Positions 1-64,000 of a stretch of DNA of 64,000 nt are shown one piece after another. Below the pieces are notes generated by a model, which was not told the DNA's origin, did not search any database, and was given only the letters and a program-made list of their open reading frames with translations. Source of the DNA: Mobula hypostoma (lineage: Eukaryota). Within the stretch, counting starts at the first letter, position 1; every line of letters starts with the position of its first letter. Made by a program: the position numbers and the translations under genes. Where the stretch lies: NCBI RefSeq assembly GCF_963921235.1, contig NC_086108.1:84570001-84634000 (forward strand), in the 5' to 3' direction.

Positions 1-1520
1 CTGTGAACTTCCTTTGCACTGCCTCAAAATCTTCCACATCCTACCTGAAAAGAACTGCACACAGTACTCCAATGATGACCTTATCTTTGATACAGCTGCA
101 CAAGGCTTCCTGAATTTTATATTCAAAATCTTGACCAATGACAAGTATGCCATACACTTTAACACCTTATATACCCGTGTTGCCACTTTTAGTGAGCTAC
201 GAACTTGCGTCCCAAGATTCATCTACACATCAATGCTTCTTAGCGCCCTATTGTATATTCTCCTCTTGTATTTGACCTTCCAAAGAGCAATAATGCATAC
301 TTCTCCAGATTAAACTCCTGCCATTTTCTCTGCCCACAATTCCAATTGGTCTGTATCCTGCTGAATCTTAAAAACTTTCCTCTGTATCCAAAATTCATTC
401 GTTTTTGCATGGTCTACAAATTTACTATCAGCCCATCTATAGTTTTATCTAAATCATACATTAAAAAAAATCAGAAATAACAGACACTGATCCTTGCAGA
501 AAATCACCATTCAGTACCTCCAGTCAGAATAACATCCATCCACACTATCCTCTCTTCCATGGTCAAGCCAATTTTGAATCCATGGATCCCCTGTGCCTTA
601 ATTTTCTGGATTAGCCTACCACTAGAGATCTTGTCAAATGCTTTACTCAAGTTCATATACACAATATCCACTGCCCTACCCTCAATCATCTTTGTCACTT
701 GCTCAAAAAAGCTTACAATTAAATTTGTAAAACATGCCTTTCCCCACATAAAGCCATGTTGACTATCCCCAGCAAGTCTATGATTTTCCATACGCAAGTA
801 AATCCAATAATTTCTCTACCACTGATTCAGGGTTTGTTGATCTACAACTTCCTATTTGTCTTCATTACCCTTCTTAAACAAACGAACATTGGCTATTCTC
901 CAAACCTCGGGAAACTCACCTCTGGAAGAGGATATAAAAACCTCCGTTAAGGATTCAGCAATCTCTCATCTTTCCTCTCTCAATAACCTGGGCTAGATTC
1001 CATCAAGCCCTGGGAACATCCACCTCAATGTTCAAGAGCTCCAAAGCCACTCCCTTCTTGATAACAACAAGCTCTAGGATTTCAGCATACTCTCCCTGAT
1101 CTCACTATCCTCCACCTCCATCTCTGAATAGCAATGTGAAGTACTCCTTTTGTACCTTGCCCACTTCCACTGACAGAAAGGATACATTTGCCAGCCTTTA
1201 AACAGCTTCCACATGTCACATCTGGATTTACACAATAACATTTGCTCCCAATGAACTCTACCCAGCAACTTTCTAATACTGTTGTTATTACCGCTTCCCA
1301 ATTGGTGCATTCTTTCCCAAAGCAGCAGTCTTATCCTTATCCCTAACTTTTATGTTTTCAACAATTAGGATCACTTCTCCCACTCTCCCAGTGAAACACT
1401 AATTAGTTAGGCAGGCACAGTACTAATTGTAAGGTCTAACATGGCCTGCATCCCCTCTGCCACGAAGAGAGATGCAGTCAACATTGGGGAGTTTGAAGTC
1501 ACTCACTACAACCACCCTGT
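1..1520 (-). mobile_element. Old, fragmented CR1 LINE
   Basis: ORF 504..797 has the CR1 RT motifs SQHGF, AVDIVYMNLSKAFDK. ORF 1074..1310 resembles the CR1 ORF2 linker. Confidence 0.8.
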
Positions 1521-1629
1521 TTCAAATGCTGCGACAGATCTTTAACTCCGCTGAAGAAAATATGCAGAGACCTCCTGTACAGTTCCAAACTGGGCAAATT
1601 AGTTTCTAAATTACACCAGGGTCAAAAAG

Positions 1630-2690
1630 AGATACAGCATAGAAACAGGTTCATTGATCCAATAATTTTGCACTCACCACCACACACTAACACTAATCCT
1701 ATATTAATCCCAGACTTCTCTGAGGACTGTCACCTTGCTGTGGCGGAGAGGCTTGAGAGTTCCTGAAATCCTAAGAGCACTTTCGCTCCTGGTAGGCTCA
1801 CCCTTGGTGGTAAGGTCAAAGCAGAGGGTGCAGAGAAAGAACGATACAACCAAGACCTCAACAGTGGAGCTGGCAGAAGGAGATAGCACATTACAACAGC
1901 AGTGAAGGCAGAGGAATGCTGTAGCAGTGAAGGGTCCCCAGTCATCTTGCAAGCCATGGAACTGGAGCCTGACCCAAATCTGTCAAGGATTGTGTGCTGG
2001 CTGCCTATAGGTCAGCCTCCCCATATGAAACAAAGTCTCACGCCAGTGTTCTTCACTAAGGGAATCAGCACCAGAACATGTGGATGTCAGATATGCCTCT
2101 ACAGCCACCTGAACACCCACCCTTTATGAGAACATGATATTTGACTCGAGTGATTGACTACTACTGGTGGTTGTTCGCTGTATCTGAAGATGACAGGAAA
2201 GCTATGGGGGAGAATTTTAACGTGGAACAGCCGTTGCACTGGCACAATTCCATTCTCTCCACTTTGGAAGTCTGAGTCCAATGATTCAAGTAACTGTCAC
2301 AACTGGGGCCTTCTTTGATTGCAGTGGATGTCCATGACTTCTTCTGTGCCTGGTCATGCCCTTCGATCTCCATGAAGTGTTGTAGAACTGCCTTCCTGAC
2401 CGTTGGATCTCGCTGTAGATCTCAATCGCCCAATCTGCCAGAGCTGACTTTACATACCCCTATCTCACCAGGGCATAAGGTCCACTGGCTACCCTCCCTA
2501 GTATTACACTAATCCTATTTTTTTTTTGACTCTCCACATATTTCCATCAACCCTCCCTTGAATCTACCGCTCACTTGTACACCAGCTAATAACCTACAAG
2601 GTTGCATGTCTTTGGAATGTGGGAGGGGAAATCAGTTTCCAGAGAAAACCCAGGAAGGAGAATGCGTAAGCCCTGCACAGAAAGGACCTG
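1630..2690 (-). mobile_element. tRNA-derived SINE (V-SINE-like) split by an insertion of about 800 bp
   Basis: Core GCATGTCTTTGGAATGTGGGAGG...GAGAAAACCCA is shared with the other SINEs in the window. ACACTAATCCTAT occurs on both sides of the insert, at 1690-1702 and 2506-2518. Confidence 0.6.
1712..2125 (+). mobile_element. Non-coding dispersed repeat of about 400 bp with an RTE/BovB-like 5' head, copy 1
   Basis: Colinear with 23724-24118 (CACCTTG..TGG.GGAGA.GCTTG, CAACCAAGACCTCA, GTGGAGCTGG). The RTE-head similarity is from memory. Confidence 0.55.
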
Positions 2691-3869
2691 GTGTAGTCAA
2701 CAAGGTGTCATTCTAGATACAGCAACTTTGAAAGGCTAAACTCTTCACTTTAGATCTTATACCAGAGCAAAATGCAATTAATATCTTGCTCTGAAATGTC
2801 TTACCAACCTTTCAAAAGAGATGTTAAACCCACTTTAAATTAATGGGCTAAATTTTGTTAAGATACAAGAGGTAAGAATACAAGGTAAGTAAATAAATAT
2901 CAACATCACTAATTTCAAGAATTCCACAAACTCAGACAGAAATGTTATTGCCATGCTTAACAATGCAAATCAAGCCCACCCACTTGACTCCTCCAAATTA
3001 TGTCCCACAACAAATTGATTTCATCCATCTTGAAAATGTCAATGAGTGGCAAAGTTCAGGCTTGATACAAAAAAAACTAAGCAAAACGGTTTCTTGATAT
3101 TCAAAGCAGAAAAATAAAAAACAATAAAATAATAAGATAGAATAACTATGTGTAATAAAACAGTGAAATGCCAACAGTCAAAATCAAGCTAAAATAAAAC
3201 AGCATCATTGGGAAGACAGGCAGAGTTGATACTTCACTTCAAAAATCTTTTGTTAGACTGATTTTGATTTTCACATACAGTAGAATCAAAAGATCTTCAA
3301 GAAAAAAAAGTGCAAAATTCAGCTGGAAGAACCAATTCCAAAATTCTCAACTTGCACATATCTTTCTTTTTGCTGATTATTTACAGATCTTACCCACGTA
3401 TACAGCGACTATATAAACCATACAATGATCACTTCTGCTATGTCAGATAGATAGCCTGTAGAGAATTGGTTGAAAGATTAAAGCACACAAATAACAAACA
3501 AAACACAACTTCTGGTTACAAACAATGACTGCATAAGTTTAATCATGAATTTGAAGTTCACGAAGCATATCTGATCTTTTATCTCATTTTGCTGATGTTC
3601 TGATAAGCTTTTCAGCAGTTGACTGCTTTTCAGTGCTGTAAAGCTCATGGAAAGGAAACCAGTATTTTGAAATTCCTCAGACTAGCAGGAACAGCTGCTT
3701 AATGGTTGATTTGCAGTTGCTAATTCAGCTCTGCCCACAACCTCCAAACCATCATCTCCATTTATCTTCCATTCAACACTGAATCTTAGACTCACTTCCC
3801 CAATTCTTCTACGACTCATATGCAGATAATCTTCGCCAACACTCCCATGCAGTACTGGAGGAGTGATGC

Positions 3870-6005
3870 ATCAGAGGTACCAGGAGACACAAGTGAAGTA
3901 AAGGGAATTACAGAAGCACGAGGTAGGATTTGGCCAGAATTGATTAGAAAAGAACACTGGCAGAGATGATGGCAGAGGAGCAATTGCTGGAATTTCTGGA
4001 AGCAATTTGGAAGGCATAGCATACATACATCTGAAAGAGGAAGAAGTATTCCAAAGGCAAGATTACACAACCATGGCTAACAAGAGAAGTCAAAGCCAAC
4101 ATAAAAGTGCAAGAGAGGGTAAATAATAGAGCAACAAATAGTGGTAAGTTAGAGGATTGGGAAGCTTTTAAGTACCAACAGAAGGCAACTGAAAAAGTGA
4201 TAAAGAAGGAAAGATGGAATATGAAAATAAGCTAGCCAATAACATTAAAGAGAATACCAACAATTTCTTCAGATTCATAAAGTGTAAAAGAGAGGTGAGA
4301 ATGGTTATTGAACCACTGGAAAACTATGCTGCCAAGGTAGTAATTGGGGACAAAGAAATGGCAGATGAACTGAGTGCATATTTTGTATCAGTCTTCACTG
4401 TGGAAGACAGTAGTAGTATGATGGAAATTCCAGGTGTCAAGCATCATGAAGTGAATGAAGTTACCATTACTACGGAGAAGTTTCTTGAGAATCTGAAAGG
4501 TCAGAAGGTAGATAGGTCAACTGGACCAAATGGTGTACACCCTAGGGTTCTGAAAGCGGTGGCTGAAGAAATCGTGGAGCCATCAGTTATGATCTTTCAA
4601 GAATCACTTGATTCTGGAATGGTTCCAGAAGACTAGAAAATTACAAATGTCACTCTCTTTCTTCAAGAAGAAAGAGAGGCAGAAGAAAGGAAATTATAGG
4701 TCAGTTAGTCTGACCACAGTGTTTGGTAAGATGTTGGAGTCGATTGTTAAGGATGTGGTTTCCGGGTACTTGGAGACACTATAAAATAGGCCCTAGTCAG
4801 CATGGTTTCCTCAAGAGAAAATCTTGCCTGACAAATATTTTGGAATTCTTTGAAGAAATAACAAGCAGGATAGACAAAGAAGTATCAGTTGATGTGTATT
4901 TGGATTTTCAGAAGGCTTTTGACAAGGTGACATATGTGAGACTGCTTAACAAGCTATAAGCCCAAGGTATTACAGGAAAGATTCTAGCATGGATAAAACA
5001 GTGGCTGATTGGCAGGAGGAAAAGAATGGGAATAAAAGGAGCTTTTTCTGGTTGGCTGCCAGTGACTAATGGTGTACCACAGGGGTCCGTATTGGGACCA
5101 ATTCTTTTTACGTTATGTGTCAATGATGTGATTGATGGACTTGATAGCTTTGTTGCAAAGTTTGCAGATAATATGAAGATAGATGGAGGGGCAAGTAGTT
5201 TGGAGGAAGTACAGAAGCTACAGAAGGAGGGAGCCAGATTAGGAGAATGAGCAAATAAGTGGTAGGATGGAATACAGTGTCTGGAAGTGTATGAGCATGC
5301 ACTTTGGTAGAAAAAATGGAAAAGTTGACTATTTTCTAAATGGAGAGAAAATACAAAAAACTGAGGTGCAAAGGGACTGGGAGTTCTTGCGCAGGACTCC
5401 CTAAAGGTTAGCTTGGAGGTTCAGTCTGTGGTGAGGAAAGCAAATGCGATGTTAGCATTCATTTCAAGAGCACTAGACTATAAAAGCAAGGATGTAATGT
5501 TGAAACTTGATAAAGCACTGGTGAGGCCTCACTTGGGAGTATTATGAGCAGTTTAGGGCCCCTTATCTTAGAAAAGATGTACTGTAACTAGAGAGAGTTC
5601 AAAGGGGGGTTCAAGAAAGTGATTCATTGACCTAGTTGAAACCTATCGAATGGTGAAAGGTTTTGATGGAGTGGATGTGGAGAAGGTGTTTCCTGTGGTG
5701 GAAGAGTCTAAGACCATAGGTCATAGCCTCAGAATAGAGGGGCATCCTTTTAGAATGGAGATGAGGAGAAATTGCTTTAGCCAGAATCTGTGGAATTTGT
5801 TGCCTCAGGCAGCTATGGAGCTCACGTCTTTATATATATTTAAGGCAGAGGTTGATAGATTTGTGATTGGTCAGGGTATGAAAGGATACAGAGAGAAGGC
5901 AGGAGATTGGGGCTAAGAGGGAAAATGGGTCGGCCATGATGAGAAGGCGGAGCAAGCTCGATGGGCCAAATGGCCTAATTCTGCTCTGATATCTCATGGT
6001 CTTAA
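3870..6005 (+). mobile_element. CR1 LINE, 5'-truncated and decayed
   Basis: ORFs 4214-5916 contain [37 protein letters not shown] and GHSLRIEG. A CR1-type 3' UTR ends at about 6005. Confidence 0.93.
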
Positions 6006-6671
6006 TGTGGTGTATAATCTGAGATACTGATTGCCCTCAAAGATGGGCAACGATCCTGCAGTAATATGTTGAAAGCTGGCTGGCCTCAGTAAACATCACT
6101 AAATTGGAGGGTTTCAACATTATCATATTGTTGCTTATGAAGTGAATTGTATGCAAACTAACTTTAAGTTCCTTCATTATCCCAATTACTACACTTTAAA
6201 ACAGTTTCATTAGAAAGTCTTAAAGAGTAGAAAGGTGCAATGCTAACTCAGGGCTTTCTTGAATCTATCCCCAAACAACCCCCCCCCCATTTCTAAATTG
6301 CTCTTAGAAATACACATTTCTGCTGATCATGAAGTGAAAGCTCAAAAGTAATTTGAAGGTCATCAGGAGGATAAGCACAGCGATATGCACGTTTCTTTAT
6401 CAAATAATCCAGAACACTGTAGCTGAATGTAATAAGAATGACTGAATTCTAAGAACACGTATGCAGGAGAACTAAAACACAAACAACTGCAGAAAGTTTT
6501 TTTGATGTTTCTTGAACTTGGACTCAAAATGCTGGCTTTTTCATCTGATCACCCCAAAGTAAGCAGAAATATCTCTTCAGTGAAGCATCTCAATGATGAA
6601 CGATAGAAAGGTATCCTATCCACACAGAATGAGATCATTCAAAAGGAGAAGTAATAAATTACTTCTATGAT

Positions 6672-9480
6672 TTCACTTCCTTCTTGGTGTGAGGTTGAGG
6701 ACCGTTGTGGATGGCTTCCACTCTGTCCAGCTGTGCTTGAACACCTCCATGTCCCAGCTGGTAGCCAAGGGATCTGGTTTCCCTTTTGGCCTACTCACAT
6801 TTTTGTAGATTGATGGTGAGCTCGGCAGCATTAACGTTCCCCAGGACCCTGCGTAGATGGTCCGGACGCTCTGACCACATCTGGCTGTCGATAACCGCGT
6901 AATTAGATAGGCCGCAGTGCAATCCTCGCTTCCTTGTAACACCTGGTCCATCTGCTGCTGGAAGGTTAGTGGTGCACCATGAAGACCAAAGGATATCACT
7001 GTGAACTGAAAGCAATCCAGGGTTGAGCGGAAGGCAGTGAGGGGTTGCAATTGGTCATCCAGGGGAAGATGCCAGCCGCCTTTATTAAGGTCCAGTGTAG
7101 TAATGTAGTTTTCCCATCCAATCCTTTCTAGTTGGATATCAATGCAGGGCATAGGATAAGCATCAAAAAAAAAGAAATGACATTCAACTTACAGAAATCA
7201 ATGCATACCCTCAGGGTACCATCGTTCTTGGGGACGATAATAATAGGACTGCTCCACTCACTATTTGAAGGCTCGATGACTTCCAGCTCCAGCATGGTCC
7301 AAATTTCACCCCTCAGGACCCCCACCCCCCACCCCACTGTCACTCTGGCATTTTGTAGCAGTGTTGGTATACTAAACCCTGGTCAGGTCTGATCCTGATG
7401 GAATGTTCTAGGACCTTTGTCAGCCCTGGTCTCTGCTGGTAGTCAGCCATCGAGATGGAAGAGATCAACCTTCCCAGACTCCTTAATAATGTGACGCGCT
7501 GGGGGGGGGGGGTGTGGTCGACAGCCCACCCCTGCATTTCTAATGACCAGCACTGTTTATGGTTCTTGTGTTAAAATGCTTTCGTAGGATTATGGTGGGA
7601 AGTTTCAGTTCATTTATTGTTACATTTTGGCTTGGGTTATACCGTTATTTGCTTGTTGATTTGTGGGTCACCCTAACTGCAACCAGGGTGTGTGATGGTC
7701 ACCTCCCCCATCAAAATGAAACTGAGCCGTTCTCTCTCTGGGTTATGGGCCTGGTCTGTTTTGGTGTGTATCACAATAAAAAACGTTGTTGAGTTAAAGA
7801 GCTTCCTCATCTGTCATTATGTACCAAATGCTCACCACAATATCATCCATGAATACTTCATTTGTAAAAATTTCAACAGAGGCAGCAGAACCAGTATATT
7901 TCCCACTGTGGCGTTGATGGTGTGACTTTCCAGACCTTTTGGTTCCTCCCTCACACAGACTGGCATCCAAGTCAGGCACAGACTGTAACCTGGCCATTGC
8001 TTTGGTTTTAGCACAAGACATACCAAAATAAGAAAAAGCACCATATACTCCTGGATTAACAAAGGGATATGACAGGATATTTCCCTTCGTCAGTAACTCA
8101 TGTTACACAGGCACTCCCACCTTCATCAAATATTTGTGGCCATCCAGTTCAACAGGGAGTTCTGCCAGTGGCTCAGACTTCCAGTCATCAGGGACACACA
8201 GCACAGGCATTTGGTGACTGTAATCAACACCGAAGGTAGGGACATGGCTTTTCTTAATAAATTACAGTGAGCTACCAGAATCTAAAAGAGCCTTAACAAG
8301 TTTCCATTAACTATGACTATTATAGGCTCATTCTCCTCACCTTCTGCTTGCTTTCCATTACCATCCTCACAATCATTACAATCATCACATTCTCTTGACA
8401 CATAGCACATATCTGACAATTTGGGCTTCTTAAGAGGACACACAAAGGACTTATGACTTGGCTGCAAAGAATGGGAGCAAACAAAAGTAGAAGCAACTAC
8501 CAAAGATTTTTTGCCCTCTTCTCTCCCACTTCCCAATTCCACAGGCATTAAGAGTCTCTTGCTTTGGAATTATGGCTGTGTTAGCACCCCCTTGCAGACA
8601 TCGAGGTACTGCAGGGCAAGTTTGGCCGCAGCGTGTCCATCCATTGGTTCATGCTTTCAGACGCATGTTCTGGGATCGGGAGGAAGAACCTGCAGCAACT
8701 GCTCCAAAACAATGGGCTCACCAATCTCCTCCTTGGACTTCTGCTCTGGTCAAATCCATCACCGGTACAGACCCTTCAGACAATGATACATCTCAGTGGG
8801 CAACTCCACTGGTGGTAGAATACTGAAACAGGGGCCCTGATAATAGGATTGTGCTGATATCAACTCTAGTCGGCAGTGACTCCTTCAAATCAGGATAGTT
8901 GGTGGACCTCTCTTCATCCATTGCAGTGTAGGCTTTAAGAGCTTCACCTGCCACTAGTAGTACTAACTGGCAGGCCCACTCCTCCTCTGGCCATTGCCAT
9001 ATCTGGGCCATCCTCTCAAACCTGAGGAGACAGCTCACAATATCTTTACCTTGTTGATAAGATTACATCTTAGGACATTTCTGCAGGCTTTGGTATTCCT
9101 TCCTAAAAACATCCTCTCTCCTCTGCTGGGCAAACAAAGTCTCAGATTAGATTTTCCAGAAAGAGTTCGTAGAATTTGGTTCTGGGCTCAAATTCTTCCT
9201 CCTCTGAGGTCTCCACTGTTTCCCAGGCATCTGCTTAATTTTACACCTCAGGATGTTTCTTAACTTGGGACCTCAACCCTACTTTTCTCCTTGTTAAATG
9301 ACCCTCTTTGCGACTGGCCCTCCCAATCCTGCTGCCATATGTTACGTGCGTGGGTGATGATGAAGAAAAATGACTGGAGTGATTAGCACTTTCATGCAAG
9401 GGTGTTTAGTAGGTGCATCAAAATCAAACTTACAAAAAACATTAGCAAAAATAGCAGAAACTATCAATATTTACAAAAAG
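6672..9480 (-). mobile_element. Decayed Gypsy/Gmr1-like LTR retrotransposon (LTR remnant, PBS, SCAN-type gag, protease, RT fragment)
   Basis: RT motifs SEWSSPIIIVPKNDGTLRVCIDF, TLDLNKG and FGLHGAP at 6673-7343. Protease ALLDSGSSL at about 8267-8293. SCAN-like gag at about 8600-8806. PBS TGGCAGCAGG starts at 9337, two nt after an LTR end ...GTAACA at 9340. Confidence 0.88.
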
Positions 9481-9559
9481 ATATCTACCAGAAAATATAA
9501 TTATAACTACATATAGCTTCAGATAAGAGGATCCTTCACTCAAAGTCTGGATAGGGTGA

Positions 9560-9835
9560 TATTCAGAATCAGGTTTATTATCACTGACGTATGTCCTGAA
9601 ATTTGTTGTTTTTGTGCAATGCAATAAAATAATAAGTAACAATAAAACTAAACAGTGTAAAGAGGAAGAGTAAGGTAGTGTTCATGGACTGTTCAGAAAT
9701 CTTGCGGCGGAGGGTGCAAATCTGTTATTAAAGCATCGAGTGTTTGTCTTCAGGCTCTTGTACTTACCCTTGATTGTAGTAATGAGAAAAGGCTATGTCC
9801 AGGATGGCGAGGGTCCTTAATGATAGATGATGCCC
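9560..9835 (-). mobile_element. Rex1/Babar-type LINE 3' end fragment
   Basis: Minus-strand tail ...GATAATAAACCTGATTCTGAAT. The body resembles the 3' ends at 12446-12900 and 25000-25430. Confidence 0.7.
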
Positions 9836-11139
9836 CTATGTAAATTGGAGTCAGAAAGAAAGACGGAGTATGCTTTTTCAGTGCTCAGATATTTGAGCAA
9901 TCATGAAATGGGAGAAGGCTACTTCAGCACTTTCCTTCATATTCTCTAGAGGAGATACTTTTAAGAAAACATTTGAATCAATACTCAATCAATCTGTACA
10001 ATATTATTCTCACCCAGTATCTCATGAATTCTGTCTGTTCCTTCCAGTAATGCTTCTAGGGCTCCAGTTGCACTGGTTTGCAGAAAATAGAAGTGCACTT
10101 TTATTTGCAATATTTCAAGGACATGTAATGGTATTTTGGAGAGATTGTTCATAGTGGGGTGCAGGGTAATGGAAACAGGGATGCTTTGCTGGCAATCTCC
10201 TCAGATCACATGGAATCGATCCAAGTACTAGTATAAATGTGGCTTGAAAAAATGATCACCATTGTTGAATATAATCTCTGGATCTATCAGAGTATATATT
10301 TCAACACTATGTTTAACACTTTAAATGTAGCAACTTGCCTTACTTGGATACACTGGCCCAGTTTCAAAGTATTTCAATGACACTTAAGAGTTCATCCACA
10401 ATGGAATTATAATTTTATTCCGAAACTATCTCAGATAAGTAAATTCAGTGATAGTGGTCACAAATATCAATCTCATGCAAAGTTAACTAAATTAACATGG
10501 AAAAAAATGTTCAGCCCTTTGAATATTTTGTGCAGCCCATAAAACTATGCATATTTATCCTTGAGAAACCGTCCACCGACTATCAACATGCGCCACTTAT
10601 TCAACACAGCAGTGTCAGGCATATAAATAATGCCGTTCAAACTGCAAAGGATTTCAAGGACAGTGATATCTGCAGCCACTGTGATGTCTTACTTTCTTGG
10701 CCTTGGCTTAGTATAGTTTAGTATATAGTAGAGCAATACAGATGCTGGAAATTTGAAATTAAAAATACAGAAAATACTGTCTGACCTGCTGTTTCCAAAA
10801 TCTTAAATTTCTATTTCATATACTGTTGATCACTTTGCACAGCCTGCAAGGCTGGGAAACGTTTAACGGCCATTTTTCTTAGCCATGAAATTGATGCAAG
10901 GAATAGAACAGAAGGTTAGGCATAAAATTATTATGTTGTACGTTATATTTGTATGAACGTCAGCATCCTCGATTAGGGAATTAAGAAATGAAAATCACCA
11001 AGTTCAAAATTAAATCTCTATTGAAATTACACGTTAACCCTTTAAGTACTTCACTTACTTCCTGTGGTTTCACCGTTTAATCTCTGCCACACTTAAAGAC
11101 AACTTAAAGCCAGGACCCACACGTTCCAAATATTGACCG

Positions 11140-11600
11140 TCTACAGACAACAGTGCGCAACCAGCGCGCAAGTTCACAGGAACTTTTTCGGTATAGTTAT
11201 GACGGTAGACAGTCGGCTTGTGCGCAAGTGTATTTTCTCAGGACTCAGATTTTCGTAGAAAAAAATAAAAGGAATGTCATCAGTCCCCCGTTCCTTATAT
11301 CTGGGTTATGCGACTGGCTCAAGATTTAGCACAACTCCATTAATCAGCCCTAACGTGATCCGAGCTCCTTCGATCATTGGTTCTCTTTTCACCCGTGTGT
11401 GGAAAACAAGGACAAAAGGACAAAGTATTTCAAGTACTCACATCTGCCTCACATTCCATGACCCCAGTATGAAGCTCTTCAAAGACACTGCGGACAAATT
11501 CTAGATAAAGCGGCGCCGAAACCATCTCCGTGCTGCTCCCTCATATTATCTCGGGTTGTGGGAGGCGCATGCGCACTAGTGCTCCTGCTGCCAGCTCCTT
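11140..11600 (-). promoter_or_regulatory. Putative promoter and non-coding first exon of a minus-strand gene (possibly ST3GAL3 by synteny)
   Basis: Local CpG enrichment in non-repeat DNA. NRF1 consensus GCGCATGCGCA at 11565-11575. Minus-strand donor GAT|GTGAGT with the exon ending at 11442. No coding exon of this gene is visible in the window. Confidence 0.6.
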
Positions 11601-12149
11601 CCAAGTCCTTCTGTCCCAGCAAATAAGTCGTCGTTTTCCTCTACTGCGAGTTCCAATCCTTAAAAAAAAAATCAGCCAGCAGCCAGGTTACGAAGCTTCT
11701 CTTAATCATGCATGAACAGCCCGCCTTCAGCCAACCTCTTCTGCAGTCAGAGCATCAGAGTGCAGACACAAAGAACACTAGAGCGCCTAAACCAGGCAAG
11801 GCGAGGGAAGAGAAAGTGCTCTGTTGCTGTAATCAAGCCAGTCAACAGCCAGAAGTGACTGAACACACATAAACTTCACCAGTGTTGCTGTCCTCCTCCT
11901 CGTCTGCTCCCACAATAAGAATACAAATGGCAATTCATAAAATTTGCAGTTCACTGTAGTTATTTTCTTGCCACAATCCACACGTTTTTGTGGTGAATCT
12001 TCCCTCTCAACTCAATTATCTCTTCCTGCTAAAATGCCACTTACCCCTCCACTGGAACAAGATTTTTAAAAATGAAAATAAAGAGACAAAATTACAGTAT
12101 TCAGAACAGGATCTTGGTAGTTCTTTGAGTATCTTAACAGCTTAAAAAA

Positions 12150-14630
12150 CAATTCCGATTGAGACGGAGTTGGATGCACATCAGCTCTGGCATGGTTTGC
12201 AGGCCATTGCAAAGCCTAAGATCATGAATGGTAGTGGTGTGTCACTCTCTGGTGAGTTCCACGCCTTTTATGCACATTTTGAAAAGGGAGAATAAAACTA
12301 CATCTATGCGAATCCCTGCAGCATCCGGAAGCCGACATCAGAGCATCTTTCAAGGGGGTGAACATTCACAAGGCATCAGGCTCTCATGGTGTACCTGAAA
12401 ATGCTCTGAAGGCAACTGACTGGAGTGTTCAAAGACACCTCGATAGTCCAAAGTAAATTTATTATCAAAGTATGTATATGTCACCATATACGTCCCTGAG
12501 ATTGATTTTCTTGTGGGCATACTCAATAGAATAATAACCATAATAGAATCAATGAAAGACCACACTAACTTGGGCATTCAACCATTGTGCAAAACTATGC
12601 AAATACAAAAAGAAAGAAATAATAATCATAATAAATAAATACACAATAAATATTGAGAACATGAGATGAAGGGTCTTTGAAAGTGAGTCCACAGGTTCTG
12701 GGAACATGTCAATGATGAGATAAGTGAAGTTATCTCCTTTGCTTCAAGAACCTGATGGTTGAAGGGCAATAACTATTCCTGAACCTTCTGGTGTGAGTCC
12801 TGAGGCTCCTGTACTTTCTTCCTGGTGGTCGCATCAAGAAGACAGCATTACCTGGATGGTTGAGGACACTGATAGTGGATGATGCTTACCTGCGACAGTG
12901 CTTCATGTAAATGTGCTCAGTGGTGAGAAGGGCTTTACCAGTGAAGGACTGGGCTGTACTCTCTACTTTTTGTAGGATTTTCTGTTCAAGGGCATTGGTG
13001 TTTCCATACCAGATTATGATGCATCCATTTAAATACCCTCCAATACACATCTGTAGAAGTTTGTCAGTTTTCAATGTCGTGTTGAATCTTCACAAAATCC
13101 TACGGAAGTAGAGGCACTGCTGTGCTTTTTTTTATTGCACTAACATGCTGGGCCCAGGATCAGTCCTCTGAAATAATAACACAGAGGAATTTAAAGCTGC
13201 TGACCCTCTCCACCTCTGAACTTCCAATGAAGACTGGCTCATGGACCTCTGGTTTCCACCTCCTGAAGTCAATAATCAGCTCTTCCGTCTTGCTGACATT
13301 GAGGAAGAAGTTGTTCTTATGGCAGTACTCAGCCCAATATGCTGATTCGTTGCCATCTTTGATTCAGCCAATGACAGTGGCGTCACTAGCAAACTTGAAT
13401 ATGACATTGGGGCTGCGCTTAGCCATACAGTCATGAGTGTAAAACGAGTAGAGCTGGGGGCTGAACACACAGACTTGTGGTGCACCTGTGCTGATGGAGA
13501 TCATGGAGGAGATGTTATGGCCAACCTGAACTGACTGGGCCTGCAAGTGAAGAAATTGAGGAACCAATTGCACAAGGAGTTATTGAGGCTTCATAGCTGC
13601 ATTTGGAGGATGCCACCTGCTTCAAAAGGGTGCCCAAGAAGAGCAGGCTGTCTCAATGACTATCATCCAGTGGCAAGCACTTCTACTGTGATGAAGTGCT
13701 TTGAGAGATGGCTAGGATCAACTCCTGTCTAAGTAAGGACTGCAATTTGCCTTTCACTGCAATAGGCCAACAGCAGATACAATCTCACTGGCTCTCCACT
13801 CGGCTTTGGATAACCTAGATAACAATAATACACATGTCAGGATGCTGTTTATTGACCACAGCTCAGCGTTCAACACAATCATACTCTCAGTTTTAATCAA
13901 AAAGCTCCAAAACCTGGGTCCTTGACTTCCTCCCTGGGAGACCACAGTTTATGCTTAGCTGAAATAACATCTCCTCCTTGTTGACAATCAACATTGATGC
14001 ACATCAAGGATGCATACTTATCCCACTGCTCCACACTCTCTACACCCATGAATGTGTAGCTAGACACAGCTCAAGTGCCGTCTATAAATTTGCCGATGAT
14101 ACAACTACTGTTGGCAGAATTTGAGATGGTAACAAGAGAGCTTACAGGGGCGATATATAGAGAATCATCTATTGAATGGAGTTGCACTCAATATCAGTGA
14201 GACCAAGGAATTGATTGTGGCCTTCAGGAAGGAAAAATCAGGAAAAAACACACTATTCCTCTTCGAAGGATCAGAAGTAGGAAAGGTGAGCAGTTTCAAG
14301 TTCCCAGGTGACAACATTTCAGGGGGATCTATCCTGGACCCAAGATATTGATGCAATTACAAAGAAGGTATGACAGCACATGTATTTCATTAGGAGTTCG
14401 TGGAGAATTAGTATGTCACCAAACACACTTGCAAATTTCTACAGAAGTACCATACCATCTGGTACGAAGGGACTACTGCACAGAATCGTAAAAAGTTGCA
14501 GGAAGTTAGAAGCTCAGTCTGCTCTGTCATGGGCACTGACCTCCCCAGCTTCCAGGAAACGTTCAAAAGGATGATGGTCAAAAAGACGGCATCTATCACC
14601 AATGACCCCCATCACACATGACATGCTCTC
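12150..14630 (+). mobile_element. Rex1/Babar LINE (host copy), interrupted by an antisense Rex1 copy
   Basis: RT segments encode [35 protein letters not shown] and LANFYR. The sequence breaks at about 12445 and resumes at about 13600. Confidence 0.8.
12446..13590 (-). mobile_element. Rex1/Babar LINE, 5'-truncated, nested in the previous element
   Basis: ORFs give ISTGAPQVCVFSPQLYSFYTHDC and GCIIIWYGN. The 3' tail AATAAATTTACTTTGGAC is at about 12446-12465. Confidence 0.85.
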
Positions 14631-14722
14631 ATCTCATTTCCACCACCTGCCCTCTTACCATATCCCTTGACGCCCCAACCAATCAGGAATCTATCGACTT
14701 CTGCTTTAAATATACCCATGGA

Positions 14723-17700
14723 GGGGTTCTGGTGACATCATCGTTCAGAATGGCAGCTCAAATCAATAGCTCCTCTGGAAAAAACGCATATTTTGCCCCA
14801 TTAATCCATCAAATATAAGATCTTTCAAAAATATCTGAATTGATAAGGGGGGCAAGAATGGGGAAAAAGTATGGAGATTTAAAAAACATCACTGCGGAGC
14901 CTATGGAAGAGAGAGGTGCAATGAGCGGCTCTCCTACACGTGCGCGTGGCGGCGAAGCTGACGCTGGGCCTTGTTCATGCGAAGCGGCAAATATAATAAG
15001 GATTCTGGAGGAGATAAGGGAAGTCCAAAAAGATAAAAAACAGCAACTAAATGATATAAAGTCAGAGCTCGCCAACATCAATCAGAAAATAGCAGTGGCA
15101 GAGACTTGAATTGAGAAGGTGGAAGATCCCATGCAAAACGTGGAACAGATACTAAGTAAGACGATAAAAATATTAAATCAACAGGAAAGTAAATTGCTTG
15201 ACCAGGAGGGAAGATCACGACGGAAAAATATCAGGATTTATAATGTTCCCGAAGGAGCGGAGGGATTTTCGATGATAGACTTTGTAGAAAAGCTGCTGCA
15301 GGAAGCGCTGGAGACTCCCCCAACTATGGAGATTGAAATTGAGAGGGCACATCGTTCGTTCATCCCACGGCCCTCCGGAGACAGGGAAAGTAAACCACGC
15401 TCAATAGTACTTAAATTCCTTCGATTCAAGAGCAAGGCAGAGATTCTACGAAGGGCCTGGGGTAAGAAGAGGGTTTTTTGGAACGGGAATATACTTCGAT
15501 CATGATTACCCCCCCCCAGCGGTCCTACAGAAACGGAAGGAATATTCCGAAGCAAAACAAATATTAAAGCAAGAAAAGATTAAATTCCAAACCCCGTACC
15601 CTGCTAAACTAAGAGTATTTTACCAAGAAGGGATACGACTATATCAGACGGTGGAAGAGGCAACTACAGACGTGAACAACAGAGGACTGCCCATTAGCGT
15701 GGTCAGTCCAAGGGAAAGTCTGGCTGAGCAGTTATCCCGATCTGCTTGGGAAATAGTAAGAGAACTGAGAAAGCAGGGGACGGGAGCAGGCCGAGAGAAG
15801 GATATTAGGAAGAGACTGTCAGTTCTCCGAGGACAGCCCTCACCTCCTCCAGAAGAGCCATAAGGTTTGGCTAACTTTAAAATTGCTGATAAACTAAACG
15901 GAAGCAAAAGTAGACGGTGATATACCTATCTCAAAAAATACGTGTTATAATGTGGATTTTATATTACTCAATTTTTAAAAATTCATTTATTCATTCCTTT
16001 TTCCCCACCTAAATGAGCATATATACATGGGAGAAATACACAGGGAAATCATTTCTGTGTAATGGACATAGATTTTTTTTACTTACTTTTACAGGTACTG
16101 CAGCGGGGGTCCTCAACTCACAGGTAGGAGGGGCTATCCCCCACAGCTAGATGTTTCTTCTAGCCCAACCCAGGGTCATCTAGAGACCCCAGTCTTGGAA
16201 TCACACCTTCGTTACCTTTTTTTGTTATTATTCACCTTTCCTGGCTCTTATTTGTTCAGGGAGTAGATCGATTAAGTCATATTCTGCAAATTTCAATGAT
16301 ATACTAACAGATAAATACACATGGCTAAGGACAAAGTAAAGTTCATTTCTTTTAATGTCAATGTACTGTTGAATCCAGTCAAGCACAGTAAAATTCTATC
16401 AAAAATGAAAAAAGAACAACTCCATGTAGTATATTTACAGGAAACTCACTTAAGTGATAATGAACATGGAAAATTAAAGAGAATGGGCTTCACTAATTTA
16501 TTTTTCTCCTCATATAAAACAGGACAGAGAAGAGGAGTTGCTATTCTCATCTCAAGCAAACTAAATTTTGAAGAAGTATTCGAAATGGGAAATAAGGAGG
16601 GCTGATATATTCTGGGGTAATATAGATGGATATCCAGTTACTTTATTGAATATGTACACACCCCCAGGAAGTGATATTATTTTCTTCCAGAAAATTACTA
16701 ATATTATGGTAACGGAAACAGAAGGTCTCTTGATATGTGGGGGAGACTTAAATTTACAATTACAACCAAAGATAGACTCTTCCAATAGCAAAACTTATGA
16801 AACAAAGTCCTTATGTAAGAAAGTTAACACTCTTTTTGAGGATGTTGGTCTAATTGATATATGGAGGGACCTTTTCCCCGACAGAAGGGATTACACTCAT
16901 TATTCTGCCCCCCATTCCGTATATACAAGAATAGACTATTTCATAACATTTGAAAAAGATAGAGACAAAATAATCACCTGTGGAATTGGGACAATAGATG
17001 TAAGTGACCATGCACCTATATACTTATCTCTTGATTTTGACCTACAACCAAAGAATACTATTTGGAAACTAAATGCAAGTCTACTCAATGATCCCTATTT
17101 TAAGGAACAAATTAAAAAAGAATTTTGTCTTTACTTAGAATTCAATGATAATGGAGAGGTTTCTCCTCCCATTCTATGGGATACTCTGAAGGCTGTCTTA
17201 AGAGGGAAAATTATAGCAATATCTTCATACAAGAAAAAAATAAGGAATAAAACATTTGAGGAATTACAAAATAAACTGAAGGAACTAGAAAAAAACACAT
17301 TGAGTTTGGCACAGGATACACTGGAGGAAATTTTAAAAATTAGGGATGAAATTAATAGTTTGGCTACACAAGAAATTAGAAAAAAATTAATGTTTCTGAA
17401 ACAGAGACACTATGAAAGTGGATCTAAATCTACAAAAATACTGGCGTGGAAACTGAAAAAAAAGATAGCAGAAAGTACAATTCATAGGGATCCAAGAACA
17501 AAAGTGATAAAAAAAAATAAGCTAAGTGAAATTCAAGAAGCTTTTGAAATGTTTTACAAAACTCTATATTCCAAAGCTCCAGGAGGAAGCATAGCCCAGA
17601 TTGACACCCTCCTGAATTCTCTAGAGTTACCCACTTTAAGCAAAGAACAAAATAGAACGATGACTGTTGACTTAACTGAAGCTGAACTAAAAACTGCAAT

Positions 17701-20700
17701 TAGCAGGCTTAAATTAAGCAAGTCACCAGGATCAGATGGATATACAGCAGAGTGGTATAAAGAGTTTAGAAGTGAGTTAATGCCTGTTTTACTCTCCACA
17801 CTGAACTGGGCCCTAAGAAAGGCACAAATGCCACCCAGCTGGTGGGAGGCGATAATCTCAGCTATACCGAAAGAAGGCAAGGATAAAATGGAATGTGGGT
17901 CATTTAGAACAATATCTGTTCTTAATGTGGATTATAGAATATTTACCTCCATCATGGCCAAATGATTAGAAGAGTTTCTACCCACACTGATACGTAATGA
18001 TCAGACAGGTTTTATACAACAACGCCAAACACAAGACAATATACGAAGGACACTTCACATTATGGATCATATAAAAAAAAATGAAATTGAAGCAATAGTG
18101 ATAAGCGTGGATGCTGAAAAGGCATTTGATTCGGTTAATTGGAATTTTCTTTACAGAGTTTTACATAGATTTGGTCTACATGACACAATCTCAGTGTAAT
18201 ATGACAATTGTCCCATATTGGACCACAAAGCCCTCCAGCGTGTGGTGAAAACTGCCCAGCGGATTATTGGCACCCAATAGCCCACCATTGAGAACATCTA
18301 CCATAAACGCTGCCTGGGCAGGGTGAAAAGCATTATCAGGGATGCATCTCACTCTAACCATGGACTTTTTACTCTCCTCCCATCCGGTAGGCGCTACGGG
18401 AGCCTCCGCTCCTGCACCAGCAGGCACAGGAAGAGCTTCTTCCCTGAGGCTGTGACACTGCTGAACCTCTCATCACAGCGCTAAGCAGTATTGCATCTGT
18501 ATTGTACTGTCTCAGTACTTTTATATCTGTGTGCTGTAGCACTTTTTTTATTCGCAGTTATTTTGTAAATAACAATATACTTCGCGTTTCTGGTCAGATG
18601 CTAAATGCATTTCATTGGCTTTGTATCTGTACTCAGGGATAATGACAATAAAGTTGAATTTAATCTAATCTAATCTAATTATTAAAACTATACAGGCACT
18701 ATACGACAATCCTACCGCCAGGATAAAAATCAATGGATATTTATCTAATAGTTTTACCCTAGACCACTACTCTTCGCATGATATCTGAAACCATTAGCTC
18801 AATACATCAGACAAAGTGAAGATATCAAGGGAATTACTATTAAAGGAACATGGCATAAATTGGCCTGTTACTCGGATGACATTTTGATCTACCTAGGGCA
18901 ACCAACATACTCCTCACCTAAATTGATGCAATCCTTTGAACAATATGGCCAATTATCAGGATACAAGATCAACATAGATAAAACCCAACAACTTTCATAT
19001 AACTATAGCCCACCAAGAGAAATTGAAAGTAGATATCCTTGGGCATGGCAAACAGAGTCCATCAAATATTTGGGCATCATTATGCCAAAAGGTTTGGTAA
19101 AATTATCAGAATGCTATTATCAGCCTATATATATATAAAATTCAGGAAGATATAACTAAGTGGAACCTGATTTCTTTTCTTGCCCTCAGTTCAAGGATTG
19201 AATCTATTAAAATGAATATACTGCCCAGACTACTAGATCTTTTTCAGACCCTACCAACAGAGATTAACCAAAATCAATTCAATGAATGGAACAAGATGCT
19301 ATCAAGATATATATATGGCAAGGTAAAAGGCCTAGGGTTCATCTCAAAACTTTGCAATTAGCCAGGGAATAGCGGGGGATGGGGCCTACCTTCTCTTAGA
19401 GATTATTATTTTGCAGCACAGCTGAGAGCCGTGATATGCTGGTGCAGCCCATCATGTGACACTCAATGGTAAAACATTGAGGAGAGGATACTTTCCATCC
19501 CCATACAGGCAATTTTGGCCGATAACAACCTACAAAGTTACATAAATAATATTGACAACTCATGGGTGAAATGCACTCTTAAAATATGGAAAACTAATAT
19601 AAAAGAATATAAACTAGAGAGAGACATTGCAATTCTTAAATGGTGAGCATATGACTCGGATCTCACGCCGAAAAAAGTGGATGCTAGATCTAAAGACTGG
19701 ACAGCTAAAGGAATAACAGCTATTTGCAACATAATGAAAGAAAGAACACTGTTCAGTTTTGAAATGCTCAAAGAGAAACACTTATTAGAAAAACAAGACT
19801 TTTACCAGTATTTACAGATGCGACAATAGGACGGTTAAGAATGTAACCAAGGCAAGTTCATGTCTGATAGAGCTATTTAGAAAAGCGTATAATTCAGACA
19901 ATGGTAGTAGAATAATTTCAAGCGTGTGTAAGGGTTTGTCAAATCTTAGAACACATTCGACTTCATACATTAAAACAAAATGGAGAAGGAAGGAGGCATA
20001 ATAATATCTGAGGAAGACTGGACAATAATATGGAGGTATCAATGGAAGTGTACCAGTTCACAGAAATGGAGGGAGTTCGGGTAGAAAAACTTGATAAGAT
20101 ATATTATTACACCTTCTCAGAAATCCCATCATGATAGTAACCCCCCCCACCCACCCCCCGTTTGCTGGAGAAGTTGTGGAAATCAAAATGCAAACCATTA
20201 TCATATTTTCTGGGAATTCCCCGTTATCAAAGACTATTGGAGTGGGATACATAATGCCCTACAAGACATCTTTAAATGTGAAATACCCTTAGAGATTAAG
20301 ACCATATATTTTGGGTATATACCTCAAGGATGGTTGAAAAGAGATAAATATTTAATGAATGTACTGTTGGTGGCTGGTAAAAAGACCCTTACCAGAAATG
20401 GTTATCACAGGAGAGCCCAACTTTAAATGTATGGATGGAAATTATAATGGACATTTACAACATGGAGAAAATAACAGCATCTGTTAATCACAAGTTGGAA
20501 CAATTTTATTCATACTGGAAAAATGGTTTAACTACATAACACCTCATAGGCCTGATTTTATTCTCACAAGTCAATGAATATGTTGTAAAAAAAGATCGCT
20601 CCCTACTCTGTAGATAGTTTTCTTCTTTCGATTGTTCTTTCTTTCCTCTCCTTTCTATAAGTGCGCACCTTAGATAAATATTATGTGGAGATTTGTGACA

Positions 20701-20796
20701 AATATGGTTATATGATATATATGTACAGTATCTGAAATACATCTTATGGAAATGTTTGTTTGATGATGAAATTCAATAAAAAATAAATTACAAAAA
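14723..20796 (+). mobile_element. Full-length L1/Tx1-clade LINE, inactivated
   Basis: 5' UTR begins GGGG. ORF1 spans about 14858-15863 (EGRSRRKNIRIYNVPEG, EIERAHR, PRSIVLKF). ORF2 starts at 16321 with APE endonuclease (ISFNVN, LQETH, GGDLN, TRIDYF, SDHAP), RT (KSPGSDG, YSDD) and a C-terminal CWRSC..HIFW. It ends in AATAAA and an A-tail. A 15-bp TSD, AAATATACCCATGGA, sits at 14708-14722 and 20797-20811. Confidence 0.95.
18190..18679 (+). mobile_element. Rex1/Babar 3' fragment nested in L1 ORF2
   Basis: Encodes KALQRVVKTAQRIIG and SHSNHGLFTLLPSGRRY, and ends in AATAAA plus an (AATCT)n tail. Removing it rejoins the L1 frame HDTI-IKTIQALY. Confidence 0.88.
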
Positions 20797-22169
20797 AAAT
20801 ATACCCATGGACTTGGCCTCCTCTGCAGTCTGTGGCAGAGTATTCCACAGATTCACCACTCTTTGGCTAAAAACATTCCTCCTTACTTCTGTTCTAAAAG
20901 GTCTCCCCTGCGTTTTGAGGCTCTTCCCTCTAGTTCTGGATACCCCTACCAGGGGAATCATCCTCTTCACATCCACCTCATCTAGTCCTTTCAACATTCG
21001 TTAGATGAGGTCCCCATGCATTCTTCTAAATTCCAGTGAGTATAGGCCCACAATTGCTAAATACTCCTCATATGTTAACCATTCATTCCTGGAATCATCC
21101 TCGTAAACCTCCCATGGACTCTCCAATGACAATACATCTTTTCTGAGTTAAGGGGCCCAAAACTGTTTACAACTGTATGCTCTGCTGACAAGCACTTCAT
21201 GTTATTGTAATGTTTGTATATGAAAAAAATCTTTTAAATTTTCCCTGGTAACTTCCTCAAAAGCAATGCTTTGAAAATCTCCTTTGGATTTCCCCACCAC
21301 TTCCTTTACTGTGAAAGAAAAAGAGCTCAGAACATTTTTCCCCTTATAGAAATAATTCAAGCTAACTTACCTCTTAGAGGCATATTTCAGGTCAGGTGGT
21401 AAAACAAAGCCCTCTTTGCCCTCACGGGGTGTTGGGGGGGGTGGGTATAAAAGATCTCACAGGACAATTTTAATGGAGAGCCGAGGGTATGGGGAGGAGG
21501 AAGAGCTATATTCTCACTGCTCATCCAATAATTTTCCTTCAATTAACATTGCAAAAATCAATTATTTGGTTACCAACACATTTCTGTTTGGGGGAATTTG
21601 GAGTTTGTTGTGCAAACATTGGTCACCACTCTTCCTGCATTATAAAAGCAACTACAGTATTTCAATGACTGTAAAACAATAGAGGATGGCTTTGGGCCAT
21701 GAAAAAGAAAATGAGAGCTAGAGTATGCTACTTGTCAGCCTGCCCTGCTATTTATGATATTTACTTCTTCCACAGCTCCACTCCTCTTCTCTGCCAGTTC
21801 CCCATAAACCCTCACTCACTCTTTCAAACACTTATCCTTCTCCACCAATGATCTGACCTGCACCGTCCTCAGCATTAGAGAATTGCAGAGCGGCTCTGCC
21901 ATACATAAATTACACAGAATTTAATTTCTGCCCCAATATTTTTGCAGCTGTCTCCCCAAGCCATTTCAATATTTACCCTGCCAAGCCTCCTTGGGATTTT
22001 ATTTGTTTGAATAAGGTCATTCCACATTCTGTTAAACTTGAAGGAATATGGACCCAAACTGCTGAGCTGCTCTTCATGCTGACAAAAATATTGGTCTTTC
22101 TTTCCATGGTTCAGATAATGTCTCTATGTCACATCCACTCAAGCCCCCACATCTCCAGAAGACAGTGTG

Positions 22170-23490
22170 ATTTCAGTCTCTGAGTCCAACATCCAGGCAT
22201 CTTCAAGAGGGTGAATCCATGAAAAACATCTGGCGTACTGACCAAGTACCTAAGATCTGTATGGATTTATAGGCTGGAGTATTTGTGATCATATTCAACC
22301 TCTCACTTCTGTGATCCAAGGTTCCCACTTGCTCCAAAAAGGTACTTATTGCACCAGTGTCAAAGTAGAGCATGGTGACCTGCCTCAAATGACTACCACC
22401 CAGTAGCCCTTACAACTGTAATAAAGTGCTTCAAGAGGTTGGTTACGACACAAAACAATTCCTGCCTCAGAGACAACTGGATCCACTCCAGTTCACCTAC
22501 CACCACAACATTCAACAGCTGATGAGGTTTCTCTGCCTGCTCAATCTGCTCTGGACCATCTGGACAACAGGGATTTGTATATCAGGGTGCTGTTCATCAA
22601 CCACAGCTCCACGTTCAACACAATCATCCCATCCATACGCATCAAGCTTCAAGACCCAGGCCTCTGTACCTTCCTCTGCATGTAGATACTTGACTTCCTC
22701 ATTGGCAGATCTCCATTAGTGAGGACTGTTAACAACACCTCCTCCTTGCTGATCATCAACATTGATGCACATCAAGGCTGCAAGTTTAGACTGCTATTCT
22801 ACCCATTATGCATGACTGTGTGGCTAAGCACAGATCCAATGCCATCTTCAAGTTTGCCAACAACACCTACCATTGTTGGATGAATGACCGTTCGTGAGTC
22901 AACCTATTGTAGTGAGATAGGACACCTGATTGAATGGTACCACAACAACTCTTATTCAATTTCAACAAAACTGAAGAGCTAATTATTGATTTCAGGGAAG
23001 AGAAAGCAGGGCTGACATGCACCAGACTAAATTGGTGGAGTGAGTGAGTCAGCAGCTTTAAATTCCTGGGTGATAACATGTCAGATGACCTGTCCTCTGG
23101 AGAGTAAAGGATTCTGCCCAATATATCACAGGAACATACACCCCACCCCCATCACCACCTCAAGAAGGCACCATCCATCGTCACAGATCCTCACTCTTCA
23201 GGCCAAACCATCTTCTCCCAGCTACCAGAGAGCAAGAGTCTCACACCTCCAGGTTCAAGAACAGCCATATCCCTTCAACTACTTGGTTTTTGAAGCAAAT
23301 GGCTCAACCTTAATCAATGAAATTTAGCAGCACTATGATCATTATTTTGCACTGAAAGTTTTTCTGTTTTGTTCATTCTTATAAAATAGAATATAATTTA
23401 TATATTTACGTTTTTCTTGTTAATGGTGCTTATATGATGCTGTGTGTTTCTGATGGTGCTGCAAGTAAGTTTTTTGTTACACTTGTGCAT
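22170..23490 (+). mobile_element. Old Rex1/Babar LINE remnant
   Basis: QLDPLQFTY in ORF 22426..2719 region, degenerate RT motifs, and a Rex1-type 3' UTR. Confidence 0.75.
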
Positions 23491-23723
23491 AATGTATATA
23501 GAATACATCGTAAAGCACCATATGGGCCCTTTGGTTCTCAATGTTATCTCAACCTATATAAACCTACTCCATGATCAGTCTACCGTTTTCCTCTGACACA
23601 GACCATTAACTTCTATTTTTCTTACAACCATGTGCCTACCCAGGAGTTTTTTTTTAATATGTCCTTATTATACCATCCTTGACCACAGTCACCTACAGTG
23701 GTTTTTAGGCACCTTCTGCTCCC

Positions 23724-24118
23724 TACCTTCCCCAAGGATCATCACCTTGTCATGGTGGAGATGCTTGTGAGATCCTGAGAGCGATGCTGTCTGGCAGTAA
23801 GGTCCAGGGGAATGTTCCAGTCAAAGGGCGATTCAACCAAGACCTCAGCGGTGGAGCTGGTGGAAGATGACGACACAAAACAACAGCATTGAAGGTGGAG
23901 GAAGGCTACAGCAATGACGGTTCCCCAGTTGTCTTGCTTTACATGCCATTGGACCCTAACCTTAATCTATCAAGGGCCATGTGATGGCTGCCCATGCACA
24001 GACATTCTCTGTTAAGGGAATCCACCCTAGCATCTCAGATTAAGTCCTGTGGTGATCAGCATGTGGAAAAGAGGACATGCCTGGGTTAACCTCTGCAGCC
24101 ACCAGAAGACCCACCAAT
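23724..24118 (+). mobile_element. Non-coding dispersed repeat of about 400 bp with an RTE/BovB-like 5' head, copy 2
   Basis: Colinear with 1712-2125. Confidence 0.55.
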
Positions 24119-24136
24119 GGACAGCCGCTTAGGAGG

Positions 24137-25435
24137 ACACAGGTCCGCAGCAAGTGCCATTTTATTGTCTCTTCACACAACCCTGGAACATCTGGACAGC
24201 AAAGGTGCATACATTAGAATGCTCTTTATCGATTACAGCTCAGCATTCAGTACCATCATCCCCTCTAAACTAATCAATAAGCTCCAAGACCTTGGCCTCA
24301 ATGCTTCCTTGTGCAATTGGATCCTAGATTTCCTCACTTGCAGACCGCAGTCAGTTTAGATTGGCAAAAACTGATTCCTCCACAATCTCCATCAGCACGG
24401 ATGCACTCAGGGCTCTGTGCTCAGCCCCCTGCTCTACTTGCTTCACACCTATGACTGTGTGGCTAAGCACAGGTCCAATCCCATATTCAGGTTTGCTGAT
24501 GGCCCCACTGTTGTGGGCCATATCAAAGGTGGGGATGAATCAGTATTCAGGAGGGAGATTGAAAATTTGGCTGAGTGGTATCATAACAACAACCTCTTGG
24601 TCAATGTCACCAAGACCGAAGAAATGATTATTGACCCCGGAGGAGGAAACCCAAGGCTCATGAGCCAGCTCACTTCCGGGCTATGAGAGGCGGGGGGGTC
24701 AACTACTTTAAATTCCTGGGTGTGACTATTTCAGAAGACCTGTCCTGGACCCAGTATGTAAATACAATTGCAATAAAAGCACGATAGCACCTCTACTTCT
24801 TCAGTTGTCTGCAGAGATTCGGCATGACATCAAAAACCTTGGCAAACTTCTACAGATGTATAGTGGAGAGTGTGTTGACTCGCTGCATCACGGTTTGGTA
24901 TGGAAACACCAATGCCTTTAAATGGAAAATCCTACTAAAGGTAGTGTATTTGGCCCAGTACATCATAGGTAAAGTCCTCCCAACCATTTTGCACATCTAC
25001 ATGAAATGCTGTCAGAGGAAAGCAGCATCTATCAAAGATCCTCACCACCCAGACAATGCAGTTTTCTTGCTGCTGCCATCACTAGAAGGTACAAGAGACT
25101 CAGGACTCACACCACCAGATTCAAGAACAGTTACTACCCCACCACAAAAAGGAATAAAGAAAACACTCGCTTGCTCATCTATTGAGATGCTCCCACACCC
25201 AATCTCACTTTAAGGACTTTTTAATCATGTTGTCTCATGTTCTCATTACTTATTGCTATTTATTTATATTTGCATTTGCACGGTGTTTAGTCTTTTCCGC
25301 TCTACTTGATCTTTCATTGATCCTGTTATAGTTGAAGTTTTATAGATTTGCTGAGGATGCCTGCAGGAAAATGAATCTCTGGGTTGTACCTGGTGAAATG
25401 TATGTATTCTGATAAATTGTACTTTGACTTTGACA
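24137..25435 (+). mobile_element. Rex1/Babar LINE, 5'-truncated
   Basis: [43 protein letters not shown] and LANFYRCIVESVLT. The tail is GATAAATTGTACTTTGACTTTGA. Confidence 0.9.
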
Positions 25436-25619
25436 TCTTTCTTGAGTTGAGTGATCATACGTGATTACTCTATGTAAAAAAAGACCTCTGACATCTACAA
25501 CTTGTTCTTTTGACAATAAACTTGACTTTGACTTTCTGAAATAGATACCTAAAATAGCAAACAACTGTATTTTGTAGAAATTATCATAATTTCACATTGC
25601 TTTCATGAACATATAATAT

Positions 25620-26075
25620 AAAGGGAGGGATAGGCACCAAGTTCCTTAAGCATGTCCTATAATTCAATACAATCATGGCCAAGCTGTTTGTAACCTGAAA
25701 TCTACATATTTGCCTGCCCCAGAAACCTTTTGTCATTTTCCTGTCAAGAATTTTTTCTACTTTGCCCTTCAGTTTATTCAAAGACTGCTTCCATCACCTA
25801 TGAGGAAGCAAGTTCCAAAGTCTCATTCCCACTAACAGCAAGAAAAAAAAATTCATATCACTCTCCTTATGACCACTTCTTTTGAAACAGTGACCACGCT
25901 CCAGATTCTTCCACAAGAGGAATAATTCAAAACCACTCAAAATCTCATACATTTCAATCAAGTCACCACTCTTTTAAACTCCAGCTGTTACAAGATTAGT
26001 GCTATTCTCATAAAACAATCCATCTATACCAAGTATTAGTCAAGTACACATTCTCTGAACTGGTTGCAACACATT
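25620..26075 (-). mobile_element. Very old CR1 3' remnant
   Basis: Degenerate similarity to the CR1 ORF2 end and 3' UTR seen elsewhere in the window. Confidence 0.55.
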
Positions 26076-26902
26076 TTGTGAATAATATCTCTTGGACAAA
26101 GTACTATTTGATATTTTGTGGCCTTTTCTGTCACCTTTTAAACTAATTGGGATCAGATTTTCTTTCTCAGTTCTGCCAGTATATCAGTATAACCTGACTG
26201 TCCACTTGAAGAAGCTGTAAAACAGTATCTCTGTTATGTGCTGCCACTTCAAAGTGTGCAGATAGATATAAGTACATCTAGCCATATATAATAAAATGCA
26301 AATTAGGTAATGATGTTGAAGAATGCTTTTGTTTTCCTGCTTTAAAAACTATTATTAAATTCTGATCATAACTATATCCTCTATGTGTTTCACAGCTGTG
26401 GGTACCTGTGATGTGGGGAGAGTCTGCTAAGAACTGGTATAGATGTGGGTGGAGAACTTGAGAAAACATTTAGTCACATCCGCTGGGGCTTCTTTGAAAA
26501 GAGGGCGAGGCTGTGTTACTGGAAGTCTTTGTATTTCTCCTTTCTAAAAGCACAACCATGTATATTACCATATCTGCCAGATTTGCATGCATCATTATCC
26601 CACTTTCTTACACCTTCATATTAATTGCCCCAGTGCTTTCCTTTTCCTATTGCATATTTGTCTTTACTTTTACATATGAATTAATCTAACTGCTAATACG
26701 TTTGTAGAATGTATTTTTAAAATTCATTTTTGAATTGTGGTTGCTACTGGCAATAACATCTGTTGTCTTTCTGTAATTGCATTTTCTAAGGTGGTGGTGA
26801 GCCATTGTTGGGCTTCCTAAGGAGTATTAAGGTGGATCCCCAGGGCCTAATGTGATCTATCATTTGTTACCTTGGTACGTTATGTTTAAATTATGTTTAA
26901 AT

Positions 26903-28420
26903 CAGGCTGTTAGGGAGGGTTTAAACTAATTTGGCAGGGGGATGGGAACCGGAATGACAGAGCAGAGGAAGGGGAAAACAGAAATAAATCTAAGACAGTG
27001 AGCAGTAAAGATGTCAGGAAAGATAAGCAGATGATGGGGCAAATTTGCAGCCATTGGGATGAGTTGCAGTTCAATAAAGTTGCAGTGCAATCAGAACGAA
27101 AAGTACCAAATATTGGTCTTAAGGTGTTATACTTAAATGCATGCAGCATAAGGAATAAGGTGGATGATCTTGTCGTACAGTTACAGATCAGCACGTATGA
27201 TATTGTGGCCATCACTGAGACATGGCTAAAGGATGCATGTCTCTGGGAGCTGAACGTCGTAGGATACACGGTGTATCGGAAGGATAGGCAGGTAGGCAGA
27301 GGGGGTGGCATACCTTTATTGGCAAGAAATGATATTAAATCATTAGAAAGAGGTGACATAGGATCGGAAGGTGCAGAATCTTTATGGGTTGAGCTAAGAA
27401 ATCGCAGTGGTAAAAGGACCTTGATATACAGGCCTCCTAACAGCTGCAGTGACATGGACTACAAATTACAACAGGAAATAGAAAAGGCTTGTCAGAAGGA
27501 GAGTGTTATGATAATTGTGGGGGATTTTAACATGCGAGTGGATTGGGAAAATCAGGTCGGCACTGGATCTCAAGAGAGAGAATTTGTAGAATGTCTGCGA
27601 GATGGCAGCTTGTTGTTTAGAACAGCTTGTTGTTGAGCCCACTATGGGATCGGCTGTACTGGATTGGGTATTGTGTAATGAACCAGAGGCGATTAGAGAG
27701 ATTGAGGTGAAGGAACCCTTAGGAGGCAGTGATCATAACGTGATTGAGTTCACTGTGAAATTTGAGAAAGAGAAACCGAAATCTGATGTGTCGGTATTTC
27801 AGTGGAGTAGAGGAAACTACAGTGGCATGAGAGAGGAACTGGCCAAAGTTGACTGGAAAAGGACACTAGCAGGAAGGACAGCAAAGCAGCAGTGGCTGGA
27901 ATTTATGCGAGAAGTGAGGAAGGTGCAAGACAGATAAATTCGAAAAAAGAAGAAAATTTCAAATGGAAAAAGGATGCAACCATGGCTGACAAGAGGAGTA
28001 AAGCCAACGTTAAAGCAAAGGAGAAGGCATACAAGGAAGCAAAAATTAGCGGGAAGACAAAGGATTGGGAAGTTTTTAAAAGTTTACAAAAGGAAACTAA
28101 GAAGGTCATTAAGAGGGAAAAGATGAACTATGAAAGGAAGCTAGCAAATAATATCAAAGAGGATACTAAAAGCTTTTTCAAGTATATAAAGAGTAAAAGA
28201 CAGGTGAGAGTAGATATAGGGCCAATAGAAAATGATGCTGGAGAAATTGTAATGGGAGATAAGGAGATGGCGGAGGAACTGAACAAGTATTTTGTATCAG
28301 TCTTCACTGAGGATGAAATCAGCAGTATACCGGACGCTCAAGGGTGGCAGGGAAGAGAAGTGTGCACAGTTACAATTACGACAGAGGAAGTACTCAGGAA
28401 GTTGAATAGTCTAAAGATAA
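26903..28420 (+). mobile_element. CR1 internal fragment (ORF1 end, ORF2 endonuclease and linker), 3'-truncated
   Basis: LYLNACSIRNK, AITETWL, YRPPN, GDFN and GSDHN in ORFs 26998-28443. It has no RT and no tail. Confidence 0.92.
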
Positions 28421-31400
28421 ATGATACAAACAATGTAATTTAAACATAACGTACCAAGGTAACATAATAGTATACTAATTTTTATATATATATCAATAGA
28501 GAAAAGGAAAAAAAAACCCAAAAAAACCACTGTGCAACTAATTAAAAGCAAAGCAAAGCAAAGCAATGGACTAACTTGAAACCAAACAGAGTTAAAAAAC
28601 TTAAAATCACGTCCTCAATCCCGACCTGCATTAAAAACAGTAAAAAAAAACAAGAAGGGTATATATTACATTAAATGAAAATATTGAATAAAAGATCTCC
28701 AGGTCTGTTCAAATTTAAATGAGGAATCATAAAGATTGCTTCTAATTTTCTCCAAATTCAAGCATAATATTGTCTGAGAAAACCAAAAAAAACTAGTTGG
28801 AGCATTAGGCTCTTTCCAATGTTGTAAGATACATCTTTTCGCCATTAAAGTAAGAAATGCAATCATTCTATGGGCTGAAGGAGAAAGATTACTGGAAATT
28901 TTAGGTAGTCCAAAGATAGCAGTAATAGGGTGAGGAGAGATATCTATATTCGATACCTTGGAGATAATATTAAAAATGTCTCTCCAAAAAGTTTCCAGAG
29001 TAGGACAAGACCAAAACATACGAGTTAAAGAGGCTATCTGCCCTGGACATCCATCACAAAAAGGATTAATATGAGAATAAAAGCGAGCTAATTTATCTTT
29101 GGACATATGTGCTCTATGAACAACTTTAAATTGAATTAGGGAATGTTTAGCACAGATAGAGGAAGTATTGACTAATTGTAAAATCTGCCCCCAGTCATCC
29201 ACGGAAATGATAGACCCCAATTCCTGTTCCCAATCTACCCTAATCTTATCAAATGGAGCTTTCCTAAGTTTCATAATAATATTATAAATCATAGCCGATG
29301 TACCTTTCTGACATGGATTAAGGTTAATTATAGTATCTAAAATGTATGTAGGAGGAAGCATTGGAAAGGAAGAAAGTATAGTACTTAGGAAATTTCTAAC
29401 TTGTAAATATCTAAAAAAATGTATTCTTGATAAATTATATTTATTAGATAATTGTTCAAAAGACATAAGGGAACCATCTAAAAATAAATCCAAAAACCAT
29501 GAAATATCCTTAGTCTTCCAAATTTGAAAAGCATGATCCATAAAAGAGGGAGGAAAAAATATGTTACCTAAAATAGGAATCGCTAGCCCAAATTGGTTAA
29601 GATCAAAAAATTTTCTGAATTGAAACCAAATACGTAAGGTATATTTAACTATCGGGTTAGATACCTGTTTAAGGCGTTTCAAATCAAAAGGAAGAGAGGA
29701 ACCTAAAATAGAGCCAAGTGTATAACCCTGAACAGATTGTAATTCCAATGCTACCCATTTAGGAATGGATAGTATATCCTGGTCAAGTAACCAAAATTTC
29801 ATATGTCGAATATTAATTGCCCAATAATAAAATCTAAAGTTAGGTAATGCTAAACCTCCATCTCTCTTAGCTTTCTGTAAATGTATTTTACCCAGTCTCG
29901 GGTTTTTATTCTGCCAAATAAATGAAGAAATTTTGGAGTCAACTTTATCAAAAAAAGATTTTGGAACAAAAATTGGTAATGCCTGAAATATATATAAAAA
30001 TTTTGGCAAAAAAAATCTTAACTGCATTAATACAACCAATCAAAGTTAAATATAAAGGAAACCATTTAGATGAAAGTTGAATAATATGGTCAATTAAGGG
30101 TAAAAAGTTAATCTTAAATAAATCTTTGTATTTACAAGTAATTTTAATCCCAAGATATGAAAAATAATTATTAATCAATTTAAATGGAAAGTTATGATAT
30201 AAGGGAAGTTGTTTATTAATCGGGAAAAGTTCACTCTTACTAAGATTTAATTTATAACCTGAAAAAAGACCAAATTGTGCTAATAGCTCTAAAACAGCAG
30301 GGATGGATTTTTGGGGATTAGAAATATATAAAAGTAAGTCATCAGTGTAGAGTGATATTTTAAGGGACTAAGCCCCGAGTTATCCCAGTAATATTTGGAG
30401 ATTCTCGAATGGCAATTGCAAGAGGTTCTAATGCAATATCAAATAATAAAGGACTAAGAGGACAACCTTGTCGAGTACCTCAAAAAAGAGGGAAAAAAGG
30501 TGAGCTTAGAGAGTTAGTACGGACCGAGGCCACAGGAGAATGATATAGCAGTTTAATCCAGGATATAAATTTCGAGCTAAAATTAAACATTTCAAGCACC
30601 TTAAATAAGTAAGGCCATTCTACTCTATCAAACGCTTTCTCAGCATCTAAAGAGATAACACACTCAGGAACATTTTGTGAGGGAGTATAAACAGTATTTA
30701 ACAGTGTGCGAATATTATAAAAAGAGTAACGACCTTTAATAAAACCCGTTTGGTCTTCCGAAATAATAAAAGGAAGTACTTTTTCTAATCTATTTGCTAA
30801 TAACTTAGAAAAAACTTTAGAATCAACATTTAATAAAGATATTGGTCTATAAGATGCACATTGAGCAGGATCTTTATCCTTCTTTAATATTAAAGAGATT
30901 GACACTCTATTGAAAGATTCAGGAAGTTTACCAAGTTTTAATGAAGCCTCAAAAACCCTACAGAACCAAGGGATTAATGAAGGTGTGAAACATTTATAAA
31001 ATTCTACGGTAAACCCATCAGGGCCAGGAGCTTTCCCCAAATTCATAGAGGAAATAACATTCTTAATCTCATCCGTGGTAATGGGAGTATCTAACATAGA
31101 AGACATATCCTGTGAAATCTCAGGGAAGTCTAGGTTATCTAAAAAATCATTCAGATATTTAGAATCTCGGGGAGACTCTGATTGATATAAGGAAGAATAA
31201 AAATCACAGAAGGTTTGATTAATCCCCGCATGATCAAGTATCAGTCGGTCATTTTGGTTATAAATCTGATTAATTTGAGATTTAGCATAATTAGACTTCA
31301 GTTGATTAGCCAACAGCTTGCCAATTTTATCACTGTGTACATAAAATTCACTTCTTGTTTTCTTTAATTGGTTTACAATAGAGGAAAAAGGTAATAAACT

Positions 31401-31830
31401 GTGTTCCATTTGAAGTTCAGTTCTTTGTTTATATAACTCCTCAGAGGGAGCTATAACATATTTCTTATGAATTTCCTTAATCTTGTCCACAATTACCAAC
31501 TCCTCCTGCTTCAGCTTCTTCCTCAAAGCAGCAGAATACGAAATAATCTGACCACGAATATATGCTTTAAAAGTATCCCAAAGAATGTTCACAGAAATAT
31601 CCTCTGCATAGTTAATTGTAAAAAAAAGATCAATCTGTTCATTCATAAAGTTAACAAAGTCCGAGTCCTGAAGCAACAGCGAATTAAAACGCCATTGTCT
31701 ATTATTTTGTGTATTGGCCAGAATTTTAATAGAAAGCTTAAGTGGAGCATGATCCGAAATGGTTATAGAGTCATAATCACATTTAATCACTGAAGAAATA
31801 AGACGAGAGTCAATAAAGAAATAATCAAAT
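28415..31830 (-). mobile_element. L1/Tx1-clade LINE (second family), 5'-truncated, poly(A) end missing
   Basis: ORFs 30480..31862 (SDHAP, KAPGPDG, YRPISLLN, DAEKAFDRV) and 28666..30039 (GGLALPN, MFWSCP), followed by a T-rich 3' UTR. Confidence 0.93.
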
Positions 31831-32243
31831 GAAAAGATTGAACAGGTTAGGATTTTATTCATTGGAATATAGAAGTTTGAGAGGAGATTTGATAGAAATA
31901 TACAAAGTTATGAGATATATAGATAGGGTAAATGCAAGCTGGTTTTTTTCACTGAGATTGGGTGGGACTACAACTAGAGGTCAAGAGGTTAAAGGTGAAA
32001 GGTGAAAGGTATATGGCAGAACAGAGAGTTGAGAGAGTATGGAAGAAGCTGCCAGTGCAAGTGGTGCATGCAAGCTCCATTTCAACATTTAAGGGAAGTT
32101 TGGACAGGTACATGAATGGCAGGGGTATGGAGGGCTATGGTCCCGGTACAGATTGACCAGAGTAGGCAGTTTAAATGGTCCAACACAGACTAGATGGGCC
32201 AAAGGGCCTGCTTCTATGCTGTACTTTTCTAGGATTCTATGAC
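31828..32243 (+). mobile_element. CR1 3' end fragment
   Basis: Encodes RLNRLGFYSLEYRSLRGDLIEIYK. A CR1 3' UTR ends ...TTCTAGGATTCTATGAC. Confidence 0.85.
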
Positions 32244-33545
32244 AAGAATCATTCTCATTGAGGAGACGAGGAGCACAATGTGGCAAGTAGGGAAGAAGCA
32301 GATGAGAGCCCTATTCATTAACGAATGATCATATTGTCTGTCAAGCAGGTTGAAGGAGCTGCTTGACCAATTTTTGCTAGTTCTTATACTCTTAAGGTAT
32401 CACAGAAGATCAAGTAAACAGCCAAATGCAAATAAAATTGCAAATGCTTGAAATCTAAAAGTATAACAAAAGTAGTAGAGATATTCGTCAAGTTCCAATA
32501 AAAATTCACTGTTCTGAAACATTAACCATGTTTCTTGTTCCATGGATGCTGTGTAACTTGCTGTGCATCTTCCATTTTTTTTTAAGGAAGCAAGTTATTG
32601 TCTTTATTCCCCACTTCCAAATCTCCTCATCCTGCTGCTCACCATTTCTCCACATTTCTGCACAATGCCATTTCCTTCTAGGATATCAGATGGAGACTCC
32701 CCAAGGATGAGGTGGAAAGGTAAATCCAGAATTACTTAATTTCAGATTAAGATATAATCTGTGATTGTCTGGAGACATTTAACTGTGATAGGCAGATATT
32801 CTGTTCTACACAAAATGGCAGAGACTGTTAGCTTGTCTGCTCTACAGTAAAGGACCACCCAGCATATCTGCCTTCTGAACCAACTATTCCACAGCACAGT
32901 TTATCTGGCTGAAGCTTGAGGTGAAGTTCAGACATGTTTATGGTAAACAATGAAAAGATAGAAGTGTATTGATATTTTGAATCATGCTATTATTCCTAAA
33001 CATTCCTAATCTTCACTCCAAGGTCACACTGACATATTAAAGACATCCACGTTTACATTAATGTTTGCAAGGAGCATGCAGCAAGTTACAAAATCGTCAC
33101 AAAGAATAGCGTTCAAAGAAAGCAGTTCTACACCCAAGAGATTAGGCACTTACACAAATTTCAGACACAGTCAAAACAAATCAATTTTGTTTTGCAAATT
33201 AGAAGTTCTAATGGATGATATAATGTTACAGCACAAAAGAGACTCTTTTAAATTAGTCCTAGATTAGTTACTCTTTGGCCTGCTTCCACATAGTATACAT
33301 TTTAATAATCTTCTTTGTCAAACAACTAACTCTCCTTTACTGATTTAGTAGTAAAATACTTTAACCGCATGTTGAAATTAAATCCCCAGTTTTAAATTTT
33401 ATCTGAGATCACCACCTGATTTAGTACAATAACTCAACGTTATTCCCCTACATTCCAAATTAGTAAATTGGTTTGCTATTGTCGTAGGTATTGAGGTTTT
33501 GGTGGAAAAACTTGACTTGCATACTGTTGATCAGTGACAGTAAAT

Positions 33546-33830
33546 GGGCGCCATGGTAGTGTAGCAGTTGGCGTGACGCAGTTAGAGCTCGGAGCCTCTG
33601 AGTTTGGAGTACGATTCCGGCACTGTCTCTAAGCAATTTGTACATTCTCCCCATGACTGCGTGGCTTACCGCCAGGTGCTCCGACTTCCTCCCAGTCTAG
33701 CCAGACCGGTTAATAGGTTAATTGGTCATTGCAAATTGTCCTGAAATTCAGCAGGGGTTAAATAGGTGCGTTGCAGGACCGAGCAGCTTCTTGGGCCATA
33801 GAGGGCTGTTCAACACTGTATCTCCAAATC
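33546..33830 (+). mobile_element. tRNA-derived SINE (V-SINE-like)
   Basis: A-box-like TGGTAGTGTAGCAGTTGG and B-box-like GAGTACGATTCC. The central domain is TTTGTACATTCTCCCCATGACTGCGTGG..GGTGCTCCG.CTTCCTCCCA. Confidence 0.8.
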
Positions 33831-33836
33831 ACAGTA

Positions 33837-34535
33837 TAGGTTGAGTACCCCTTATCCGAATTTCCAAAATCTGAAAACCTCTGAAATCAATTTTTTTTTT
33901 GGGGAGCTCTGACACGGCGTCACAAATGGAGAATTAATTCCACAATGTGCTGGGAAGGTTCCCAGGTGATGAGCGGGTCTCTCCACACCACTGACAGCTC
34001 GGAAAAGTGACCTCACACATGTAATGAACATAAGTTAATGAAAAACAGAAAAACACTGCATAAAACTGAAAATGAAGAGACCTCGACGATGCATTGAAAG
34101 AGTGAATTTGTCAGCTGCAGATGAACATATGGAGCATCACAGTCTGCTGATCGTGAAACAAGAAATGAGCTATCACAACGAGCTGAAAATTGAAGATAAT
34201 TGTGAATATTCAGCAGGCTAGAAGTTTAAGGCACAGTATTAAATTTTTAAAGATTTGTATTAATAAAGCATCTGCTGAATCACAAAGCAGCAGAGAAATG
34301 CATTGATGAGTTTGCCAAGAATATCGATGGTAAAAATATAATGCACTGAATGGTGGCATCAGTATATATGTGATGAACAACTGTAAAACAAAGACTGCTT
34401 ACTGGTAGCACATAAATTCAGAGTCGGAAATGATGGCGATCCCAAGCTACCTCATTATATATTCCAAAATCATAAAAATCCAAAGTCCGAAACACTTCCA
34501 GACCCAAGCATTTAGGCTAAGTAGTACTCAATGTG
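33837..34535 (+). mobile_element. Internally deleted Tigger/pogo DNA transposon (Tigger4/MER46-like ends)
   Basis: Imperfect TIRs AGGTTGAGTACCCCTTATCCGAA and TTTAGGCTAAGTAGTACTCAATGTG, with TA on both sides (33835-6 and 34536-7). The interior holds a decayed CENP-B-like transposase N-terminal remnant. Confidence 0.75.
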
Positions 34536-34930
34536 TACAAGGTAAAACAGTAACAATGCAGAATATGCAGTGGAGGTAGACGAAAGGATTTTGGTCATAA
34601 CAAGGTAGATTGAGGTTGAGAGTCACAATCAAGTTCAAACCATTTTGAATCATAATTTTAGGTATTTATTCAAGTCAACAACACAGTGTATAAATGACTG
34701 ACTCTCTTCAACTTCCCACAAGCTCTTTCCTGTAAGTATTTTTAGACGATGGCCACTGCTTACCAGAATTACTATCTTGTAAAAAATTTGGATGCATTCA
34801 AGGTCTTGGCTTAAATTTCTCTGCAGTGAAAACAATTTCAGATTTTCCAGTCTTGCGGGTGATTTTAAAAATGATCACAACATCCCCAAAGTGCAGGGCT
34901 CACAAACGTAGACAATACTTCAGCTGAGGA

Positions 34931-35079
34931 ATAGAAACATAGAAACATAGAAAATAGGTGCAGGAGTAGGCCATTCGGCCCTTCGAGCCTGCACCGCCAT
35001 TCAGTATGATCATGGCTGATCATCCAACTCAGAACCCTGCACCAGCCTTCCCTCCATACCCCCTGATCCGTTTAGCCAC
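34931..35079 (-). mobile_element. Young CR1 3' tip of about 150 bp, same family as 40406-42419
   Basis: Near-identical reverse complement of about 42275-42419. It has a (TTTCTATG)n tail and encodes GYGGKAGAGF*. Confidence 0.9.
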
Positions 35080-35750
35080 TCTTACTCTCAAAATTTCACC
35101 TTTAAATGACCTCCATTTCTCTATTATATTCTTCCCATAAAGCAAATTGCCCCAATCCACTCCCTCTAAATTCTTTCGCATCTCCTCAGAGTTAGCCTTT
35201 CTCCAATCAAAAATCTCAACCCTGGGTCCAGACTTATCCTTCTCCATAACTATATTGAAACTAATAGCATTGTAATCACTGGACCCTAGGTGCTTCCCAA
35301 CACAAACCTCCGTCACCCGACTTATCTCATTCCCTAACAGGAGATCCAACACTGCCCCTTTTCTTGTTGGTACCTCAATGTATTGCTGCAAAAAACTATC
35401 CTGCACATATTTTACAAACTCCAAACCATCCAGCCCTTTTACAGTATGGGCTTCCCAGTCTATGTGTGGAAAATTAAAATCTCCCACAATCACAACCTTG
35501 TGCTTACTACAAATATCTGCTATCTCCTTACAAAGTTGCTCCTCCAATTCTCGCTCCCCATTTGGTGGTCTATAATACACCCCCATAAGAGTTACTACAC
35601 CTTCCCAATTCCTCAATTCCACCCAAATTGCCTCCCCAGACGAGCCCTCTAATCTATCCTGCCAGAGGACCGGTGTAATATTTTCTCTGACAAGCAATGC
35701 AACACCTTCCCCTCTTATCTCTCCGATTCTATCACACCTGAAGCACACCT
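35080..35750 (-). mobile_element. CR1 endonuclease-region fragment
   Basis: GVYYRPPN, VGDFNFP and AVLDLLLGN in ORF 35029..35748. Confidence 0.9.
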
Positions 35751-36205
35751 GAATGTTTAGATTTTATTGCCTTCACATGTCATTCCTTTAAAACCACATC
35801 ACTGACCTATATTAACTAGCATCAGAAGTTCTCCAGAAACACATACAGATTTATCACATGCACATCAAAACAGTGAAATTTGTCATTTATGTCAACAACA
35901 GCACAACCGAGGATGCAGCAACAAGAGCAAAACAAGCCCACTTCCCATCCCACCTACAGTTAGGCCTCCAAACTCAGGACAAACATAGAAAATCTACAGC
36001 ACAATACAGGCCCTTTGGCCCATAAAGTTGTGACAAACATGCCCCTACCTAAGAAATTACTAGGCTTACCTATAGCCCTCTATTTTTCTAAGCTCCATGT
36101 ACCTATCCAAAAGTCTCTGAAAAGACCCTATCGTATCCACCTCCACCACCGTTGCTGGCAGCCCATTCCACGCACTCACCACTCTCTGAGTAAAAAACTT
36201 GCCGC

Positions 36206-36476
36206 TCAAGTCAAGTTTAGTCAAGTCACTTTTTACTGTCATTTCAACTATAACTGCTGGTACAGAACATAGTAAAAATGAGAATGTTTTCCAGGACCAT
36301 GGTGCTACATAAAACAATACAAAAACTACACTAGACTACAGACCTATCCAGGACTGCATAAAATGCACAAAACAGTGCAGGCATTACAATAAATAATAAA
36401 TAAGACAATAGGCACAGTAAAGGGCAGTAGGTTGGTGTCAGTCCAGGCTCTGGGTATTGAGGAGTCTGATGGCTTG
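36206..36476 (-). mobile_element. Rex1/Babar 3' tip inserted in the CR1-A 3' region
   Basis: Minus-strand tail GTGACTTGACTAAACTTGACTTGA, and it encodes QAIRLLN. It splits the CR1 frame GDVRG/KFFTQRVV. Confidence 0.8.
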
Positions 36477-38427
36477 GCCCCTGACATCTCCTCTGTACCT
36501 ACTCCCCAGCACCTTAAACCTGTGTCCTCTTGTGGCAACCATTACAGCCCCGGGAAAAAGCCTCGGACTATCCACACAATCAATGCCTCTCATCATCTTA
36601 TACACCTCTATCAGGTCACCTCTCATCCTCCGTCGCTCCAAGGAGAAAAGGTCAAGTTCACTCAACCTATTTCCATAAGGCATGCTCCCCAATCCAGGCA
36701 ACATCCTTGTAAATCTCCTCTGCAGCCTTTCTATGGCTTCCACATCCTTCCCATAGTGAGGCGACCAGAACTGAGCACAGTACTTCAAGTGGGGTCTGAC
36801 TAGGGTCCTATATAGCTGCAACATTACCTCTCGGCTCCTAAATTCAATTTCACGGTTGATGAAGGCCAATACACCATACGCTGCCTTAACCACAGAATCA
36901 ACCTGCGCAGCTGCTTTGAGCATCCTATCGACTCGGACCCCAAGATCCCTCTGATCCTCCACACTGCCAAGAGTCTTACCATTAATACTATATTCTGCCA
37001 TCATATTTGACCTACCAAAATGAATAACTTCACACTTACCTGGGTTGAACTCCGTCTGCCACTTCTCAGCTCAGTTTTGCATCTTATCAGTGTCCCGCTG
37101 ACAGCCCTCCACATTATCCACAACACCCCCAACCTTTGTGTCATCAGCAAACTTACTAACCCATCCCTCTACTTCCTCATCCAGGTCATTTATAAAAATC
37201 ACGAAAAGTAAGGGTCCCAGAGCAGATCCCTGAGGCACTCCACCGGTGATCGACCTCCATACAGAATATGACCTGTCTGCAACCACTCCTTGCCTTCTGT
37301 GGGCAAGCCAGTTCTGGATCCACAAAGCAAGGTCTCCTTGGATCCCATGCCTCCTTACTTTCTCAATAAGCCTTACATGGGGTACCTTATCAAATGCCTT
37401 GCTGAAATCCATATACACTACACCTACTGCTCTTCCTTCATCAATGTGTTTAGTCACATCCTCAAAAAATTCAATCAGGCTTGTAAGGCAGGACCTGCCC
37501 TTGACAAAGCTATGCTGACTATTCCTAATCATATTATACCTCTCCAAATGTTCATAAATCCTGCCTCTCAGGATCTTCTCCATCAACTTACTAATCACTG
37601 AGGTAAGATTCACTGGTCTATAATTTCCTGGGCTATCTCTACTCCCTTTCTTGAATAAAGGAACAACATCCTCAAACCTCCAATCCTCTGGAACCTCTCC
37701 CACCCCATTGATGATGCAAAGATCATCGCCAGAGGCTCAGCAATCTCCTCCTTTGCCTCCCACAGTAGCCTGGGGTACATCTCATCTGGTCCCGGTGACT
37801 TATCCAACTTGATGCTTTCGAAAAGCTCCAGCACATCCTCTTTCTTAATACCTACATGCTCAAGCTTTTCAGTCTGCTGCAAGTCATCACTACAATCACC
37901 AAGATCCTTTTCCATAGTGAAAACTGAAGTAAAGTATTAAGTACCTCTGCTATTTCCTCCGATTCCATACACACTTTCCCACTGTCACACTTGATTGGTC
38001 CTATTCTTTCACGTCTTATCCTCTTGCTCTTCACATACTTGTAGAATGCCTTGGGGTTTTCCTTAATCCTGTCCACCAAGGCCTTCTCATAGCCCCTTCT
38101 GGCTCTCTTGATTTCCTTCTTAAGCTCCTTCCTATTAGCCTTATAATATTCTAGAACTCTAACATTACCTGCCTCTCTGAACCTTTTGTAAGCTCTTCTT
38201 TTCTTCTTGACCAGATTTATTGCAGAATTGTACACCACGGTTCCTGTACCCTACCATAACTTCCCTGTCTCATTGGAACATACCTATGTAGAACTCCACC
38301 CAAATATCCCTTGAAAATTTGTCACATTTCTTCCATACTTTTCCTTGAGAACATCTGTTTCCAATTTAAGCTTCCAATTTCCTGCCTGATAGCCTCATAA
38401 TTCCCCTTACTCCAATTAAACACTTTT

Positions 38428-41400
38428 ACATAGAACATAGAATAGTACAGCACAGTACAGGCCCTTCGGCCCACAATGTTGTGCTGACCCTCAAACCCTG
38501 CCTTCCATATAAGCCCCCACCTTAAATTCCTCCATATACCTGTCTAGTAGTCTCTTAAACTTCACTAGTGTATCTGCCTCCACCACTGACTCAGGCAGTG
38601 CATTCCACGCACCAACCACTCTCTGAGTAAAAACCTTCCTCTAATATCCCCCTTGAACTTCCCACCCCTTACCTTAAAGCCATGTCCTCTTGTATTGAGC
38701 AGTGGTGCCCTGGGGAAGAGGCGCTGGCTATCCACTCTATCAATTCCTCTTATTATCTTGTACATCTCTATCATGTCTCCTCTCATCCTCCTTCTCTCCA
38801 AAGAGTAAAGCCCCAGCTCCCTTAATCTCTGATCATAATGCATACTTTCTAAACCAGGCAGCATCCTGGTAAATCTCTTCTGTATCCTTTCCAATGCTTC
38901 CACATCCTTCCTATAGTGAGGCGACCAGAACTGGACACAGTACTCCAAGTGTAGCCTAACCAGAGTTTTACAGAGCTGCATCATTACATCACGACTCTTA
39001 AACTCAATCCCTCGACTTATGAAAGCTAACACCCCATAAGCTTTCTTAACTACCCTATCCACCTGTGAGGCAACTTTCAGGGATCTCTGGACATGTACCC
39101 GGAGATCCCTCTGCTCCTCCACACTACCAAGTATCCTACCATTTACTTTGTACTCTGCCTTGGAGTTTGTCCTTCCAAAGTGTACCACCTCACACTACTC
39201 TGGGTTGAACTCCATCTGCCACTTCTCAGCCCACTTCTGCATCCTATCAATGTCTCTCTGCAATCTTTGACAATCCTCTACATGATCCACAACACCACCA
39301 ACCTTTGTGTCGTCTGCAAATTTGCCAACCCACCCTTCTACCCCCACATCCAGGTTGTTAATAAAAATCATGAAAAGTAGAGGTCCCAGAACAGATCCTT
39401 GTGGGACTCCACTAGTCACAATCCTCCAATCTGAATGTACTCCCTCCACCATCACCCTCTGCCTTCTGCAGGCAAGCCAATTCTGAATCCACCTGGCCAA
39501 ACTTCCCTGGATCCCATGCCTTCCAACTTCCTGAATAAGCCTACCATATGGAACCTTGTCAAATGCCTTACTAAAATCCATATAGATCACATCCACTGCA
39601 TTACCCTCATCTATATGCCTGGTCACCTCCTCAAAGAACTCTATCAGGCTTGTTAGACACGATCTGCCCTTCACAAAGCTGACTGTCCCTGATCAGACAA
39701 CGATTCTCTAAATGCCTATAGATCCTATCTCTAAGAATCTTTTCCAACAGCTTTCCCACCACAGATGTAAGACTCACTGGTCTATAATTACCCGGACTAC
39801 CCCTACTACCTTTTTTGAACAAGGGGACAACATTCGCCTTCCTCCAATCCTCCGGTACCATTCCTGTGGACAACGAGGACATAAAGATCCTAGCCAGAGG
39901 CTCAGCAATCTCTTCTCTCGCCTCGTGGAGCAGCCTGGGGAATATTCTGTGAGGCCCCGGGGACTTATCCGTCCTAATGTATTTTAACAACTCCAACACC
40001 TCCTCTCCCTTAATATCAACATGCTCCAGAACATCAACCTCACTCATATTGTCCTCACCATCATCAAGTTCCCTCTCATTGGTGAATACCGAAGAGAAGT
40101 ATTCATTGAGGACCTCGCTCACATCCATAGCCTCCAGGCACATCTTCCTACCTTTATCTCTAATCGGTCCTAGCTTCACTCCTGTCATCCTTTTGTTCTT
40201 CACATAATTGAAGAATGCCTTGGGGTTTTCCTTTACCCTACTTGCCAAGGCCTTCTCATGCCCCCTTCTTGGTCTTCTCAGCTCCTTTTTAAGCTCCTTT
40301 CTTGCTTCCTTATATTCTTCAATAGACCCATCTGATCCTTGCTTCCTAAACCTCATGTATGCTGCCTTCTTCCACCTGACTAGATTTCCACCTCACTTGT
40401 CACCACATAGTATCAATTCCAAAGAAGAAGCATACAAATTAGCCAGAGAAAGTGGCTCACCTGAGGACTGGGAGAAATTCAGAGTTCAGCAGAGGAGGAC
40501 AAAGGGCTTAATTAGGAAGGGGAAAAAAGATTATGAGAGAAAACTAGCAAGGAACATAAAAACTGACTGTAAAAGCTTTTATAGATATGTAAAAAGGAAA
40601 AGACTGGTAAAGACAAATGTAGGTCCCCTGCAGACAGAAACAGGTGAATTGATTATGGGGAGCAAGGACATGGCAGACCAATTGAATAATTACTTTGGTT
40701 CTGTCTTCACTAAGGAGGACATAAATAATCTTCCAGAAATAGTAGGGGACAGAGGGTCCAGTGAGATGGAGGAACTGAGCGAAATACATGTTAATAGGGA
40801 AGTGGTGTTAGGTAAATTGAAGGGATTGAAGGCAGATAAATCCCCAGGGCCAGATGGTCTGCATCCTAGAGTGCTTAAGGAAGTAGCCCAAGAAATAGTG
40901 GATGCATTAGTGATAATTTTTCAAAACTCGTTAGATTCTGGACTAGTTCCTGAGGATTGGAGGGTGGCTAATGTAACCCCAATTTTTAAAAAAGGAGGGA
41001 GAGAGAAACCAGGGAATTACAGACTGGTCAGCCTAACGTCGGTGGTGGGGAAACTGCTGGAGTCAGTTATCAAAGATGTGATAACAGCACATTTGGAAAG
41101 CGGTGAAATCATCGGACAAAGTCAGCATGGATTTGTGAAAGGAAAATCATGTCTGACGAATCTCATAGAATTTTTTGAGGATGTAACTAGTAGAGTGGAT
41201 AGGGGAGAACCAGTGGATGTGGTATATTTGGATTTTCAAAAGGCTTTTGACAAGGTCCCACACAGGAGATTAGTGTGCAAAGTTAAAGCACACGGTATTG
41301 GGGGTAAGGTATTGGTGTGGGTGGAGAATTGGTTAGCAGACAGGAAGCAAAGAGTGGGAATAAACGGGACCTTTTCAGAATGGCAGGCGGTGACTAGTGG

Positions 41401-42565
41401 GGTACCGCAAGGCTCAGTGCTGGGACCCCAGTTGTTTACAATATATATTAATGACTTGGATTAAGGAATTAAATGCAGCATCTCCAAGTTTGCGGATGAC
41501 ACGAAGCTGGGTGGCAGTGTTAGCTGTGAGGAGGATGCTAAGAGGATGCAGAGTGACTTGGATAGGTTGGGTGAGTGGGCAAATTCATGGCAGATGCAAT
41601 TTAATGTGGATAAATGTGAAGTTATCCACTTTGGTGGCAAAAATAGGAAAACAGATTATTATCTGAATGGTGGCCGATTAGGAAAAGGGGAGGTGCAACG
41701 AGACCTGGGTGTCATTATACACCAGTCATTGAAAGTGGGCATGCAGGTACAGCAGGCGGTGAAAAAGGTGAATGGTATGCTGGCATTTATAGCGAGAGGA
41801 TTCGAGTACAGGAGCAGGGAGGTACTACTGCAGTTGTACAAGGCCTTGGTGAGACCACACCTGGAGTATTGTGTGCAGTTTTGGTCCCCTAATCTGAGGA
41901 AAGACATCCTTGCCATAGAGGGAGTACAAAGAAGGTTCACCAGATTGATTCCTGGGATGGCAGGACTTTCATATGAAGAACGACTGGATGAACTGGGCTT
42001 GTACTCGTTGGAATTTAGAAGATTGAGGGGGGATCTGATTGAAACGTACAAAATCCTAAAGGGATTGGACAGGCTAGATGCAGGAAGATTGTTCTCGATG
42101 TTGGGGAAGTCCAGAACGAGGGGTCACAGTTTGAGGATAAAAGGGAAGCCTTTTAGGACCGAGATTAGGAAAAACTTCTTCACACAGAGAGTGGCGAATC
42201 TGTGGAATTCTCTGCCACAGGAAACAGTTGAGACCAGTTCATTGGCTATATTTAAGAGGGAGTTAGATATGGCCCTTGTGGCTACGGGGATCAGGGGGTA
42301 TGGAGGGAAGGCTGGGGCGGGGTTCTGAGTTGGATGATCAGCCATGATCATAATAAATGGCGGTGCAGGCTCGAAGGGCCGAATGGCCTACTCCTGCACC
42401 TATTTTCTATGTTTCTATGTTACCATGTTCCTTCACCGTACCATTCTTTATCTTCCTCACCGGGACAAATTTATCCCTAACATCCTGCAAGAGATCTCTA
42501 AACATTGACCACATGTCCATAGTACATTTCCCTGCAAGAACATCATCCCAATTCACACCCGCAAG
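38428..42565 (-). mobile_element. CR1 'B' nested in CR1-A and itself split by CR1-C
   Basis: Tail (TTCTATG)n at 38428-38445. ORFs 38565-40356 cover the RT and C-terminus. It resumes at 42420-42565. Confidence 0.88.
40406..42419 (+). mobile_element. CR1 'C', young and 5'-truncated, with a nearly intact ORF2 RT half
   Basis: ORFs 40208..41464 and 41546..42328 are in the same frame, separated by one TAA. The 3' UTR and TTTTCTATGTTTCTATG tail are intact. Confidence 0.95.
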
Positions 42566-42946
42566 TTTTCTAACTTGTTTGTTCCTTTCTCTCTCTCGTG
42601 CTATTATAATGGAGATAGCATTATTATCACTATCTCCAAAATGCTCCCCCACTGAGAGATCTGACACCTGACCAGGTTCATTTCCCAATAGCAAATCAAG
42701 TACAGCCTCTTCTCTTGTAGGCTTATCTACATGTTGTGTCAAGAAACCTTCCTGAACACACCTAACAAACCCACTCCATCCAAACCCATTGCTCTAGAGA
42801 GATGCCAATCGATATTTGGGAAATTAGAATCTCCCATCATGACAACTCTTATTATTACACCTTTCCAGGATCTGTTTCCCTGTCTGCTCCTTGATATCCC
42901 TGTTACCATTGGGCGGCCTATAAAAAACACCCAGTAAAGTTATTCG

Positions 42947-43079
42947 TAAACACAAAATACTCTGCAGATACTGGGGTCAAAGCAACATGCACAACACGCT
43001 GGAGGAACTCAGCAGGTCGGGCAGCATCCGTGGAAATGAAGAGTCAACATTTTGGGCTGAGACCCTTCATCAGGACTGA
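42947..43079 (-). mobile_element. Penelope-derived terminal-repeat fragment with a decayed hammerhead
   Basis: Contains GGAGGAACTCAGCAGG. Minus strand reads agtc-CTGATGA-agggtctcagccc-AAAA-tGTT-gact, so both GAAA and GUC are mutated. Confidence 0.75.
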
Positions 43080-43569
43080 GCCATCCAAGTCTCTGTAATA
43101 GCCACCACATCATATCTCTAAGTACTGATCCACGCTCTAAGCTCATCCACTTTGTTCACAACACTCCTTGTGTTAAAATAGACACATCCCAAACCTTCGG
43201 TCTGAGCGCATCCCTTCTCTATTACCTGCCTATCCTCCCTCTTGCACTGTCTGCTAGCTTTCTCTATTTGTGAGCCAACCTCCTCTTCCCCAGCCTCTTC
43301 AGTTCAGTTCCCACTAAGTCACCCCTAAGCCTCCAGTGTGTTTCTACGGATTCTCAGACTTGCAAACACTGGGCCATCAACTTTGGACTTAAGCCAGGAG
43401 GACAATCATGGGCTCTGGTAGCTACATATATTTTCCCAGTACAAAACATGCCCTTGTTATCTACTAACCACCTATCTGCAGATGCACATAACCTCGAGGT
43501 TAGCTATCTATTATTTGGAATGTTGGTTAATGTAGCACATTCCTACAGAGTCCTTTCATGTGGTGTCAT

Positions 43570-44307
43570 GCCCACAATGTTGTGCTGACCCTCAAAACCT
43601 GCCTCCCATATAACCTCCCACCTTAAATTCCTCCATATAGCTGTCCAGTAGTCTCTTAAACTTCACTAGTGTATCTGCCTCCACCACTGAGTCAGGCAGT
43701 GCATTCCACGCACCAACCACTCTCTGAGTAAAAAACCTTCCTCTAATATCTCCTTTGAACTTTCTACCCCTTACCTTAAAGCCATGTCCTCTTGTATTGA
43801 GCAGTGGTGCCCTGGGGAAGAGGCGCTGGCTATCCACTCTATCTATTCCTCTTAATATCTCATACATCTCTATCATGTCTCTCATACATCTCTATCATGT
43901 CTCCTCCTTCACTCCAAAGAATAAAGCTCTAGCTCCCTTAATCTCTGATCATAATGCATACTTTCTAAACCAGGCAGCATCCTGGTAAATCTCCTCTGTA
44001 CCCTTTCCAATGCTTCCACATCCTTCCTATAGTGAGGCGACCAGAACTGGACACAGTACTCCAAGTGTGGCCTAACCAGAGTTTTATAGAGCTGCATCAT
44101 TACATCACGACTCTTAAACTCTGTCCCTCGACTTATGAAAGCTAACACCCCATAAGCTTTGTTAACTACCCTATCTACCTGTGAGGCAACTTTCATGTAC
44201 CCACAGATCCCTCTGCTCCTCCACACTACCAAGTATCCTGCCATTTACTTTGTACTCTGCCTTGGAGTTTGTCCTTCCGAAGTATACCACCTCACACTTC
44301 TCCGGGT
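43570..44307 (-). mobile_element. CR1-B family 3' fragment
   Basis: Closely similar to 38469-39205, with small deletions (ORFs 43592..43885 and 43909..44244). Confidence 0.9.
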
Positions 44308-44775
44308 GTTATGGATGGCTTTTGATGTCTTGTGCTGGTTAAGTAGTTAAATACCAGTCACCAGTGTGCAATTAGAATTAGATCAGAACTGTGGGCCAGA
44401 TGTACAGCTGGAGCTGAGGTTGGGCTGGAAGCACTGGGAATCAGAGCTGGACCCAAAGTCTTGAGTATGGGCTGCGGGTGTGGCCATAACCAAGAAGGGA
44501 AGATCACTGGATGTCATTGTAGTTTTCATGCCATTTTTGTTATCCCCAGAGTGGTCTGTACTCCCACCCCTCGCAAATAAAGACGCAAGTTACTTGCTAT
44601 GTTACCAACTTTAGTAACATCCACAACTTTAAAATTGTATTCTTAAATTATAATCGTGATTTAAATTAACATCTGCCATCTACTTCTTTCATCTTATCTA
44701 ATATGTTGCTCCCTAACAGGGCTACATGAAGCTCATCCTTTTCCCGAATATGCAGAACATTATGGGGAGAAAGGA

Positions 44776-45560
44776 AACACAAGAGACAGCAGACGCTGAA
44801 ATATGTTGCACACAAAATATAGACCTCAACAGGTCAGGTATTGTCTATGGATGGAAATGGATAGTTAACGTTTCAGGAAGAGTTCCTTCATCTGATCTGG
44901 AGACCCAAATCTAGATGAAGGATCTTGATTTGGAGTCCTTTGGCAGTCCTTTCTTCTCTACATATGCTGCCTGACCTGCTGAGTTCCTCCGGTGCTTTGT
45001 GTGTTGCTGGAGGGAAAGGAATCTGAACATCGACCTGAAACGTCAACAACTCTTTTTCTTCCACAGCAGCTGCTTGGCCTGCTGAGCCTTTCCAGCAATT
45101 TCACCAGTCTCACAACTTATTTAATTTCTGTAGTCTTGTAAGGAACTTTGATTCCCTTTTCTGTTACTGCACTTCCTTTGATATTTTGATAAATTTTTCC
45201 GGGTAACCGGAGATGTCACCACTCTTCTCATTTCTGATCATGCAAGAATCCAAATCGTCCCACGAAGTGAAGCAGCAATTCACATACATTTCTTCCAGTC
45301 TCTGCGCTGCATTACATTGGCAATGCAGTCTCCTTTAGTCAGGAAGCAACGTGCAGATTGAATGCCTGCTTTGTAGTGCCCCTGCATTGAGCTTGTAGCT
45401 GCAATGTAGTGCTGTCTGTTTATCCTTTTAATTACTTATCTCATTCAGATGCATCTGTATCCTCCTGCACTGAAAACAAGTACAAAGACCTCCAACTTCC
45501 ATCTTGTGACATAACAGCCTTCCCCGCCCAGTATTAAATTCTACAATGTAAGGCATTTCA
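44776..45560. mobile_element. Old Penelope-like remnants: inverted terminal-repeat pair and a decayed GIY-YIG segment
   Basis: 44776-44893 and 44912-45008 are opposite-orientation copies of the Penelope terminal repeat. 45240-45550 is a degenerate plus-strand equivalent of the GIY-YIG region at 62800-63140. Confidence 0.6.
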
Positions 45561-47169
45561 CCTTATTTGTCTGACTTGCAGAAGTCAGTCTGATGCAAGC
45601 AACTGTGTTACTGGCTCAGTTTTTCCTGCAAGCTTTAGAACAACATGAATGCTATATGCAAAGAAACTAAATATTAAAAATGTTATTCAAAGCATTGTTC
45701 AAAAGCAGTCCTTCTCCTGCTATTTAAGTCAATACCTCCCATTCAACCAATACCACCACCTCCTACACATCATTATGCTTTCTAGAAGAGGTTCAGAGGT
45801 TCTTTTGAGATATGGCTCAATGTATGCTGGTCGCTACACAAGCTCAAAACACATGACAAACATACCCTTCAGGCACTTTGAGACTTAAGGTGCATGGGAA
45901 ATGTAGTTTTCCAGCTGTACTTCAGATATTGATATGCTGAAGACCACTGAATGCCAAATCTAGATACAATTATCTTGAACTTCACTTACATTTATACTCA
46001 ATGCGTGGCTGAACTCAGTTTCACTGTGTTCTAAATAGACATAAAATGTCAATTGAAAATCAATAATTCAAAAAAAAATACAGAGTTTAAAGAACTACTT
46101 ATCATCCATTCGGACTCCTGTTTTTTTTAGATGCAATGTTACAATCCATATTTGCAAGAACTAAAAGGGAATGCTTTAAATCCCAAGGTGGTCATATCTA
46201 GAATATTCCTCAGTATTGTTCAGAGAAGTAACATGTTATTACCTGATTTCTTTGTAACTCCAGATCCATCAACATGGTTGACGTGACTAAGTGGCGTCGC
46301 TCAGTTGGAAGGACAATAAAAAATGAAGCACATGCTTACTTCTGAAACAGAAAGCTTAAGAACTTTCTTTCACCAGTATGCACAACAATAAAGATTCCCC
46401 AGTCGAATTACCGAAGTTCCACTTTATTTTTGTTGTAATTGTGTTCTTTCTTTTGAAAATTGCATACAATTGATGTTTATGTTTTCCTTGTGAATGCTAC
46501 ATGCATAAGTTTTCCATTTGCACAAGTACTTGGTGCAACACAGGCAGGATGACAATAAACTCTACTTTGACTCGTTGAAAGATGAAAGTAATAAATTTCC
46601 AAGATACCTTAACATATTTTATTTTTAGTACCAAGGACAAAATGAAAGAAAGTTAAAGCTCTAAGGATGAGTATGGATCGCAGACCGAGGACTTGTACTT
46701 TATTAGATCCATCAGGTAAAGAAAATATATGTTGCAGTAAAATTCTTATCACATGTTTTGCTATTGCTTGAAATCCCAAAGGCTTTACTAGCTCTGGCTC
46801 ATCAGAGAATGTTACATATGCTGGGTGTCTATTCCTCATGCTGCCTGTAACATTGCCAAGTTCAACAGAAAATTATATTTTTATGTAACTAGTAAAAATA
46901 TGGTGCATTACAGGAACACCAAAATCTACAAATCTGGTCTCAAAGTGCCAAGGATGTCTGATAAAGACGAGAAAATCTACAGATGCTTGAAATCCAAGCA
47001 ACACACACAAAATGCTGGAGGAACTCAGCAGGCCAGGCAGCATCTATGAAAAAGAACAAAATGTCATATTGCTATGGAAAAGAGGATGTCAGTTTTACTT
47101 AAACTGAATCTTGAAAGATGTTCGGGGGGGGAAAACGCAATAAGGCACTAGCTGGACTCGACTAGAAGA

Positions 47170-50100
47170 CCACAACACATAGGAGCAGAATTATGTCTTC
47201 TGGTCCATCGAGTCTGCTCCACCACTTAATCATGGGTAATTCTTTTTCCCCCTCCTCAGCCTTCTCCCCATAACCTTTGATGCCCTGTCCAATCAAGAAC
47301 CTATCAAGTTGTGTCTTAAATACACCCAATGACCCGGCCTTCACAGCTGCCTGATATTATAAATTCCACAAATTCACCACCCTCTGGCTAAAGAAATTTC
47401 TCCATACCTGTTTTAAATGGATGCCCCTCTACCCTAAAGCTGTGCTCTCTTGTCCTTAACTTCCCCACCATGGGGAAACATCCTTTTCACATCTAATCTG
47501 TCTAGGCCTTTCAACATTCAGAAGGTTTCAATGAGATCCCCTCTCATCCTTCTAAATTCCAGTAAGTACAGCCCCAGAGCTATCAAACCTTTCTCGTATG
47601 ATAACCCGTTCATTCCTGGAATCATCCTTGTGAACCACCTCTGAACCCTCTGCAATGCCAGCACATCTTTTCCTAGATGTGGAGCCCAAAACTGTTCACA
47701 ATACTCAAGGTGAGGCCTCGCCAGTGCCTTAAAGAGCCTCAGCATCACATCCCTGCTCTTGTATTCTAGACCTCTTGAAATGAATGCTAACATTGCACTT
47801 GCCTTCCTCACCACCAACTCTACCTACAAATAAACTATTAGGGTGTTCTGCACAAGGACTCCGAAGTCCCTTTGGATGTCAGATTTTTGGATTTTCTCCC
47901 TGTTTAGAAAATACTCTGCATATTTATTTCTACTACCAAAGTACATGACATGCATTTTCCAACATTGTACTTCATTTGCCACTCTCTTGCCCATTCTTCT
48001 AATTTGTCCAAGTCCTTCTGCAGCCTACTGGTTTCCTCAACACTACCTGCCCCTCCACCATGTTTGTATCATCTGCAAACTTGGCAACAAAGGCATCTAT
48101 TTCATCATCTAAATCATTGACATACACCATAAAAAGCAGTCCCAACACTGAACCCTGCGGAACACCACTAGTTACTGGCAGCCAACCAGAAAAGGATCCT
48201 TTTATTCCCACTCACTGCCTCCTACCAATCAGCCACTGCTCTAATTGTGCCACTAACTTCCTGTAATTTCATGGGCTCATAACGTGGTAAGCAGCCTCAT
48301 GTGTGGTACCTTGTCAAAGGCTTTCTGAAAGTCCAAATATACAACATCCACTGCATCCCCTTTATCTATTCTATGTGTAATCTCCTCAAATAATTCCAAC
48401 AGGTTCGTCAGGCAAGATTTTCTCTTAAGTAAACCAAACTGACTTTGTCCAATCCTGTCCTTTGTCACTAAGTACTCTATAACCTCATCCATAGCAGTTG
48501 ACTCTGACATCCTTCCGAACACTGAGGTCAGGTTAACTGGTCTATATAATTTCTCTTCTGCTGCCTTCCTCCATTCTTAAAGAGTGGAATGACATTTGCA
48601 ATTTTCCAGTCCTCTGACACCATGCCAGATTCCAGAGATTTTTGAAAGATCATTACTAATGCCTCCACAATCTCTACTGCTACCACTTTCAGAACACCAG
48701 GGTGCAGTTCACCTGGTCCAGGTGACTTATGTATCCTTAGGTCTTTCAGCTTTTTGAGCACCTCCTCCCTTGTAATAGGAACTGCGCTCACTTCTCTTCC
48801 CCTGCACCTTCAATATCTGGCACAAAACACTCATTTGGTTCATCTGCCATCTCCTTCATTTTCTAGTTTTCATATTTCATCTTTTCCCTAATGATTCTTT
48901 TAGCTGCTCTTTTTAGGGTTTTAAAAGCTTTCCAATCCTCTGTCTTCCCACTAAGTTTGCTTTGTTGTATGCCCTCTCTTCTGCTTTTACATTAGCTTTG
49001 ACTTCCCTCCTCAGCCACGGTTGTACTATTTTGCCATTTGAGTACGTATTTGTTTTTGGAATACATCTATCTTGTACCTTCCTCATTTTTCCTAGAAATT
49101 CATAACATTGCTGTTCTGCTGTCATCCCTTCCAACTTGCTTTGGTCAACTCCTCTCTCAATCCCACTGTAATTTCCTTTACTCCACTGAAATACTGTTGC
49201 ATCAGGCTTTACTTTCCCCCTGTCAGATTTCAAGTTGAACTCAATCATATTGTGATCACAATAAAGGGTTCCTTTACCTTCAGCTCCCTAACCACCTCTG
49301 GTTTATTACATAACACCCAATCCAGAAAAGCTGATCTCCTAGTAGGCTGAATGATGAATTACTTTTAAAAAAACCATCTTGTAGGCATTCGACAAATTCA
49401 CTCTTGGAATCCATTTCCAACTTGACTTTCCAAACTGACCTGCGTGGTGAAATCTCACGTAACAATCAGAACATTGCTATTTTGACATGCCTTTTCTATT
49501 TCCTGTAGCAATCTGTGGTCCACGTCCCAGCTACTGTTAGGTGACCTGAATATAACTACCATCAGGGTCCTTTTACCCTTGCAGTTTCTTAACTCAAACC
49601 CTCAAGGATTCTAATTCTATGACATATCTTTCTACAGATTTATGCCATTCTTTACCAGCAGAGCCATGCTACTCCCTCAGCCGACCTTCCTTTCCCTCCG
49701 ATACAACGTGTAACTTTGGACATTCAGCTCCCAACTCCAGCCATGAACAGTGATGGGCACCACATCATACTCAACAATCTGTATACGTGCAACAAGATCA
49801 TCCACCTATTTCTTATACTCTTTGATTCTGCATCCATAAATGCACTGATATTCACCCTACTGGCTGCAGTTATGTCCTATCATCTGCCTGCCCTTTCTGA
49901 CAGTCTGACTGCATGCTATCTTTGCTTTTTTACCATTTGTCCTATCCTGAGCCCCTTCACTCCAGTTCTCACCCCACTGCGAAATTAGTTTAAACCCTCC
50001 CCAACAGCCCTAATGAATCTGCCTGCGAGAATATTGGTTCCCCTTGAGTCAAAAGTGACACATTGCACCTGAACAGGGCATAGCTCCTCCAGAAGAGATC

Positions 50101-50352
50101 CCAATGATCCAAAAACATGAAGCCCTGCCCCACCCCCCTCGCACCAGTTTCACAGCCACACATTAAATTTGCCAAATCATCCTGTGTCTACTCTCACTGG
50201 CATGTGGCACCAGCAGCAATCCAGAAATTACTACCTGGAAAATCCTGACTCTCAGCTTTCTACCTAGCTCTCTAAATTCTCTCTTCAAGACCTCTTTGCT
50301 TTTCCTTCCTATGTCATTGGTACCAATATGTACCAAGACATCTGGCTGCTCT
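47170..50352 (-). mobile_element. CR1 LINE with decayed ORF2 and the 3' part of an esterase-type ORF1
   Basis: RT motifs in ORFs 47518-48791, endonuclease remnants at 49100-49820, and ORF1 GQGFMFLDHWDLFW at 49990-50175. The 3' tail is at about 47170. Confidence 0.9.
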
Positions 50353-50519
50353 CCAAAATGACTCCATTATTCTAGTCACTCTGAATGGATCAAAATAAGT
50401 TCATCTTGACTGCACAAGACTCAAGCACACATTCCCCTACCTGCCAAGGACTAAAATTTTCTTTATTCACAAAGGATATTATAATTGAACCTTAATTTCA
50501 ACTGCCAGGTAACAGTTGT

Positions 50520-51574
50520 GTGTGTCAAAAGTTGATATAGGTGTTCCAATTGTTGCACACTGAAAAAGTTTTTTATTGAAAAGATAGAGATCAGTTATGG
50601 TGCAAATGTTTAGACCTATCATCCCCAAATATTAATGGATTTGTTTTAAATTATTAACTCATATTGATTTAGAAAACAACCTACACCATTTGTCAAGCAG
50701 TCATTTCTTTGAACTTTTCCAACATGCCTACTCTGTGAAAAATTTCCCCAGTCCTTTCACTAAGGTGACAAAATAGTTTACAGACATTATGCGCCCGAAG
50801 CACTACCTTGAACTGTATCAAGGAATGATGGGCACAAATAGATGAGTTATTAACCAAATGAAAAAGATTACTCCATTGATTATCTGAAAATGACTCCTAA
50901 AATTCCAATTCCCAAGCATGTTTAAGTTTATCATTAGATATCATTCGTGAATTCAATAACCGTTTATAGATTATAGCTATCAACCCTTTTTGAAATGGTT
51001 TAAACTGAAAGAGAACATCTGTCAAATTAAGTGGATAAATAGAAGGGTAATTTGTCAACAAACCACGTAAAAAAATCCTAATTTGTAAATATTAAAAAAA
51101 ATGTACATTAGATAAATCATATTTATCCACTAACTGAGAAAAAGACAGTAAACAATTCCCTAAAAACAAATCTGCAAAAGTATTCCCTTGGTTTTCCAAA
51201 CTAAAAAGGCCTTATTCAAAATTGATGGTTAAAAAAATAAAGATGGATATTACTAGAAAGAATAAAATTATTTAACTCAAAAAATCTACCAAACTGAAAC
51301 CAAATTAAGTGTGTCGAAAGTAGATATAGGTGATCCAATATAATTGTTGCACACTGGAATAGTTTTTCATTGAAAAGATAGAGATCAGTTATGGTGCTGT
51401 AAATGTTTAGACCCATCATCGCCAAATATTAATGGATGTTTTAAATTATTAACTCATATTGATTTAGAAAATAACCTACACCATTTGTCAAGCAGACATT
51501 TCCTTGAACTTTTCCAACATGTCTGTTCTGTGAAAAATTTCCCCAGTCCTTTGACTAAGGTGACAAAATAGTTT
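50520..51574. repeat. Direct repeat pair of about 260 bp (50520-50779 and 51309-51574)
   Basis: The copies are colinear and share long identical blocks such as ATTGAAAAGATAGAGATCAGTTATGGTGC and TTTTAAATTATTAACTCATATTGATTTAGAAAA. Both end in CTAAGGTGACAAAATAGTTT. Confidence 0.9.
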
Positions 51575-51585
51575 GTCTACTTCTT

Positions 51586-52066
51586 AAACAACAGGAATTC
51601 TGCAGATGCTGGAAATTCAAGCAACATACATCAAAGTTGCTGGTGAACGCAGCAGGCCAAGCAGCATCTATAGGAAGAGGCGCAGTCGACGTTTCAGGCC
51701 GAGACCCTTCGTCAGGACTAACTGAAGGAAGAGTGAGTAAGGGATTTGAAAGCTGGAGGGGGAGGGGGAGATGCAAAATGATAGGAGAAGACAGGAGGGG
51801 GAGGGATAGAGCCGAGAGCTGGACAGGTGATAGGCAAAAGGGGATACGAGAGGATCATGGGACAGGAGGCCTAGGGAGAAAGACGGGGGGGGGGGTGACC
51901 CAGAGGATGGGCAAGAGGTATATTCAGAGGGACAGAGGGAGAAAAAGGAGAGTGAGAGAAAGAATGTGTGCATAAAAAGGAGTAACAGCTGGGGTACGAG
52001 GGGGAGGTGGGGCCTAGCGGAAGTTAGAGAAGTCAATGTTCATGCCATCAGGTTGGAGGCTACCCA
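51586..52066 (-). mobile_element. Short Penelope-like insertion of the same family as 62396-63446
   Basis: Highly similar to 62396-62840 and encodes the C-terminal LQPDGMNIDFSNFR. An 11-bp TSD, GTCTACTTCTT, sits at 51575-51585 and 52067-52077. Confidence 0.9.
51683..51720 (-). ncRNA. Minimal type I hammerhead ribozyme in a Penelope-like terminal repeat
   Basis: Minus strand reads tagtc-CTGACGA-agggtctcggcct-GAAA-cGTC-gactg. Stem I is tagtc/gactg, stem II is agg/cct, stem III is the palindromic ACGT, and the cleavage triplet is GUC. Confidence 0.8.
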
Positions 52067-52369
52067 GTCTACTTCTTGTAACCTTTATAATAATGAGGGT
52101 GCTGACTGTTTTCTCAATTGGTAAGCTGTTACTGAATTCTTCTAACAGCAATTGCCTTGGATTCCTTGACAACTCAACTCTGGCTTTCAATGAAAGGAAC
52201 TGGCTTCTTGAAAAGCAAGGCTGTTGAGCCCAGAAAATTACACAATTTAAAGTCTCTTGCTTTCCTCCTCCCACAATGAAATTACATACTCATAACCCAA
52301 GTATGCCATGATTAATAAATCATAAGATAACTTTGATATCTTCCAAGATTTATAGTAATTGAATCAAAG

Positions 52370-55300
52370 ACTCAAAGACAAAAAGACATTTATTGACTGT
52401 AAATCATTTCAATGTGTTCTTATTTTCCTAAACAATCACAGCAAGCCATTTAAACTTCATGTTGCATTAACTAATACAGTTGTTTTTATAGATCAATACA
52501 ATCAATTGCTGTACAGACTCCTGAGATGGTTGTAGTGTAGACTGTAGGTCTCTCAGATGAGACATAATGGTCAAAGAACTGTTCAATTATTTCAGAAAGA
52601 GGCAAGATGCCATGAAATTTTAGTTGGATGCTTTTTAAAGCACCTCCCCGAAGGTTGCAATATTTTACAATCAAATAATATTTGTTAATCAGTGGTACAT
52701 TAAAGTATTTGAAAACTGAACAAATGCACCCACCTTTCTCTGCAATGTGCAACTTCTTCAGTATCGCTGGGAGAAAAGGATAACAACCGTTTAAAGAGCT
52801 CACGGTTCAAATATGAAATGCTGAATTGAGAAATATACACAATATTTTAATTTCTTTCTGTCTAAACAAATTGAAGACAAGATTCAGTATTATATTGAGA
52901 GTTTGGAGATTGGAGAAAATATTGTGGGAGGGAAAAATTCCAAGTAACACAAAGAAAATTGAAATAGACTACCTGTTAGATTTTTGCAGTTAATTATGGG
53001 GTAGATAAAAATAAAGGTCGATCCATTTTCAATTGCTCAATTTTTCCCCTTTAAGGTAACTAATATACAGAAAAGATTCCCAGAGAAGTTGTTGTTTTGG
53101 AATCAACAAACATATTTAAAACACAAACTGAATTGATCAATACATGTTACAAAAGGAAAATTTAAAATTAGAGTTATTAACTGCATTTACCCACAGCATC
53201 CAATTAAATGTCTTTAAAGTGACAATTAGCAGGTTATTTCAAGATAGAAGTCCATAATAGAGTAAAACATGCAAGTGCTTTGGAGGTAGAGCTCCTGATA
53301 GATCAAATGGGCTGCAAATATTCTTAACTCTTATTCAGGCCTTGAACAAGGTTTTGTCAACTTTAACTTCTTTGAAGAGAAAATGCAAACAAGACTGCAT
53401 TAAAAATCACTTCACCTTATTTCATAAAAGAACTAATTGCACCGGATAGATAATGCTTTATTAAATGTACATTTTCCAGTGTGAAGCAATATTGGATGAT
53501 AACCTATTATAAATGGGATGAAGTGAAAAAAAAAATTATCAGGATTCCAATAAATTAGAAACTACAAAGCCGAACTCTCATAGACGGAAATGATAAAATA
53601 TGACAGAAAACATTAAAGTGTTTCCACAGCTGTAAACTCATTGCAAAGCTAAAATGAGATTCTCAAATTGGAACAAATAAAAGTGCAATAACCAAGGTGC
53701 CTTGAAGAAAAACTGTACCATGTGAATGGCTGTCACTTCAAAACATTTCCAAAAAAGATTTCATGAAATAATTCACCTCCCTTAACAGGCAACTCTTCAT
53801 TTTTAGGAAGTGATTTTTCTAAAAACTAAAATTTATAAACTAAGAGCAAACTGGGCCGTTTACACAATTCTGAAATAAAAAAAGTTTAAATTGCTCCTTT
53901 CTACAATTGGTCTCCAGAGAGGACAAGTGAAAATCAGACTTGCTAATTAATCGAAACAGTTGAAATTGCCATTTATTTCTTCTCAATTATATTTTCAAAT
54001 ACAAACACTTGCAATTGCCAAAACCAAAGATTTTCAAAGGGGTTTCTATATTTTTTTTTGAAAAAGGGAGCAGCTCAGCTACTTACTACTGCATGCTTTC
54101 CCCATTAGGAAAGTAAGATTTTCAGGATACATACAATTAAATAAACACAATCATTTAAATTATGTTTTCCTTTTACAGTTAAATTCAACATTTAAATTTA
54201 GCATGCTTTTACTGTTAAGTTATCACAATATCAGATGGTATTGATGCAACTTCAAATATGTTGAACACAAAAGTACATCATGGTCTGTTGCATCAATTGA
54301 TTAAGTTTTTAAAGACCAGTTTGGATTGTACAACCAAACTTGCAATGTTGTGTGCATTGTCCAACATCAGTCCCAACAGTCTACACCAAACCAACAGAAC
54401 AAATAAAGAAAATTTTACAATGTAATTAAGTATGAATATTCCAATAAAAATTAATAATTGAATAAACAAATATAATTTGTAGTACAGATTAAAACTGCAC
54501 AGAAGTCTAATACACAAGCGTTCACATATGATGAACAAATCCATTAGGAAGTCATGAAATGGCAGGTGGGGGTAGGGCAGTGGTGGTTTTTGAGAGAAAT
54601 GAAAATGAATCCAGCTTTATTTTTAAGAATACACAATGGCCTTCTAGAGTTCATTTGCTACTTTATCAACACTTCCCCATTCAAGGTCTCAACTTTCTAT
54701 TTACTGCCAAGGTGAACACTGAAATAAACTGCTACACTTAGAAGGGAAATGTTTTCTTTTTAAAAAAAATTGTCTAATCACCAATCAACCTAAAGTTTTA
54801 GGCTTCCCTATAAATACAGATAAGAGTTTTAACTCCAAGCACCGATTATGACCCTAGTTTCGGGCTAAATATAGTCAAAATGTATTCACATCTTCTAGAA
54901 CTCATCATAGCTTCCACAGTGGGATTGGTTACATGGCTGTGGTGAATCAGCTATGCATCAGCCTTTACTGTACACATGTATCAGAGATTAGTTGGGCACT
55001 AAATTCCTTCTGATAGTTAATGTTAAGAAAATTAAGCAAATAGTGATTTGCAGTATTAAAAAGGTAATTGCTTTACTCTTTCTGAACATGGATGTTTAGT
55101 GTTGAAATTTAACCCCAAAACATTCTTTGTAACAGTACTCCTAGCTACTGAAGCCTCAATTAAAGACACTTCTTGATCCAGATTAATCTGCACTCTACAA
55201 TGCAGCAGTCCGAAGCATGGCCAAAGAATGCGCAGAAACAACTTTGATGAAATCCCAAGATATTTGATACTTAAGTTCCAAGGGAGTGCTGTTAGAGAGG

Positions 55301-55440
55301 CACCTTCAGTAATGCAGAGTAGCCTTGATGCCAGAGAAATTAGAACTCAGATGCATTCACATATCTACAATACAACCATGTGCAAAAACCAGATTTGTCC
55401 CAATTGGTTTCCATAGATGAAGTTCTGAACAATTTCTGAA
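52370..55440 (-). other. KDM4A: Probable KDM4A 3' UTR of about 3 kb
   Basis: AT-rich, transposon-free stretch after the stop codon. Minus-strand AATAAA at 52394-52389 is followed by a GT/T-rich tract (TGTCTTTTTGTCTTTG). Other AATAAA candidates lie near 53460 and 54618. The end point is inferred. Confidence 0.6.
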
Positions 55441-55581
55441 TCACTCCATAATTGTACGGTACAGAGATGGCTCAACATAATCCCCACGATACCTGGAGTT
55501 CAAAACTCGCTGTCGCTTTGACACATGAGCAACCTCCTCTTCTGTAAAAATTCCAGTGAATCGCATGTCTGATGCTACAGA
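55441..55581 (-). CDS. KDM4A: KDM4A last coding exon: SVASDMRFTGIFTEEEVAHVSKRQRVLNSRYRGDYVEPSLYRTIME*
   Basis: Acceptor TTGTCTTGCAG|, then 46 codons and TGA at 55443-55441. The C-terminus resembles KDM4A (KRQRVINSRYREDYIEPALYRAIME, from memory) rather than KDM4B or KDM4C. Confidence 0.93.
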   Translation of the reverse strand, partial: SVASDMRFTGIFTEEEVAHVSKRQRVLNSRYRGDYVEPSLYRTIME

Positions 55582-57315
55582 CTGCAAGACAAGCAACAAA
55601 TATTTTTAGTACACTAAAGGGTTTTACAACCACATTCCACAGACTTACGAATATTTGACAAAAGCATCAAAAATCTCACTTAGTGGGAACCAAGATGATG
55701 AAAAGCTTCACATCTGGAAAATTTCCATTTAATTAGAATGATGAGCAGACATGATAACACAATGCAGTGACAAAGAAATTTTGCCCATGTATTCAACCCA
55801 ACTATTGAGTTTTGTAAATTTGCAGCTTTCCTGGGGAGGATGCTGCATAGCTGCAATTCTTCTGTTGTGATATGGGCAGCATCCAACATTACTCCACATC
55901 CATCACCCCTTAGCTTTGCAGCCTTTCAAAACATGGCCAGATGACACTTTCAAACTAGAGGTTCTGCTACTTATGAGGAAAAGCATTGAACACAATGCAT
56001 CTGAGATATGTTTAATTCCCGTATCAGTTTTTTTACTCTCAAAACGGAAGAGGGTTTAAGTTTTTAAGACATTTTAACCCATATCTTCCAAAAGATAAAA
56101 AACAATATCAACAAAAAAAAACCATTAGACAGAAGGACCCAAACCTGAAGGTCAACAGCATCTTCCCCACTGCATTAAATTATTGAACTAATCAAAAAAA
56201 AAGCTAATATCACCTCAGACTATATTTCTTTTTATACTCTCCTTTAATTTACATCATTATGTTTATTGGCTGTGCAAGTTACATACAAATTATGTTCATT
56301 TAGGTTTGTCAAGTCAGTACTATATTGTCCTGCTGCTAAAAGCTAACTTTCATGGCATTTGTATCTTGGGAGTGCATAAACTTGAACTCTGACATGAAAT
56401 ACATTAATGCATATCACAAATAGATCAATTTGATGACATTTTTAAGGAGTTAGCTCATGTGAGTGAATGGATAATTTCAAGGATAATCCCATCTGGGGTG
56501 ACATATCAACAAAAAGGACAAAACTTTGTCTTGTAGAGGGGACTAAAGCTCTGTACAGCAATCTTCTAAAGTTACAGAATGTATTTTGCTTCTCAAACCC
56601 TTCACCCATACATACAAAATGTACGTGGGTGAACAAGGAAATGAAATAGAATGTGAAAGAATCTGACAAAAAAGTACTTGCACTCATTAACTACTTTTTA
56701 AAAATAAAGTTGCCTTCATGCAAGCGATTTAATAAACAGGCTTTATGTGGTTGATGCTGATAGTTCATTTCTTTTGAAAAAGGTAACTCTAGAAATCAAG
56801 ACCATAGTTTCGGGATAAAGTCTCATTCATTAAAGGCAGACAAAGGACTGATTTATTCCCTTAAAATACAATGTATATTTGGAACTATGCATCACTGAAA
56901 GCTGTAGAAACAGAGGCATCTAATGTATTTTCAAGGTAGAACTTGGGATCAGTGGAACTGAAACAAAGTTGAGATCAGCTAACATTTTACTGAGAAGCAG
57001 AACAAGTTCAAGGGCTACATATCCTTCCCTTAATTCTATTTTCATTTTATCAATGATTTTCAGAAGCAATACTTACATAATCAAACCCAGAAAACAAAAA
57101 GTTATAACAATCAAGTATACAGATTGTCATTTCAAGCAATATGCAGATTAAATACTGTTTTTCTCTATCCTTGTCAAAATAAACAGTACAAACCATTTCA
57201 GTGGCAGGCATACGATCACCTTAAACTGTGAAACCATTGCTCTTCCAGGAAGTCATCACCCAACAAGTGTGAAAAAAACACGATTGCATTGGAGAGGAAG
57301 TTGCTACATACTTAC

Positions 57316-57408
57316 CAGTCTAGACTTGACTTTTTTGGGAAGTTCCTCATTTAGAGTGTACACATCTTCCCTTTTAACCATTAATTGAGAAGCATCTTCA
57401 AATTCCAC
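57316..57408 (-). CDS. KDM4A: KDM4A penultimate coding exon: [31 protein letters not shown]
   Basis: 93 bp, with acceptor CCTTTCAG| and donor CTG|GTAAGT. It continues the previous exon in frame. Translated by hand because it is not in the ORF track. Confidence 0.95.
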
Positions 57409-57811
57409 CTGAAAGGATAATAAAGCAATAATGAAAACTCAATTTGAAACTTAGCATTTAGAAAGACAAGATTGATAGAAATAATTTATGGTGGTTTTGA
57501 CAGATTTATACATTCTGCACCTATATTGTTAATTTTCCACACCAAGGACCAATAAATCAATTACTGAAAATATTAGAGAAATCCTGTTCAATATGGTCAA
57601 GATTCTGAAATAATTAATCCAAAGTTATCAAAGCACAAAACTTAAAATCTACTGGATATACAAATGATGCAGTGTGGGAAGAAACTGTACAAAATATAAA
57701 TGCACTGATGTTAAAAAGGAATCACGGGAGAAATGTTTACAGCGATTAATACCTACATAATTATTTGCCTACATATCAAACTGTTTTGCCCTTCAACCAG
57801 ATCGCTATACA

Positions 57812-59181
57812 CAGTGCTGAATAAGTACTGCCCCACCCACCGGAAGTTTTCAAGTTTTATTGTTTTACAACACTGAATCACAGTGGATTTGCTTTTTTGA
57901 CACAGATCAACAGAAAAAATACTCTTTCGTGTCAAAGTTAAAACAGATCTCTGCAAAGTGATCTAAATTAATTACAAATTTAAAACACAAAATAATTGGT
58001 TGCATAAGTATTCAAACTCTTCAAGTCAGTATTTAGTAGATGCACCCTTGGCAGCAATTACAGCCTTGAGTCTGTGCAGATAAGTTTCCATCAACTTTGC
58101 ACCTCTGGACACCACAAATTTTCCCCATGCTTCTTTACAAAACTGCTAAAGCTCTGTCAGATAGCATGGGGAATGTGGAAACAGCCCTTTTCAAATCCAT
58201 CCACAAATTTTCAATTGGATTGAAGTCTGCCATTCAGGTGCAGCTTTGGCTTTATGCTTGGGGTCATCGACTTGCTGGAAAACAAATCTTCTCCCAAGTC
58301 ACAGTTCTCTTGCATACTGAATCAGGTTTTCCCTCCAGGGTTCCCAGTATTTTTCTGTATTCATTTTACCCTCTACCATCACAAGCCTTCTAGGGACAGC
58401 TGCAGTGAAGCATCCCCATAGCATGATGCAGTCACCACCATGCTTCATGGTAGGGATGGTAAGGTTTTGATGATGTGTGGTGTTTGACATGCCAAATATA
58501 GCATTTAGTCTGATGGCCAAAAAGCTCAATTTTGGTTTCATCAGACCAGACTTTTCTTCCAGCTGACTTCAGAGTCTCCTACATGCCTTCTGGCAAACTC
58601 TAGACGAGATTTTTTTCCCCAACAGTGGCTTTCTCTTTGCCACTTTCCAATAAAGCTGCAACTGGTGAAGCATGCAGGAAACAACTGTTACATGCACAGT
58701 CTCTCCCATCTCAGCCACTGAAGCTTGTAACCCCTCAAGGGTTGGTGGCCTCCATCACTAGTCCCCTTCTTGCACAATCACTCAGTTTTTGTGGATGGCT
58801 CGCACTAGGTAGATTTACAGTACCATATTCTTCCCAGTTCTTGATGACTGACCTATTTTTACTACAATCAATTGAAACACCTTGACTGCACATACGTCTC
58901 CAAAATCAGATCTCCTTTTAACTAATTATGTGACTTCTAAAACCAATTGACTGTACTAGTGCTGATTTAATGTCATATTCAAGGGGGTGAATATATATGC
59001 AATCAATTATTTTGTGTTTTACAATTGTAATTAATTTAGATCTGTTTTTACTTTGACACGAAAGAGTCTTTTTCTGTCGATCAGAGCCAAAAAAGCCAAA
59101 TTAAAGCCACGGTGGTTCAATGTTGTAAAACAATAGAACATGAAAACTTCAAAAAAGAGTGAATACTATTTATAGGCACTG
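57812..59181 (-). mobile_element. Tc1-like DNA transposon with long (about 210 bp) inverted repeats, decayed, in a KDM4A intron
   Basis: Ends are CAGTGC...GCACTG-TA. Internal IR blocks CTCTTTCGTGTCAAAGT and ACTTTGACACGAAAGAG. Transposase remnant PTMKHGGDCIMLWGCF at 58299..58541. Confidence 0.9.
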
Positions 59182-59249
59182 TATTTAGTTATGTTCCTAA
59201 TAAATACCACATTAATTGCTCAAAAATTTTAAAAAATACAGTCCTTTAC

Positions 59250-61451
59250 CATAGCGTTGGAGAAGGATACGAGCAGACAAGTTAGGAAAGTGTTTAGTTG
59301 GAGTAAGGGGAAATATGAAGCTATCAGGCAGGAACTTGGAAGTACAAATTGTGAGCAGATGTTCTCAGGGAAATGGACGGCAGAAATGTGGCAAATGTTC
59401 AGGGGATATTTGCAAGACGTTCTGCATAGGTACATTCCAGTGAGACAGGGAAAGGATGATAGGGTACAGGAACCATGGTGTACAAAGGCTGTTGAAAATC
59501 TAGTCAAGGAAAGCTTACGAAAGGTTCAAAAACTTAGATAATGATAGAGATGGAGAAAATTATATGGCTAGCAGGAAGGAGCTTAAGAATGAAATTAGGA
59601 GAGCCAGAAGGGGTCATGAGAAGGCCTTGGTGAGTAGGATTAAGGAAAATCCCAAGGCATTCTACAAGTATGTGAAGAGCAAGAGGATAACATGTGAGAG
59701 AATAGGATCAATCAAGTGTGACAGTGGAAGTGTGTATGGAACAACCAGAGGAGGTAGTGGAGGTACTTATACTTTGCTTCAGTATTTACTATGGAAAAGG
59801 ACCATGGCGATTGTAGGGATGACTTACAGCAGACTGAAGGTTGAGCATATACATATTAAGAAAGAGGAGCTTTTGGAAAGCATCAAGTTGGATAAGTCAC
59901 CAGGACCTGACGAGAATTACTCCAGGCTACTGTGGGAGGCGAGGAAGGAGATTGCTGAGTCTCTGGTAATGATCCTTGCATCATCAATGGGGATGGGAGA
60001 GGTTCCAGAGGATTTGAAGCTTGCAGATGTTGTTCCCTTATTCAAGAAAGGGAGTAGAGATAGCCCAGGAAATTATACACCAGTGAGTCTCATTTCAGTG
60101 GTAGGTAAGTTGATGGAGAAGATCCTGACAGGCAGAATTTATGAACATCTGGAGAGGCATGATATGATTAGGAATAGTCAGCATGGCTTTGTCAAAGGCA
60201 GTTGGTGCCTTTCAAGCCTGATTGAATTTTTTGAGGATAACACTAAACATGTTGATGAAGGTAGAGTGGTAGATGTAGTGTATATGAATTTCAGCAAGGC
60301 ATTTGATAAGGTACCCTATGCAAGGCTTATTGAGCAAGTAAGGAGGCATGGGATCCCAGAGGACCTTGCTTTGTGGATCCAGAATTGGCATGCCCACAGA
60401 AGGAAAAGAGCAGTCATAGACGGGTCCTATTCTGCGTGGAGGTCAATGATCAGTGTTGTGCCTCAGTGATCTGCTCTGAGACCCCTTCTCTTCGTGATTT
60501 TTATAAATGACCTGCATAAGGAAGTAGAGGGATGGGTTAGTAAATTTGCTGATGACACAAAGGTTGGGGGTGTTGTGGATAGTGTGGAGGGCTGTGAGAG
60601 GTTACAGCGGGACATTGATAGGATGCAAAACTGGGTTGAGAAGTGGCAGATGGAGTTCAACCTAGATAAGTGTGAGGTCGTTCATTTTGGTAGGTCAAAT
60701 ATGATGGCAGAATATAGTATTAATGACTCTTGGCAGCGTGGAGGATCAGAGAGATCTTTGGGTCCAAATTCATAGGACACTGAAAGGTGCTATGCAGCTT
60801 GACTCCGTGGTTAAGAAGGCATACGGTGTATTGGCCTTCATCAATCGTGCGATTGAGTTCAAGAGCTGAGAGGTAATGTTGCTGCTATATAGGACCCTGG
60901 TCAGACCCCAGTTGGAGTACTGTGCTTAGTTCTGGTCACTTCACTACAGGAAGGATGTGGAAACTATATAAAGGGTGCAAAGGAGATTTACAAGGATGTT
61001 GCCTGGAATGGGGGGAATGCCCAATGAGAATAGGTTGAGTGAACTCAGCCTTTTCTCCTTGGAGCAACGGAGGATAAGAGGTGACCTGATTCAGGTATGT
61101 AAGATGACGAGAGGCATTGATTGTGTGGATAGTCAAGAGGTTTCTTCCCAGGACTGAAATGGCTAGCACAAGAGGGCACAGTTTTAAGGTGCTTGGAAGT
61201 AGGTACAGAGGAGATGTCAGGGGTAAGTTTTTTTTTTAAAATGCAGAGAGTGGTGAGTGCGTGGAACGGGCTCTCGGTGACAGTGGTGGAGGTGGATACA
61301 ATAGGGTCTTTTAAGAGACTCTTGGATAGCCATGGAGCTTAGAAAAGTAGAGGGCCATGGGTAACCCTAGGAAATTTCTAAAGTAAGTACATGTCCAGCA
61401 CAGCATTTTGGGACAAAGGGTCTGTATTGTGCTGTTGGTTTTCTGTTTCTA
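59250..61451 (+). mobile_element. CR1-A family LINE, 5'-truncated, in a KDM4A intron (antisense to the gene)
   Basis: ORFs 59257-61157 contain [15 protein letters not shown] and [10 protein letters not shown]. The tail is TTTTCTGTTTCTA. Confidence 0.93.
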
Positions 61452-61495
61452 CAACACCTGAACTATTGGCAAAAGTACTTTAATTTGTTTCCTAC

Positions 61496-61615
61496 CTGGT
61501 ACAGCTGTATAACATGTGATGCTACAAATTGGGCTCCATATACGAGTCCGTCAGTCCATCTGACTTGTACCACCTCTCCTTCTGCAGGAGGTCCCAATCG
61601 CAGACAGTCACGACT
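61496..61615 (-). CDS. KDM4A: KDM4A coding exon, third from last (Tudor region): [40 protein letters not shown]
   Basis: 120 bp, phase 0/0, with acceptor TTTTCAG| and donor CAG|GTAGG. The peptide matches the KDM4A Tudor segment [16 protein letters not shown] as I recall it. It lies within ORF 61463..61645. Confidence 0.95.
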
Positions 61616-62395
61616 CTGAAAATTAGCATTACTTAGAAAAGTCAAAAATTTTTACTCTTTTTACACAATCAATGTTAATCTTTAGAAGAATGCAAACACA
61701 GATCAGATTCTACTTTGTGTTATATTCAATGAACATTTAACATAATTCCTTTTTTAACATAAATTAATTCTTTTAAAAAAAAATCAATGGACTTGAAAAC
61801 AGACAAATTATTTTTGGCTATTGAACTTCATCTTTATGCATAGTGTATCAGTGTGTGTGTAGTTTTGTTCGTTTTGCTTATATTAAAATAGTTTTATGGC
61901 AAACAGAACTTGTGGAGGATAAACCATTTGTGCTTTTTGATCAGGCAGGTTTTCCTGATAGTGTGAGACTGTTTAACAAATGTTGTTATCTTGGTTTTGG
62001 AATCAAGGGCACACAACTTCAGTCACAAGCTATTTTGCATTGTAACAAAAATCACAACCTACCACAATGTCCTCTGGATACAAGTTGTCACTGAAGGAAC
62101 CATCATCGAAATTCACTTCATAGAAGGTTTCTTTACTCAATCCAACCACCTCACATTGGTAAAAGCGCCCATTTTTGTGTTTTGAGATGACCTTCTGCCC
62201 AACTTCAATCTCATTTAAAGCTGATTTAGAACGCTATGGAAAAATTAAACAAAATTTTTATTTTATTTAGAGATGCAGTGTGGAGTAGGCCCTTCTGGCC
62301 CTTCGAACTGCACCACCACTGCAACCCCTGATTGAACCCCAACCTGGTGATGGGACAATTTACAATGACCAATTAACCTACGTAGTATGTCTTTG

Positions 62396-63446
62396 CAACA
62401 CACATCAAAGTTGCTGGTGAACGCAGCAGGCCAAGCAGCATCTGTAGGAAGAGGTGCAGTCGACGTTTCAGGCCGAGACCCTTCGTCAGGACTAACTGAA
62501 GGAAGAGTGAGTAAGGGATTTGAAAGTTGGAGGGGGAGGAGGAGATCCAAAATGATAGGAGAAGACAGGAGGGGGAAGGATAGAGCCAAGAGCTGGACAG
62601 GTGATAGGCAAAAGGGGATACGAGAGGATCATGGGACAGGAGGTCCGGGAAGAAAGGCAAGGGGGGGGGACCCAGAGGATGGGCAAGAGGTATATTCCGA
62701 GGGACAGAGGGAGAAAAAGGAGAGTGAGAGAAAGAATGTGTGCATAAAAATAAGTAACAGATGGGGTACCAGGGGGAGGTGGGGCCTTAGCGGAAGTTAG
62801 AGAAGTCAATGTTCATGCCATCAGGTTGGAGGTGACCCAGACGGAATATAAGGTGTTGTTCCTCCAACCTGAGTGTGGCTTCATCTTGACAGTAGAGGAG
62901 GCCGTGGATAGACATGTCAGAATGGGAATGGGATGTGGAATTAAAATGTGTTGCCACTGGGAGATCCTGCTTTCTCTGGCGGACAGAGCGTAGATGTTCA
63001 GCAAAGCGGTCTCCCAGTCTGCGTCGGGTCTCGCCAATATATAAAAGGCCACATCGGGAGCACTGGACGCAGTATATCACCCCAGTCGACTCACAGGTGA
63101 AGTGTTGCCTCACCTGGAAGGACTGTTTGGGGCCCTGAATGGTGGTAAGGGAGGAAGTGTAAGGGCATGTGTAGCACTTGTTCCGCTTACACGGATAAGT
63201 GCCAGGAGGGAGATCAGTGGGGAGGGATGGGGGGGGACGAATGGACAAGGGAGTTATCTAGGGAGCGATCCCGGCGGAATGCAGAGAGAGGGGGGGAGGG
63301 AAAGATGTACTTAGTGGTGGGATCCCGTTGGAGGTGGCGGAAGTTACGGAGAATAATATGTTGGACCCGGAGGCTGGTGGGGTGGTAGGTGAGGACCAGG
63401 GGAACCCTATTCCTAGTGGGGTGGCAGGAGGATGGAGTGAGAGCAG
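62396..63446 (-). mobile_element. Penelope-like retroelement, 5'-truncated, with GIY-YIG endonuclease region
   Basis: ORF 62787..63248 has PCKRNKCYTC and VIYCVQCSRCGLLYIGETRRRLGDRFAEH. A hammerhead-containing terminal region follows. A 9-bp TSD, ATGTCTTTG, sits at 62387-62395 and 63447-63455. Confidence 0.9.
62457..62494 (-). ncRNA. Minimal type I hammerhead ribozyme, identical to 51683-51720, in a KDM4A intron
   Basis: Same 38 nt. It lies about 290 nt downstream of the stop codon of the GIY-YIG ORF 62787..63248. Confidence 0.8.
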
Positions 63447-63895
63447 ATGTCTTTGACTGTGGGAGGAAACCAAAGCACCTGGGGAAAAACCCATGTATCC
63501 CATAGGAAGGATGCACATGGAGACTCCTTACAGATGATGCTGGATTTGAACTCTGGCACCCTGAGCTGTAATAGTACAGTGGTAACCGCTTTACTACTGT
63601 GGCACCCATCTTTTAAGAGTTCCATTGATCTCAATTGTCCGGCAAAGGAAGATAACAAAAAATCCATTTTGCATGTTAATTAATGACCAGATGGTGAGCC
63701 AGTACCAGGACATTTAATAGCAGCTGCTATAGGTTAGATCTGCCTTTATACCTTAAAACATAATTTCATCACAAAGCTGCAGCCATGGAACAGGGCTTTT
63801 GGATCAAACAGGCAAGATACAAACTAACAAGATGAGCAAAATAAACAATAGCCAGAAAATTAGTGAATTAAATGCCAAAATTACATACATAAATT

Positions 63896-64000
63896 TCATT
63901 TTTATTTAGTGCAGATGCAGCTTAGACCAGGCCCTTCTGGCCTAATGAACAAACCATCGATTTAACCCTAGCCTAATCACAGTATAATTTACAATGACCA
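63896..64000 (-). mobile_element. SINE 3' part, running off the window
   Basis: Similar to 62255-62372 (GGCCCTTCTGGCC...AATTTACAATGACCA). Confidence 0.7.

What the first reader, a model, noticed from the sequence alone, without database searches (positions are those of the whole stretch)
51683..62494. Two identical minimal hammerhead ribozymes bracket the last three KDM4A exons on the gene's sense strand
Seen: identical 38-nt hammerhead motifs at 62494-62457 (intronic) and 51720-51683 (about 0.65 kb past the putative poly(A) site). Both are on the minus strand like KDM4A, and their predicted cleavage sites (after 62462 and after 51688) are 10,774 nt apart. Known: minimal hammerheads of Penelope-like elements have a palindromic stem III (here ACGU) and cleave far better as dimers. 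Inference: a nascent KDM4A read-through transcript would carry both, so two independent insertions could supply each other's dimer partner. That could cut out, or even circularise, the Tudor-coding exons and 3' UTR. It may equally be a coincidence of an abundant young repeat.
Basis: partly seen in the sequence, partly recalled or inferred. Interest (0 to 1): 0.7.

Follow-up and report, generated by a model that had tools for sequence, protein, structure and literature searches.

The report
Two Penelope retroelement hammerheads near KDM4A
The two identical self-cutting-RNA motifs are real, but they are the standard tail motif of two separate, recent insertions of a very common jumping gene in a ray genome, so their position around the end of KDM4A is most likely chance and not a device for cutting out or circularising its exons.

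Summary
The two 38-nt motifs are identical, on KDM4A's sense strand and 10,774 nt apart, but they bracket four exons, not three. Each lies in a 5'-truncated Penelope-like element (PLE) copy: 423 of 448 positions shared, own target-site duplication, and a GIY-YIG endonuclease frame in the longer copy, 94% identical to a Mobula protein. Identity over 38 nt is unremarkable (P about 0.10). The family is hugely abundant: five more relics in the window and summed DNA depth about 2x10^5 times unique sequence (not a copy number). The downstream copy is absent from the same site in a related organism. Spliced contigs join all four exons normally. The motif fits the published minimal PLE hammerhead, except that a G-U pair replaces G10.1-C11.1, and local folding disfavours the active form. 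Published minimal PLE hammerheads cut weakly as dimers, and one tested PLE hammerhead cut only with its own protein. Paired cleavage or a KDM4A circle was not tested and is unlikely (about 4%). The scan has noted this family repeatedly elsewhere in this genome.

The parts
62395..63446 (-). PLE copy A: 5'-truncated insertion (about 1,050 nt) holding the RT-EN linker, the GIY-YIG endonuclease end of the ORF and the terminal-repeat (pLTR) region, without the 35-nt tail; in the KDM4A intron
62787..63257 (-). Open frame of copy A: C-x4-C-x2-C linker finger, then GIY-YIG domain (VIY...CxxC...YIG, later H residues); the upstream part of the ORF is in another frame (one frameshift near 63240)
   Evidence: Pfam GIY-YIG E 2.2e-4, 21.9 bits against cut-off 22.6; 94% identity to Mobula hypostoma LOC134353856; frames and motif
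62457..62494 (-). Minimal type-I hammerhead motif of copy A; predicted cut after 62462, 228 nt before the 3' splice site
63447..63455 (-). Target-site duplication of copy A, upstream copy (CAAAGACAT; 8-9 nt, ends ambiguous)
   Evidence: chance about 0.012
62387..62395 (-). Target-site duplication of copy A, downstream copy
62265..63610 (-). Older short dispersed repeat (SINE-like by recalled resemblance, not tested) split in two by copy A; its two halves match collinearly, 19 nt apart, at 33544-33829 (+)
51586..52066 (-). PLE copy B: 481-nt 5'-truncated insertion (last codons of the ORF, pLTR region, 35-nt tail at 51620-51586), downstream of the KDM4A AATAAA; absent at this site in organism B
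   Evidence: X9 record 21
51683..51720 (-). Minimal type-I hammerhead motif of copy B; predicted cut after 51688
52067..52077 (-). Target-site duplication of copy B, upstream copy (AAGAAGTAGAC, 11 nt)
   Evidence: chance about 0.002; a single copy at the empty site in X9
51575..51585 (-). Target-site duplication of copy B, downstream copy
62063..62233 (-). KDM4A exon, fourth from last (Tudor 1)
61496..61615 (-). KDM4A exon, third from last
57316..57408 (-). KDM4A exon, second from last
52370..55581 (-). KDM4A last exon: coding to the stop at 55441, then about 3.05 kb of 3' UTR (lower end approximate, inferred from the AATAAA)
   Evidence: spliced contigs cover it to 52485 (X5) and 52397 (X6)
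52389..52394 (-). AATAAA, candidate distal poly(A) signal between the gene body and copy B
42948..43079 (-). Decayed relic of the same pLTR with a broken hammerhead core; it has C at position 11.1

Best explanation
Both motifs are passengers of two unrelated retrotransposition events of one very abundant, recently active Penelope-like family (C-terminal GIY-YIG, Neptune/Nematis-type linker) in a ray. Each insertion was copied from the element's 3' end by target-primed reverse transcription and stopped early, so each kept the terminal-repeat region that carries the hammerhead (shown: shared body, own duplications, different 5' ends; inferred: the mechanism, from the known PLE cycle). In the full element the motif probably serves processing of tandem element RNA, needing a partner copy and perhaps the element's protein (from the literature). 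At KDM4A copy A leaves with its intron and copy B is cut off at the poly(A) site, so the two rarely share one RNA long enough to refold into a double hammerhead (splicing shown; the rest inferred). They have no gene-level function.
For: 423 of 448 shared positions around both motifs, and identity over 38 nt at P about 0.10. Separate 9-nt and 11-nt duplications. GIY-YIG frame with close relatives annotated in Mobula and Hypanus, 18 hits among 226 candidates. Empty site for copy B in organism B: one 5,604-nt contig runs 57345 to 52067 and straight on from 51574, with 74 letters and 21 gaps different over 5,274 nt. Abundance: 7 profile hits in 64 kb, two of them these copies; summed DNA depth over copy B 5.4 million against 21-32 in the UTR bins (X1) and 2.5 million against 8-12 (X9) (the tool says this is no copy number). 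At assumed densities of one copy per 100 to 20 kb, a same-strand neighbour within 11 kb has a probability of 5-24% for any copy. Spliced contigs in 2 of 2 RNA-guessed runs of one study join the four exons and leave the laid stretch at the 62235 splice site. With 30-200 nt of native flank, stems I and II have probability at most 0.004 in 8 of 8 folds; the active dimer lies 10.5 kcal/mol (bare) to 18-21 kcal/mol (flanked) above two monomers. Literature: monomer no cleavage, dimer low (PMC4209133); Anolis Poseidon hammerhead cut only with protein and no read ends were found at its site (PMC11167929); 8 of 9 Xenopus tandem dimers did not cut in vitro (10.64898/2026.07.22.740005).
Against: Both cores are intact and both copies are on the sense strand. 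Distance alone is a weak objection: my rough loop estimate is 14.0 kcal/mol at 10.7 kb against 12.7 at the natural 3 kb spacing. The folding energies had no positive control and ignore tertiary contacts, Mg2+ and protein help; the competing hairpin belongs to the element itself, so it may be resolved in vivo. Polymerase normally runs past a poly(A) site (own knowledge), so copy B is probably transcribed. Contigs show mature RNA only and drop rare forms; 1,381 joints were not displayed, and the laid stretch ended at 62450, short of the predicted circle junction. The site of copy A was not bridged in organism B, so its age is open.
Confidence: 0.9

Rival explanations
1. Paired cis cleavage: on a nascent transcript that still holds the intron end and has run past the poly(A) site, copies A and B swap stem-I strands, pair through ACGU, both cut, and the 10,774-nt piece with four exons is released and perhaps closed by RtcB.
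For: Both cores intact, same strand, identical, and the double-hammerhead fold is topologically allowed. This is how tandem pLTRs about 3 kb apart are proposed to act (PMC4209133); RtcB circularises ribozyme-cut retrozyme RNA in vitro (PMC7229834, passages) and ribozyme-flanked RNA in cells (10.1101/2023.07.11.548538, passages).
Against: It needs the intron unspliced and the poly(A) site uncut at the same time. Active fold disfavoured, G-U instead of G10.1-C11.1, weak or protein-dependent activity of relatives. Copy B is absent in a close relative. Two thirds of the piece would be intron and spacer, and it has no designed joining stem.
Confidence: 0.04
2. Each copy cuts slowly on its own account, helped by the element's protein or by pairing in trans with one of the very many transcribed family copies, with little effect on KDM4A: an intronic cut is tolerated by splicing and a cut past the poly(A) site only offers another entry for termination.
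For: The family is heavily represented in the RNA-guessed runs (summed depth 238,000 and 80,000 over copy B against 170 and 68 for the KDM4A contig, not a measure of expression). Protein-assisted cleavage is shown for the Anolis element. Hammerhead cleavage in an intron did not block splicing (PMC2995048, passages citing earlier work); engineered hammerheads near a poly(A) site cut co-transcriptionally (PMC2288634, passages).
Against: No end mapping was possible from contigs. In Anolis no read ends were found at the cut site. Local fold and the G-U pair argue against activity.
Confidence: 0.05
3. The motifs were kept identical by selection or by gene conversion between the two copies.
For: The longest identical run (71 nt) covers the motif.
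Against: That run length has P=0.29 and the fixed window P=0.10 under random placement; copy B is not conserved in organism B.
Confidence: 0.01

Closest known systems
Minimal hammerheads (min-HHR) in the pLTRs of metazoan Penelope-like elements (Cervera and De la Pena 2014, PMC4209133; parts 1-2 of 4 read)
   Same: [quoted passage not shown]
   Different: Stem II is short (4 bp, two of them G-U) where the paper describes 7-8 bp for Schistosoma; G10.1-C11.1 is replaced by G-U; the host is a ray; the two motifs come from separate insertions, not from the two pLTRs of one element. Supplementary alignments were not seen.
Neptune/Nematis-type EN+ PLEs (Craig et al. 2021, 10.1101/2021.04.23.441226; passages read)
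   Same: [quoted passage not shown]
   Different: Only 3' fragments are present; no RT here, so the clade was not placed by tree; no microsatellite target.
Poseidon element of Anolis (Frangieh et al. 2024, PMC11167929; parts 1-2 of 4 read)
   Same: Two alternative 3' ends about 35 nt apart (copy A without, copy B with the tail), as explained there by two internal RT start sites; AT-rich target for copy B.
   Different: Different clade (Poseidon lacks the linker finger); activity there was measured, here it is not.
Non-LTR retrozymes and engineered ribozyme-flanked circles (PMC7229834 passages; 10.64898/2026.07.22.740005 parts 1-3 of 5; Tornado system, 10.1101/2023.07.11.548538 passages)
   Same: What the proposed mechanism would work like: two self-cleavages leave ends that RtcB can join.
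   Different: Retrozymes are head-to-tail repeats of 170-400 nt; Tornado uses ribozymes chosen for efficient cleavage and a designed 18-bp joining stem. Here two solo copies are 10.8 kb apart with three introns and a poly(A) signal between them.

Membership tests
Minimal PLE hammerhead (min-HHR) | Core CUGANGA ... GAAA ... NUH with stems I and II | tested here: met
Minimal PLE hammerhead (min-HHR) | Palindromic 15.2-16.2, no stable stem III; extra nucleotide between 9 and 10.1 | tested here: met
   ACGU; extra A; features from PMC4209133
Minimal PLE hammerhead (min-HHR) | Conserved G10.1-C11.1 pair (a highly conserved trait in the paper, not part of its descriptor) | tested here: not met
   G-U in both copies; of the relics one has C and two have U at this place, so the family consensus is unresolved
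Minimal PLE hammerhead (min-HHR) | Located in the terminal repeat of a PLE | tested here: met
   about 290 nt downstream of the GIY-YIG stop in copy A
Minimal PLE hammerhead (min-HHR) | Self-cleavage as a dimer | not testable with these tools
   only folding estimates without a positive control
Rfam hammerhead families | Covariance-model match | tested here: not met
   0 matches at gathering score in the window; no hammerhead among 3 matches up to E=10 in 62300-62700
EN+ Penelope-like element | C-terminal GIY-YIG endonuclease with CCHH | tested here: met
   Pfam E 2.2e-4, just under the cut-off; CxxC between VIY and YIG and downstream histidines read by eye
EN+ Penelope-like element | RT upstream in the same ORF | tested here: inconclusive
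   absent from the truncated copies; 1 of 4 related proteins scanned has a weak RVT_1 match (E 0.008, below cut-off), all 4 have GIY-YIG; RT-like YIDD/YVDN seen by eye
EN+ Penelope-like element | 5' truncation, target-site duplication, optional 30-40 bp tail | tested here: met
   loose ends pile at 51586 in both RNA-guessed runs (38 and 29 records), and the empty site keeps one duplication copy
Neptune (or Nematis) clade | CX2-5CxxC finger in the RT-EN linker | tested here: met
   C-x4-C-x2-C at residues 23-31 of the frame; definition
Neptune (or Nematis) clade | Placement by RT phylogeny | not tested
   no RT in the window and no reference set at hand
Non-LTR retrozyme | Head-to-tail tandem units each with a hammerhead | tested here: not met
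   two solo copies with separate duplications
Host-co-opted intronic hammerhead (conserved type) | Conserved at the orthologous site across species | tested here: not met
   copy B absent in organism B; copy A's site not bridged, so open
KDM4A | C-terminal double Tudor closer to KDM4A than to KDM4B/C | tested here: met
   one exon tested, 101 bits against 75 and 71; no tree, upstream exons outside the window

The most novel reading that the evidence does not exclude
In a genome this full of near-identical PLE hammerheads, solo copies that happen to lie in the same transcription unit could complete each other in cis, perhaps with the element's protein, and cut out or circularise host RNA: a natural, accidental version of ribozyme-flanked circle making. 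The KDM4A pair would be one case, releasing the double-Tudor exons and 3' UTR, and present or absent by lineage, so two close species give a natural control.
Probability: 0.04. Interest if true: 0.7.

Novelty: new member of a known kind. Interest (0 to 1): 0.14.

Why it matters
As it stands it matters little: two more copies of a described retroelement motif. If paired cleavage were real it would show that dispersed retroelement ribozymes can act in pairs on host pre-mRNA, a new source of truncated or circular host transcripts in cartilaginous fishes, and it would give the first in vivo readout of dimer-type PLE hammerheads. The locus is a convenient test case, because copy B is present in one organism and absent in a close relative.

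Tried and rejected
No whole genome is held for this window, so copies could not be counted and pair frequencies rest on assumed densities. Rfam gave no hammerhead match. Scans for the motif in metagenome, prokaryote and viral collections found 0 matches each. Two attempts to read the family's letter at position 11.1 from mis-annotated proteins in a non-coding frame failed: 2 unrelated repetitive proteins and 0 of 6 candidates. No RNA holder is on record as RNA; X5 and X6 are guesses, supported by GT-AG joints. Their KDM4A contigs stop at 52485 and 52397, just above the AATAAA, and no listed RNA piece bridges on to copy B; both are from one study and stop at different places, so this is not counted as evidence on termination. 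No place with many molecule ends was listed, which contigs cannot show. The joint 51620 to 62395 (skipping exactly 10,774) appears in both DNA runs and in neither RNA-guessed run; it also appears in organism B, which lacks copy B, so I read it as other family copies, not as a deletion or excision product. X1 record 4 (51442-51574, 7 differences) looked like an empty allele but fits the 95% duplicate at 50642-50779. Paper searches for a natural case of two retroelement ribozymes circularising host exons returned 0 papers holding all six terms, and the search for elasmobranch PLE hammerheads listed 6 papers, none on this by title or abstract start; the library lacks most subscription papers. The scan's notes held no look-alike by sequence and none for the paired-excision idea.
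Full report
Observation. The two 38-nt stretches at 62494-62457 and 51720-51683 are identical on the minus strand, and the predicted cuts are 10,774 nt apart. They read as a minimal type-I hammerhead: 5-bp stem I, core CUGACGA, one extra A, a 4-bp stem II, GAAA, palindromic ACGU and GUC. Rfam does not recognise them; I expect this for a motif without stem III, but that is inference. The gene is KDM4A-like by its first Tudor exon (101 bits to KDM4A, 75 to KDM4B, 71 to KDM4C). Four exons, not three, lie between the motifs; they give one open frame, and their three introns are bridged at GT-AG in both RNA-guessed runs laid.

What the motifs belong to. The identity extends far beyond the motif: 62840-62395 and 52067-51621 agree at 423 of 448 columns. 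With 25 differences, 79 of 411 38-nt windows are identical, and random placement leaves this window clean in 10% of trials, so the identity needs no special cause. Copy A continues upstream to 63446 and holds a 156-codon frame with a Pfam GIY-YIG match (E 2.2e-4, just under the cut-off), a C-x4-C-x2-C linker finger and one frameshift. Its best relatives are annotated proteins of Mobula hypostoma (94%) and Hypanus sabinus (76-93%), 18 hits among 226 candidates, so the host is a ray. All 4 relatives scanned carry GIY-YIG and one has a weak RT match. By the definitions in Craig et al. (passages) this is an EN+ Penelope-like element with a Neptune/Nematis-type linker; I did not place it by RT tree.

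Two independent insertions. Copy A is flanked by a 9-nt duplication and copy B by an 11-nt one (chance about 0.012 and 0.002). Copy A splits an older short repeat whose halves lie together at 33544-33829. Copy B has a 35-nt 3' extension that A lacks, and its end at 51586 is a common end of family records; this fits the optional 30-40 bp tail of PLEs. In a DNA run of a related organism one contig crosses from 52067 to 51574 without the element, keeping one duplication copy, with about 1.4% substitutions in the flank. Copy B is therefore young or polymorphic, and the bracket is not shared with a close relative. Copy A's site was not bridged in that run.

Chance. A profile of copy B's end finds 7 hits in the window: the two copies and five relics. 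Summed contig depth over copy B is about 2x10^5 times that of the neighbouring unique UTR in both DNA runs; the tool warns that this is no copy number, so I use it only to say very abundant. At assumed densities of one copy per 100, 32 or 20 kb, a given copy has a same-strand neighbour within 11 kb with probability 5, 16 or 24%. Many such pairs must exist, and some will enclose exons. Unchecked notes of this scan describe the same family as hugely amplified elsewhere in this genome.

Could the pair work? The double-hammerhead fold is nested and allowed, and distance is not the main obstacle: a rough loop estimate gives 14.0 kcal/mol at 10.7 kb against 12.7 at the 3 kb spacing of real pLTRs. 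Against it: the bare motif mispairs its core with CGUC (probability 0.99), and with 30-200 nt of native flank stems I and II nearly vanish (at most 0.004 in 8 of 8 folds); in the 71-nt and 136-nt folds the pyrimidine tract upstream takes the core. The active dimer is 10.5 to 21 kcal/mol above two monomers, and modelling a C at position 11.1 narrows this only to 9.1-16.4. These numbers have no positive control and omit tertiary contacts. Both copies have G-U where Cervera and De la Pena report a highly conserved G10.1-C11.1; the relics are mixed and the family consensus could not be read. In the literature a Schistosoma min-HHR did not cut as monomer and cut weakly as dimer (parts 1-2 read); the Anolis element's hammerhead cut only with its protein, was dispensable for insertion in vitro and left no read ends in RNA data (parts 1-2 read); 1 of 9 Xenopus tandem dimers cut (parts 1-3 read); axolotl canonical-type dimers cut well and give circles (passages). 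Timing is also against it: copy A lies 228 nt from a 3' splice site that the spliced contigs use, and an AATAAA lies 706 nt before the second cut. Both steps separate the motifs. Even a cut would probably be harmless: hammerhead cleavage in an intron did not block splicing (passages of PMC2995048 citing earlier work).

Limits. Only contigs were available, from four runs of three studies, X1 possibly the source of the assembly; they cannot show ends, strand, levels or rare forms, and the laid stretch stopped short of the predicted circle junction. A joint skipping exactly 10,774 nt was seen in DNA runs, also in the organism lacking copy B, which shows how easily family copies mimic the predicted products. 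Supplementary figures of the Cervera paper (fish consensus motifs, cleavage gels) and the closed bioRxiv supplements (one chondrichthyan genome was surveyed) were not seen and may already list this family.

Verdict. A correct catch of a known motif in two recent, separate PLE fragments; the arrangement around the last four KDM4A exons is best explained by chance (0.9). The paired-cleavage idea was not found in the papers searched and would be interesting, but I put it at about 4%. Interest 0.14.

Noticed in passing
window 42948-43079 (-), 46971-47048 (-), 45029-45101 (+), 44788-44898 (-), 44909-45025 (+): Five decayed relics of the same terminal-repeat family; three cluster at 44.8-45.1 kb, two of them back to back on opposite strands 10 nt apart, like the inverted arrangements described for PLEs.
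   Followed up: partly
window 63447-63450 and 52067: The 5' junction of each copy shares letters with the element (about 4 nt for copy A, 1 nt for copy B), so the truncation points are ambiguous, as in microhomology-joined 5' ends; read by eye.
   Followed up: partly
window 51621-52067 and 62395-62840: As 94% identical direct repeats 10.8 kb apart the two copies are a possible substrate for a DNA deletion that would remove the last four KDM4A exons; no evidence for such an allele was found.
   Followed up: partly
window 50642-50779 and 51437-51574: A 138-nt local duplication (95% identical) begins right at the 3' flank of copy B; the flank is also present in organism B.
   Followed up: no
window 52370-55441: The KDM4A 3' UTR is about 3 kb; four earlier AATAAA/ATTAAA words (54621, 53977, 53462, 52851) are covered by the spliced contigs, so they are read through at least in part.
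   Followed up: partly
window 55331-55540: A second contig in each DNA run (X1 record 6, X9 record 23) matches 210 nt of the last exon at about 92%, which suggests a processed pseudogene or partial duplicate of KDM4A elsewhere.
   Followed up: no
window 14800-20400 (+) and 28666-31907 (-): Two long, frameshifted L1/Tx1-like retrotransposon copies (ORF1 and ORF2 pieces), named by recalled resemblance only.
   Followed up: no
window 35000-44300, 47500-50000, 59270-61400: Dense nested CR1-like LINE fragments on both strands, including 85-89% inverted pairs between 36.5-38.4 kb and 59.3-61.1 kb; family name by recalled resemblance.
   Followed up: no
window 57850-59170: A high-copy element with inverted ends (joint 58019/58996 on opposite strands), probably a decayed Tc1-like DNA transposon in a KDM4A intron; name recalled, not tested.
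   Followed up: no
proteins P0003, P0004, P0008, P0014: Several annotated ray proteins (named mucin-2, divergent protein kinase domain 1C, receptor-transporting protein 3-like, chitinase domain-containing 1) contain this element's ORF, so it is often drawn into gene models.
   Followed up: no
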